From Podarcis erhardii (taxonomy: Eukaryota): a stretch of DNA of 64,000 nucleotides. The notes beneath the pieces were generated by a model, which had not been told where the DNA came from, did no database searches, and worked only from the letters and a program-made list of their open reading frames with translations. Shown here one piece after another: positions 1 through 64,000 of this stretch; within the stretch, counting starts at the first letter, position 1; the number at the start of each line of letters is the position of its first letter. The stretch is from NCBI GenBank assembly GCA_964252035.1, contig OZ176200.1, one strand, 5' to 3'. The position numbers and the translations under genes were made by a program.

Positions 1-448
1 TTTATTGATTTTCAAAATTTTAACATCCAATTAATTCAAATTTAACATAAATTTTAAAAGTTGGTTTCCCAGCCCTTCACCCTTGATGCTTCTTCACCTA
101 CGCTCCTTGCTGCATCGTATAACAGTATTTTTATCTCTTTCCCAATTAAGACAAATAACATTCCTGGAGGTGGCAGACACCCTGAATAATCTACTAGGTA
201 ATGGGGACAATTACAAAGCACAGGAAACAATCTAGGCTATGACAAAGGACAGGAAATGATTTGTAATTGTATCCACACAGTTTCAAAGCACATATTGATG
301 GGAGGAGGAAGAGCTCTGAATATATCCATTTTGATGCGCTGAACAGATTCAACAGTGGTAGTTGGTGCTGCAGTCACATGGTGTAAGGTCCAGTAGGAGA
401 CAATACAAGATCTGGCAAGTTCTTCATTCCTTATTGGAAATGAAGAAC

Positions 449-598
449 GGCCCTCCAGCTGTTTTGGGACTACAAAATGGCCCTCCAGTTGTTTTGGGAC
501 TACAATTCCCATCATCCCTGACCACTGGTCCTGTTAGTTAGGGATGATGGGAGTTGTAGTCCCAAAACAACTGGCGGGCCGAGTTTGGCACCACTGCC
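449..598. mobile_element. Palindromic hAT-type MITE (same family as 42139-42274)
   Basis: 41-bp inverted arms at 479-519 and 540-580; internal 30-bp tandem duplication at about 451-510. Confidence 0.6.
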
Positions 599-1380
599 TG
601 ATGACTTTGACAACATTAGAAGAAGATTGGAGAACTGTGCCAGAGTTATGTTTTGACGAGGTTTCAGTAATATTACAGTTAGTGTTGGGGGAGAAATTCA
701 GTTCAGTTAGTATTTTTAAGTGAAATTAACTAAATCTCGCTTCCTCAAACGGTACACAAAGCCAAAGACAGCTATCCTTTGAAAGCAGCACTTCGCTGAA
801 TTTTGCAATGGAGTTTTCCTACCAAATAGTGGGCCGGTTCACACCCAGCACTAAACTAAACCATGGCTAAGCTCAACACACATAGGCATGCAGGTTCCCA
901 GAGTGGAGATTGCAATTGCATCGCTCCTGTTCTGTTCCTGTGGCTGCTGTAAGCCAAGATATAGTTTGGCTCCGCATGCTATTTAAACCCAGGCTCAACG
1001 TTGCAAAAACATATGTGTCAAGAGAAATGTGCGCTAAGATACTGACATATTCATGCAAAGGCAAATTGAGGTGGAAATATGGAAAACTGGACTTAAGCTT
1101 GGCAATATCAGAAACAGACAGAAACCAAAGCTGACAGATTCGTCCATCCACCCCTAAGTGCAATGGAAGTTTATGAACATATTGATTACCTATCAATATT
1201 TACTAATTTGGGTGGAAACATTTGTTAAGGATATGGTGCTATCACAAAGACAGCTTGTATAATGAATGAGCAAGTGCAGATTGCTTTGCCCCAGAAAATA
1301 TCTAGAAAGAGCTGTGCATTATTGAATGAGAATTCCACATGTACTATCCAGCTTCATTTCTGTTCAGTAATGGGTCTTAC

Positions 1381-1485
1381 CTTACTCTGTAGTTTTTGCC
1401 CTCTTTTGGCCCTGTTGAAATCTGGTGTATCAAGGATAGATGTGTACTTGGTCTTTTGCTCCTTGCCTGCAGCTCTATACACAAG
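1381..1485 (-). CDS. NEB: NEB exon, 105 nt (last exon found in window)
   Basis: [35 protein letters not shown]; tag/gtaaga. Confidence 0.94.
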
Positions 1486-4230
1486 CTAGAAAGAGAAACA
1501 ACAATGCACTTTCCTCTTCCATAGCCAACCTTTACAGCACAAGTATATTAGAAAACAAAGAGAGTTAATAAGCTGACAGTGAGCAGAAGGAAGTCTGATG
1601 TGGTTGACTGACAGACTCCGTCCTTACTGCTAACTGAACTGGCATAAGCTTATCACACCCCATTGTCATTTTTACTGAAAGCAGATTATTGAAATTGCTG
1701 GATCTAACATAGCCACATCCATTACTTTCTGTGGTTCAACTCTGAGTGAATCCGAGTTGAATATCACCCAATGTGATTAGAAGACTTGACCCTCCACAAG
1801 TGCTTTATGACAGCTATTTGAAAAGTCTACAAATCGCTGCATACAAGATATTGTTTTGATAGCTTGGTGTTCTTGTGCGGGATCCCCACAGGCACCTAGT
1901 TGGCCACTGTGAGAACAGGATGCTGGACTTGATGGGCCATTGGCCTGATCCAGCAGGTTCTTCTTATGTTTTTACATTATGTACTTGGACCTCCCTTGAC
2001 ATCACTGCTGCTTCTCACTGCCCTATTCCCATCCCAGCAAGTGGCAGCACTGCTAGTGGGTGCCTGAAGCTCCATACACACACCCTCCACCTCACACAGC
2101 TCAGTCAGTAAAGCATGAGACTCTTACTCTCAGGGTTGTGGGTTCAAGCCCCATGTTGAGCAAAAGATTCTCGCATTGTAGGTGGACTAGATGGTCCTTG
2201 TGGTTCCTTCCAACTTTGCAGTTCGACTGCAAATCATAATCCTCTTATTCTATATGCTGCTGCTGGCTGTAAAACTAGCTCAGCCAAAATATTCTGCATA
2301 GCATGAACCTTAACCGTGGTCTCTTGCTAAAGAACAAAGAACTTCCATCGTGCTTCTCTTCATCTGCAAGCCTACTTTAGAGCAGCTGCCGCAGAAGCAC
2401 ACTTAAAACGACCCAAGCATCCCTTTAAATTCACTTTAAAATGTTTCAGTGCAGAAAGGTTAAAGAACATCAATCTTACATCACTCAAATGGGTCTTCAG
2501 CTCCTGAACGGTCCTGTACACGGGAGTGTCCAGAACCACACGATATTTATCTTGTGACTTCTTTGCAGCTTCAGTGTAGACGTAATTAGACTGAAAAAGA
2601 AATGTGCTTGTGTCAAAAGAACATGCAGTCTCCATCAGACAAACAACAAAACTTTGAATCCTAACAAAGAAGATTAATGAAGTCACAGCCCCTTGATATA
2701 ACTCCACAAGAATCTCTGGAATGTACAGGTTAACAGTACAATGTAAAACATCACTTTAGTTGCTTTGTAAGTGGGCCATAACATAACATCCATTCAAACA
2801 CATTAGGGTGGCTTCTGTAGAAAACATTAGAGCCAAGTCACTAAGCATAGAGCAACAATATCTTAAAATCTGCACCCATACATCCAGTAGCGAACCTTGG
2901 GGCCTCAAATTTCAGTGGGATGCCAAAATTCCACATGCCCCTACTTCTCACCTTCCATTCTACATAATAGCTGTGGCACCCCATGCAACCATACTGATAG
3001 CTCTCCCCTAAATCTGCCTCTGATACATCTGCTTCTCTATAGCTGTAAATGGGAGGAAGTGGGGGAGGTGTGCTATGGAAGAGATACTAATCAGCACACA
3101 CATTTGAAACTGTAGCTCATGATTTGGCACACACACTGGTTCTGTTAGTCCAGTTGTACCAGCAGAAACCAACACAGGAATGTAGTTTGCAAGTGACATG
3201 TAGTTTGCAGGTGTTGGATTCACTGATTGCACACACTTGCTACTTGCAAAGGACAATGTCCATGTTCAGACATCATGCAAGCCTGCTTACTATGCACAAC
3301 CCAAATCAAGCCGCCTTTGCTCTTGCTCATTCCTCCTGGCTTGTGCTAGGAGATAACAAACCATAATTCCAGAGATCATTGTTTTGTTTTGTTCCAATAA
3401 AGCACAATCAGTAAGCCAAGAACAAGCCTTGGCTAGAGATCATGGTTTCTTGGGAACAAAACAAACCATAAACCCTGGTTTGGATGTAACAGGAAGCCAG
3501 GAATTGTGGAGCAAAGCACAGCAAAGTGGGACTGATTTTGCTCATGCACAGTGTTTATGTCTTACCATGATGCGTGAACAGAGTCAGTGATGGGGTGGCA
3601 CTTTTAGCTACTAATGAACATTATGACAAAGGACTGCTGTGGGATAAAGTGACCCAACACATCTAACCAAGCATAGGGCCTCACTTCCAAGAACAATGTC
3701 CACAGCATATCTAATGACCACACATAAACCTTGATATGGCATTGCCTAGTCTGATCTCATGTCCAGCATAGTACAGTTCACAGTTTATAGTGGGAAAGAA
3801 CCTCACTTTTAAATATAAAAAGGTATAACTTAAATCATGTCAAATCAATCAAACAAAAAAACCAACAAAAAGCAACACTTGAAAATGGCAGTGTTTCACC
3901 TCTTGATTATTTGTCAGCAAAAAAAGCAAGGAGTCGTCCAACAGAAATGGTCATGGAAAAAGAAACATACCCAGAGCTTGCGCAAATGTCGAGCACGGAC
4001 CATATCAGGGGTATCATAGAGGAAGCAGCCCAGGCCTCTCAGCCACTGCAGATCAGTTTTATATTTAACCTGCCAAACAATGATAAGGATGTAATACCAT
4101 ATCTATTACATAAATATACCATCATATTATGTGTTATAATCATAGTGTTTTGAATAATTATGCAATAACTAAATAGTTTTAAAAGATGGCAAAGGAAAGA
4201 TGAAAAAGAATATAGAATGCGTGCATGAGA

Positions 4231-4290
<60 letters not shown>

Positions 4291-7200
4291 AAGAAACTAA
4301 GTAAGAGTAGGAATTGAGCCACTAACGCTACTAAGTCCAAAAGCTTACATCGCTTGTAATCTCTCCAACGTAACGGTTATGTATTGTCTCTGGTGTATAT
4401 GGCAAGGAAATCATGTGCCCCTGCATCTTAAAGAAGTCAGTCTTGTAGATCAGCTGAGATACAAAAACAAAGGGGGTGGGTGGAGAATTAGGGTGATTTT
4501 TTCCCCCATCACATCAGACATTACTGGAATTTGTCTATTTATTTATTTTTAAATGTATAAGAGAGGCATACATCACTGATGGATTCCTGGTTCGTTTTCA
4601 CTTGGCGAATTTCAGGCGTGTCGGGCGTGGTATGAATCTTATCCTTGTTTTTGTGATATACTTCCCTATAGAGCCTCTGTAACAAAAGAGAAGGAGTTCT
4701 TGCACATGGTGCTGAAACCAATAAAACAAAAGACACCCTGATCTAGAATTCCATGGCCTGCCTACCACTGCTGGGAATCCTGCAGGCAGTACTTCTGCTC
4801 ACCCGCACATCCAGTTGGCAGAACATGCTGCTCTGCACCATCAGAGTGAGGCTGGCATTACTCCATGAATGGAGGCCGGCAGAGCTGAGTAGAGGGATAT
4901 CTCAGCCCAATCCAATCCCCCAGTGCAAAAGAGGTTTGAACTGCAACAGCAATTTCTTGGGAGTAAGCCCCATTGAACTCAGTAGGACTTACTTCTGAGC
5001 AGGCATGTGATTGTGCTGCAAAGTCTGCCTTCGATAGCGAACATTCGTTTTCTTTCTTGCAAAACAACTTTCTATTTCTTTTGTTGATTCAAGTAAGTAT
5101 ACTCCTTTAATTTGCACTCTGGAGCAAATTGGTTAAGTTTTTGCCTGGTTATGGGATCTTCTCTGTTCACATTGCTTGGCCAGTTTGGCCAGGCTTTAAA
5201 ATTTCAATGAGAGTGACTAGAATTGCACATTGGACACTGACCACCTGTAACAAGGCAGGAGCCTGGAAATATACTGACCTCAGCAGGGAGAATACAACTA
5301 CCATAAGTCTGTATCTCTTTCCACCCAGGCCCAGGTAGTGAATCAGGAAAGGTGGAGCAGCATTGCCCATGAAGAAGGAACCAAAGAGTGCTTCACACTT
5401 GATCTCATGGGATCAGTGTAAGTGTGCCCCTTTCATTACATACCCCAATAACAAACATTTATAATAAGGGGAGAGTCATCTTTCAAACTATATTTACATT
5501 TAAGTCATTAACTATAAAAAACTTACATGCTTATAAAGACATTTTACAGAACATGTGGTCCTGAGTGTCTGACAAAAATCATACCACGGTTTTATGATGA
5601 GTTGCATAAGATTCCAACAGTGATGTTATTTATTTATTTTTGCATCATCAAGTACCATAAATACTTAAATACTATTCACATTACCTCATTGAGAATTTTG
5701 TTGACTTTCCTTATGTTTACAAATGGAACAGCTTTGGGTCCAAAATTGTAACCTTTATCCTTGATGTGTTCATAGACTTCCTTGTATTTCAGCTGAAATC
5801 ATACAAAAAAAATTCAGAAAGATATGTATTTTAGACACAATAGCTATTTATAATAGAACCTAAAAATGAAGTCATACCATTTAGCAGAACATGAATATAG
5901 ACTTACATCCATGCTAACTTTTAAGGTATCTAGGATTGTAGTTAAGCCCTCCTGCCCATTTCCCGATACCTCCCCATTCCCTTTCCTTGCCTTATTAACA
6001 CCCACAAGATCCTATGGTTTGGTTGCATTTCCCCATTTCTATAAAATAATATAAGATTTATATGGTCATGTTTTCAATAAGTATAATATTGCAACCACAG
6101 TTTTTGTAACAGATCACGTATCTATATATTCATGCAACTATATTTATTTGCAACAGTAGTATGAGTTAAAAAATAATCCACCACTCACATAACTGCCAAG
6201 GTATTGGGCATGTTTAGCATGCTTGAAACCAGGGGTATCTGGTGGGAGTTTGTATCCAGTGGGAAGTGCATGCCAGCCAGCTTTTCGGTAGAGACCCTGC
6301 CAAAGAAAAGAAAATTCATGACAATGTTTAAATACTGATTTTGCAATGAAGTGCAACACTATGAATACATTCCCACTCAATTAGGTATTGAGCATTCATT
6401 CTCATTTGCTTGGGGGTGGTTATATGATATTGTGTCAAGCGGTGGCTATCCCATACTTCCTGTTGCTTTCCTTTCCACAAAAAGTCTAGGGTTGTTGTTG
6501 TTTTAATGGATTTGTTGCACAAGAACACCAATAATTGCTCAACTTGAATTTTCGAGTATGCACTTGAACCCCACCCACAAAGCAGGAAAAATCTGGGGGT
6601 AGCTCCAGCTCCAGCACTTACTTCATTCTGTATCCTGTAAGCATGAGTTGCCCGCTCCAAATCCACCGTCTTATCTGTTGGAGTGTATTTCCCTTTGACA
6701 TTGTGCACATAGTCATGGCGGTAAACGGCCTAAGGAATATAGAAAATGTAAAACTGATGCTGAGTGATACAGCAAAAGCTTATGTGCTGAATATGAGCTG
6801 GGCATACATCTGGAGAAAGCAAAGTATCAGTAGTAACAGTAACAGTAACAGTAATTTGTACCCTGCCTATCTGACTGGGTTGCCCCAGCCACTCTGGGCA
6901 GCTTCCAGCATATATAAGACCATAATAAAACATTATACATTAAAAACTTGAATGCTGGGGTAGAGGTAATGCACCATCCAACCACAGGGGTATTGTGGGG
7001 ATTAAAGGAGGAAAAGTGAGAGCCAAGTACACCACTTTGAGTTCCCCAGAGAAAAAGGTGAGCCACCAATGCAATAAATAACTAAATAATAAAACCACAA
7101 GTAAAATAGGAATCAGCGTACAACTGTAAACTGGATCTGGGGATTAAAGTAGGGGGGGGATGGCTATGAATGCTGACTGAATCTCTGAACGGGATACACA

Positions 7201-10200
7201 GCCCACTAACTAATTGGCTGGTTTGATGTGCATTACTAAGGCACTGCTACTATTGTTAATGAGAGCGTAATTGAAATGTGGGGGAGGGGGGAGGAACAAA
7301 TATTACAATGAAGCTGCGGTGAACAGAAATGGAGATCCTTACCTCACTCAGATTCATGGCACTCTGGACATTCTGAACATAGAGAGGTGTGTCGGTGACC
7401 ACGGTGTAGTTGCTCTCCATTTTCTTGGCCTTTGACTTGTATTTCAACTACGAGAAAGAGAGAGAAAGCACCTGAACCTTCCCTTTCTCATTCCCACCAC
7501 TGACTTTGTCAAATGTCCCACCCATTCGGCAACTTTTCTTAAGGCACTCCAACCAACCACTCCTCAAATATGCCAGATATACCTGGCAGCTGCCATGAAA
7601 TAAGAGCCTCTCCTCCAACTTCCCAAGAAGCTGAAGTAAAACTCCAAGAAGAGGAAGAAGCCATCATAGCAACAACAACAATAATAAGGCTGCCACATTA
7701 TTTCAGTCTTGCCTTACCAGCATCATCAAAGCTTTTATTGGCACCACATACAAACATCCAAAACAAATCAATACAGAATTACCACTTCCCCAGCGGCACA
7801 AAACATTATCAGCTGACTATTGTATCCTGCGTTCAGTTAATTAGCAATTTTTTTAAAAAATATCAAAGGAAGTTGAAGAGAGGGGAAAGGAGATGTGTGT
7901 ATTCCTAACTCACCTGAATTCAGAGGAGATAATTAAGTTTATTGTTAAAGCAGCGGTGCTTCTGCTTTTATAGTAGGGAAACCACAGCAAAAAAATGAAA
8001 AACAAAAACAAATAGCAGACTGTTGTATCATGTATGTTTTACTGAGTGGCAAAAGCGTGCAAGGCTGACTGACAAAAGTGCAGTCCAATATAAAATACAT
8101 GAAGCAGACAGCAGTCAGTTTTCAATTCAACCTACTAACCATGCCCCGAAAGAGCTGTAAGAGGAGCTTGAGGGAGAGCTAGGAAGGAAGCTTCAGAACA
8201 AAGCAATTTGCTATCATCAGTTGTACTCACGTCATTACGAAGGTCATAGGCATGTTTGGCATGGAGAATTTCAGGGGTGTCCCAGACAAAGCAACCTATG
8301 CCTTTGAGCCAGTTGAGGTCATCTTTGTACACAATCTAAGATATTGGATTAAAAATAGAGAAGAGTGAGAATTTCATAGCAAAACATAGCAAACATTCAT
8401 TATACACAAATTAAGTAATTTAATCGTGATTGAAACTTTGCTACATAATGGAAACCAGCTTAGAGCGTTAGCATTAGTTTCCATTGGCTGCCATTATGTT
8501 GTTCGATTTTCTAAGTACTCCTTTCTTCAGCAACCCGTTGTTTCCTCAGATTCCTGCTTTTCAGCCAGTTCCTATTTAGTCCTAGTAATACAACTTGTAT
8601 TACGGTCAGTTTGATCCAAATGTCTGTCTGTCTGCACACAGCAGGCGCATGAAAAACTGAAAACGTTTGCTGCAAAAACTTCCAGATTGAAACCCTGAAA
8701 GGTTCTCTGTTCATTAAAAGCCCAATTAATTGTCCCTTTGAAGGCAAGCATCTCCTGCATCCACCAAACAGCAATCAAAGGGGGGGGGCTGACGCCCGTC
8801 GACAGACAATGAACACAGCCTGTAAGCTTATAGATGTAGTTTGTCACACCATTAATGCTCCTTTTCCTGTCATGTGCAAATATAATAGTTTTTCCAAAGG
8901 CAGACCTGGTATCATTTGCAGACTTACATCACTCAGCTGGTCATTGACTTTCCGAGCAAGAGCATTGGCATGAAGATCTGGGATGTTGGCCCATTCATGG
9001 AGACGGATGCGATAATCGATTTCACTGACTTTCTTCTGAGTGCTCTTAGCTGACACTATGTCCACCATGTCTGGTGCAATATGGATTTTGGCCTTGTTCT
9101 TTTCATAGCCTTCTCTATATAAGCGCTAGGGTAAAATAGAATTATTATTATTATTACTACTACTACTACTGCTACTACAATTATTATTTCTTCTTACCCA
9201 CCCTTTATCCTAAGGTCCCACAGCAGGTTACAACCACTTAAAATTATATATTAAAAACAGTCAAAAACAAATACAATACCAGCAGTTAGCTAACAACTAA
9301 CAAACAATTCATGAAGTCATATCTGAGTAGGCCAGAATATTAGCTTCCAGTATTATTTTTATAATAATAATGGGAAGCTTCTAATAATGGGGGGAAATAT
9401 AAATAAGATATTAAACCATGCGAAGAGTGACAATCTGGCACAAGCATGACATCATAGGAAACTACAACTCTAAGAGGGGAAACAGCAGAGTGGAGTGCCT
9501 GCTTGACCCTTTTGGTTCCAGCTATTCTTCTGCTCAGAATCCCAGGCTTTTCCATCCATAAGAATGGGGAAACCAACCCATAATGAAATCCAATGGCACC
9601 TGCCTTCTTTTAGAACAGATACCACTAATAGAATAGATTTTTCCTCCCACCTGCAGCTCTCCATGTGCCTTCAAAACCTGCTCTGGAGGGTTGGGAGAAT
9701 GTCCGGAGCAGATTTAGAGCTTGGGATGGACTGCAAGGCAGGAGTTGGGAAGAAAAATTGGCATTGATGTCACACTATGGAACTCTGTGTACCTGTACAT
9801 TTAGTTTGGCCCTTAGTGATCTACATGCACTTGTGTGAATGAAGGTGACCTATATCAACATATTGTTATAGCTCCTGGGTAAATCACCCTTTGTTAAGCT
9901 GATTATCTGATACCTGCAATGATCAGCTGACATTCCCTGAATGGGTACAGCTTATGAATTGAAATTACTTTTCCCAACCCATCACCAAGTAGAGGGGCAG
10001 AAAACTATGGTGTTGCAGTTTGAGCAGTTAAGAGAGACAGAGAGTTGGAAGTTCTTCTGCTGAACTACGCCTGAGCAAGAAGCCTGCAGGAGGCTACAGA
10101 AATCTGAGCAGTTGCTGTCTTTGTGAATCTGATGCATGACTTGTGGTTGTGCTGACCACTATGGCAGTCTATTGCTTCCAATAAGTTCTCCTCTGGGCAC

Positions 10201-13200
10201 AATAATTCTCCAGCGTGCTCTCTTCCAATGAACACTAAATCCTGTAGCACTCCCATCTCTTGGGGAAGTGAGGGGTGCTAAATAACATAACCTTTCAGTA
10301 TCTAAAACCAGCTATTAATGGAAATAATCTGATTTTAAAAGTGTAAGACGGCACTTTTCTTATTAGATGTTATATCAGAAATAAACCTTACATCAATATT
10401 CAGCTTGCCAACCCTTAGGCATCTGGCAGTGTTGGGATCATCCTGAACCCCTCTGGGTAGAGTGTAAAGCGCTTTAAACCGATCATACTCCTCTCGATAC
10501 TTTACCTATGTGGAAAAAGAAAATGGAAATCCAAGTTACTTAGAATGATACATCATTCGTACGACATCTTTAGGAATGTGTTGCTTGGGTACACTTACAA
10601 TACTGGCATTGTGCTTCAGTTCTTTGGCACGGACAAATGGCACAGCATCGGGAGGCAATGTGAAACCAGTGGCCTTCACTTTATCCCAGGCGTCCTTGTA
10701 CAGGTTCTGTAGAGGCGAGAATCAAAGCACTGTGGTCTATATATGCTACTATACACTAAGGGCTTGTCTACACTGGAGCACCTGCCTGTCTCCCCATTAA
10801 TGTAGGTGTGTCTACAGGACGTCCTCCCCATCAAAGTGTTCTCCTGTCCTCTTCTTTAAATGTGGGGCCTTCTGCTCCTGGGAAACGTTGAAATCCAAGG
10901 ATTAAAAATCCCACATTTAAAGGGAGGCAGATTTGGGGAAATGTTGGGATGCTTAAGATGTCATGTAGATGCCCTTATTATTAACAGGGACAGGAAGGTG
11001 CAAATCCATATTTACCTCTGGTGTAGACAAGCCCAAATATTTTGAGCTGCCTTAAGAGTCATCTTCTATGAAGCCCCAAAGCAGTAAGAACCATGAGTAA
11101 GAACCAAATATTAAGACACCTTTTCTGCCTTTTAAAGCAGAAAGGCCTAGAGCTACACATTCTTTCACATAGTCAGGGAAGGAAACAATTGCTTAAATCC
11201 ACACAAACAAAATGGATACTAAAAATCATGGCCTTCCACACCCCAACTTAGAAAAGGCAACCCAAAAGGAAAGAAATTTCAACACTAAACATCAAGCTCA
11301 GGTTTGATCTGTCATCCTTCAGGATGGGGAAATTCCATAATTTTTGGAGCAGGGCTGAAAAACTTCAGTTTCTCCTAAGTGTATTGTGATTAGCCACAGG
11401 TGGCAATTTCAAGAGGCATACCAGATTGTAGGGATGTAAACCCAGGTATGCTAGCCCCGAGTCATGCTGTGTTCCAATGTCCGGTGAAAACATTCCCCTT
11501 TTGCTGGGTCCTCAGACAGCAGTCGCAATATGCTGTTAATCAGAGACCTGTGTACTGTGAATTTTACTTGAAATAGTTCTAATCTGTGTACAGCACTCTG
11601 CATTGTTGCTCCGTACTTTGGGTTAAGCCTCCCTGACACCATGTGAAGGGAAGAAATAAATATTGGCTAGCATACCCAGGTACTTATAACTAAAAGAATT
11701 CCAAGATAAACCACCACCCAAAATCAGCCCATCTCATTAGCCCCTGAAAATAAAGTTTAAACACTCACACTACTGAAAAGGTGCTTGAGGTTCTGAATCC
11801 TATCATGATCAACTGTTTCCAAAACTGTGGTATATTGGTCCTTCATTTTATGGTATTGTTCTTTGTATTTCACCTATAATCAAAGGCAGATTCAGCCATT
11901 ACTGTAGTTCCCTTTACAATTCAAGGGAAGGGAAGAGAATGAACCAGGGCAAAGGAAAGGAGGAGAATGACTCACGTCGCTAGCATTGATACCACTCTCG
12001 ATAGCAGTTACATAAACTGGAGTATCCATAACCACACCGTAGTTCTGTAAATTGTCTTTTCCTGCTTTTGTGTAGAGCAACTGTGAAACCAAGGCAAAAA
12101 GAAGGCATTAGGACAGAGAACAGCTACACTGGATTATTTAGCAACTCTAAGCACACTGTGTAGCAATAGGATTCCTTCTTTGGTTTCTTTGAAGTCCCTT
12201 TGGCAGGTATGGGGAATAAATCACCTTAATATAGCATAGTGCTACTAATCAGATGTGTTTTTTTTAAAATGTTAGTTAGTGCACTTAGCACTTTCAAGGA
12301 AGCTAACGACTGTTTTAAGTACAGTGGCTTGCTTTATTCTCTGGAAGGAAAGATGGCCGCTGTCATATTTTAATGAATTTATGCCTGCATTTATCCACAA
12401 GTGGGAAATTCCAACAATCCTAAGGATTTGTCTTATACTGAGTCAGGATCATTTGGTTAAGTACTGTCTATGACTCTGATTGAAAAGAGCTCTTTGAGGC
12501 CTGAGGCAGGCATCTTTCCTAATCCTGCTACCCAATATTCTTTAGCACCTCTATGAATGGGAAATGGTGCAAACCCCAAACTGATCAAATAAGGAAACCT
12601 TATAGAGAGACATGGTTCCCAGTTCCAGCACCACCACCACCATCCCCAGGCGAGATCCATTTGCTTACTTGACTCTGAAGATCATAAGACTTCTTAGCGT
12701 GCAGGATTTGAGGTGTGTCCCACACATAGCATCCAATTCCCTTCAGCCATGTTAAGTCATCCTTGTACACAACCTGCACATGACAGTAGTGGGGGGGGGG
12801 AATGCAATGAACTCATTATACATTGTTTCAAACATCTCCAGTCATACTAATGTTTTGGTCCACTGCAGAAAAGTGAGGAGTGGAAGTGATCTAAGAGATT
12901 TACGTGTATTCTGGGGTTGCCTGCATGGGTTCCAGATGACTTCTACCATTCCTACTTTGAGAATTCTCTTAGAATAACAGTTAGCATTTCTATAAAGCTA
13001 TAGAGTTCTTCAAGCATGTTACATACATCATCTAAGGCTGCTGTCCAAACCTGCCGCTGCAGAGCAACCACTGCAGATGCAACCAAGCCATTCACGGTGG
13101 TGGCAGAAGGTGGAGCAAGCAGATTCGGACTCATTCCTGTACCAGTTTCAGGCTGTCATAGCAAATGGACCTGGAACATGCCTGATGTGAGAGCAACTCA

Positions 13201-16200
13201 GGATCCAGCAAATCCTGGGCCAGTTCAGTACACTGAGACGGTATTTGCCCATAATGGTCACCTATCCCTCATCAAATTGTCCATTGGGCTGAGATAGGAG
13301 GAATGATTTGCCCAATGCCTTCCTATGACTTTATGGGTCCAGCAAGATTTGGGTTGGATGCTTCTTCTTCACGAACCACACTACCCCAATTTGTAAAGCA
13401 AAAGAGCAAGCTACTCACAACACCACCTTTTCCTGCTTCTCTATAGCAAATGAAATGGTTCTCAATTTGACCGGGTAAATACATACGTCGCTTAGAATTT
13501 CCTGGGCTCTTTTAGCCATAATAACATCGTGCTCCTCAGGTGAACAGTTCCACTGATGGAGGTAAGTTCGGTATTCAAGGTCACTAAGGATGTACTGGCA
13601 TTTCTTAGCCAACACGTGGTTTATCATGTCACTTGGGATATGAATGTGTGCCTTGGTGTCCTCATAATTCTTCCTGTAGGCCAGCTAGAAATCAGGAGAT
13701 TAAGATGGAAAATATATGTTTGTTTTTTCACATTATTCAGACTCAAGGAAGAGCCCCACCCAACAACAACAACAACAACAACACTACTACTACTTACCGC
13801 ACTCCTTATTTTTTGGAAAGCAAGAGAATGGACAACACTTGGGAAATCATTTATTTGTGTCCCAGCCAGATAATGGCCCTTCTGCTTCTCATACCCTTCT
13901 TTATATTTGAGCTGTGAAGTGCAAACATGGGACACGTTAGATAAGACACATAGCAGCCCCACAAGCAAACAGTGGCAAAGTAGTTAACGAGGGAAAGAAG
14001 GGTCACACTTACCTCGCTGTTAATGTAATCAGCATGTTTGGCACCCACAATAGGGATGTAGTCTGGAGGCAGAGTGTACCCAATGGCCTTGGTGGATTCC
14101 CATGAATCCTTGTACAGGTTCTAGACGGCAAAAGGTGCACATGGGATATAAATGAGCAGGATGTTTTCCAACAAATGTAATCATTGGCGAGCAAAAGCAA
14201 ATCAACTAAACCACTATGCATTCTCTACAGCACAATCTAGGACTCTTTCAATTTTTCCATAGCACAACACTATATAAATACTTCCTTGAATTAAATTTCA
14301 TTACCTTCACAGGGTTGTCTACTATATGTCTACTATATGTCTAACTATATATGGCAGCAGCCCTCAAGGGTCTCAATGAGATGTTCTTTCCAGCTATACC
14401 TGGAGCTCCCTGGAGCAGAACCAAAGATGTTCTGCACTATGTCCTAGTGCTGTACCACTAAGATATGGCACCTTCCCAATGGGTGAAGCTAGTAGATGGG
14501 GACTTGTCTAAGCTAGGGACCTAAAGTTCCCTACCTGTTAGCACCTATTTTTATACAATATCCTCAATGTGCTATTCACCCAGAAGCCTGAAACTTTATC
14601 ATCGAAAACAAACACTTCCTAATTTTGTGAAAACACTAAGCCAACTTTTGTACAGTAGGCTACATTCCAGTCGTGCAGAAGTCAGGACTTTCTACACATG
14701 CACAAGCAAGAGGATTGTTACAATGAAGCAATCAAGGAGAAGGTGGAGAAGGATCACAGGCCTGGAAGGGATCACGTGGCCTGAGGTTCCCTACCCCTGT
14801 AGTAACACATGGAGTTTTCATTATTAGATACACGAACAGCAAGAAACTTACATCACTGTACAGTTTAGCCATATCTCTAGAATGACTCAGGGCTGGAGTG
14901 TCATCAGAACCAATGTAGTGGCCTCTTTCAAGGTTAAAGGTTTCTTTGTATTTCAGCTAGAGAGAAAAATTAAATAGAGTGTTAACCCATCATTCCACGT
15001 GCTACCACACACACACCAGGATGACATATTCAGTATGCTGTGCTTCTTAAGGGATGAATGTCTTAATCAGCTTCTTGATGCATGAGGTGAACATACTAAA
15101 TGCTTCATGCTGGGGTGTTTTCTTTTATCCTTCAAATTCACTAAGTTATGAAGATCATTTTGAGCTCCTTTGAGGTGTCTCGTTGTTTACCTATGTTTGT
15201 TATTACTTCTGAATGATATAGCAAATTCAATGTCATACCATCATTTTGACAGAATTATTCTATTTATTTATTCTAATACCTTTCTCCCAAGACAGCACAC
15301 GTTAAAACAAATTATACAACACATATTCTGTTTAAACATTTCATTCTTCATGAATTGTGAGGCAACTCTTCCATACGCCATCTTAAGGGATATGCCACAA
15401 AGAATTATTTACACAAAAATACTGTCATTTCCCTTCGCAGGACTACTTTGGCATGTGGTCGTTTTTAAAATATTGTCGTATGTTCCTGAACATTTGAGTT
15501 ACACAATACCTTCTTAGTTCTAGCTGTGGTGATCAAGAGACATGACACTTTTATAATATATGAAAGTATGTATTTACTCAGAAATTCTGATTTAAAGGAT
15601 ACTTACATCACTCTGATTAATTGCGTTTGCCTTTGCCAGAACAATAGCTGGAGGGTCTTCCACAGGTGTGAAATTGGCAAAATTATCAATAGCCTCTTTT
15701 GTGTAGAGTCTCTGTAGGTAGACATGATTTGATTATCATAAATAACAGTTACAGGAAATGAATAGGATGCTGCCACAAATGTGTGAAAATTGCATCTTAC
15801 CTTATCAATCAAGTTCTGAGCGTTCTTCACTTTCCGATGCTCCACTGAATCTAAGGGAATCCAGCCACAGCCGCGGATCCATTCCAGATCAGATTTATAA
15901 ATATTCTGTACATATTTAAAAAGTTGAAGAATATTATTCACACCTATGCAGACAAAAGGACAAGCTGAGCCTTGATTTCCCTTCCCAGGCAATTGCTCTT
16001 GGGTATACCAATATCAAACTCTTAAACTGGTGCGATCTGATTGCAAAAATCACTTACATCGCTTTGAAGGTCATATGCTTTCTTTGCCTGGATGCAGTCA
16101 TTCTGATCAGGGTGGCAAGTCCATTCATGAAGGTAATGGCGATACGGAATTTCACTGACAACATGCTGGCAGTCTCTGGCTGCAATGACAGACAGTATAT

Positions 16201-19200
16201 CTGGAGGTATATGAATTTTGGACTTGGTTTTGTTATATGCCTGTTTATACAATCTGTCGTTCTGGATCTTGCCAGCATGTTCAAACCACACCAGTTTCGG
16301 GTCCTCTCTCATATTATTGACACCGACGTAGTGACCTCTTTGGTGGACATAGTCTGCCTTGTATTTCAGCTGAAATGGGAAAACACAGGTTCTTTAAATA
16401 TCTGCACTGGATCTTTCCTAATCCTAACTCTCTGGGTTATCCTTATGATTTCATGAAAGCATATCTGCTTTGTTTACTTGGTGGTCTTCCATCTCTGGGA
16501 ATAGCATGCAAGAGTTTTCTTTAAAAGAAGATGAACCACTGAAACAAAAGATATGAAGGATGGGCTCTTTGATAGCGACGGAAATCTGTGTGATTTTAAA
16601 GCTAAAGAGTGTTTACCTCGCTTTGGACATCACTTGAATGCTTGGCATGACGGATAGGCACACTGTCGTGAGGCAAAAGATAACCAGTAGCTTTCTCTCT
16701 TTCCCAATTCTCCTTGTACAGATGCTGTAAAACAGAGAATTAAAGGGTTACATAAGGACTGTCACTGATTCCATTAAAACAAAACAAAACAAGGAAAGTA
16801 CATACATGATTAAGAATCCTGGCTGCTTCTTTAGCTGCATCTAACTGTGGCGTGTCTGTCAGCGTATAGTTTGTCTTGATGTTATTCCATTCCTGGTGGT
16901 ACTTAATCTGAAAAAGTAAAATATACATAATAAAAGTCTTTTAGATTTACAAGTTATATATGTATAACTAGACTCACACAATAAAACTCAGTGAATTTTT
17001 AAGGCCCCAGTTTCCACAGATACATGGTTTAGTTTTTGTGGATGAAGAAAATCTGTCTGATGTGCGTACACTGAACTGAATCAAAATAAGAGGTAATACT
17101 TACATCACTTAGTATTTCCCCGCCTTGTTTGGCTGTGATATAATCAACCCTGTCAGCCACTGGTGTAAACGGTTGTTTGTCAACTTTTGTGCGATACAGT
17201 CTCTGCGCAGAAATAAAAGAAAAGCAATGAGGCCATACAATTGATTGCACCAGCAATAAGTGAAAAGAGAGAGAGTTGAGGGGAAAATATTCAAGGACAG
17301 GGACTGTCTCCTTTTTAATGTTTATCTTGCTTTCTGTCCTCTCCAGACCACATTCAGTAACAGAACCACCACTGTTGAGTTAGGATCTCTCATATGATAA
17401 TGAGGCACTAACTTTCCAAAAAGGTTTTGTCCCCCAAGTATAAAATACCCAGACCTTAATATCAAGGCTAGATATTGCCTATCCAAGCCCAAAGTGCTGG
17501 GTGAATGAGCCAAAACATAAGTGGGGAAACTTGACTTCCTGTTTCCCCCCCCCAAACAAAATTACTTTTGGAACCACAGTAATAAAATAATAATAAATAA
17601 TAACAAAATTTTATTTATATCCCGCCCTCCCCAGCCGAAGCTGGGCTCAGAGCGACTAACAACAGTAAAATGACGCAACATTCTAAAATCAGTTGGTTCC
17701 AAACTACAAGAAAAAAGATTCCACCTAAACATTAGGAAGAACTTCCTGACAGTAAGAGCTGTTCGACAGTGGAATTTGCTGCCAAGGAGTGTGGTGGAGT
17801 CTCCTTCTTTGGAGGTCTTTAAGCAGAGGCTTGACAACCATATGTCAGGAGTGCTCTGATGGTGTTTCCTGCTTGGCAGGGGGTTGGACTCGATGGCCCT
17901 TGTGGTCTCTTCCAACTCTATGATTCTATGGTAAAAGCAGTTCAAATCAGATTAATGGCAACCATTGGGCTCTGTGAGGATTGCCAAAGGAGGGGGTTAG
18001 GTTGTGCCCTGGCCAAAGGCCTGGTGGAACAGCTCTGTCTTGCAGGCCCTGCAGAAAGATGTCAAGTCCCGCAGGGCCCTAGTCTCTTGTGACAGAGCGT
18101 TCCACCAGATCGGAGCCACAGCTGAAAAAGCCCTGGCTCTGGTTGAGGCCAGCCTAACCTCTCTGTGGCCCGGGACCTCCAAGATGTTTTTGTGTGGGGA
18201 GGGAGGGGAAGATAATCCTGCCTCAGGAAATAGCTATGTGAAGGATAAGGTATAGTAACAAACAAGAAATGTCACTGGCAGGATTAGTTTTAATAAGCAT
18301 CATTCTTTCCCAAATATGGGGACGCAAGATGGGGACACTAATGCCAGAAAGTGGGGCCTCCTTATTGAAGAAATTATCTAGTCTGCAATCCTATGTACAT
18401 TTACCTGAGAGTAAGTTTTATTGATCTCAGTGGGAATTATTTCTGAATATACACTTATAAGATTGCGCAGATAACAGGTCTTTTGTATACTTGACAATAT
18501 TTTGACATGAATTTGCTTTGACTTGCTTTCTATTTTGCTAGATGCCATGTTTTGTTATACTGACATGCATTTTACTATTTTGTGCCAGTTGCGTTGCTTT
18601 CTGCTTTGCTTTTAGCCACTTTGGACTTCATTTGGGAACATAAAAAAATATAAACATAAATGAAATGCAAACAAAAGAAGGCCAATTTAAGAAGGTGGCG
18701 GACTCTCCTTCCTTGGAAGTTTTTAAGCAGAGGTTGGATGGCCATCTGTCATGGAAGCTCTAGCTGAGATTCCTGCATTGCAGGGGGTTGGAGTAGATGA
18801 CCCTTGAGTCCATTCCAACTCTAGGATTCTATGAAAATCTCTGCGAATGATATTTTTAACTAGTTGTTATTACCTCACTTAAAATGTCCTGAGCGTGTTT
18901 GACGTGATTGACAGAGACAGAGTCATTTGGCATCCAGCCAATTCCACGCAGCCATTCCAAGTCAGATTTATAAACAGCCTGCAGAGTCAGGGGAAAATAA
19001 GAACAGTTATTTGCAACACCTTTTCCCCTGCATGGAGTGTTTCATACCATACTTGATTGTTTTTAACTAAAAGGGAAAAGAGGGCTTGTTTTCCAAGAGC
19101 CTACAAAAAGAATGGGATAATAGAAAACTGAAAGGAGGAACTATTCAGGTACAGAATATGCCAGGAATAAATATTACACTCCCCACTTTGATTATGCTGT

Positions 19201-22200
19201 GTCTACCACCATCTTGCCTTCTGCAGAAGGCAAGATGGTGCTATATCCTATGTTTGCTCGACATATTCAAATCAGGTAATACAATCATGAAAAGAATGAG
19301 AGCTCAAATCTATACATAATGGAAAGCAATTAACTTTGTATGCATGGATGCATGTGCAGAAGTGAGGCCTCAATGTCCTTCTGTGTGCTTTCTTAAAGAC
19401 GTCTGGTGATTGTTCAAACAATACTGAATTTATATTTTAAAAAATCACATATAGTATGGATCTTACCTGTTCACACAAGTATTCTAAATATTTATTATTT
19501 TTTATGAAAAGGAATGTAATAATTGTGGAGACAAAATATCAAACACTTATCATTGTAGAGGAAAATGAGAGACAGAGAGTGATAGACAAGAAGCTATCAA
19601 GAAAGAGGAATTTCAACAAGAACCAAATCACTCACGTCACTCTGTAATTCATACGCTTTCCTGGCTTGGATGACATCATTCTGGTCAGGGAGACACGTCC
19701 ATTCATGCAGATAGCGGCGGTAATCAATGTCACTAACAAGCTTCTGACAGTTCTTGGCCAGCAAGACGGACAGCATGTCAACAGGGCTGTGGATCTTCGT
19801 CTTTAATTGATTATATACTTTCTTGTACTCCCGCTCACTTTGCATTTTAGCTACATGCATAGCCAATACCATCTTGGGATCATCGTTAATGTCTCGGCAT
19901 CCCACATGGTGTCCAAGTTGCTTACGGTAGCCTTCTTTGTATTTGTACTAATAGGATTTGAAAAAATACGTATACAATTAGAATCTTCATCTACGTTATC
20001 TCAGACTGTAGAAAGATTGATAAGATTGGCAAGAGTTTTCCATTTAACTCTGTTCCTAAGATGCTAAACAAAGGCTGCATTCATGCTCACATTTACTTGC
20101 AATCTATTGAGCAAATCACATATTTTTGAATTCTGTGCGTTACCTATCCTTTACCTGACCTTTTTTTTGACCAATGGCAGAGCATAATATTTCATCAGGA
20201 TAGTTGACAATTTATTTGGAGCACGTGCACAGCCTTCGCCAAGATGGCACCCTTCACATGTTTTGGACAACAACGTCCATCAGTCATGTTGGATGAGGCT
20301 GATGGATGTTTTAGTTCAAAACATCTGGAGGGCACTAGGTTAGTGAAAGCTGGCCCATAATGTCCTTATATCTTGCCTTGAACTGAGAGCTTTAATATAT
20401 TTTTTGTTTCCTGCATTTTAATTCCATTAGATACAAAAGTCCAGAGACAATGGATTACCAAACACTATCAAAATTCTATTTGCATACTTACATCACTGGC
20501 AATTTCTCTTGAGGCTTTGGCTGTTTTGATTGGGACTGCATCTGCTCTCAGGTCAATATATTTCTTCATGTCATCCCAAGATTCCCTATAAAGTTTCTAC
20601 AATAAAAAACCAAAAACATTATATTGTCATTATCCTCTTGCAGCACTGACATATACCATATTTTTCACCCTATAGGACGCACTGGCCCATAGGATGCACC
20701 TAGATTTGGGGGGGGGGCGAGTTTGCGGGGCTGGTGACGGGGAGGAGCAGGCTTCTCCCCCCTCCGCCAGCCTTCTAACCAAGTCGGGGGACAGCGGGAA
20801 AGGCGCGCTGCGCCTCCCGCTGTCCCCCGAGTTTGTGGGGCTGGCGGTGGGGCTCTCCTGAAGCCTGGAGAGCGATAGGGGTCGGTGCGCACCGACCCCT
20901 CTCACTCTCCAGGCTTCAGCAAAAGCCTGCATTCGCCCCATAGGACGCACACACATTTCCCCTTCATTTTTGGAGGGGAAAAAGTGCATCCTATAGGGTG
21001 AAAAATACAGTATATGAAAGCTCACTGTCAATCGGCTTTTACTTTTTCCTAATCACTCCTGTTTTTGCAGGTAAGAGTTACAGATTATCTCCATATAAAA
21101 CTATGTAAGGAAAAGTATTTAAACTGCATGTAAGTAACTGTGGATAACAAGTGCTAACATCTGTTTTGTGGCATCTCCACAAGCACAATAGATTGCTAGT
21201 TTGCACCTATGCAGGTGCAATAACCCACATAAAATTTACATGGGTGCTTGCTGCATAATGAACTTGTAACATCCAAAGCCCACCTCATCTGAGTAACTGA
21301 AGAAGGTTGTAGAGTTGTAACATAAGAAGAATGGTAGCAATTTACTTACATGGCTCACATTGATAGCATTAGCCCTGGACAGCACGATTTCTGGTGTGTC
21401 TGGCATCACATGGATCATAACTTTATCTTTATCCCAAGCTTCTCTGTATTTTGCCTGAAAAAAAAAACATCAAAATTATCTCGTAATTCCTTCTGCACCA
21501 GTGCTCACATTCCTACATAATTTCCCTTTAACTTTAGGAACATGAATAACTTTTCTATTAATACAAATAGATGCTTCATGTTACAAACTGATAGGGAGGT
21601 TTGCAGCATACTTAAAATAATGTCACATTACTCAAAGGAGTTACATACAAGACTCAGTTGCTCAGCGTTAGTTTTGGCAAGGACAACTTCAGGAGTGTCA
21701 ACGATGTTGGTAAATTTCAAACGATCCCGAGGAGTGCGATAAACGTTGTCACTCAGAATTTCCTGGGCAAATTTCACCCTCTTCACTATTGGAGACTCAT
21801 GCGGGATCCATCCAACCCCCCGGAGCCATTCCAGATCTGATTTATACACAGCCTATGAGAGAAAATTTCAGAGAGGGAGAGCAAGATATTTCAGTTCAAT
21901 TCAAAAGAAATACTTCATGTGGTAAATACTGTAGAATGAATGGAACTTCAGAAAGTTAGGATAAAGTTGTCTCAATTACATCATCAGGATCTAAGCAGTA
22001 CTATCTCTCTGGATTAGGCCAAAATGTTTCTTTGACCTCCACTTGTTTTTCACACCAGCATTTATAGCTTTGATCAGCACTATGCTGGCTGGGGAGTTGT
22101 GGACCAAAACATCTGGAGAGTTCCAGACTTGTGTAGATTGGGCTAGATAGAGTGGGCAGAAAGATAATCAAATCCATACATATGACAGCCCTCCAATCGG

Positions 22201-25200
22201 TTATGGATTCATTAGCTATTTTTAGATATGCCAAGTCTATCACATCACTCTTGTCTGTGTTGGATATTCTGAATTAACAACATTTCAGTTCTTCCTCCCA
22301 AGGTACTCATGATGAATTCGAGTGAAGATTAAATTACGTGAAAATGTGACAAGACAAGTTTTCATTAACACAACAAAATAAAAATTAAGAAAATGAAATC
22401 TTCCACAACTATCTATCATAATGTCTCTTTTGCTTTCTGTCCCAGCAGTAATGTGTGTTTGCAAAAGACAGATATACTTACATCACTTTGCAAAGGACAG
22501 ATATACTTACATCGCTCTGTAGTTCGTAGGCCTTCCTTGCCTGGATCACATCATTCTGGTCAGGCAGACAAGACCACTGGTGCAGATGTTGACGATAGTC
22601 CACCTCACTTACTAAAGACTGGCATAGCTTGGCTGCTTGGACAGACAGCATGTCCACCGGTATAGTAATATTGGCTTTGGATTTGTTGTAAGCTTGCTTA
22701 TACAACCGGTCATTCTGCATCTTCAATACTTTGGCAGCAAATGAAAGTTTAGGGTCCTCCTTCACTGAAGGGCATCCAATGTAGTGGCCTTTCTGTTTCT
22801 CATGAGCTTCTTTGTACTTGTACTGAGCAAGAAAGAGAATTGGAAGTCACAGTTATTTGATCAATTTCCAGGAGAAAAGTTAGAAGTTCTTGAGGCTTCA
22901 GTTTTTAAGGGATTTAGCTATGGAATAATGAGAGGGTAAATAAAACATAGTACGGCTCCCTTATTCTGTCTTTATGAAATATTTACCTGGATTTGTTATT
23001 AGGGATGAGAGAGAAATGTGGTTCATTTTACATTTAAAGTCACACTTCCATAATTCACACTTTATGAATACTGTATACAGAAGTGTATATGTATTAGGAA
23101 AAATTCACACAAAAATGCTAATGAATTTTTATTAGAACTAAAAAAAAACCCCAAAACAAGTCAATGTGGAAATGTGGAGAACTGACATTTTTGGCCACCC
23201 CTAATTGTATACATCCTGAGCCTAAGTAAAAAGATGTATTTTTTTCAAATAACCGGATATATATGTGGTTGCAAATTATACAAAGTCACAATGTCTTTTG
23301 AAAGGCGCAGACCACTTTGTTTAATAGTGAAATGCTACTGATGAAATTTGGCTATCCAAATAAATAGTTCAGAAATGGCAATCATATGCATTTTTACTTG
23401 GAACAAAGCCCAGTTGGGCATGGTGGAATTTACCTATCTGAGTAAAAATGCATAGGATGGTGTGCTCAGGGTGCTAAACTTGATTTGGAAACTATGCAAG
23501 ATTATTTTATTATTATTATTTAATTAATTAATTTATATACAACCTTATACACGGAGGTCTCTGACATTCCACAACTTAAGAGAAAACTTTAAACTGATTG
23601 TAAAGAAAGGGGAGGGGGGAACACTTGGGTGTTTTTAACAACAAGAAGCAACAGATTTAATTATTGCAAAGTCTTTACAGTGCCAAATATCTCCAAATTT
23701 ATCACAGTTAGCTCTTTGGCATTTAAAATAATGGACTATATTAAACTTTATGAATGTTTGAAAGAAGACACTTTCATAAATTGTAAAAGAATGGAAAGAA
23801 TGATGTCATAGACATGCAGTAGAGGATCTTGTATATGGGTGGATAAATACGGTTTTGAGACTGAATTATCAAATTGTTCATATACTTTGACATGTACACT
23901 CATCATATGAAAAGATATAGCCATTTGAGAAGTAAATGTCAAATAAAAGAGATTGTACCTCACTGGCAATTTCTCTGGAGGCTTTGGCATGCTTGACTGA
24001 AATAGCATCACCTCTTATGTCGTATCCTTTTGCTTTGGCCTCGTCCCAGGCTCCAGTGTAATGTTTCTGCAATCAGAATAAAATGCACAGTTTTCAATGT
24101 AATCATAAAATACATGATGAAAACCACTATAGACATTCCTCAATCAACACTGCGATCCAATGCAGGTTTACTTAGAAGTAAATCCAACTGTGCTCAATGG
24201 ACCTTACTCCGAAGTAAATATGGAATGCATAGGACTGCAGCCAAAAGAGTAAAAATGTGAATGCTGTGTAATATGACACATACAAACACTGCATAAATAT
24301 AGCTTATACAAATATATTTGTTTGCATGTATGCATACGTCTTATATAACTGACGCTGACAATTTATTTGGGGCCTAGATAAGAAACAGAATGATTGTGGG
24401 GAAGTACAATTTAGTAATAATAGAGCTTGACAGGCAGAAGATATTAAAGAAAGACTGACATTATCCAAATCACAAAATCATCAAAGCGTGTAACAATGAA
24501 ACACTCTGACAACGTTGGGATTTGGAACAAGTCAGTCTCTTTTTAATATCTTCTGTCCATGAAGTTCAGTTAATTCTCTTTATTACGTCTGAATAAAAAC
24601 TCACAAGTAAGACCCAAATGCCTTCTTGTTTTTAAGAACAGTTAATGGTGGGAAGTTGCATTTGACACAGTTGAACAGGTACAGATGCATCACTACACAC
24701 ATTCCACTCATGGGTATATAGTTAGTTAATTCTCTTACATTGCTGATATTCAGAGCATTAATCTTGGACTGCAGCATCCCAGGGGTGTCTGAAGGAAGAT
24801 GGAACTGAGTCTTCTCTTTATCCCAGGCTTCACGATACAGATTCTAAGAAGGAAGTGAAGGTATAAATGATTGCATTGCATTACAAAAACCTCTTATTTT
24901 TCAAAGGTATGCAACTTTAATTCACCCGTTCCCAATACCAATTTGTCATCATAACAAATACAGTAACTGGGTAATCCCCAAGCTTACCTCACTGACTTGT
25001 TGGGCATTGATCTTAGCCAGGACAATGGGTGGTGGGTCAGCAATACTTGTAAATTTCAGTGCATCTGGACGTTGCTTATACAATCTGTCATTCAGGATAT
25101 CTTGGGCGTGCTTCACTTTGAGCACTTCCACAGAGCCCTCTGGCATCCAGCCAATACCACGCAACCATTCTAGGTCTTGTTTGTAGGCGTTCTGCAAAGG

Positions 25201-28200
25201 AAACAATTATTAACAATATGGCTGAAAATGTTTCCTCCAATTTATTAAGAAGGCTGTTGCTGCCTCTCCGGCTCTACCCATCATAATACAGAACTTCCAT
25301 GGCTGGTCAATCACAAGAAGTACATACCACTAATGTGGGTATTAATAAACAGCCCTCTTTTTATCCCTTTTCAAGCTGCATATGGCAGAACAACAGTACT
25401 GGCCATGAGTAATACAGATTCTAGTAAATAACTCCAACTCAGGGCATGGGCTGCTTAATGCAGCTTAAATGAATTCTTTTCACACCTAAAATTCTCTGGA
25501 ATAGAAAGTAAAAGACCAATTGAAATGGACACCTCTAGAAGCATTTAGTTCTATGCAGGTGCCACAAATTCAGGTTTTGGTGCCTTACTTCTTCAGTTCA
25601 TGGTAGAGTCAATTAGCTTTGTATGCATGGATACATATGTTGAACTGAGTTCTCAATGTCCCCTTGTGTACTTTCTTAAAGAAGTATGATGATTGTCCAA
25701 ACAATACCAAATTTATATGTTAAAAAATTCACATGTACTATGGCTCTTAATATGTGTCACGTGTTCACAGAAGTAAAACGTTTATTACTTTTTAATGAAA
25801 AGATATATAAGAATTGTGGAGACAAAATATCATTGTAGAGCCAACAGTAATATTCCACCAAATGTCATGACAGAGGAAAGAGAGTGATAGACAAGAAGCC
25901 ATCATAAAAGAGATATTGCAACAATAACAAAATCACTCACATCGCTCTGTAATTCATACGCTTTCCTGGCTTGGATGACATCATTCTGGTCTGGCAGGCA
26001 GGTCCATTCATGCAAGTAGTGGCGGTAATCAATGTCACTAACAAGCTTCTGACAGTTCTTAGCCAGCAAGACGGACAGCATGTCAACAGGGCTGTGGATC
26101 TTCGTCTTCAATTGATTATATACTTTCTTGTACTCACGGTCACTCTGCATTTTAGCTACGTGCATAGCCAATACCATCTTGGGATCATCGTTAATGTCTC
26201 GGCATCCCACATGGTGTCCAAGTTGCTTACGGTACCCTTCCTTGTATTTGTACTAATGGGATTTGAAAAATTACGTATACAATTAGAATCTTCACCATAG
26301 CTATCTCAGACTCGGAGCTTTTTTTCAGCTGCAACTCACTTCTGGCACTTCTCATTTGGGTGCCATTTAATTGGTAATGTAAATATTCAGCACATGCATA
26401 GATCTTTGAATTTTACACATCCTTCATCTGACTTTTTTTGACCAACAAGATGAAAGCTTTGGTGCTAAGAGATTAATATTCTACTTCAGAAACCTTCATC
26501 AGGATACTGGACATTTTACTTGGAGCATATTTAAAGCAAACAGCAGCCTTCGCCAAGATGGCACCCTTCACATGTTTTGGACAACAATGTCCATCAGTCA
26601 TGCTGGATGAAGCTGATGGATATTTTAGTTCAAAACATCTGGAGGGCACTAGGTTAGTGAAAGCTGGCCCATAATGTCTTTATATCTTGCCTTGAACTGA
26701 GAACTTTAATATATTTTCTGTTTCCTGCATTTTAATTCCATTAGATGCAAAAGTCTAGATACAATGGATTACCAAACACTATCAAATTCTATTTGCATAC
26801 TTACATCACTGGCAATTTCTCTTGAGGCTCTGGCTGTTTTGATTGGGACTGCATCAGCTCTCAGGTCAATATTTTTCTTCATGTCATCCCATGATTCCCT
26901 ATAAAGTTTCTACAACAAAAAACCAACAACATTATATTGTCATCCCCTTTCAGCACTTACATATTTATGAAAGCTCACTGTCCATCAGCTTTTACTTTTT
27001 TCTAATCACTCCTGTTTTTTGCAGGTAAGAGATGCCTTAAACATTACAGGTTATCTCTATATAAAACTATGTAAGGAAAAGTATTTAAAGTGCATGTAAG
27101 TAACTGTGGATAACAAGTGCTAACACATCTGTTTTGTGGAATCTCCGCAAACACAATAGATTGCCAGTTTGCATACAAACAGCTAAATAAATTCCTTCCA
27201 GTAGCACCTTAGAGACCAACTAAGTTTGTCATTGGTATGAGATTTTTTGTGCATGCACACTTCCTCAGATACGGAGTGTGCATGCACACGAAAGCTCATA
27301 CCAATGACAAACTTAGTTGGTCTCTAAGGTGCTACTGGAAGGAATTTTTTAATCTTGTTTCGACTATGGCAGACCAACACAGCTACCTACCTGTAACTAG
27401 CTAAATAAATGCAGGTGCAATACCCCACCTAGAATTTACATGGGTGCTTGCTTCATCAAACTTATAACATCCAAAGCCCCCTTCATCTGAGTAACTGAAG
27501 TAGGTTGTAGAGTTGCATCGTAAGAAGAATGGTAGCGATTTACTTACATTGCTCACATTGATAGCATTAGCCCTGGACAGCATGATTTCTGGTGTGTCTG
27601 GCATCACATGGATCGTAGTTTTATCTTTATCCCACGCTTCTCTGTATTTAGCCTACAAAAATACAGAATTATCTGTTAATTCCTTTCCGCTGAATAATTA
27701 AAATAATGTCATGTTGCTGAAAGGTGTTACATACAAGACTCAGTTGCTCAGCGTTGGTTTTGGCAAGCACAACTTCAGGAGTGTCAACGATGTGGGTAAA
27801 TTTCAAACGATCCCGAGGAGTGCGATAAACGTTGTCACTCAGAATTTCCTGCGCATATTTCACCTTCTTCACTTCTGGAGATTCATTGGGGATCCATCCA
27901 ATCCCCCGGAGCCACTCCAGATCTGATTTATACACAGCCTGTGAGAGAAAATGTCAGAAAGGAAGGGCAAGATATTTCAGTTCAATTCAAAAGAAATACT
28001 TCATGTAGCAAACAGAATGAATGGAACTTCAGAAAGTCAGGACAAACTTGTCTCAATTACTTCATCAGGATCTAAGCAGTACTATCTCTCTGGACTAGAC
28101 CAAAATGTTTCTTTGACCTCCAGTTATATTTCACACCAGCATTTATAGCTTTGATCAGCACTATGCTGACTGGGGAGTTGTGGACCAAAACATCTGGAGA

Positions 28201-31200
28201 GTTCCAGACTTGTGTAGATTGGGCTAGATAGAGTGGGCAGAAAGATAATCAAATCCATGCATATGACAGCCCTCTAATTGGTTATGGATTCATTAGCTAT
28301 TTTTAGATATGCCAAGTCTATCATGTCATTCTTGTCTGTATGATGTGTTGGACATTCTGAACTAACAACATTTCAATTCTTCCAAGGTACTCATGATGAA
28401 ATCAAGTGAAGATTAAATTACGTGAAAATGTGACAAGGCCAGTTTTCATTAATAAAGCAACTACAGATGTTATCAGCGAAACAAAGTAAAAATTAAGAAA
28501 AGGAAATCTTCCACCACTATCTACCATGATGTCTCTTTTGCCTTCTGTCCCAGCAGTGTTGTGCTGTTTGTTTGGCTTTGCAGAGGACAGATATACTTAC
28601 ATCGCTCTGTAGTTCGTAGGCCTTCCTTGCCTGGATCACATCATTCTGGTCGGGCAGACATGACCACTGGTGCAGATGTTGCCGATAGTCCACCTCACTT
28701 ACTAAAGACTGGCATAGCTTGGCTGCTTGGACAGACAGCATGTCCACCGGTATAGTAATATTGGCTTTGGATTTGTTGTAAGCTTGCTTATACAACCGGT
28801 CATTCTGCATCTTCAATACTTTGGCAGCAAATGAAAGTTTAGGGTCCTCCTTCACTGAAGGGCATCCAATGTAGTGGCCTTTCTGTTTCTCATGAGCTTC
28901 TTTGTACTTGTACTGAGCAAGAAAGAGAATTGGAAGCTTAAGTAATCTGACCAATTCCAAGGAGAAATGTTAGTAGAAGTTCTTGGTATTTCAATTTTCA
29001 AGGGATTCGACTATGGAATATTCAGGGGGTAGATAAAGCATAGTACGGCTCCCTAATTCTGTCTTTATATTATAAAATATTTACCTGGACTTGCTATTAG
29101 GGATGAGAAGGAAATGCAGTCCAGTTTGCAGTTAAAGTCACACTTCCATAGTTCACACTTTTTGAAATGAGAACCAAAAGAAGCACAACTATGCTTTGAA
29201 ATTCACATTCTGCAAATTTTGTAATGCACATCTGTGGCCAAGTAGTGCATGCAGAAATGGATACTCTTGTGTAAAGTATGAATATGAAAACATGCATTAG
29301 TGAAAATCATACAAAATTTCATTAGGGAAAATGGTTTCGCAAAAATTAAGCAAAATTGCACACAAAAATTATATTAGGAGAATTTCTCGCTAAGATGATG
29401 AATTTTCATGAAAGCCTTTTTTAAAAAATACAAGCCAATGTGGAAATGTAATAATTTACTATAAATGGCTGTAAAATCAGATTTAATATGTCTGCTTGAA
29501 AATATGCCTGCCATTTTGGGACCAGTTAAACTAAGATTGTGAAAAATAGCTCATCTTGGCTTAACTGGCAATAGCCAATGCTGGAAGAAAAGATCTCTAC
29601 AGCTTGAGAACCAATGTAAGCAAATTTCAGGGTGTATCTGTGCCAACAGGCTAAAAACTGAAAATGCTAATCTAAAATCAGTTTCCTAATATTTACCAAA
29701 ATATTAGCCACCTGTTTAGCCTTGTAGGAAATAACATTACAGAAATAATATACAACAGTTGACAGTACCTCACTGGCAATGTTTCTCGAAGCCTTGGCAT
29801 GCTGAATTGCAATGGCATCCACTCTTAAGTCATAACCTTTTTTCTTGGCTTCTTCCCACCCTGCTTCATAATGTTTCTGTGAAGGAAATGAATAATGCAG
29901 CATTCATGTCAGTGTATTTCAATTTTTTTAGTAAGGGTCCTGAATATTAACTCATGTGTTTAAGATCTTCAGGTTGCAATTCTAAGTGCAAGTAATGGTA
30001 CATTTGATCAATCAATATGGAAAAAAAACAAAAAAAAATGTATTGACTTAATAATTTATGAAAACATTAATTGGCCTCATTATAAAATAGTAAGTCAGTG
30101 TGCCGAATAAAATCATCGCAGTAAAGCAATAACATGTTCCAAGTACAAATGCCACAACAGAGCCAGCACTAAAACATCATTGATTAGGAAGGCCTTTGTG
30201 AGTATGTGTGTTTAAACCAACCAGAGGAACATCATCACTGTAGATGCCCATTGTATCTCTAGGGGAAGGTCATTCCATGGCACGGGACGCATTAAATATT
30301 ACCATGTTGCCTTTTCTTCCATGTCAAGCTCCCACAATAGAATTTTATTGCTATGGTGTATACCGGTACATGTATTCAAACTTATAATGTAGTAAAGGTA
30401 AAGGGACCCCTGACCATTAGGTCCAGTCATGGCCGACTCTGGGATTGCGGCGCTCATCTCGCTCTATTGGCTGAGGGAGCCGGCGTACAGCTTCCGGGTC
30501 ATGTGACCAGCATGACTAAGCCGCTTCTGGCAAACCAGAGCAGCGAACGGAAACGCCGTTTACCTTCCCACCAGAGCGGTACCTATTTATCTACTTGCAC
30601 TTTGACGTGCTTTCAAACTGCTAGGTTGCCAGGAGCAGGGACCAAGCAACGGGAGCTCACCCTGTCACGGGGATTTGAACCACAAACCTTCTGATCGGCA
30701 AGTCCTAGGCTCTGTGGTTTAGACCACAGCGCCACCTGTGTCCCTAACATATAATGTATCTTACTCAAATAAATGCTGAAAAATGTATGTTTTTATACTG
30801 AGCCTAAAAGTAAATGAGTTAAAACTGAGGAACGAAGGGATGAAATAAAATATAAAATTAAACCCTCTTAGTTACTGCTATCTAACTTCACACTAAGAAA
30901 CACTGCAATGTTTTTTCTAATATTCAGTATTATGGGAAAGATCAAACATCATTCCAGTAGATGTGACAAAACTTCCTCTACTTTGCCCCACCCAATCTGC
31001 TCCAGAAAACCCCCTAGCTTGATATAAGCTATCAACAATATCATATTTTTCACATTAAAGACGTTCCTGCTTCCCACCTTCCATTTGTTTGCTCAAGTCT
31101 AGGGAATCATGAATTCAGTGAAAGGGCATTACTCATAGCTAATCAGAATTGGTTACTACATAGAGAACTGAATGGGCATTTCATCCTTTAGTATTCTCAA

Positions 31201-34200
31201 TTCCAATCATAAAACAATTTTAATTGATAGGCAATTGTCACCCAAACCCCTTATTTAAAGGTCAGAATTGCTTTACAGATGTATTCACATTTAATTCTTA
31301 CTTTGCTGACGTTCAGAGCATTCATTTTGGACAGAACCATCTCAGGAGTATCAGCTGGAAGAGTAAACTGTGTCTTTTCTTTATCCCAGAGTTCACGATA
31401 TAATGCCTAATGAGGGAAAAAATACAGTACTTCTTTCTGTTATAATATACAAAGTACATATTGAGATTATACATACAAAACCCTCCATACAAGCTACTTG
31501 TGTAAGCGGCCTAATCGTGTGTGCAGCATCACATAAGGCTTTTTAATTGGGGATTTATTAAAGAACAGCGGCTACTCCACTGTTAGAAAAATTGCAATGT
31601 TTGGCATTTCTAATCACAGAAGCAATCTTTTGCGAGACCTGCCTCTGCATCTATGTTCCTCAACAATCAGAGAAAGATACAGAAATATGTTCCAAATGCA
31701 GGGTTGCATCCAATAGTATCTTTGCAGTTGTAAGGAGGTACTTTAGTTTGATAAAGATGGGGCACACAATTTTCATATATGCCCACCTACCCACTGCTCC
31801 TAAGGCTTGGGGGGACCTTCTGGCATGGAAGGATTCGATAGGTAAGGGAGTATGGCAAAATGAGGTGGTATCACCTTATACGAATGGTATTACCTTTCAC
31901 TACTGGAAAGCTGCTACTGGATACAACCTATACCTTTGCATTGCATTTATTTGAATAAATAAAGGTGTTTACTATGATAGCAGGCAGAATGGGATGGTTT
32001 TCAAGCAGTAACTCAGTTTATAGGCTATCTAGCAAAGTGTACAGATCATGAAACAAACTGAAATCTCTGCACCCCAATTGCCCCAATGGAAAGTCTTCTT
32101 TGACTTCAGAGGGGTCTAAATGTGCTCTTAAATGAGAGCATAGGCAGCCTCAAGTGACTGTTGAAAATCAAAGCTGCATGGGTTTTGTGCTTATTATTTT
32201 CATATATCTCACTTGATTCCAGCATGCTGGAGTAAGCATCTAGAAGTACATTCTCCTCACATCCAAACAGCAGATACCCGAGGACCAAAAGGCAAATGCA
32301 AAGTTTCTTACATTGCTCTGAAGCAGAGCATTGGCCTTTGCCAAGACAATTTCTGGAGAATCAACAATAGCGGTGAATTTCACAGAGTCTGGTCGTTGAC
32401 GGTACAGTCTGTCATTCAGGATCTCCTGGGCCTTCTTCACTTTTAAGACTTCCAAAGAACCTTCTGGAATCCAACCAATACCACGTAGCCATTCTAGGTC
32501 TTGCTTGTAGACATTCTGCAAAGGAAACAATTGGGCTATTAACAATATGGTTGAAAATGTTTCCTCCAATTTAAGGTCTGCCAATTCGTACTATCATATG
32601 TTTGATCCATCCCATGCTAAATCTTGAAGACTAGGGGTGAAATTAATGGACTTAACCATGGTTATTAATTTCAGTGGGTCTACTTTGAGTAAAACTAAGG
32701 TGAATACTACACTTGCTCTAAACACAACCCTGGTACCAGGCCCAATAAGTCTTACACTGCAGTCCTTAGCATGGTTACATAAAAGTCCCTACTGAGCAAA
32801 GTGTGGCTTGTTCCCTAATTATTGTATTTAGGACTGCTAATCCAAATTATTTGTAGCAGCACCAGCACAAATAAGTTTAGGCACTTTTACTTACCATATA
32901 TTAGTTTACATTAGTTTTAGTTGTGTTGGGTTTTTTAAAAGTGTTTTAAATGCATTATAACATCGTGACTCCAGATGGCGCTGTAGAGTTTGGCCTTTCT
33001 GCAACGTGATTTCTCATTATGAGGTTTACAACGTGTTTTCCTGAAATGCTTTTATGATGTGTCTCAATCCAGCCCAGGGACATTGGAATTTTATCTTTAT
33101 TGATGCTCACTTTTTACAGCCTGCTTAACCAAGTAGAGTGTTTCTTTGCAGCCCTGCACAGTTTTGCATAAGAGAGCTCAGCTGGAGCTTCTGGACTGAA
33201 ACGCATCAGACTTTTATTTCTTTATGAATAGTCTAAACATATTTAATCCCATTCAGAAATTTATGGAAACAAAGGAAGCTGTCTTTATATCAGCTCAGAC
33301 TATTGGTCCATTTGGCCTAGACCTGCCTACTCTGATCAGAAGCTAGGGTCTCAGGCAACGAGAGAGATACCTGACCTTTTAAACTTGCTACTGATGTTCT
33401 AACTCTTTTCAACTCAATATGCCATAGACTGAAACTGAGAGACCTTCTGCTTGCAAAGTAGGTGTTTTGCCACTGAGCTGTGATCCCACCTCCATGTACC
33501 CAGGTGCTTTATGTTTGCTTTTACGTACATCACTCTGTATGTCATACACTTTCTTAGCCTGAATGACGTCATTCTGGTCAGGCAGGCAGGTCCATTCATG
33601 CAGGTAGTGGCGGTAATCAATGTCACTAACAAGCTTCTGACAATTCTTAGCCAACAGGACTGATAGCATGTCAACTGGACTATGGATCTTCGTCTTCAGT
33701 TGATTAAATACTTTCTTGTACTCCCGATCGCTCTGCATTTTAGCTACATGCATAGCCAACACCATCTTGGGATCATCTTGAAGGTTTCGGAACCCGATAT
33801 AGTGCCCTCTCTGCTTCTCATATGCTTCTTTGTATTTAAACTGCAAAAGAGAAAAGAAACACTTTTTAGAGCTATTATTACTATTATTATTTATTAATTA
33901 AAAGCATTGGGCATGCATGCTGAGACTAAGAAGAGTGGCAATCCAAAACGTTTGTAGGGCATCAAGCTGGGGAATATTACAAATGTTGAAGATATCAATA
34001 TAGGGTCAGTCGAAAGGACCTGCATCGCCACCCTAGAAGACCAAACACCTTTTCTTTGAATTAATTATTTCTATAATAGTCATTTTGAAAACCACAGGGT
34101 TGTTACTTGCATTTCTCTGCAGAAGTGTGTAATCAACACATCCACTTACATCACTAGCTATGTCCCTTGATGCCTTTGCAGATCTGATTGGAATTGCATC

Positions 34201-37200
34201 AGCTCTCAAGTCATATCCTTTCTGCTTCGCCTCTTCCCATCCCTCGATATAAAGTCTCTACAGAAGGAGTCATAAAAACAACAACCATGAATGAAAACTC
34301 ACTCACATAGAATTTGTGCATATACGGTGTACAGAATGCCCAATTATTTAAGAAAACAGATGCATTTTTAAAACCCATCTTTAAAAAAATGCTCTTACAT
34401 GGCTAATGTTGGCTGAGTTTGCCTTTGCCAGCATAATCTCTGGGGTATCTGGCATGACATGAATGTTTGTTTTATCAACATTCCAGGCTTCAGTGTATAA
34501 TCTCTGTGGGAGAGCAGAAGAAATAGTTAGCATTTTGTATTTTGAAAAGCATCAAATAACATGCACCCTTAGGAACTGATGCTATTGCTACTATATCCAT
34601 AAACAAAAAATGTATTGTAGCATGCCCAACAATATAAATTTACCAAATAATACCAGGATTTTCTAACTAAAATAATTTTGTTAAATCATATTTCATTATA
34701 TTAAATATTTTGTTGCCACACTTACTCCTATCTGAACTGAAATCGGGCTCCAGTGGTGCGGCGGCAGCAGGAGGCCCCATTAGCTAAAGTGGTGCTTCAG
34801 GTTAAGAACAGTTTCAGGTTTAGAACAGACCTCCGGAACGAATTAAGTACTTAACCCGAGGTACCACTGTATTGGCATTAGAGAACACACACAGAGAAGT
34901 GCTAGAAATGCCTAATCACAAGACTCACCTTGTTCATCGTCTCGGCGTTATGTTTTGCCAACTCCATCTCCAAAGAATCTGTGACGCTGGTAAACTTGAA
35001 CTTATCAGGTGGCTGTCGGTACTTCCTGTCACTTAGGATTTCTCCAGCTCTCTTTACTTTCTCAACTTCCAAAGAGCCAGAAGGAATCCAACCAACACCT
35101 TTCAGCCATTCCATATCTGATTTGTAAAGCACCTGGAATATGAACACAGATTATCCTTGCATTCAGAGAAACTATCAACTTCACACATAACAACTACTAT
35201 TGAGGGGAACATTTCTGGGTTTAGTGGCGGAGCTTCATGCTCCAGCAGCGGGGGGCAGAGAGCAGGAGGGGGCAGGGCTGACACACGTCCCGGGGACGTG
35301 GTGTGCCACCTGTAGGGGCATGGTGTGTGTCCTGGGGGCGGGGCGTGCATCCTGGGGGCGTGGCATGCCACCTGTAGGGGCGTGGCACCCAGCACAGGCA
35401 GGGGGTAGCCACAATGGCACCCCGCTGGGATCGCACTGCCAGGGGTGGTGTGCCCCCCCCGCACCTCTTTCTCCGCCAGTGTCTGGGTTATAAACATAGA
35501 AATGAAACATTAAATATGTGTATACTGAAGGACCAATACGTCACAGTTACAACCACTATAACTCCTGCTTTTGCAGCTATATATTCATTTAGTCCAAACT
35601 TGATGATCCTATGAAGTCTGATTCACACTCCCTTGTTCATTGCTTGGCCTTGGAATCTGGCTATACTGAATTTCCTAATGGAATATGCCTATACTGAATT
35701 TCAGCTTGGATTTTGGTGTTTCACGTTATCGTAACTCAACTAAAGGTATCTGGTGATATATTTCCAAAATGTTTGCAAGGTATCTTAAAAAGAATTATCT
35801 TGAAATTGTTCATTAAAAAAACTAGCTTATTTTTTCAGAATTACACAATTTTGCTACTGCATTTTTAAAAAAATGATATAAATATTGTATATGTTTCTAA
35901 AAACTGGAAGTGTTGTTTTAACTTAAAAAAATAATATCCCCAATTAAAAACATACCTTTTGTTTTATGTGTCATTGGGGTGGTTTGCTGGTTTTTGTTTT
36001 AGGTTTACTTTTAAAATTATGAACAAAAGCCTTTCCTGACAATACAAAACCCGGCATTCGTTCCAGGGTTCAAACAGAAGGCAACCCAAGGAATAGTGAA
36101 CAATAACAGAGAGGAATGGATGGAATCCATTCATCTCCACTTATAACACATTGATTTCCAGATATATTTGAACTGTCTACATAAAAAAGCATATATTTGG
36201 GGAAAGACACAAATTCACTGGCTGTGTTTATTCTGCATAGCTTACTCACATCACTCTGGAGATCATAGGCTTTTCTAGCTTGGATGACGTCATTCTGATC
36301 TGGAAGGCAGGTCCACTGGTGCAGATAATGACGGTAATCAATATCACTGACCAACTTCTGGCAATTCTTGGCGTGCAACACTTCCAACATGTCCACAGGG
36401 CTAATATATTTAGTCTTCCATTTCTCAAAGTCCTTCTTATACTCCCTCTCACTCTGCATTTTGGCTACATTCATAGAATGCACAAGTTTCGGGTCATCTT
36501 GCACACTGCGTGCTCCAATATGGTGGCCAAGCTGCTTGCGATAGCCTTCTTTGTATTTGTACTGAAATAGATATACATGTGTAAGCCGTCTACCCATAAG
36601 AATATTCATCAGATAGCTGCATTGGAAAATCCCACATTCTGAGAGGATTGTGACAATATTTTTCTCATCTAGATAGCATCTTTTGTTCCTATGCTTGTCC
36701 CTTCATCTTCCTATTTCATCATACATATTTTCTAATAATCTTTAAAGATTTTGTTCCTTTGGCAAGGTAAACTTTTCTTCTTCTTCAATCCTTTATTATT
36801 CATGGATAGGAATGAAGAAGAAGAGTTTGGATTTGATATCCCGCCTTTCACTCCCTTTAAGGAGTCTCAAAGCGGCTAACATTCTCCTTTCCCTTCCTCC
36901 CCCACAACAGACACTCTGTGAGGTGAGTGGGGCTGAGAGACTTCAAAGACATGTGACTGGCCCAAGGTCACCCAGCAGCTGCATGTGGAGGAGCGGAGAC
37001 GCGAACCTGGTTCCCCAGATTACAAGACTACCGCTCTTAACCACTACGCCACACTGAAAAAGCTCTTAAGGTAGTTCCAATGTCTTGGGTAATGCTTAAG
37101 CACCTCCGGCCATCTTTCTAGTTTCAAAAGTACTTTGCTATGTGCAGAGCTTGTTCACAGTTCTTTGAATCTCAGCTCTAAATTAATCCCAATATATTTT

Positions 37201-39077
37201 TTCCCTGGATTTCATCTCTCTTTTTTTCTTTTTTTTCAAATCTATTTTGCAGCTGCCTTCAAATATTTTTCCTTTCTTTTCCAGTAAGTTTTAAAGAAAC
37301 ATAGTAAACAAAGCAAACAAACAAGGAAATCCATCTGGCTAAGTCCATTTCACCACACTGTGGTGAACCCTGTTCTTTTATCCCCATAATTCACAGAATA
37401 AATTAGTCCCTTAACAAATGAAACCAAAATCATGGAAGGAAATGTAGCTTCTCTCTAATACTGCCTAAAACATCCACCACAGTCACACATACTGTAGAAA
37501 TGCTTTCCACTTTTTTTAAAAAAAAAAAAGCTATACATAGAACATATTGGGTACACACATCACTGGCAATATTTCTGGAAGCCTTGGCAGCTTGAATTGG
37601 GATAGCATCCAAACGTAAGTCATAGCCATCCTTCTTTGCCTCCTCCATAGCAAGTCTGTATAATTTCTGTAAGGAAGAAGAACATGTTTACTTCATTGTT
37701 ATCCATGCCTGCGTCCTTCATGTCCACACACATAATTTTACATAACTGACAGAGGTGGAACAACTTGACTGTGCTGCACTTAAACAAAAAACTCCAGGGC
37801 AACTCTAGCCTACTGAGCCTCAACAAATCCAAGCCATCTGGTGACTATGGGGCTCACATCCCTTGCAAGAACCACGGACGATGGCTGAAATATTTGCAGT
37901 CTCCCTTGGTATGGAGGAACTCCTTTGTTTACCCAAGTGGCACTCACCTGACTATAGTTTAGCTTGTTGAATTTTGATAGCATGATTTCAGGTGTATCAG
38001 GCATCACGTGGATCGTAACCTTGTCTTTATCCCAAGCTTCCGTATACAAACGCTGTGGAAGATCATAAGCACAAGAGACAGTGGTTATAAGGACAATGGT
38101 TCAGTAATCTTAGGGCTTTTTTTTTTTTAAGTGAGGGCCTCCTATGAAAATTGCATTAAAATAGCCTGCAGAGGCAGAACTCCACTACCTCGAACTGTGG
38201 TGCTGTAGGTAGAGTATTGGACTAAGACTGGGTAGAGTTCAAATCTTCAGTCAGCCATGCAGCTGACAAGGTGATCTTGGACCACTAATGCTCTCTCAGT
38301 TTAAATCTACCTCACCGGTTCCATATGAGAATAAATGTATTATTTGTTCATATTTAAGTCTACCTGATGCAAAAGGCGCAAGGTTCTTCCAGTTCATGAA
38401 CTTTGCAATAAAATAGCTGACGAAAATGTCTAAGATACATGAAGTGAAATGTTTCGCTTTCAGAGAAATGTACAGGGGTCACAACCATGTTACTTGTTGA
38501 CTACCTACCTATATGACAATACAGCTTTAAAAGAAATGTTAACTGTATGTCATATTGCAAATATGTAATGTAAACTCTAACCAAAGCTAGGTACTTTTAA
38601 ATCCCCTTAAGTTAAATAGCAAAAGTTAAACAATATACAAAAAGCTCCCCAACGGAAATAAGTGAAAATGGAAAAATGTTGGATCATTAGTGCCCTCTAA
38701 TAAGACGCTACAACATTTGTACCACAATACTAGTTTCTCAACTGCCCGGCTCAGATTCACCTTGTTCATTGTTTCTGCATTATGCTTGGCCAACTCCATT
38801 TCAAGAGAATCTGTCACACTGGTGAATTTGAATTTGTCTGGTGGCTGACGATACTGCTTTTCACTTAGGATCTCTCCAGCCTTCTTGGCTTTTTCCACAT
38901 CCAGTGAACCAATAGGGACCCAGCCAATGCCTTTCATCCACTCAAGGTCTGCTTTGTAGGCATTCTGTGAATAAGAAATTCAAAGAATCATTAATAAAAC
39001 CAAAAGCTATAGCGGACTCTTGCTTGGGGGAGGGGGTGCCGTCTGATTAGGATGCCAGAAAGAGAGAGAAAAAATGT

Positions 39078-39110
<33 letters not shown>

Positions 39111-42100
39111 ATAATGAGGATAAAAGTGCCACAAGTATCAGGATAACATGGCTGCTATGGGCATGGGGAGGATGTTGGGATTTCAGTCTCACATCGCTGA
39201 TGTAACATGATATCCATGTTGACATTCCTGTACTGTTGTGTACTGTTATGCATGAGAACAGAAGTGAGCATCTGTAACTTCCGCTGTTTGTTCTCTCTCT
39301 CTGCTCTCGCAAAAGAGAGATGTGTGTGAGGCACTCAGCTCACACTAGCTATGCTTTGTTGTTTTAATTCGCTGTAAATAATAAAAGAAATTCGGAGTGC
39401 TACATATCTGACAGTCTGCTTCCTGCTGATACTCTGCTGCAGCCCTGGGAGGGGTATTTTTAACTTCCCCTCACAGGGGGGCTGCCAATAGGAAGGTGTC
39501 AGTCAGGGGTCAGCAAACCTTTTCATCAGGGGGCCAGTCCACTGTCCCTCAGACCTTGTGGAGGGCCAGACTATATTTTTTGGGGAAAATATGAACGAAT
39601 TCCTATGTCCCACAAACAACCCAGAGATGCATTTTAAATAAAAGCACACATTCTACTTATGTAAAAACACGCTGATTCCTAGACCGTCCGCAGGCCGGAT
39701 CCGGCCCCCAGGCCTTAGTTTGCCTACCCATGGTGTCAGTCCTCCATACTAGTGACTACTGCCACCATGTTTGCTTTTTGTTACTTCACATTGTGCAACT
39801 GCAACACTTGAAAGTTGTCTGGAATTAGAGGTGGGTTAGGAGAAAAGAGCCAAGATTGATGGAGCAGGCTGGGGGAGGGGAAGGATTCAGTTCCACTCAC
39901 CCTTGTATCCCACCATTTGACACCCCCCCCCACTTTATTTTATACCTTATATTACGTTTAGCTGTGCCCAAACATAAATGGTACTCACATCACTCTGGAG
40001 ATCATAGGCCTTTCTAGCTTGGATGACGTCATTCTGATCTGGAAGGCAGGTCCACTGGTGCAGATAATGACGGTAATCAATATCACTGACCAACTTCTGG
40101 CAATTCTTGGCGTGCAACACTTCCAACATGTCCACAGGGCTAATATACTTAGTCTTCCATTTCTCAAAGTCCTTCTTATACTCCCTCTCACTCTGCATTT
40201 TGGCTACATTCATAGAATGCACAAGTTTCGGGTCATCTTGCACACTGCGTGCTCCAATGTGGTGCCCAAGTTGTTTGCGATAGCCTTCTTTGTATTTGTA
40301 CTGAAATAGATATACATGTGTAAATTGTCTACCCATAAGATTATTCATCAGATAGCTGCACTGGAAAATCCCACATTCTGAGAGGACTGTGACAGTATTT
40401 TCCCCATCTAGATAGCATCTTTCTTCCTTATCTTTTTGCCACTTCATTTTTCTATTTCCTCATACAGGTTCTATAATAATCTTTAAAGATTTGTTTCCTT
40501 TAGGAAGGTATTTTTAATATTATTCATGAATCTTTTAAAAATGGACCAGTCATTCTGTTTTGTGTTGTTTTCAGAAGGGGCAGGTTTAAAGAAAAACAAC
40601 AGGGGGGAAAAACAAAACAAATGCGAGCATTAGCCAAATCTAAGTGTAAGCTTGAATGACAAGCCTGGGTTCCATGCCAAAGTTCCATGCAATTCCTGGC
40701 ACTGTGGTCTAAACCACTTAGCCTAGGGCTTGCCAATTGGAAGGTAGATAAATAGGTACCGCTCTGGCAGGAAGGTAAACGGTGTTTCCGTGTGCTGCTC
40801 TTCACCAGAAGCGGCGTAGTCATACTGGCCACATGACCCGGACAAACTGTATGCGGACAAACACCGGCTCCCTCGGCCAGTAAAGTGAGATGAGTGCCAC
40901 GACCCCAGAGTCATTCGCGACTGGACTTAACTGTCAAGGGTCCTTTACCTTTACCTTTTAGCTGTCAACATACTGCCACATACTAGGAATAAAGTGTAAC
41001 TATTTTATTTTACGGATTCAGGCATGCTTTGGATTCCACCATCACCAGTTTGGGCACTTGTGAAAACCTAACATATTCAACGAATATTCCTATTAATGAT
41101 GATTGACTATATCAATAAAATGGGGGAAGCTATTTAGTCCATCTAAATCTATCCAAAGCATCACAAGAGTAGCTGTATCAGCTGTGATAAATGAGGGATT
41201 CACATATCACAGCCTTTTCAACAATTCAAACCAGAAAACAAAAATCCACCTATTCAGTAACTGAGCCATAGAAAAATGATATTTTTTAAAAAAAGTAATA
41301 GGGGAAGTGGGTTAGGAAGATGCAATTCCTATTACATGACAGCATCTGACAACTTATGAACAGAACTACTCACTTCGCTTGCAATGTCTCTTGAAGCTTT
41401 AGCAGCCTTGATTGGAATTGCATCTGCACGAAGATCATAACCCTTTCTCCTGGCCTCTTCCAATGAAAGTTTGTATAATTTCTAAAAGAATGGCAAAGAT
41501 TGGTTTAATGTTTAAAAATAGAGCACTTGTTATTATTCTAAATTGGTTTTCTACCAACGATTTTGAAGACATTACTTACATCACTATAGTTGATCTTGTT
41601 CTGCTGTGACAATATAATTTCAGGAGTATCTGGCATAATGTGAATGGTAGTTTTATCCTTGTTCCATGCATCAATATACTTGCGCTGAAAAAATAGTAAA
41701 AAATAGTAAAAAAAGAGAGTAAATAAATTATTTGATAAAGGTAGCAGCTGCCAAAAATGGTAATTCATTCATTCATTCATTTGTTTGTTTCTAAAATCTC
41801 TTAGAAGCCCTTTACAATCATAAAACTGATAAAACTGTTGAAGGTTCCAAATTGCCTCCAAGGGCAGCCCCACATAGAGAAAATTGCCGTAATCCAATCT
41901 GGAAGTTACCAGAGCATGGAGTACTGTGGCCAAGTCTTCTTTGTAGTTGGGCCGTAGTTGGCATACCAGCTGTAGATGTAAATGAACTCCTAGGCACTGA
42001 GGCTACTTGGGCCTCCACTGACAGAGATAGGTCCAGAACATCACAATGCTTGCACCTGCTCCTCCCAGAGGAACTTTGGATACATAACACCCTCATCTTT

Positions 42101-45100
42101 TCCTGGTTCCACTTCAATTTATTGACCAGCATCTAGTCCAGTCATAGGCAAACTCAGCCCTCCAGATGTTTTGGGACAACAACTCCCATCATCCCTAGCT
42201 AGCAAGACCAGTGGTCAGGGATGATGGGAACTGTAGTCTCAAAACATCTGGAGGGCCGAGTTTGTCTATGCCTGATCTAGTCCATTACCACCTCCAAGCA
42301 CCAGGCTAGCACTTCAGTTTCCTCTCGTGCTTCAGATGGAACAGAGAGCAATAGCTTGGTGCCCTCCACATATTATTGGTATTTCACTCCAAATCTCCTG
42401 TTCAGAGGGGTCCCAACTGTTTGCATATATATATTAATTAACAAGACGGGGGAAATGCTCATGGTACTAAACAAAGCCCATCATATCCACTTTCTGGAAA
42501 TGGCTCTGATTCAACCAGTATGAAAATGGTTGCTGAAAGAGTATGAAAATAAGAATGAATGGAATGTGCCTTCTTAGCACAAAAATGAAACTCTTAATTA
42601 GTTAATTAGGGTCAGATAACAATCAGAGAGATAAATAGTTATAATGATAAAATCACTAGGCAAATTCTCAAAGTGATCAGAGCCTGCATATTCCCAGTCA
42701 CAGCATTGCTAAACCAGCCAGATTTCTTTATATATTTGCTCATATGAGTTTTAAGGAAGGGGTATGAATGAAACTCACATGGTCCATAACTTCAGAATTA
42801 TGCTTTGCCAAAGCCATAGGCATAGAATCAATGGGACTTGTGAATTTGAATTTGTCAGGATGCTGTCTGTAGATGTAGTCACTCAAGATCTGAGAGGCTC
42901 TCTTATTCTTCTCAGCTTCCAAGGAACCACTTGGAGTCCAGCCAATGCCCTTTAGCCATTCAAGATCTGCTTTATACATATTCTGTTTGAAAAGAAACAA
43001 GCAGGGAGGACAATAGTTCCATGAAAACCTTCCATTACAGTTGAGGACTTTTGCCTTCACAAATTATAATCCACATCAACTAAAGAGACTATTGTTACAC
43101 CGTCAATTTGTGTCAGCACAGATTAAGCAAGCAATAACGTTTCAATTTTTTTTACTCTTTTAATATCTAGTACGCATGCTATCTAAACAGAATGCAGCTA
43201 TTAGGCTGATGAGTGGGGCAGCCCAATCGAACCATCTGCCATCAATCCTGAAGACACTTCACTGGCTGCCAGTGAGCTGCTGGGCCCAATTCAAGGTGTT
43301 TGTACTAACATACAAAGCCCAAATGGCTTGAGACCCAAGTACCTAAAGGAGCGCTTCCCTGATTTCAACAATCTCGGGTCCTATAACTGGCAGGGGATTC
43401 CCTGCTGGTGCTGCCTTCGGTGGGTGCTAAACTGTTGGTGATGCCTGGTCTCAGGGCTTCCTTGGTAGTGGCTCCCCCTTTGTGGAGCAAACCTCAGCAG
43501 AAAGCCAAATGTACATCCCACAGAAAGGTGTTCTGGACCTCTGGAGAAGTAATCAATCTTTGTTTCAAGATTCCGTCGCAATTATAATTGTCTGCTGTTT
43601 AGAGAAAGGCTTTCTTCACACAGAAAATGGTGGTTCAAATCCGCTTGCCCTGGGATAATCTAATGTTTAAAACGCTTTTTCTTATAAAGATACTCACATC
43701 GCTCTGAAGTTCGTATGTTTTCCTGGCATGCACAACATCATTCTGATCTGGCAGGCACGTCCACTGGTGCAAATAATGACGGTAATCGACATCACTGACC
43801 AGTTTCTGGCAATTCTTAGCATGCAAGACCTCCAGCATATCCACAGGGGTGGTATATTTGGTCTTCCATTTCTCAAAGTCTTTCTTATACTCCCTCTCAC
43901 TCTGCATTTTGGCTACATTAATAGAATGCACAAGTTTTGGGTCGTCTTGCACACTGCGTGCTCCAATGTGGTGGCCAACTTGCTTGCGGTAGCCTTCTTT
44001 GTATTTGTACTGGAGGGGAAAGAAATATATGTGCATACTATAAATCATCTACCCAGAAGACTGCTTGTTGCCAGGCAATTTCTCAGTTTCTGTACTTATA
44101 CAGAATATGATTCACGAATCTATTAAAAAACGGACCTGTTATTCTGTGTTTTTTATTTTTTCAGAAAGGGACAGCTTTAAAGAAAAACAACATTAAAAAA
44201 ATATGTGAGCATGAACCAAACCTAGGTGTAGGCTTCCTGGTATATCTGGGTTGGAAGACAGGTAAAGTTTCATATACCCGCTAGCTTACCACATGTGGGT
44301 GCCACATACTGGGAACTTAGTGAAACTATTTTATTGGAAGGACTGAGGGACATTTTGGATTCTGCCATCAGCATCTGCAGGCAGGCACTTGCAAAAACTT
44401 AATGTATTCAATGATTATTCCTGTTTATGATAACTGACAATATCGATAACACAGGGGTACTATTTAGCCTATTTGGGACTATTTACTATTAAGGGAAGTG
44501 GTTTGGGAAAATGCAATGCCTATTACATAACAGCATCTGACAACTCATGAACAAAACTACTTACCTCGCTTGCGATATCTCTTGAAGCTTTAGCGGCCTT
44601 GATTGGAATTGCATCTACACGAAGATCATAACCCTTTCTCCTGGCCTCTTCCAATGAAAGTTTGTATAATTTCTTAAAAAAGAATGGCAAAGATTGATTG
44701 TGTGTTTAAAAACAGGGCACTTGTATTTCTTCTAAATTGGTTCTCTACTAAATTTTTAATTTTTTTTTTACTTACATCACTATAGTTGATCTTGTTCTGC
44801 TGCGACAGTATAATTTCAGGAGTATCTGGCATGATATGAATGGTGGTTTTATCCTTGTTCCATGCATCTATATACTTGCGCTGAAAACAACAACCAGTAA
44901 ATAAATTATTTGATGAAGGCAGCAGCAACCAAGAATGGCAATTTGTTTGCTTCCAACATTTATCAGAAGTCCTTCAACATAACATCATAGTCATAAAACA
45001 GATAAAACAGTTGAAGTTTCCAATTTGTCCTCATGCCCACATAGAGCACGTCACAATAATCCAGACTGGAAGTTACCAGAGCATGGAGTATTGTGGTCAG

Positions 45101-48100
45101 GTCTTCCACCATCTCCAAGCACCAGTCAATCTCCTCTCGTGCTTTGGATGAAACAGAAAGAGATTGATGGGTACATTCCACATATTAGTGGTATTTCACT
45201 TCAAATCTCCTGGTGACAGGTCTGAAGATTTCAGATAGATATTAAATAACATATGGGGGGGAACACTCATGTTGTCAAACAATGCCCTCCCCATAACTAC
45301 TTTCTGGAAATGGCCTTAATCCAACATGTATGAAAACCAATACTTTGCTACAAAATGGTTGCTACCGGGTATGAAAATAAGAATGAATGGAATGTGCCTC
45401 CTTAGCACAAAAATGAAACTCTTAATTAGTTAATTAGGGCCAGATAACAATCATAGAGATAGTTATAATGATAAAATCACAAGGCAAATTCTCTAAGTGG
45501 TCAGAGCCTGCATATTCCCAGTCACAGCATTGCTAAACCAGGCACATTTCTTTATATATTTGCTCATATGAGTTTTAAGGAAGGGGCATGAATGAAACTC
45601 ACATGGTCCATAACTTCAGAATTATGCTTTGCCAAAGCCATAGGCATAGAATCAATGGGACTTGTGAATTTGAATTTGTCAGGATGCTGTCTGTAGATGT
45701 AGTCACTCAAGATCTGAGAGGCTCTCTTATTCTTCTCAGCTTCCAAGGAACCACTTGGAGTCCAGCCAATGCCCTTTAGCCATTCAAGATCTGCTTTATA
45801 CATATTCTGTTTGAAAAGAAACAAGCAGGGAGGACAATAGTTCCATGAAAACCTTCCATTACAATTGAGGATTTTTCCTTCACAAATTATAATCCACATC
45901 AACTAAAGAGACTGTTCTTACACTGTCAACTTGTGTCAGCACAGATTAAACAAAAGAAACAAACTTTTTCAACTTTTTTTTTACTCTTTTAATATATAGT
46001 ATGCATGCTATCTAAATAGAATGCAGCCATTAGGTTGATGAGCAGGGCAGCCCAATAGAACCATCTACTACCAATCCTGAAGGGGATGAGTTAGGACCAC
46101 TTTCTTGCTCACCATTAGGTGGGACCTAGGCTTTGGGCTATGACTTGGCATACCCCTTGGAACAGGCAGGTCCCTCAAGGTTGAAGTTAGCTTCCCACTC
46201 TTCTGACTTATGAATAATATGTTCCCTCATTTGACCCATCACTCCGGTCTCACCTTTTTGTTCTAAGATCCAGGCACAATTATCATTATCTGCTGTTTAG
46301 AGACAGGCTTTTCCCCCATGAGGAATTGTGAATAAAATCCACTAACCCTGGGATAGTCTCATGCTTAAAAGCTTTTAAGAAAAAGTAAGATACTTACATC
46401 GCTCTGAAGTTCATATGTTTTCCTGGCATGCACAACATCATTCTGATCTGGCAGGCATGTCCATTGGTGCAGATAATGACGGTAATCGACATCGCTGACC
46501 AGCTTCTGGCAATTCTTTGCCAGTAAGACTCCAAGCATATCCACAGGGCTGGTATACCTGGTCTTCGATTTTTCAAAGTCTTTCTTATACTCTCTTTCGC
46601 TCTGCATCTTGGCTACATTCATAGAATGCACAAGTTTTGGGTCATCCTGTATGCTGCGTGCTCCAACATGGTGGCCAAGCTGCTTGCGATATCCATCTTT
46701 GTACTTGTACTGTGGGAAAGAGAAAATTATTTTCACTAACTTCTCATTCTAATTACATTAAGAGGTGCTCGTCTATTTATAAAGGTCTTATCAAACAATC
46801 ATCCCTCCAAAACTTGATTTCTCAGGACATCCTAACTTATATAATCAGGCGTTTCAGCTCAAATGGTTGGGCATGACCAACAGTCATTTAAGAGTTTATG
46901 GAATCAAAGCAATATTGTGTGATTGTAGCATTGTAAAACATTAAGCAAAATTTAACCATCCTTCTGTGTTAAGGTTTGCCTGTCTAAACCAAAATGGCAA
47001 GATGTACCCAGGATCTCAGAAGGTCCTGGGTACATCTGCAGGACCCAAAGTGAGCTATTCCAGGGGTGTGTCGGGGACAGGCTTGGATGTGCATGAACCT
47101 AAGCTGTCATTGTTATCCTGATGCACACACAAAAGGGCCTCTTAGCTACACCAGCCCTGGAGCTGTTAAAATTAATAGCTTTCCATTATCTGCAACTGGG
47201 GGTGGGAAGGTAACAAACAAACAAAAGGATGAAAAAGTTGCCAACCCATCCCACTGAGCCAATAGGGCTATGGGTGTGGCAGATCTCCTCCCAGGTATAT
47301 AAGATTACCCCACCCATAAGCAAAGTATTTATTAAACCATTAATACAAATAATTTAACATGGAGTTCCTTCTACCAATAGACCTCTCTCTCTGCCAGCAC
47401 AGCAGCACTTCTGCCTCTTCCTGTTTCTCCTTCAGACTGCCTCAGAGCCAGAGGGAGCTTTGAATTGCTCCCTAACAGGACATATTTTTTATTCATAAAG
47501 GGAACGTATCATATATATCTATATCTCTGAACGTTGATTCAAGATAGCATTACAATTTACAAAAGAGAAATAAAAGAGAAGCTGAAGCCAGGCTTTGATT
47601 TACATTCATTTTATATGTGTTCAAAATCTGACACTTTTCAAATCACAATTCATTCATTTCAGCTATTATAACGATTATACGAAGCACTACAATTATTTTT
47701 GGGAAACTTCGAAACTATTTTCCCCCTTAAGTTTTAGTTGATAAATATATAAAAAAAAAATACAAGAAAATCAGTGTGTGCACTTATGTGTAACTAAATG
47801 TATATACATATGCAAACACATCCCTTAGAAAGTTCACGTTAACAATGTGCCGAATCAAAGATTAAATAAGCAGCATTGCCATTTTGCTGTTAACCAGCAG
47901 AATGAAATACTTACTTCACTGGCAATATCTCGAGATGCTTTCGCAGCCTTGATTGGTATGGCATCGAGTGGAAGGTCATAGCCTTTCCTTATCAATTCTT
48001 CAAATCCTAACTTGTAGAGTTTCTAATGAGAGAACCATCAGAAAGTTAATCGCTGTGGAAGCCCAGCAAGAAAACAGACCACTCAAACACCCTCTTGTGC

Positions 48101-48356
48101 TATCCAGCATCAAACTTACATCGCTCGTGTTAATTAAGTTGGCTCTGGACAGGATAATTTCGGGAGTGTCAGGCATAATGTGGATATGAGTCTTGTCCTT
48201 ATCCCATGCTTCTCTGTAAAGTTTCTAGAAAGAATGGAAAGAGAGTGAATAATAATAATAATAATAATAATATGCCAGTAAGAATAAATATCAACTTCAG
48301 CACAGTACAAAAGTACATCAAGCCAATGTGAAATGTTGGGCAGGCCATTGCCCATG

Positions 48357-48404
<48 letters not shown>

Positions 48405-51400
48405 TTATTTATACCCCACCCATCTGGCTGGGTCCCCCCAGCCACTCTGGGCGGCTTCCAACAAAACACTAAAATACAATACAGTGGTGCCCCGCAAGAC
48501 GAACGCCTCACAAGACGGAAAACCCGCTAGACGAAAGGGTTTTCCGTTTTGGAGGCGCTTCGCTAAACGAATTTCTCTATGGGGTTGCTTCGCAAGACGA
48601 AAAAATCTTGCGAGTTCCCGCGTTTCCCCTCCCCGCTTTTTTCCGCCCTTTCCCTAAGCGCTAAGCCGCTTGTCAGCTGTTCCGCTGATAAGCCGCTTCT
48701 CAGCTGATCGCTAAAAGCCGGTAGACCGCTAATAGCGCTAATCCGCTAAGCTGTCAATGGGCTTGCTTCGCAAGATGAAAAAACTGCTAGACGAAGAGAA
48801 TCGCGGAACGGATTAATTTCGTCTTGCGAGGCACCACTGTAACCTATTAAACATTAAAAGCTTCCCTAAACAGGGCTGCCTTAAGATGTCTTCTAAAAGT
48901 TTGGTAGTTATTTTTCTCTTTGACATCTGATGGGAGGGTGTTCCACAGGGCGGGCACCACTACCAAGAAGGCCCTCTGCCTGGTTCCCTGTAACCTGGCT
49001 TCTCGCAGCGAGGGGACCGCCAGAAGGCCCTCGGCGCTGGATCTCAGTGTCCGGGTTTGAACAATAGGGGTGGAGACGCTCCTTCAGGTATACTGGACCA
49101 AGGCCGTTTAGGGCTTTAAAGGCCAGCACCAACACTTTGAATTGTGCTCAGCGTTCCATGGCACGTTGTGCAAAACTTTGTGAAAGAGACTGTGCTGTGC
49201 TAGCAGGTGCAGCGCAAGGTCTTGTGCTCCCATGCACCTTGAGACATTGCTGAATACCTGGTACACATAGGAGCTAACTCCTAGGGCTGAGGTCCCTTCG
49301 TCCATCCCCCCAATAAAATATTTGAGGGGGTTAGGGCCCCCAAAGATGATGGACATTGTCATTCAAATTGTGTGTGCGCACTGTGTCATGTGATTATCAG
49401 GGGTGGGGCTTACCTCCCCCCCCCGACAATATTTTATCCAAATTGGCACCCCTACTGGTGCCAGAGACTGTAAAATGCCTTGTTGTGGGGTGAGTCAGGG
49501 AGGAGGGTTGCTCAGTACTTAAACCCATGTAATTATATCCTCCTTCACAGGATTACAGGCTTACGGGGCGGGGACATCATTTTCCTAAATAAATCCCTAG
49601 GCCCAGAAACTTCCCTTTTTATGCCAAATTCATCAAACTGAAAACAAAAATAAAAATGCACTTATCAAAATTGCTACAGAATCCTATGCATGTTCACCTG
49701 AAGCAAACTCCAAGCAAAAAAGGAAGGTACTCTTGAACTAATTAAGGCTGCGGTCCTGAACATGCTCCCTAGAGAGCCCTGTTAAATACAGTGGGGACTT
49801 ACGTCTGAGTAAACATGCATTGGATGTGCTGCAAAGCAGTTAACTATGCTATAGGGCATGACTCACTCACTCACTCCTCCCAACCACCATTCACAGCCAT
49901 TATTCCCACTGCTGACACCTGCTCCTCGAGAGCAGCACACACTTGTGCTGAGAACACTTACATCGCTCCTATGCTTGGCATTTTCCTTTGCCAAAACCAC
50001 CTCCATTGAATCAGGGATACTTGTGAATTTAACGGTGTCTGGAGGCTGGCGATATTTCTTTTCACTCAGAATCTCAGAAGCCTTCTTGTTCTTTTCCGCT
50101 TCTAGAGATCCGTATGAGTTCCATCCAATGCCTTTCAGCCACTCAAGATCTGTTTTGTATGCATTCTAGGAAGGAAGAAAACATATATGAGATCCATTTG
50201 GTATTGCAAATACCACTGAAGAGGATTTTAACTTTTGGTCCTATTCCTATTCCTCCGTCATATGTTGATTATGGGTCCTTGCCTTAGGTATGTCTATCAT
50301 TTGGCTTGATTGTTATTTAAATAAAGCATACAAAGGTTTGCAAAGTTTGAAGACCAAGTACCAGTATGTTTGGCCAAAAATATACATAGTGAGAAGACTA
50401 GCGCAGGAGAGGAGACAAGGGAAACATTGTTTTTAAAGCACCTTAAATCTCAGAAAAGAAGTTTGACAAAAACGAATTAAGAGATTAAACATACTGGGTA
50501 TCAGAAAAGATTGGGAACACACTCCAGAAATAGCAAAAACAAGGATGAACAAGAGCAATAAGAAGTCAGTGAGAATGAAGGATGTAAGCAGGGACCTACC
50601 AGCATTAGGGTAGGTAAGAGACTGAAGGAGACTTGAAATCTGCCTTCACAAACAAATATCATTTCTGATCCCCCATAGCAAGATATGGTTTATAAATACG
50701 ACTTACATCGCTTTGTAATTCATATACTTTCTTAGCATGGATGACATCATTTTGGTCCGGGAGACATGTCCATTGATGCAGAAAATGACGGTAATCGATA
50801 TCGCTGACCAGTTTCTGACAATTCTTAGCGTGCAAGACCTCCAGCATATCCACAGGGCTGATATACTTGGTCTTCCATTTCTCAAAGTCTTTCTTGTATT
50901 CCCTCTCACTCTGTATCTTGGCTACATTCATAGAATGCACAAGTTTGGGGTCGTCCTGTATGCTGCGTGCTCCAATGTGATGCCCCTGTTGCTTGCGGTA
51001 ACCTTCTTTGTACTTGTACTGAAATCACAAACAAAGTTTGTTGCAAAGACAAGAACGACAAAATCCAGAATCGTTAGCAGATCTATCCCAATGGAGGCGC
51101 CATGTCAGAACTGTTTGCAAATGTGGCCTTTCGTGGTTGCTGCTGATTCACAAGCAAAGCGGGTTGCTCATTCACTTGGGAGCAAGCCCCCCTTGAACTC
51201 AGTGGGTCCTACTTGTAAGTAGACATGCCATGATGCTGCTCTAGAAACAGGCAAAAAAAAATCAGCACAGTGGCAGCACTACATTCCCAGCCTGGCATGT
51301 TTTGGTGATGTCGCAGGAACCCCCCCCCCCCAGTCATTCAGTTTGTACAAACTTCACACACACTCACACTCACACTCACACACTACATACGCTACGCTTT

Positions 51401-54400
51401 CTCTATAAATTCATAGAAAATCAACCATACATCAGATTTGCACTCTTCCACTTTTATTTTACTCCATGAAGGAAGGACTACAAAATGGGGAAGGTTTGAT
51501 ACAAGGCAGCCATAATCCCATGAGCATACCAGCACATACAAAGGAGCCCTGCCCAGTTGCTATGCCAACCCTGATGGTCCTAGACAGAAGACCATCAAGA
51601 TCACAAAGAACTTGCATATGGGAGTGGATTCAGCACGGACTGGAACAAAGGACAATAATCAGCTCTTCCCTCTGGGGGCAGGAAACTGCAAACTTCCCTC
51701 TGTCACCTGGAAAGTACTCATGGGGAGGGGGAAAGGGGGAACCAGCCAAGTGACAGGACACTCAGGTTACCACCACAACTCCTCCCTCAACCCCTGCTTT
51801 CTGTGATGAAGGTGTGATGTATCTGAGGGGTGATCTTAGGTTACACCCCTTCTGTGATGTATGTATGATGTTTCTGGGGGTGGTCTTGATCTACAGGGTG
51901 GCAATTTCAAAAGTCTTTATAAGGCCTTGCACACCATTTTTCTGGGTCCTTTCTCTCTCCTGCAAGTGAGGGAAGCACCCTGTTGCAACAGATCAATAAA
52001 GGCCAAGCCTACAGGCTGCTGTTTTGCTCCAAGTAATCCTGGTTGGTGTCTTTGTTTTTGTCCAAGGGAGCCCTCAGATTTTTACATTAACAGTGAAAAC
52101 TAGATTCCACCACCAATAGCCTGCCTCAATTCAAAATTGCTTGATAACTACATGAGATGCAATGATAAGACTTTTTCTTCATAGGGGACATTGAAAAAAA
52201 TCATACAGTAGGACATCTATTATTCTACAAGGGAACCATAGGTGCTTTGGCTGGTCTGTGCTGGTATACACACAACGGCACCTCAAAGGTGAGGGAGAAA
52301 TTACTCTGCATGCACTTAGTTGGCAGGGTACCTGGAATAGTGAGGCGAGGGTGAAGTTCGATGGAATGCAACAAGCTCTGGCCCTGAAAACCATTTACAT
52401 GACTGAGTCCTAGAGAACGTGACTGAATGCATCAAAGGTGTACTACAATACTACTTACATCACTAGCAATGTCCCTTGATGCTTTTGCAGATTTCACTGA
52501 GATTGCTTCAGCGGTGAGGTCATAACCTTTCTTCAACAATTCTTCCCATCCAAGTTTGTACAGTTTCTAATATGGAAAGCAAGAAGAGCAAAAAAAAAAA
52601 GCTCAGTACATAACAGGCATTTCTTCCACTGGAGTTATATATCAGAATATATTTTTGGAATATTTGAGTGTAGAACAGTTAAGAAATTGCACAAAGAACA
52701 CCAAATAGCTCTTAGCTTCCCTCAAAACTCCTGCGCTGTTATAGCTAGGGCGGAGTTAAATTTCATGAGCGAACATTTTTTGTTGGGGGGAAAAAAGGTG
52801 AATGACTGAGCCCCTTGAAATATTCTTCAAAAGATGCTTCTAAGCCTTTTTTACAGTGGCTCACTCCCAATCTTTATTGCCTCAGCTGGCAGGTGCTTGG
52901 GCATCCCACCCCCCAATCCCTCAACACCGCAAAAAGGAGTCTTGCTGGCTATATGATCCTGCCAAGCACAGATCATGAAGCTAGGGAGATGTCACAATGC
53001 CAAAAATGGGTAAACCTTGCTGCCCTAATTTTTGCAGCCCTGGCTTTTTCTTTTTCAAAAGGCTATTGCTGAAACAGGAGGTGCTTTTCACAAGATGAGG
53101 CATTTTTTTAAAAAGGGCATCTCACCACCTGTTTCAACTCATTCTAGTATTGCCCAAGGAGAAATCCTAAAATTTGCTTCAGATTTCATTTGAGGTGAAA
53201 TCTGGTGACGATCTAGATATGTTCAGAGACCCCTGAGAAATTCTGTTAGTGTTTTCCAAACTCTTGGCTTTCCCTGTTGTTCATTCAAAAGGTGGCGGGA
53301 AGGTTCTGAAATTTCCTTAAAATGCTGCTTTAGATAAAATGTGATGACAATACAGAGACGTGCAGAAAGCCCTGGGAAATTTCACTAGTGTGATCACAAA
53401 TCTAGTCCTGCCCCAAAACTCCTCTTGTTTGTTCTGACACGAAGCACTTGCTTCAGATTTCACATCAGGTGAATGTCAAATACAATTGGAAATGACCTTC
53501 CAGCAACTAAAGAAAACAAAGGCATTCCTACAAAATATATCTGAGCCAGAGAATGTGCATATGAATAGTATATTAACCAACACAACACATTGTTACATAT
53601 TTCTATACCTGGCTGTAATTGTACTTGTTTGCTTTGGCTTGCATAATGTCGGGTGTGTCTGGCATCACGTGAATCTTCGTCTTATCCTTCTCCCACGCAT
53701 CTATATATGAATGCTATTAGGAAAAATAAAACAAGATAAATCAATGCAATTTGCATTTATACGTGCAGTAATGTTGCCATATTAATTTTAAAGTTGTTTA
53801 TCTTTTTTTTTACACTTTTAGATATCGCAGCCATTTGGTATGATATCACACCACACAGAAGCCATTTTGTTTTATGCCATACACTCAGCAGTGGCCATTT
53901 TGTATTATGCAAAACACCAGGGCAGACATTTTGTTATGCCATGTCCCTATAGCAGCCATTTTGTGACTGGCACTCATAGCACCCTCTCAAAATTCCAAAT
54001 GTACCCAATTGGTCCAAACAAAGCAGATTCTTTTTACACTGGCTAACGACAGTCACCTTATTCATAACACCAGCATTGTGTTTCGCAAGTTCCATGTCCA
54101 TTGAGTCCATCAGCTTCTTAAATGGGAAAAGGCTTGGATGCTGGCGGTACTTCGAATCACTTGCAATTTCAGTGGCTTTCTTACTCTTTTCAATATCCAG
54201 TGACCCAGCAGGACTCCAACCAAGTCCTTTGTACCATTCGTTGTAATCTTGTTTGTATTCATGCTGCAGGTGGAAGAGAATAACACACAGCCAAAGTTGA
54301 GCAGCTATAGTTGCAGCAACATAAAGCATCTGCAAACACACGAGAAATATAGCCACTGACTAGTAGTGAAAAGAGAATGCAAGGTCTTACATTGCTTTGA

Positions 54401-57400
54401 ATCCGGTTCATGTTTCTTGCCAGTTCTACATTAATGGCATCTGGCAGGAGGATGTATTTGTGGATGAGCCTTTTGTAGTTGGTGTTGGTGATATTTGCTT
54501 GAGCTTCCTTGGCAGCCATGACGCTGAAAGTATCAGCTGGGGTGCTGTACTTGGTCTTGCTGGTTTCGTAGGCTTTCTTGTACTCGCGATCTGACTGCAT
54601 CTTAGCTACTTGCATGTAATGAACAAGCTTTGGGTCATCTTGGAGGCTGCGGAAGCCAACAAGTTTGCCCTTATCCATTTCATATCCCAGTTTGTATTTG
54701 TACTGCACAGAAGAAGACAAACAGAACATAAGCAAGGAAGTAAAATTTAATCTCAGGTAGGTTAGAAATGCAACATTTCTTCACCTGTGATAAATTAAAT
54801 GAAAAGTGTACATGAGGTTGAACATAAAAACTAATAAAATATGACAGTGGGTCAGATCCAAAGGTGTCGCTCCATTTTGTCCCAGATAAGGCTGTCTTTG
54901 TATCAGCTTCCCACCCTGTATTCCCCAGCACCACCTCCCCTGTCGTTCTGGAGAGGACCCCAACCTTCTAGAGCAGATTTTCAGTGGCATAGGAAAAGCA
55001 GGACTCCAGACCCATTGGGGCAGTGGGAACACTTTTTCTGCTCACAAAACCTTTGGATCTGATGCAACGTATGAACTTCAGCTTTTAGAGTAATTTAAAA
55101 TATTTTGGCCTTAAAAACTTACATCACTGGCAATGTCTCGGGAAGCCTTAGCAGCTTTAATGGGGATTGCATCAGCCCTCAGATCATATCCCTTCTTCTT
55201 ATCTTCTTCCATGGAAAGTCTGTACATTTTCTGTGTATTCAAAGAAACAAAAGAATAAAGGCTTTGTAGTGAATGCTTTTGTATGGAGAGAACATTCCTT
55301 CCAACTGCTGGGTAAAGCTTTCTTGACTTTTTTCGGGCTTTCATTTACTTTTTTAAAAAAAGTTGTTTGGAAAAATGAAATTAAAGGTGGACTATAAATA
55401 CTCTAATAAATTGTGTCAATGGGGAATCATAATGCAGGACTATACCCCGTAGGTAATAGCTCTTTATGCTAGCTCATTAGCAGTTCTTTATCTTTAGCAC
55501 TACATGAAAGCCGAATACAACCCCAACTATCTACCTAGCCCTCATACTTACATTGCTGATGTTGAATGCATTGACTTTTGCCAAAACAAGCTCAGGGATA
55601 TCTGGAGTGATGTTAATCTTGATCTTGTCTGCTTCCCAGTCCTTTTTGTAAAGGTGCTGAAAAGGCAACGCAAAACTTATATCACCATCTCTAAAAATCA
55701 CTTACAATTGTTTATTTTCCTCTAAGAGGAGATGCATTAGACCCTTTTGCTTTGCTACATATTTGAAAAAGCTGCTACTCGAATGTCTAAGATTAATGGG
55801 CCTTGTGCAACTAACAAAGGGATATCCAATATTAATCATACTCAGAGCAGGCCCATTAAATCAGTGGATTTAAGTTACTTAAATCCGTTGATTTCACTTG
55901 AGTTAGCAAAATATCACCCTTGGTTAGGATCCTATATATACCGTATATATATATAAACAACCCTGCTATCTGAATAACTGGAGACACCTTTTTCGATTAC
56001 AAGTTTTAAAAATCTATTAGCTAACCAATTCTTAATTTAAAAAATGCAGGCTTACTTTATATTAACAAATGCACAGGACAGTTTTCAGGCTGGTTAAGCC
56101 TAGTGTTCCACGTCCTGCCTAAAACTTTAGATTCTGACAGTTCTGATTCAGCACAAGCCAGCATAAATCAGGGTTCATTTTGTTTCTTGTGGAATCACAA
56201 AGCAAACAGTAACCATGTGCTAAGATGGCAACCTGTTTGTTGATCTGGAATAAAACACACAATTCCATGGGAAAATATTACCCAGGGAATCCAAATAATT
56301 AGTTAACTATTGCTACTTTTCTGTAATGCCTTGGAACAAGAAGACCAACCAGTAGAGACTCTTTTGCAAATGTTTTGCCTCATAATGTTGGCAAACCTCC
56401 TTTGAAAAGAGACGTGTGAAATTTACGCATGGGTGTGCTCTCACATGACCTAATGACATATTTACCTTAGAGTAATAGATAAATTCATCTTATCATGAGG
56501 AGAGAAACAGGCACCCTAAACTGCCACACACACAGAGCAATTTTAGCATGTGAGAAAATGACACAGAAATCAAAGAAAGGAGAGGTGGTAGAAGAACACA
56601 AACCAATTCAACCCTGACTACACCAGTAAGTCTTACTGACCAGATATCAAAGCAATGCCATTATTAGTAACAACTTGTTGAGCAGGAAATATTATAAAAT
56701 TAATAATGAAATCTCGGGGGGGGGGCTATAAATATGACTCCATAATTTATACAATAGTATAAAATCAGTAAAGTAGGAAAGCTTGCCTCCTGCACAACTG
56801 CCCTATCATCATGCATTTATGAATTTTAACTTCTGTGTGTTTCCAGTTCTCAATTAAGTCAACAAGTCACAGATTAGTTGGTGGGATTAATTTGTTTGTG
56901 AAATCGCAGGAGAAGTTTCTGCTCAGCAGCAGCTTTCCTATGCTAGGCTTATTTGCTTACCCCGTCCATGGTCTTTGCGTTTTGTGTAGCCAGGACCATG
57001 GGCATAGAATCCATCTTGATAGAATACTTGAGTTTGTCTGGATGCTGCCTGTATTTCTTCTCACTGACGATCTCCATGGCTTTCTTGTTCTTCTCGGCTT
57101 CTAAAGATCCCAATGGAACCCACCCAACCCCCTTCATGAATTCATCGTAGTCCGCTTTGTACTGGTTCTGGAGACAAAATGAAATTAAACAGGTGAGAAA
57201 TGTTAGATAAACTGCCAGTTTATTTTTAATGCAGCCGTGTTTACTTGCAAAAATTGCACGCACTTGCACAGCAGAAAAGAAATCCAATGCATTGTGCCGT
57301 GGTTTTTTTGTACTAATCAGTTAAGCTCTACCTTTTCAGGATAGCAACTTCATATTTAGCCTGCTTCTTTGTAAGCATTTCAAAACTTAAAAATGCATAC

Positions 57401-60400
57401 TAATATTGTGCTGTATTGTTGCTTTTAAAATTATCACCACAAAATTCTTTACACAGTCTTCTTCAGTCTAAGACCATGCACATTTATTGAAACACAAACA
57501 TTTTGCAAACATTTGCATATATGGTTTACAAAAGTCTCTTTCCTCAGGTTGTACAGTCTTTCTGACAAATCAGGTACATTTGTTGTGAGACATTAGTGCT
57601 GAGTATAGTATAAGGTTGGGGAAGAAGGGTGGGAGAGGAGGGGGGAGTAGTGAGGCTTATATTCGTTTGTACAGTGTACGTGTTGGGTTTTGTGTCAGAG
57701 TCAACTGGGTAGGTTCTCTTTCTGTTCGTTTATTACATTTCCTTGGTAGTGAGAGGTATTGGGGGCAGGGTGTGGTTGGTTGCAATTGGCTGCAGTGGGG
57801 CTTGTTTGCATTTGTAAGGGGAGGGGGAGTCAGGAAAGCTTGGGCATATGGATTTGGAGGGTTAAATAGTCTGAATCTATAATTCAGTGGTTTTTCAAAG
57901 TCTTTTACTTACATTACTCTGAATCTGCATCATGTTTTTGGCCAGTTCCAGGTTCATAGAATCAGGCAAAACATTATACGTGTGGATAATATTCCTGTAG
58001 TTTGTATCCGTTGCCACTTCCTGTGCTTTCTTGGCTGCCACCACACTGAACATGTCAACTGGGGTGTGGAACCGGGTCTTTGACTTCTCATAGTCCTTCT
58101 TGTATTCACGCTCCGACTGCATCTTAGCAACTTGCATGAAGTGCACCAGTTTAGGATCGTCTTCCAGACTACGGAATCCAATGTGTTTCCCTTTGGCTTG
58201 CTCAAAGGCTAGTTTGTATTTGTACTGTAAGCAGAAAGGTGGGGTGAGGGGCAGGGGGAGAGAGAAACTCAGTTAAGACTACCACCTTACTGAACATGGC
58301 AAAACAACCATTTTACATTTCAAATAAGTTTATGAGTTGCTTTTTTATATATATAAAAAACAACAACTACTATAAAATTTTCAAAATAAAAAGGCTTGGG
58401 AACCATTATTATGCATAAGGATCCCCAAACAGCAAACAGTGGAATAGATCTTTTTAGTGGAAGCACTGTGCAAATACCTTCTGCTTGTGCAACAGGGCTT
58501 TCCTTCCCCCAGCAAGCTCTGAAATGCGTTCTGAAAGAACCCCCAGAACAGCATGCAGGAGAGTCATTCTCTCTGGCAAAATTGCCCTGATAGCACATTA
58601 CGTTAGCACAACATTGAATTCCTCCCAAAGTGCTAAATTCAAAAACTTTTATTTATCCCCTTGCCCATTTAATAATAAGTGAAACTATCAACCCAAAGGA
58701 CTTGTATATACTTCAGCCACAATCTAATAAAGTACCCTTAAGCTCTTTAAAATCAGTAAACCTTATTTTGCATGCACAATTGTGGCCATAATTTAGGGTA
58801 GGGATTGCTCTAGAGTAGGGGCCATCATTAATCCCTAGTAAATTATCTCTATCTTTTCTTCATTGATGTACATCTGTGCTAGAGGTAAGTGCAATGGGCA
58901 CAAAGAAACATATTCTTGCAGGATCGTCTTTGAGTAGGTGATTTTCAAAAGCCATGGGCTCCAAACAAAGCTTATGAAAGCAATAGTATAATAAGAACCA
59001 TTTCTCAGATTTGCCCAGGTGGACTCAGAGAACATAAGGTATCCTAACATGGGAGGAAGGGCTAATTGAGAATGGTAAGTCTCGGGATAAATCAGTCTTT
59101 TCTCATGAACGCAACGGAAAAATGAAACTTACATCACTTGCAATATCCCTTGAAGCTTTGGCTGCTTTTATTGAGATAGCATCTGGCCTCAAATCATAGC
59201 CTTTCTTTTTGTCTTCTTCCCAGCCAGCCCTGTATAGTTTCTTTTCAAAAAAAGGAAGAAGGGAAGATTGGTAAAGGGGAGGTTGTAAATTAAAAACAAA
59301 ACACACTTCTCATATATTAGGTATACAGAATGGGAGGTAGAATACTCTTTGTCATTTGAAATCTTACATCGCTCATGGTGACTTGGTTGAACTTGGACAA
59401 GATTATCTCTGGTGTGTCGGGCATCACGTGAATTTCTGCCTTCTCTTTGTTCCATTTTTCATTGTACAGTCTCTGCAGTTCATAAAAAAAGAGTAGACTT
59501 GAAGATGTCGCTTTCTGTTTTTACTTTTGCAGGTTGCAAATTATTGGTTGATTTGGCTTACACATGCTCGGCCATTAATGCACACTGAATTTTTTACACA
59601 AGCCCCTCTGAAATAAATAGAGATCCTAGCCTCCAGAAGAAGTTACAGATCAGAGGGAATCACCACCTTGCAGGGATGACTCTGCAAATCAAAACCCGAT
59701 CTTTGGGTTTACCACATTAGATTAAATTTTCTTACAAAACTCAATAATGTACTCCACTTAAGTTTTTAACAATGCAGTTTTCTTGTGCTCCTAAACCTTC
59801 ACAAAGGCAAGCATAATTGTCTGATTTTACTCTGTGTTTACGCACCATGGCACAAGACAAGTGAGAAGGGGGTTTGGTGTGAATCTCTCAGAACAATCGC
59901 AGGCAGGTCTACTAAAAAATGAGACCTACTGAGTTCAGTGGAACTTATTCCTAGGCAACTGAATGTAGGAATGAAGCCTCATACACTTCTAATCCCTGCT
60001 GTCCACATCCATGAAGACACTGGTCTGCAATGATTCTTTTTTGTCCATGTGGCAGATTTCACTACTGCGGTATCTTGGTTTACGAACTTAATTCGTTCCG
60101 GAAGTCCATTCTTAAACCAAAGCATTCTTAAACCAAGGTGTGCTTTCCCATAGAAGCAGGGGACTCAATTTACAAATGGAATACACTCAACAGGAAGCGG
60201 AACATGTTCTGCTTCCAAGGCAAAGTTCACAAACCAAAACATCTACTTCCGGGTTTGCAGTGTTCTTAATCCAAGTTGTTCATAAACTAAGCTGTTCTTA
60301 AACCAAGGTACCACTGTATTGTGAAACCATCAGGCAACTGGCTGCCAGAGTACATATTTATTTTACTTTAACCATATTCTATTATACTTCAATTGTATAT

Positions 60401-63400
60401 AATAAATCAATACATTTTAATGTAATTGCATTTAATTATTTTTTGAATATGCATTGTGCGAAGTTAGTAGTATTTTCTTTGGGTCAATCTACTGTCCAGC
60501 AACTTCATCAGGTACACCAAAATCAATCACTTCTACACAAATGACTCAGGGTTAGTATTACTTCTAGTAAGTGCTAGTATCCATTGGTGAACAACACTGA
60601 GAAATCACACCTGTTACTTTGACTCTAAACTATTGAGACATAAAGTTTATATTTAAAAAATGAGCCATATCCCTCTGAGGTTTTTCTTTCCTTTACCTTG
60701 TTCATCGTAACAGCATTTTGTTTCGCCAGCACTTGCTCCATAGCAGTCATGTCAATAGTGTATTTCAGCTTGTCTGGGTGCTGACGGTATTTCTTTTCGC
60801 TAATGATTTCGGAGGCCTTCTTTGCCTTCTCCACTTCCAGAGACTGGATCGGCACCCAGCCTACTCCTCTCAGCCAGCTATTGAAATCTGCTTTGTAAAG
60901 ATTCTTTAAAGGAAGGGAAAAAATGGAGAATAATTTGATGTGGAAAAGATCTGTTTCAACCTTCACAATACCCCAAAGCAATGATTGTGGGCTTAAACCG
61001 GATTGGAAGATGGTTGTGTCCATAGGAGCAAGCTGCTAGGGACCGAGGGGGCCTGCCCTCCCCAAAGTTGATGGGCATTGCTATTCAAATGGTGTGCATT
61101 GTGATCAATCATGTGGGGTGGGGCTTACCTGAGCCCCCCCTCCCATATTTTACTCAGGTTGGCCCATTTGGTCATGTGTGTGCGGATAAGATGTGTTTGA
61201 GTGAGGTTTGTGTCTGGATAGCTGTGTCTGAATAAGGGTCTGTGTGTGACAGAAGGGAGGGGAGAGAGAAAAGACTGGGTTTCCTCCACCCACTTTTGAC
61301 TTTGGCCTTTCCGTTTTGGTCCTTGGATCCACACCCACTGCTGCTCATGCACCACTCCCTCCATCCACCTCAAAGGAATGGGATGTGAGCCCATCTCTCC
61401 TGCTCCATCTTTTATTGAAGTCCATTAATTCCAACAGGTTAATTTTGGCTTGTGTGGGAAATATTATTTCTAAAAGTGTGATGAAAGGAAAGGATACCTG
61501 ATCCCAAGGTTAGGTTAATCAGCCTTATCTGAACCCGGAAAAAAACTCAGAACAGATGCAACAGGACAAAAGCCTAGCAGAGCATCCTACCTTGAGACTT
61601 CCCAAGCTGCTAACAACATCCACAACCTTGTTATCACCGTGGGATTGCTTTATTACATATTTCAATTATGGTGGCTCATATGTTAATGATTTAATGGGAA
61701 TCTTTTATGGCTTATGTTTTTACTGTATATTTTAATTATGAATGTCTATATTTTAATTGGTATAATTGGTGTTTATACTTGTAAACCACTTAGAAACCCA
61801 TCTTGGCAATGAAGTGGTATATAAATTAATTAAGATATCAAGAACAACCAACAACTACATCTTCAAAATACATACATCACTCTGAATCTGCATCATATTT
61901 CTTGACCGTTCCACACTGATGTTATCGGGCAAAAGGGTATAATTATGCAGAGACGTTCTATAGTTTGTGTCGGTGATCACTTCCTGGGCCTTTTTAGCAG
62001 CTATCACACTGAACATGTCCATGGGCAAGTTATACTTGGTCTTGCTGCTTTCGTAGTCCTTCTTATATTCACGTTCCGATTGAAGTTTGGCCACATTCAT
62101 ATAATGGACCAATTTAGGATCGTCTTGCAGGCTGCGGAAGCCAACTTGCTTTCCTTTATCTTTCTCATATGATTCCTTGTACTTGTACTAGGGGAAAATC
62201 AAGTCAAAGGAACAAAAATTAAACAGGCAAACATTCATTCTGCACACTGGGGGGAAAAACCAGTAGAACAACAGTAGATATTTGGTATTCTATTGTTGTC
62301 TCCACCCTTACTTTCTGGCTATCACACCCTTTTCCAACATTTTAAAAGTAATTTTAAATTTGTGAATATTTAATTATTTTGACCTAAGTCCAGAACACTA
62401 TATTTTCCACTTTCTTGGTCCCCTCATGTCCTGCTTTCCCTTCCCTTCCCTCCGAGCCTCCTACCCTCTTTCTCTCTGGAGGTATTGGAGGTGGCAGATA
62501 ACTATAGTCCTAGTGCTTTTATTTTGAAAGAGAAATGCTGTCCAATCTCCCAGATTTCCCAGAAAAAGGCCCAGTGTTTTCTGAGGAATCATCACAATTA
62601 GTCACCATAGATGGCCAATGTCCAAGAAAAAAAATATAAGCAGAACCTGGATGGTTGCCCTGGTCTTCCTTGTCCCACCCCACCCCCAAAAGGAGCTTGT
62701 CTCTTCCTGCTCGAAATTTCTCAAACGAATAATGAATTGATTAGTAATTCCCCCTACTGATGTAGATGCATTCCTGAGAATAACAGGGTAAACAATGAAA
62801 AAATTGATTCTGCTGAACAAATAATATCAAATTAACTTCATTAAATGTTCAAAGGCATAGTTTTGAGGTGGTTCAACTGCATTGCATGCATAAGACCCCA
62901 GGTTAAATCTTTGACACATCTCAGGTGGCAGGGCTAGAGAGGTGGGGAATACCTTGCATTGGATCCTAAAGGGAGTCGTTCGCTAGGCAGGCAAATAATC
63001 TGACTCAGTCAAAAGCAGCTTTAGATGCTCAAGGCAGTTCTGAATTTTTATCTAGATGCAACTTACGTCACTGGCAATGTTTCGTGAAGCTTTTGCAGCA
63101 ATAATAGGAATGGCATCCGGCTTCAGATCATACCCTTTGGCAATTAACTTCTTATAGTCCGCTTTGTAAGAATGCTTAAAAAGAAGAATGAATATTCATA
63201 GTAAGAAGAATCACAGCAGCACAGTCAAAGGGCAATATTATTCTAGTATACTGAGCAAAAACATCCATGTGGGTTTCTGACATTATTAAGGATGATCCAC
63301 AAGATATGTGTATACAGCAAACACAATGATATCATTTTTTAAAATATAATAAAAAAGGGTCGGCAGCTTCACTCCAAAACAGAATCCCCAACTATTACTG

Positions 63401-63643
63401 CTACCAAGACACAAGTGTTCAACTAACATACATAGAGAGAAAGGGAGGGGGAGGGAGAAATGTGTAAGGCTAATAAAACTAAGACACATAATTCACTTTC
63501 TGAAAGATCAGTTTGATTTCTGCTTATCAAATACTCACATCGCTTATATTGTAGGCATTGACTTTTGCTTGAATAAACTCAGGAACATATGGATCCAAGT
63601 GGTAGTTGTGCTTAACTTTCTCACCCTCCAACTTGTACGTTAT
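1381..63643 (-). CDS. NEB: Nebulin, partial multi-exon coding region (78 exons, central and distal super-repeats and start of the C-terminal simple repeats); both ends outside window
   Basis: Spliced minus-strand exons join in frame without stops. They give 35-aa SDxxYK modules with WLKGIGW every seventh module, plus distinctive nebulin segments ([58 protein letters not shown]). Confidence 0.98.
1870..1975 (+). mobile_element. Non-LTR retrotransposon 3' end (CR1/L2-type)
   Basis: tggacttgatgggccattggcctgatccagcagg...ttcttatgtt tail typical of squamate LINE ends. Confidence 0.5.
2097..2228 (+). mobile_element. tRNA-Lys-derived SINE with CR1-like tail
   Basis: agctcagtcagtaaagcatgagactcttactctcagggttgtgggttcaagccccatg head followed by ggactagatggtcc...ttccaact tail; degenerate, so not a functional tRNA. 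Confidence 0.7.
2480..2590 (-). CDS. NEB: NEB exon, 111 nt
   Basis: [37 protein letters not shown]; cag/gtaaga. Confidence 0.94.
3971..4069 (-). CDS. NEB: NEB exon, 99 nt
   Basis: [33 protein letters not shown]; cag/gtatgt. Confidence 0.94.
4230..4295. repeat. Compound (AC)n(AG)n microsatellite
   Basis: Seen directly. Confidence 0.95.
4349..4453 (-). CDS. NEB: NEB exon, 105 nt
   Basis: [35 protein letters not shown]; cag/gtaagc. Confidence 0.95.
4572..4676 (-). CDS. NEB: NEB exon, 105 nt
   Basis: [35 protein letters not shown]; cag/gtatgc. Confidence 0.94.
5685..5792 (-). CDS. NEB: NEB exon, 108 nt
   Basis: [36 protein letters not shown]; cag/gtaatg. Confidence 0.93.
6189..6296 (-). CDS. 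NEB: NEB exon, 108 nt
   Basis: [36 protein letters not shown]; cag/gtgagt. Confidence 0.93.
6622..6729 (-). CDS. NEB: NEB exon, 108 nt
   Basis: [36 protein letters not shown]; tag/gtaagt. Confidence 0.94.
6829..6960 (-). mobile_element. L2-type LINE 3' end fragment
   Basis: (agtaac)n tail plus ccctgcctatctgactgggttgccccagccactctgggcagcttcc, matching the element at 48400-48460. Confidence 0.55.
7343..7447 (-). CDS. NEB: NEB exon, 105 nt
   Basis: [35 protein letters not shown]; tag/gtaagg. Confidence 0.93.
8231..8335 (-). CDS. NEB: NEB exon, 105 nt
   Basis: [35 protein letters not shown]; tag/gtgagt. Confidence 0.95.
8928..9125 (-). CDS. NEB: NEB exon, 198 nt
   Basis: [27 protein letters not shown]...VNDQLSD; tag/gtaagt. 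Confidence 0.94.
10392..10505 (-). CDS. NEB: NEB exon, 114 nt
   Basis: [38 protein letters not shown]; tag/gtaagg. Confidence 0.95.
10599..10706 (-). CDS. NEB: NEB exon, 108 nt
   Basis: [36 protein letters not shown]; cag/gtaagt. Confidence 0.93.
10760..11034. mobile_element. PIF/Harbinger-like MITE
   Basis: Perfect 14-bp TIR gggcttgtctacac / gtgtagacaagccc; flanks taa / aaa (near-TAA target). Confidence 0.6.
11769..11873 (-). CDS. NEB: NEB exon, 105 nt
   Basis: [35 protein letters not shown]; tag/gtgagt. Confidence 0.94.
11976..12080 (-). CDS. NEB: NEB exon, 105 nt
   Basis: [35 protein letters not shown]; cag/gtgagt. Confidence 0.94.
12669..12773 (-). CDS. NEB: NEB exon, 105 nt
   Basis: [35 protein letters not shown]; cag/gtaagc. 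Confidence 0.95.
13487..13684 (-). CDS. NEB: NEB exon, 198 nt
   Basis: [30 protein letters not shown]...AQEILSD; tag/gtatgt. Confidence 0.94.
13761..13793. repeat. (CAA)n(CTA)n microsatellite abutting a splice donor
   Basis: Seen directly next to the donor of exon 13798-13911. Confidence 0.9.
13798..13911 (-). CDS. NEB: NEB exon, 114 nt
   Basis: [38 protein letters not shown]; cag/gtaagt. Confidence 0.94.
14013..14120 (-). CDS. NEB: NEB exon, 108 nt
   Basis: [36 protein letters not shown]; tag/gtaagt. Confidence 0.94.
14852..14956 (-). CDS. NEB: NEB exon, 105 nt
   Basis: [35 protein letters not shown]; tag/gtaagt. Confidence 0.93.
15607..15711 (-). CDS. NEB: NEB exon, 105 nt
   Basis: [35 protein letters not shown]; cag/gtaagt. 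Confidence 0.93.
15801..15905 (-). CDS. NEB: NEB exon, 105 nt
   Basis: [35 protein letters not shown]; cag/gtaaga. Confidence 0.94.
16058..16369 (-). CDS. NEB: NEB exon, 312 nt
   Basis: [34 protein letters not shown]...KAYDLQSD; cag/gtaagt. Confidence 0.95.
16617..16724 (-). CDS. NEB: NEB exon, 108 nt
   Basis: [36 protein letters not shown]; cag/gtaaac. Confidence 0.93.
16806..16907 (-). CDS. NEB: NEB exon, 102 nt
   Basis: [34 protein letters not shown]; cag/gtatgt. Confidence 0.93.
17104..17202 (-). CDS. NEB: NEB exon, 99 nt
   Basis: [33 protein letters not shown]; cag/gtaagt. Confidence 0.93.
17575..18190 (-). mobile_element. L2 LINE 3' fragment interrupted by a CR1 insertion
   Basis: Minus-strand ORF 17997-18182 ([14 protein letters not shown]...[10 protein letters not shown]) resembles the L2 ORF2 C-terminus; (aat)-rich tail at about 17580-17620. 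Confidence 0.7.
17695..17931 (+). mobile_element. 5'-truncated CR1 LINE
   Basis: CR1 3' end finishing ttccaactctatgattctatg; flanked by taaaatcagtt / taaaagcagtt (11-bp TSD, 1 mismatch). Confidence 0.85.
18690..18835 (+). mobile_element. CR1 LINE 3' fragment
   Basis: gtttttaagcagaggttggatggccatctgtc...ttccaactctaggattctatg. Confidence 0.75.
18874..18978 (-). CDS. NEB: NEB exon, 105 nt
   Basis: [35 protein letters not shown]; cag/gtaata. Confidence 0.94.
19636..19947 (-). CDS. NEB: NEB exon, 312 nt (duplicate of 25941-26252)
   Basis: [25 protein letters not shown]...KAYELQSD; tag/gtgagt. Confidence 0.95.
20492..20596 (-). CDS. NEB: NEB exon, 105 nt
   Basis: [35 protein letters not shown]; tag/gtaagt. 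Confidence 0.94.
20656..21010. mobile_element. Tc1/mariner (Tc2/Tigger-like) MITE, copy-specific
   Basis: About 27-bp TIR ccatatttttcaccctataggacgcac / gtgcatcctatagggtgaaaaatacag, TA flanks; empty paralogous site at about 26960. Confidence 0.85.
21350..21454 (-). CDS. NEB: NEB exon, 105 nt
   Basis: [35 protein letters not shown]; cag/gtaagt. Confidence 0.94.
21649..21852 (-). CDS. NEB: NEB exon, 204 nt
   Basis: [23 protein letters not shown]...NAEQLSL; tag/gtatgt. Confidence 0.94.
22511..22822 (-). CDS. NEB: NEB exon, 312 nt (duplicate of 28601-28912)
   Basis: Protein identical to the 28601 exon; 3 synonymous differences by manual comparison; cag/gtaagt. Confidence 0.95.
23959..24066 (-). 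CDS. NEB: NEB exon, 108 nt
   Basis: [36 protein letters not shown]; cag/gtacaa. Confidence 0.92.
24739..24843 (-). CDS. NEB: NEB exon, 105 nt
   Basis: [35 protein letters not shown]; tag/gtaaga. Confidence 0.93.
24988..25191 (-). CDS. NEB: NEB exon, 204 nt
   Basis: [23 protein letters not shown]...NAQQVSE; cag/gtaagc. Confidence 0.94.
25941..26252 (-). CDS. NEB: NEB exon, 312 nt
   Basis: [34 protein letters not shown]...KAYELQSD; tag/gtgagt. Confidence 0.95.
26805..26909 (-). CDS. NEB: NEB exon, 105 nt
   Basis: [35 protein letters not shown]; tag/gtaagt. Confidence 0.94.
27193..27398. mobile_element. Penelope-like retroelement short insertion with inverted arms, copy-specific
   Basis: Perfect 51-bp inverted repeat at 27191-27241 and 27295-27345; 12-bp direct repeat agctaaataaat at 27181-27192 and 27399-27410; absent from paralogous intron at about 21200. 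Confidence 0.75.
27548..27652 (-). CDS. NEB: NEB exon, 105 nt
   Basis: [35 protein letters not shown]; tag/gtaagt. Confidence 0.94.
27735..27938 (-). CDS. NEB: NEB exon, 204 nt
   Basis: [23 protein letters not shown]...NAEQLSL; cag/gtatgt. Confidence 0.94.
28601..28912 (-). CDS. NEB: NEB exon, 312 nt
   Basis: [26 protein letters not shown]...KAYELQSD; cag/gtaagt. Confidence 0.95.
29769..29876 (-). CDS. NEB: NEB exon, 108 nt
   Basis: [36 protein letters not shown]; cag/gtactg. Confidence 0.92.
30392..30743 (-). mobile_element. Sauria SINE, near full length
   Basis: (acctt)n-type tail seen as gtaaaggtaaagggacccctgacc; tRNA-like head near 30740; 15-bp TSD caaacttataatgta / ctaacatataatgta (13/15). 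Confidence 0.88.
31302..31406 (-). CDS. NEB: NEB exon, 105 nt
   Basis: [35 protein letters not shown]; tag/gtaaga. Confidence 0.92.
32312..32515 (-). CDS. NEB: NEB exon, 204 nt
   Basis: [23 protein letters not shown]...NALLQSN; cag/gtaaga. Confidence 0.94.
33529..33840 (-). CDS. NEB: NEB exon, 312 nt
   Basis: [34 protein letters not shown]...KVYDIQSD; cag/gtacgt. Confidence 0.94.
34150..34257 (-). CDS. NEB: NEB exon, 108 nt
   Basis: [36 protein letters not shown]; tag/gtaagt. Confidence 0.94.
34399..34503 (-). CDS. NEB: NEB exon, 105 nt
   Basis: [35 protein letters not shown]; cag/gtaaga. Confidence 0.94.
34760..34870. mobile_element. Tigger-like MITE end fragment
   Basis: ...ggaacgaattaagtacttaacccgaggtaccactgta, same terminus family as 60065-60316. 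Confidence 0.6.
34929..35132 (-). CDS. NEB: NEB exon, 204 nt
   Basis: [23 protein letters not shown]...NAETMNK; cag/gtgagt. Confidence 0.94.
35222..35481. mobile_element. GC-rich hAT-type MITE
   Basis: TIR tagtggcggag / ctccgccagtg; exact 8-bp TSD tctgggtt at 35214-35221 and 35482-35489; internal subterminal repeats. Confidence 0.8.
36250..36561 (-). CDS. NEB: NEB exon, 312 nt
   Basis: Protein identical to the 39989-40300 exon; cag/gtgagt. Confidence 0.95.
36814..37055 (-). mobile_element. tRNA-derived CORE/MIR-like squamate SINE
   Basis: (aag)n tail, ggcccaaggtcacccagc core, ctcttaaccactacgccacactg head. Confidence 0.7.
37559..37666 (-). CDS. NEB: NEB exon, 108 nt
   Basis: [36 protein letters not shown]; cag/gtgtgt (weak donor). 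Confidence 0.9.
37948..38052 (-). CDS. NEB: NEB exon, 105 nt
   Basis: [35 protein letters not shown]; cag/gtgagt. Confidence 0.94.
38761..38964 (-). CDS. NEB: NEB exon, 204 nt
   Basis: [23 protein letters not shown]...NAETMNK; cag/gtgaat. Confidence 0.94.
39504..39732. mobile_element. hAT (Charlie-like) MITE
   Basis: TIR caggggtcagcaaac / gtttgcctacccatg; exact 8-bp TSD gtgtcagt at 39496-39503 and 39733-39740. Confidence 0.85.
39989..40300 (-). CDS. NEB: NEB exon, 312 nt
   Basis: [25 protein letters not shown]...[10 protein letters not shown]; cag/gtgagt. Confidence 0.95.
40697..40959 (+). mobile_element. Sauria SINE (internally deleted), copy-specific
   Basis: gcactgtggtctaaaccac head, ggtaccgctc/ggaaggtaaacgg body, cctttacctttacc tail; not present in paralogous intron at about 44230-44310. 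Confidence 0.82.
41374..41481 (-). CDS. NEB: NEB exon, 108 nt
   Basis: [36 protein letters not shown]; tag/gtgagt. Confidence 0.94.
41580..41684 (-). CDS. NEB: NEB exon, 105 nt
   Basis: [35 protein letters not shown]; cag/gtaagt. Confidence 0.94.
41790..42350 (-). mobile_element. L2 LINE relic (also at about 44955-45150 in the duplicate)
   Basis: Translates to L2 ORF2-like [11 protein letters not shown]...WKLQL in the paralogous copy. Confidence 0.6.
42139..42274. mobile_element. Palindromic hAT MITE nested in the L2 relic
   Basis: TIR cagtcataggcaaac / gtttgtctatgcctg; exact 8-bp TSD atctagtc at 42131-42138 and 42275-42282. Confidence 0.85.
42779..42982 (-). CDS. NEB: NEB exon, 204 nt (duplicate of 45603-45806)
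   Basis: [23 protein letters not shown]...NSEVMDH; cag/gtgagt. Confidence 0.94.
43698..44009 (-). CDS. NEB: NEB exon, 312 nt (putative chimeric junction exon)
   Basis: [25 protein letters not shown]...[10 protein letters not shown]; cag/gtgagt. Confidence 0.95.
44565..44672 (-). CDS. NEB: NEB exon, 108 nt
   Basis: [36 protein letters not shown]; aag/gtaagt. Confidence 0.93.
44776..44880 (-). CDS. NEB: NEB exon, 105 nt
   Basis: [35 protein letters not shown]; cag/gtaagt. Confidence 0.94.
45603..45806 (-). CDS. NEB: NEB exon, 204 nt (duplicate of 42779-42982)
   Basis: [23 protein letters not shown]...NSEVMDH; cag/gtgagt. Confidence 0.94.
46398..46709 (-). CDS. NEB: NEB exon, 312 nt
   Basis: [25 protein letters not shown]...[10 protein letters not shown]; cag/gtaagt. 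Confidence 0.95.
47915..48022 (-). CDS. NEB: NEB exon, 108 nt
   Basis: [36 protein letters not shown]; tag/gtaagt. Confidence 0.94.
48120..48224 (-). CDS. NEB: NEB exon, 105 nt
   Basis: [35 protein letters not shown]; tag/gtaagt. Confidence 0.94.
48358..49150 (-). mobile_element. L2 LINE 3' portion with (AAT)n tail, interrupted by a MITE
   Basis: Minus-strand ORF 48908-49135 ([19 protein letters not shown]) is L2 ORF2-like; (aat)n at 48358-48403. Confidence 0.75.
48482..48839. mobile_element. Tigger/pogo-like MITE
   Basis: TIR cagtggtgccccgcaagacga / tcgtcttgcgaggcaccactg; TA on both flanks. Confidence 0.85.
49962..50165 (-). CDS. NEB: NEB exon, 204 nt
   Basis: [23 protein letters not shown]...ENAKHRSD; tag/gtaagt. 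Confidence 0.94.
50707..51018 (-). CDS. NEB: NEB exon, 312 nt
   Basis: [25 protein letters not shown]...KVYELQSD; cag/gtaagt. Confidence 0.95.
51309..52092 (+). mobile_element. Putative solo LTR, antisense to NEB
   Basis: Starts TG, ends CA, 4-bp direct repeat gtga at 51305-51308 and 52093-52096; ttataa at about 51917 and aataaa at 51995-52000. Confidence 0.6.
52459..52566 (-). CDS. NEB: NEB exon, 108 nt
   Basis: [36 protein letters not shown]; tag/gtaagt. Confidence 0.94.
53609..53713 (-). CDS. NEB: NEB exon, 105 nt
   Basis: [35 protein letters not shown]; tag/gtatag. Confidence 0.92.
54057..54263 (-). CDS. NEB: NEB exon, 207 nt
   Basis: [24 protein letters not shown]...NAGVMNK; cag/gtgact. 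Confidence 0.94.
54391..54702 (-). CDS. NEB: NEB exon, 312 nt
   Basis: [25 protein letters not shown]...MNRIQSN; cag/gtaaga. Confidence 0.95.
55123..55230 (-). CDS. NEB: NEB exon, 108 nt
   Basis: [36 protein letters not shown]; cag/gtaagt. Confidence 0.94.
55552..55656 (-). CDS. NEB: NEB exon, 105 nt
   Basis: [35 protein letters not shown]; cag/gtaagt. Confidence 0.93.
56961..57167 (-). CDS. NEB: NEB exon, 207 nt
   Basis: [24 protein letters not shown]...NAKTMDG; cag/gtaagc. Confidence 0.94.
57913..58224 (-). CDS. NEB: NEB exon, 312 nt
   Basis: [25 protein letters not shown]...MMQIQSN; cag/gtaagt. Confidence 0.95.
59133..59240 (-). CDS. NEB: NEB exon, 108 nt
   Basis: [36 protein letters not shown]; aag/gtaagt. 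Confidence 0.94.
59368..59472 (-). CDS. NEB: NEB exon, 105 nt
   Basis: [35 protein letters not shown]; cag/gtaaga. Confidence 0.94.
60065..60316. mobile_element. Tigger-like MITE
   Basis: Degenerate TIR ctgcggtatcttggtt / aaccaaggtaccactg with TA flanks; a related partial copy starts at about 63930. Confidence 0.7.
60697..60903 (-). CDS. NEB: NEB exon, 207 nt
   Basis: [24 protein letters not shown]...NAVTMNK; aag/gtaaag. Confidence 0.94.
61876..62187 (-). CDS. NEB: NEB exon, 312 nt
   Basis: [34 protein letters not shown]...MMQIQSD; tag/gtatgt. Confidence 0.95.
63067..63174 (-). CDS. NEB: NEB exon, 108 nt
   Basis: [36 protein letters not shown]; aag/gtaagt. Confidence 0.92.
63539..63643 (-). 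CDS. NEB: NEB exon, 105 nt
   Basis: [35 protein letters not shown]; tag/gtgagt. Confidence 0.93.
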
Positions 63644-64000
63644 CTAAAAGGAAAACAGCACATGCATCATTTCATTGGCTTGGCACACGGTACCTCATTG
63701 TAGATTTGGGGTGAATGGACCTGTCAGTTTCAGTTCTCTCAGCTTCTTATCCAGTTATCCACACTTCCGCAGCAATTTGTGAGAGAGAACCCTGCCCAAG
63801 GCTCTGCAGGCTGTGGTTAGCCAAATGGGCAATACAAGATAACCTTGGCAGGAATGTCTTGAAGTTAAGGCACTGACTTGCAACCACAGTGAACATTTAC
63901 TGTGAACGCTTTCTATCTCGGCAACACTACATTGGTACCTTGGTTCTCAAACTTAATCCATTCCAGAAATCAGTTCCAAAACCAAAGCGTTCCAAAACCA

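What the first reader, a model, noticed from the sequence alone, without database searches (positions are those of the whole stretch)
19325..33840. 8-exon (two super-repeat) tandem duplication of nebulin, apparently in a different register from the human triplicate region
Seen in the sequence: the exon series 32312, 31302, 29769, 28601, 27735, 27548, 26805, 25941 recurs as 24988, 24739, 23959, 22511, 21649, 21350, 20492, 19636. Sizes are the same (204/105/108/312/204/105/105/312) and peptides are paralogous, adding about 485 aa. Established: human NEB has a copy-number-variable 8-exon triplicate (exons 82-105), and nebulin size is linked to thin-filament length. Inference from my recollection of the human protein: the human unit is two PEGS-type super-repeats. 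The unit here is one PEGS-type repeat plus the repeat that follows the triplicate in human (the ...YRTP...DTPEVVLAK / 105-nt KLYRE...WDxMK exons). That would make this an independent duplication at the same hotspot, shifted by one super-repeat.
Basis: partly seen in the sequence, partly recalled or inferred. Interest (0 to 1): 0.75.

Follow-up and report, generated by a model that had tools for sequence, protein, structure and literature searches.

The report
One extra nebulin super-repeat, lizard lineage
This lizard's muscle-ruler gene nebulin has gained one extra 242-residue super-repeat by copying a four-exon block into a neighbouring intron, at the same expansion-prone spot where horses, cattle, snakes, skinks and (by numbering) humans have independently gained repeats; it is a further example of a known kind of event, not a clean two-repeat tandem duplication.

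Summary
All 16 exons lie at the stated coordinates on the minus strand. They have the stated sizes, AG/GT splice sites, open frames and Nebulin-repeat matches.

The series is not a uniform 8-exon tandem duplication. Only D'-A'-B'-C' (plus the X exon) is young: introns are 83-95% identical and dS is about 0.12. The first three exon pairs (32312/31302/29769 versus 24988/24739/23959) have dS of about 1.07 and unalignable introns. They are one-to-one orthologues of two consecutive ancient super-repeats, here called P2 and P1, in Pogona, Tiliqua, snakes, turtles and mammals. The AU test rejects them as a lizard clade (p = 0.006).

The canonical amniote order is Sx-P2-P1-Y-penultimate. This lizard has Sx-P2*-Y-P1-Y-penultimate. 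The net gain is therefore one super-repeat (242 aa), not about 485 aa.

Contigs from three related species bridge both junctions. A probable RNA run holds two variants of two duplicated exons.

Calibrating super-repeat numbers on published counts places the human triplicate on P2+P1, followed by Y. "Independent event at the same hotspot, different register" is therefore supported, but only indirectly. The scan's other notes on this window (s1-263247, s1-263216) concern the same DNA.

Verdict: new member of a known kind, modest interest.

The parts
33529..33840 (-). D exon of super-repeat i (Sx type). It is a mosaic: the 5' 78 nt are diverged and the rest resembles the X exons.
   Evidence: 84-85% nt identity to 25941-26252 and 19636-19947. 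Differences are concentrated in the first 78 nt. Groups with kD and mD at 98*.
29769..32515 (-). A2 (32312-32515), B2 (31302-31406) and C2 (29769-29876): the first three exons of the ancient PEGS-2 super-repeat (P2), here called j.
   Evidence: Splice sites and frames are intact. jA groups with the Pogona and Tiliqua P2 exons at 95/98*, with 88% identity to Pog3864. jC is 81% identical to Crotalus P2.
26405..29166 (-). Block I, the inserted copy. It holds D' (28601-28912), A' (27735-27938), B' (27548-27652) and C' (26805-26909) with their introns. The coding length is one super-repeat (726 nt).
   Evidence: Homologous to about 20140-23068 including introns. The edges are sharp. dS of A'B'C' is 0.12.
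25610..26312 (-). Block II, upstream copy: X exon kD (25941-26252) with about 60 nt of upstream and 330 nt of downstream intron. It is probably P2's own D exon.
   Evidence: 84.9% identical to 19327-20007. dS of the exon is 0.31, higher than in block I. A non-homologous patch separates it from block I.
23959..25191 (-). A1 (24988-25191), B1 (24739-24843) and C1 (23959-24066): the first three exons of the ancient PEGS-1 super-repeat (P1), here called l.
   Evidence: lA is sister to Pogona P1 at 96/82*, inside the squamate P1 clade at 100/86*. lC is 83% identical to snake P1. dS against j is 1.07.
20140..23068 (-). Block I, the source copy. It holds D' of P1 (22511-22822) and A' (21649-21852), B' (21350-21454) and C' (20492-20596) of the Y-type super-repeat m.
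   Evidence: jD and lD encode the same 104 residues, with 3 synonymous differences.
19327..20007 (-). Block II, downstream copy: X exon mD (19636-19947) with intron flanks. This is the D exon of the Y-type super-repeat.
   Evidence: It lies in the squamate X clade.
27174..27408 (.). Interspersed-repeat insertion present only in the upstream copy, so it arrived after the duplication.
   Evidence: There is no counterpart between 21205 and 21209. Word depth is 10^5 in three species' runs.
20655..21012 (.). G+C-rich insertion present only in the downstream copy.
   Evidence: There is no counterpart at 26964-26966. Similar peptides read on both strands in the ORF listing.

Best explanation
**What it is.** The region is the part of the nebulin gene (minus strand) just upstream of the last conventional four-exon super-repeat (SR). 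Each SR is four exons, A-B-C-D (204/105/108-or-105/312 nt).

In amniotes the canonical order here is Sx, P2, P1, Y, then the next SR with a split A exon.
- P2 is a PEGS-type SR whose D exon is of 'X' type.
- P1 is a PEGS-type SR whose D exon is D'.
- Y is the YRTP-type SR of 242 aa, with a 105-nt C exon.

**What happened.** In this lizard lineage, a block exactly one SR long was copied. The block is D' of P1 plus A', B' and C' of Y, about 2.9 kb of DNA. The copy now sits in the intron between P2's C exon and P2's own D exon.

The array therefore reads A2-B2-C2-[D'-A'-B'-C']-X | A1-B1-C1-D'-A'-B'-C'-X. This looks like an 8-exon unit repeated twice, but it adds only one SR (242 aa). The reading frame and the seven-module phase are preserved, because source start, source end and target are all C-to-D introns.

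**Shown here:** the exon map, the two ages of homology, the orthology of j to P2 and of l to P1, the sister relation of k and m, and the presence of both junctions in three related species.

**Inferred:**
- The route. Either one insertion by template switching, or two unequal crossovers: a +2 SR step between the near-identical X exons, followed by a -1 SR step.
- That kX is P2's original D exon.
- An age of tens of millions of years.
- About 38.5 nm of extra nebulin length per SR. That figure comes from Gohlke et al. (PMC7754682) as quoted in PMC7863720.
For: **Exons and family.** The exon map, splice sites and frames are.

**Two ages of homology.**
- Searches show the two classes of homology.
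- dS is 0.12 for k-m A'B'C', 0.31 for the X exon, 0.05 for D' and 1.07 for j-l ABC.
- Both block edges are sharp, and a non-homologous patch separates block I from block II.

**Canonical order.** Sx-P2-P1-Y is seen in the Pogona, rat, lynx, sheep, deer, orca, sperm-whale and pangolin predicted proteins.

**Trees.**
- jA groups with Pogona and Tiliqua P2 (95/98*).
- lA groups with Pogona P1 (96/82*).
- kA and mA are sister (95/86*).
- The AU test gives p = 0.0057 against jA+lA as one clade.
- In the D-exon tree, jD and lD fall in the P1-D' clade, and iD, kD and mD fall in the squamate X clade.

**Independent contigs.** Contigs from organisms A, B and F bridge 25610 and 29166.
- X1 records 1 and 8.
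- X13 records 9 and 15.
- X4 records 27 and 30.

**Probable RNA.** Contigs of run X15 lie on exons only. One joins kB to kA across the intron. kC and kD each occur in two variants, with difference counts that fit the k and m copies.
Against: - The comparison proteins are RefSeq/UniRef predictions. An isoform that skips exons, or a collapsed assembly, could hide a second Y in Pogona.
- No lacertid, teiid or other close outgroup protein was obtained. The age and spread of the event beyond the congeners in the read runs are therefore unknown.
- The higher dS of the X exon rests on 15 synonymous differences at 59 sites.
- The short non-homologous patch between blocks I and II could be a later replacement rather than a junction.
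- The sister relation of k and m could in principle be produced by gene conversion.
- X15 is only guessed to be RNA. No contig of it lay on A1, B1, C1 or C2.
Confidence: 0.8

Rival explanations
1. An old two-SR (8-exon) tandem duplication of [PEGS + Y], followed by gene conversion that homogenised a tract of about 3.7 kb (D' to X) between the two units.
For: - Exon sizes and order recur exactly.
- Identity is patchy, with one exon (D') at 99%.
- Conversion is clearly active in this gene: iD is a mosaic, and the squamate Y-D exon has been overwritten by the P2-D type.
Against: - The j and l A/B/C exons each have their own orthologue (P2 and P1) in Pogona, Tiliqua, snakes, turtles and mammals. 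In those species P2 and P1 are adjacent, with no Y between them.
- The old duplication would therefore have to predate amniotes, and the intervening Y would have to be lost in every other sampled lineage.
- The AU test rejects jA+lA as one clade (p = 0.0057).
Confidence: 0.1
2. A recent clean tandem duplication of the whole 6.2-kb unit. The three diverged exon pairs would then be fast-evolving or misaligned.
For: The start-to-start spacing of the homologous segments is a regular 5.95-6.31 kb.
Against: - dS is 1.07 for j-l ABC against 0.12 for k-m ABC.
- About 2.5 kb and 4.3 kb of introns do not align at all, while the neighbouring introns are 83-95% identical.
- jA and lA are closer to Pogona (88% and 90%) than to each other (74% nt identity; their peptides differ at about a quarter of positions, counted by eye).
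Confidence: 0.03
3. Assembly artefact: a falsely duplicated haplotype or a mis-join.
For: Repeat-rich giant genes are prone to assembly errors. Run X1 may come from the same sample as the assembly.
Against: - The copies differ by 5-17% and by copy-specific insertions. That is far more than haplotypes would differ.
- Contigs of two other species (X4 and X13) bridge both junctions.
- Summed word depth is about double over the shared block in X1. The tool warns this is no copy number, so it is only suggestive.
Confidence: 0.02

Closest known systems
Human NEB triplicate region (TRI, exons 82-105; 8-exon, 10-kb block x3, 99% identical, copy-number variable)
   Same: - An intragenic gain of whole super-repeats, in frame.
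- It lies in the same neighbourhood of the SR array. By calibrated numbering, TRI = S16-S21 falls on P2+P1, followed by Y.
   Different: - The human blocks are head-to-tail, uniform over exons and introns, and young. Each adds 486 aa, which is two SRs (PMC12402328).
- Here a one-SR block (242 aa) is copied non-adjacently. It is 5-17% diverged from its source.
- It spans the P1/Y boundary rather than covering P2+P1.
- The human exon register was not tested directly.
Lineage-specific nebulin SR duplications described by Bjorklund et al. 2010 and Gohlke et al. 2020 (PMC7754682)
   Same: - Multiples of seven modules are gained.
- The events are independent in different lineages.
- The duplicated unit differs between species.
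- Most gains fall at human SR 17-21.
   Different: - No lizard was in the 53 species of Gohlke et al. Their reptiles were alligator, turtle and viper.
- The non-tandem placement of the copy and the squamate-wide overwriting of Y's D exon are not mentioned in the text I could read.
Arrays seen here in predicted proteins of other amniotes
   Same: The same P2-P1-Y neighbourhood is expanded in each:
- horse: P2,P1,Y,P1,Y
- cattle: P2,P1,(A'B'C2D2 hybrid),P1,Y
- water buffalo: Sx,P2,Sx,P2
- snakes: P1 x4
- Tiliqua: Y x4, i.e. the same D'-A'-B'-C' block in tandem
- turtles: P1,P2,P1
- Buteo: P1 x3
   Different: All of those are tandem. This lizard alone has the extra Y placed between P2 and P1, with P2's C exon now followed by a D' exon.

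Membership tests
Nebulin super-repeat exons | Nebulin repeat (Pfam PF00880) in the exon translations | tested here: met
   Seven of the eight exons of the upstream unit (32312-25941), scanned singly, reach the gathering score. The 108-nt C2 exon alone gave no match.
Nebulin super-repeat exons | A seven-module super-repeat of 242-244 aa, with one WLKGIGW-type motif and a four-exon structure of 204/105/108(105)/312 | tested here: met
   The A exons carry WLRGIGW. The predicted proteins of all 17 species typed show the same 242-244 aa period.
Tandem segmental duplication of an 8-exon (two-SR) unit, TRI-like | Head-to-tail copies that are homologous over the whole unit, introns included, at one level of divergence | tested here: not met
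   Only 19327-23068 and 25610-29166 are homologous through introns. The rest of each unit is not. dS is 0.12 in one part and 1.07 in the other.
Tandem segmental duplication of an 8-exon (two-SR) unit, TRI-like | Both units descend from one ancestral unit within the lineage | tested here: not met
   jA groups with P2 of other squamates and lA with P1. The AU test gives p = 0.0057.
Lineage-specific nebulin SR gain (Bjorklund/Gohlke kind) | An extra whole super-repeat relative to relatives, in frame, with the paralogues sister to each other | tested here: met
   There are four SRs between Sx and the split-A SR, against three in Pogona and the canonical mammals. kA and mA are sister at 95/86*. All frames are open.
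Same hotspot as the human TRI | Positional homology of the duplicated SRs with human exons 82-105 | tested here: inconclusive
   - The numbering calibration and exon counting both place TRI on P2+P1, next to Y.
- No human or primate sequence was retrieved in three word searches.
Expressed, functional exons | Both copies are transcribed and spliced into nebulin mRNA | tested here: inconclusive
   - X15 contigs lie on exons only. There is one kB-kA splice join, and kC and kD each occur in two variants.
- The run is only guessed to be RNA, is small, comes from a related species, and is stored as contigs.

The most novel reading that the evidence does not exclude
The P2-P1-Y neighbourhood of nebulin may be a pan-amniote hotspot at which at least eight lineages gained super-repeats in different exon registers.

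In squamates specifically, Y's D exon was overwritten by P2's D exon. That created near-identical direct repeats two super-repeats apart, which now seed rearrangements.

This lizard's copy would then have arrived by a non-tandem insertion that preserves the register (template switching, or a +2/-1 pair of crossovers). The result is a hybrid P2/P1 super-repeat and a second Y, both retained under purifying selection for tens of millions of years.
Probability: 0.35. Interest if true: 0.45.

Novelty: new member of a known kind. Interest (0 to 1): 0.33.

Why it matters
Nebulin length is thought to help set thin-filament length, and each super-repeat adds about 38.5 nm (Gohlke et al. 2020; Kiss et al. 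2020, as cited there).

This locus adds a lizard lineage to the list of independent gains. It also shows that a series which looks like an 8-exon duplication can be a mosaic of ancient paralogues and one young block. That matters for counting super-repeats and for dating such events.

The survey made here suggests that the stretch corresponding to the human disease-relevant triplicate expands in many amniotes, in different registers. The survey rests on predicted proteins only.

None of this changes the understanding of how nebulin works.

Tried and rejected
**Searches that did not give what was needed**
- Three word searches were run to obtain lacertid and primate nebulins. The lists were swamped by isoform rows from birds of prey, horses and ruminants. 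They yielded Crotalus, Ahaetulla, Tiliqua, Pogona, two turtles and many mammals, but no lacertid and no primate. The absence of apes says nothing, because only 515 candidates were scored.
- Gohlke's Table S2 (super-repeat sequences) is not held. PMC4929883 and PMC4295925 are not held either.

**Methods abandoned or too weak on their own**
- Anchoring SRs by BLAST hits of D exons was too noisy, giving off-register hits. A motif anchor replaced it.
- With five outgroup species only, the AU tests for j+l were weak: p = 0.087, 0.094 and 0.31 for A, B and C. Adding three squamates made the A-exon test decisive.
- The global MAFFT alignment mis-handles the two copy-specific insertions, so its figure of 55% for the B'-C' intron is an artefact. 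BLAST gives 88% on the alignable parts.

**Readings I dropped**
- I first read the locus as lying at the C-terminal end of the SR region, against Gohlke's statement that no expansion occurs there. I rejected this after calibration: six more 245-aa units follow, and Gohlke counts them as super-repeats.
- I looked in the window for the equivalents of human exons 143/144, the mutually exclusive pair. None was found at 10.3-12.8 kb. By the numbering they lie beyond the window.

**Other**
- Rfam gave no hits in 19-34 kb.
Exons were searched and treed one by one, by reference.
Full report
**1. Observation**

The window has no N runs. The minus strand carries nebulin exons.

I curated thirteen four-exon super-repeats (SRs), labelled a to m. 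Each consists of exon A (204/207 nt), B (105), C (108 or 105) and D (312). All have AG acceptors, GT donors and open frames.

- j = 32312/31302/29769/28601
- k = 27735/27548/26805/25941
- l = 24988/24739/23959/22511
- m = 21649/21350/20492/19636

Scanned one by one, seven of the eight exons of j and k reach Pfam's Nebulin gathering score. The exon at 33529-33840, the upper end of the finding, is the D exon of the preceding SR, i.

Exons were handled singly, by reference, throughout.

**2. The recurrence has two ages**

Self-comparison finds homology that runs through introns only between 19327-23068 and 25610-29166. This covers the exon pairs lD/jD, mA/kA, mB/kB, mC/kC and mD/kD.
- There the exons are 93-99% identical.
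- Alignable intron is 83-95% identical.
- Each copy has its own insertion: 20655-21012 in one and 27174-27408 in the other.

For the other three pairs (jA/lA, jB/lB, jC/lC):
- Only the exons align. Local BLAST segments are 77-80% identical, and whole exons are 74-75% identical.
- The 2.5 kb and 4.3 kb of introns around them do not align.

Synonymous divergence says the same:

| Comparison | dS |
|---|---|
| k-m A'B'C' | 0.12 |
| j-l D' | 0.05 |
| k-m X exon | 0.31 |
| j-l ABC | 1.07 |

The young homology itself falls into two blocks, with a patch of about 100-130 nt between them that does not align.
- Block I is about 20140-23068 versus about 26405-29166. It holds D'-A'-B'-C', which is 726 coding nt, exactly one SR.
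- Block II is 19327-20007 versus 25610-26312. It holds the X exon with its flanks, and it is older by dS and by flank identity.

**3. What the exons are orthologous to**

One exon (28601-28912) was searched against the representative library. Long hits from that search then served as queries for the word search. These returned named predicted nebulins of Crotalus, Ahaetulla, Tiliqua, Pogona, Gopherus, Pelodiscus, Buteo, horse, cattle, buffalo, deer, rat, lynx, whales and others.

I cut these proteins at the KGxGW motif into 242-244 aa units and typed each exon-equivalent. A canonical order appears in Pogona, rat, lynx, sheep, deer, orca, sperm whale and pangolin:
- Sx
- P2: PEGS-type, with an X-like D
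- P1: PEGS-type, with D = D'
- Y: YRTP-type, 242 aa
- then an SR with a split A exon.

In the window:
- i is Sx.
- j has P2's A, B and C but a D' exon.
- k is Y.
- l is P1.
- m is Y.
- n (18874..16058) is the split-A SR.

Trees of single exon types support this.
- jA groups with Pogona and Tiliqua P2 (95/98*; 88% identity to Pogona).
- lA is sister to Pogona P1 (96/82*; 90% identity).
- kA and mA are sister (95/86*) inside the squamate Y clade (98/95*).
- Forcing jA and lA together costs 35 log-likelihood units (AU p = 0.0057).
- With fewer taxa the separate A, B and C tests pointed the same way but were weak.
- In the D-exon tree, jD and lD (identical proteins) sit in the squamate P1-D' clade. 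iD, kD and mD form a clade (98*) within a squamate 'X' clade.
- In that clade, P2's D and Y's D pair up within each species. Turtles, birds and mammals keep a distinct Y-type D.

**4. Reading**

Relative to the canonical array, the lizard has one additional SR, not two. What was copied is the one-SR block D'-A'-B'-C'. Its copy lies between P2's C exon and an X exon.

That X exon (kD) is probably P2's own D exon, for two reasons:
- It is older than block I by dS.
- A non-homologous patch separates it from block I.

The phase is kept because the source ends and the target are all C-to-D introns.

Two routes fit the data:
- a single insertion by template switching;
- an unequal crossover between the near-identical X exons (giving P2,P1,Y,P1,Y, as in the horse), followed by a one-SR deletion between P2 and the first P1.

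The data do not decide between them.

Both copies look functional. dN/dS is 0.37 for A'B'C' and 0.03 for X. At dS of about 0.12 the event is probably tens of millions of years old. That age is an inference, because no calibrated rate was used.

**5. Independent support**

Twenty public runs from 9 studies, labelled with nine coded organisms, hold part of 23900-29880. Contigs from three organisms bridge both junctions at 25610 and 29166:
- X1: 23900-25974 and 28907-29880
- X13: 24458-25989 and 28895-29346
- X4: 25150-25974 and 28944-29346

The arrangement is therefore not an assembly artefact, and it predates the split of these close relatives, which share about half or more of the sampled 31-mers.

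A small run guessed to be RNA (X15, organism B) has contigs on exons only.
- One joins kB to kA across the intron.
- kC occurs in two variants (0 and 4 differences) and kD in two variants (2 and 8 differences).
- These counts match the k-m difference for kC (4 of 105 nt) and the number expected from 94.6% identity over 160 nt for kD.

This suggests that both copies are transcribed. It is not firm: the run type is a guess, and no contig lay on A1, B1, C1 or C2.

**6. Comparison with the human triplicate**

The literature says:
- TRI is exons 82-105, a 10-kb eight-exon block x3 at 99% identity. Each block adds 486 aa (PMC12402328).
- Human nebulin has 29 SRs. S12 (exons 63-66) and S16-S21 are the alternatively spliced ones. 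WLKGIGW lies in the third module, and eight simple repeats precede S1 (PMC7754682).
- The 22-SR isoform lacks S11b and six TRI SRs. Exons 143/144 lie in the penultimate SR (PMC7109182).

I calibrated unit counts on Gohlke's table:

| Published count | Units counted here |
|---|---|
| mouse 25 | rat 24 + 1 |
| horse 27 | 26 + 1 |
| cow 27 | 26 + 1 |
| turtle 26 | Pelodiscus 24 + 2 |
| golden eagle 25 | Buteo 23 + 2 |

This calibration fixes S1 at the first anchor (about residue 451) and the last SR six units beyond Y. In 25-SR mammals it gives S15 = Sx, S16 = P2, S17 = P1 and S18 = Y.

Two further checks agree:
- The 22 = 11 + 3 + 8 bookkeeping.
- An exon count from this window (5, 6, 6 and 7 exons in the four units after Y).

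This is indirect. I had no human or primate sequence, and the exon at which the human block starts is not settled.

My first impression was that the lizard event lay at the C-terminal end, against Gohlke's statement. That was wrong, because they count the following 245-aa units as SRs.

**7. The hotspot**

In the predicted proteins, the same neighbourhood is expanded in different registers:
- horse: P2,P1,Y,P1,Y
- cattle: an in-frame A'B'/C2D2 hybrid
- buffalo: Sx,P2 twice
- snakes: P1 x4
- Tiliqua: the D'-A'-B'-C' block x4 in tandem
- turtles and a hawk also show expansions.

This fits the known statements that SR gains are independent, come in multiples of seven modules, and vary in unit between species. 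Bjorklund et al. 2010 is known to me only through the citation in PMC7754682 and from my own memory of its abstract. Gohlke et al. 2020 I could read.

**8. Verdict**

This is a real, lineage-specific nebulin expansion of a known kind, at a known hotspot, in a group not sampled before.

The '8-exon, two-super-repeat, +485 aa' reading is not. 'Independent, same hotspot, other register' is right in substance.

Interest is modest.

Noticed in passing
window 41296-44023 and 44487-46721: A second, single-super-repeat tandem duplication (SRs g and f). Identity is 79-87% including introns, and the A and B exons encode identical peptides. This is the same DNA as the scan's note s1-263216. I did not test that note's claim of a chimeric 312-nt exon.
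   Followed up: partly
window 36243-36769 and 39982-40510: The D exons of SRs h and g, plus about 200 nt of flanking intron, are 93% identical at a spacing of 3739 nt. The rest of these two SRs is much less alike. This looks like a short conversion tract.
   Followed up: no
window 33529-33840: The D exon of SR i is a mosaic. Its first 78 nt differ from kD and mD at 22-23 positions, and the remaining 234 nt differ at only 26-30 positions. Its N-terminal peptide resembles the Sx-type D of turtles and mammals. This suggests partial overwriting by the X type.
   Followed up: partly
predicted proteins P0348 (Pogona), P0272 (Tiliqua), P0264 and P0283 (snakes), and window exons 25941-26252 and 19636-19947: In every squamate sampled, the D exon of the Y-type SR groups with the D exon of P2 of the same species. 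It does not group with the Y-type D of turtles, birds and mammals. This points to squamate-wide replacement, or continuing concerted evolution, between exons two SRs apart.
   Followed up: partly
predicted proteins P0235 (horse), P0290 (cattle), P0310 (water buffalo), P0272 (Tiliqua), P0264 (Crotalus), P0160 (Buteo): These show independent expansions of the same Sx-P2-P1-Y neighbourhood in different exon registers. They include an in-frame hybrid SR (A'B' of Y joined to C and D of P2) in cattle, and a four-fold tandem D'-A'-B'-C' block in the skink. They are seen in predicted models only.
   Followed up: partly
window 27174-27408: An interspersed repeat inserted in one copy only. Word depth is 10^5 in the runs of three species, and many contig ends and joints pile up there. 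Moderately repeated stretches also occur at 26500-26699 and 28100-28299.
   Followed up: no
window 20655-21012: A G+C-rich insertion of about 360 nt in the other copy only. Similar peptides read on both strands, suggesting an internal inverted repeat. It was not identified, and Rfam gave nothing.
   Followed up: no
window 1381-18978: Downstream of the finding, the gene continues with units of 242-248 aa that keep a degenerate WLKGIGW/GIGC motif but are split into 5-7 single-module exons:
- 18874..16058
- 15801..13487
- 12669..8928
- 8231..4349
- 3971..

The published SR counts appear to include these units.
   Followed up: partly
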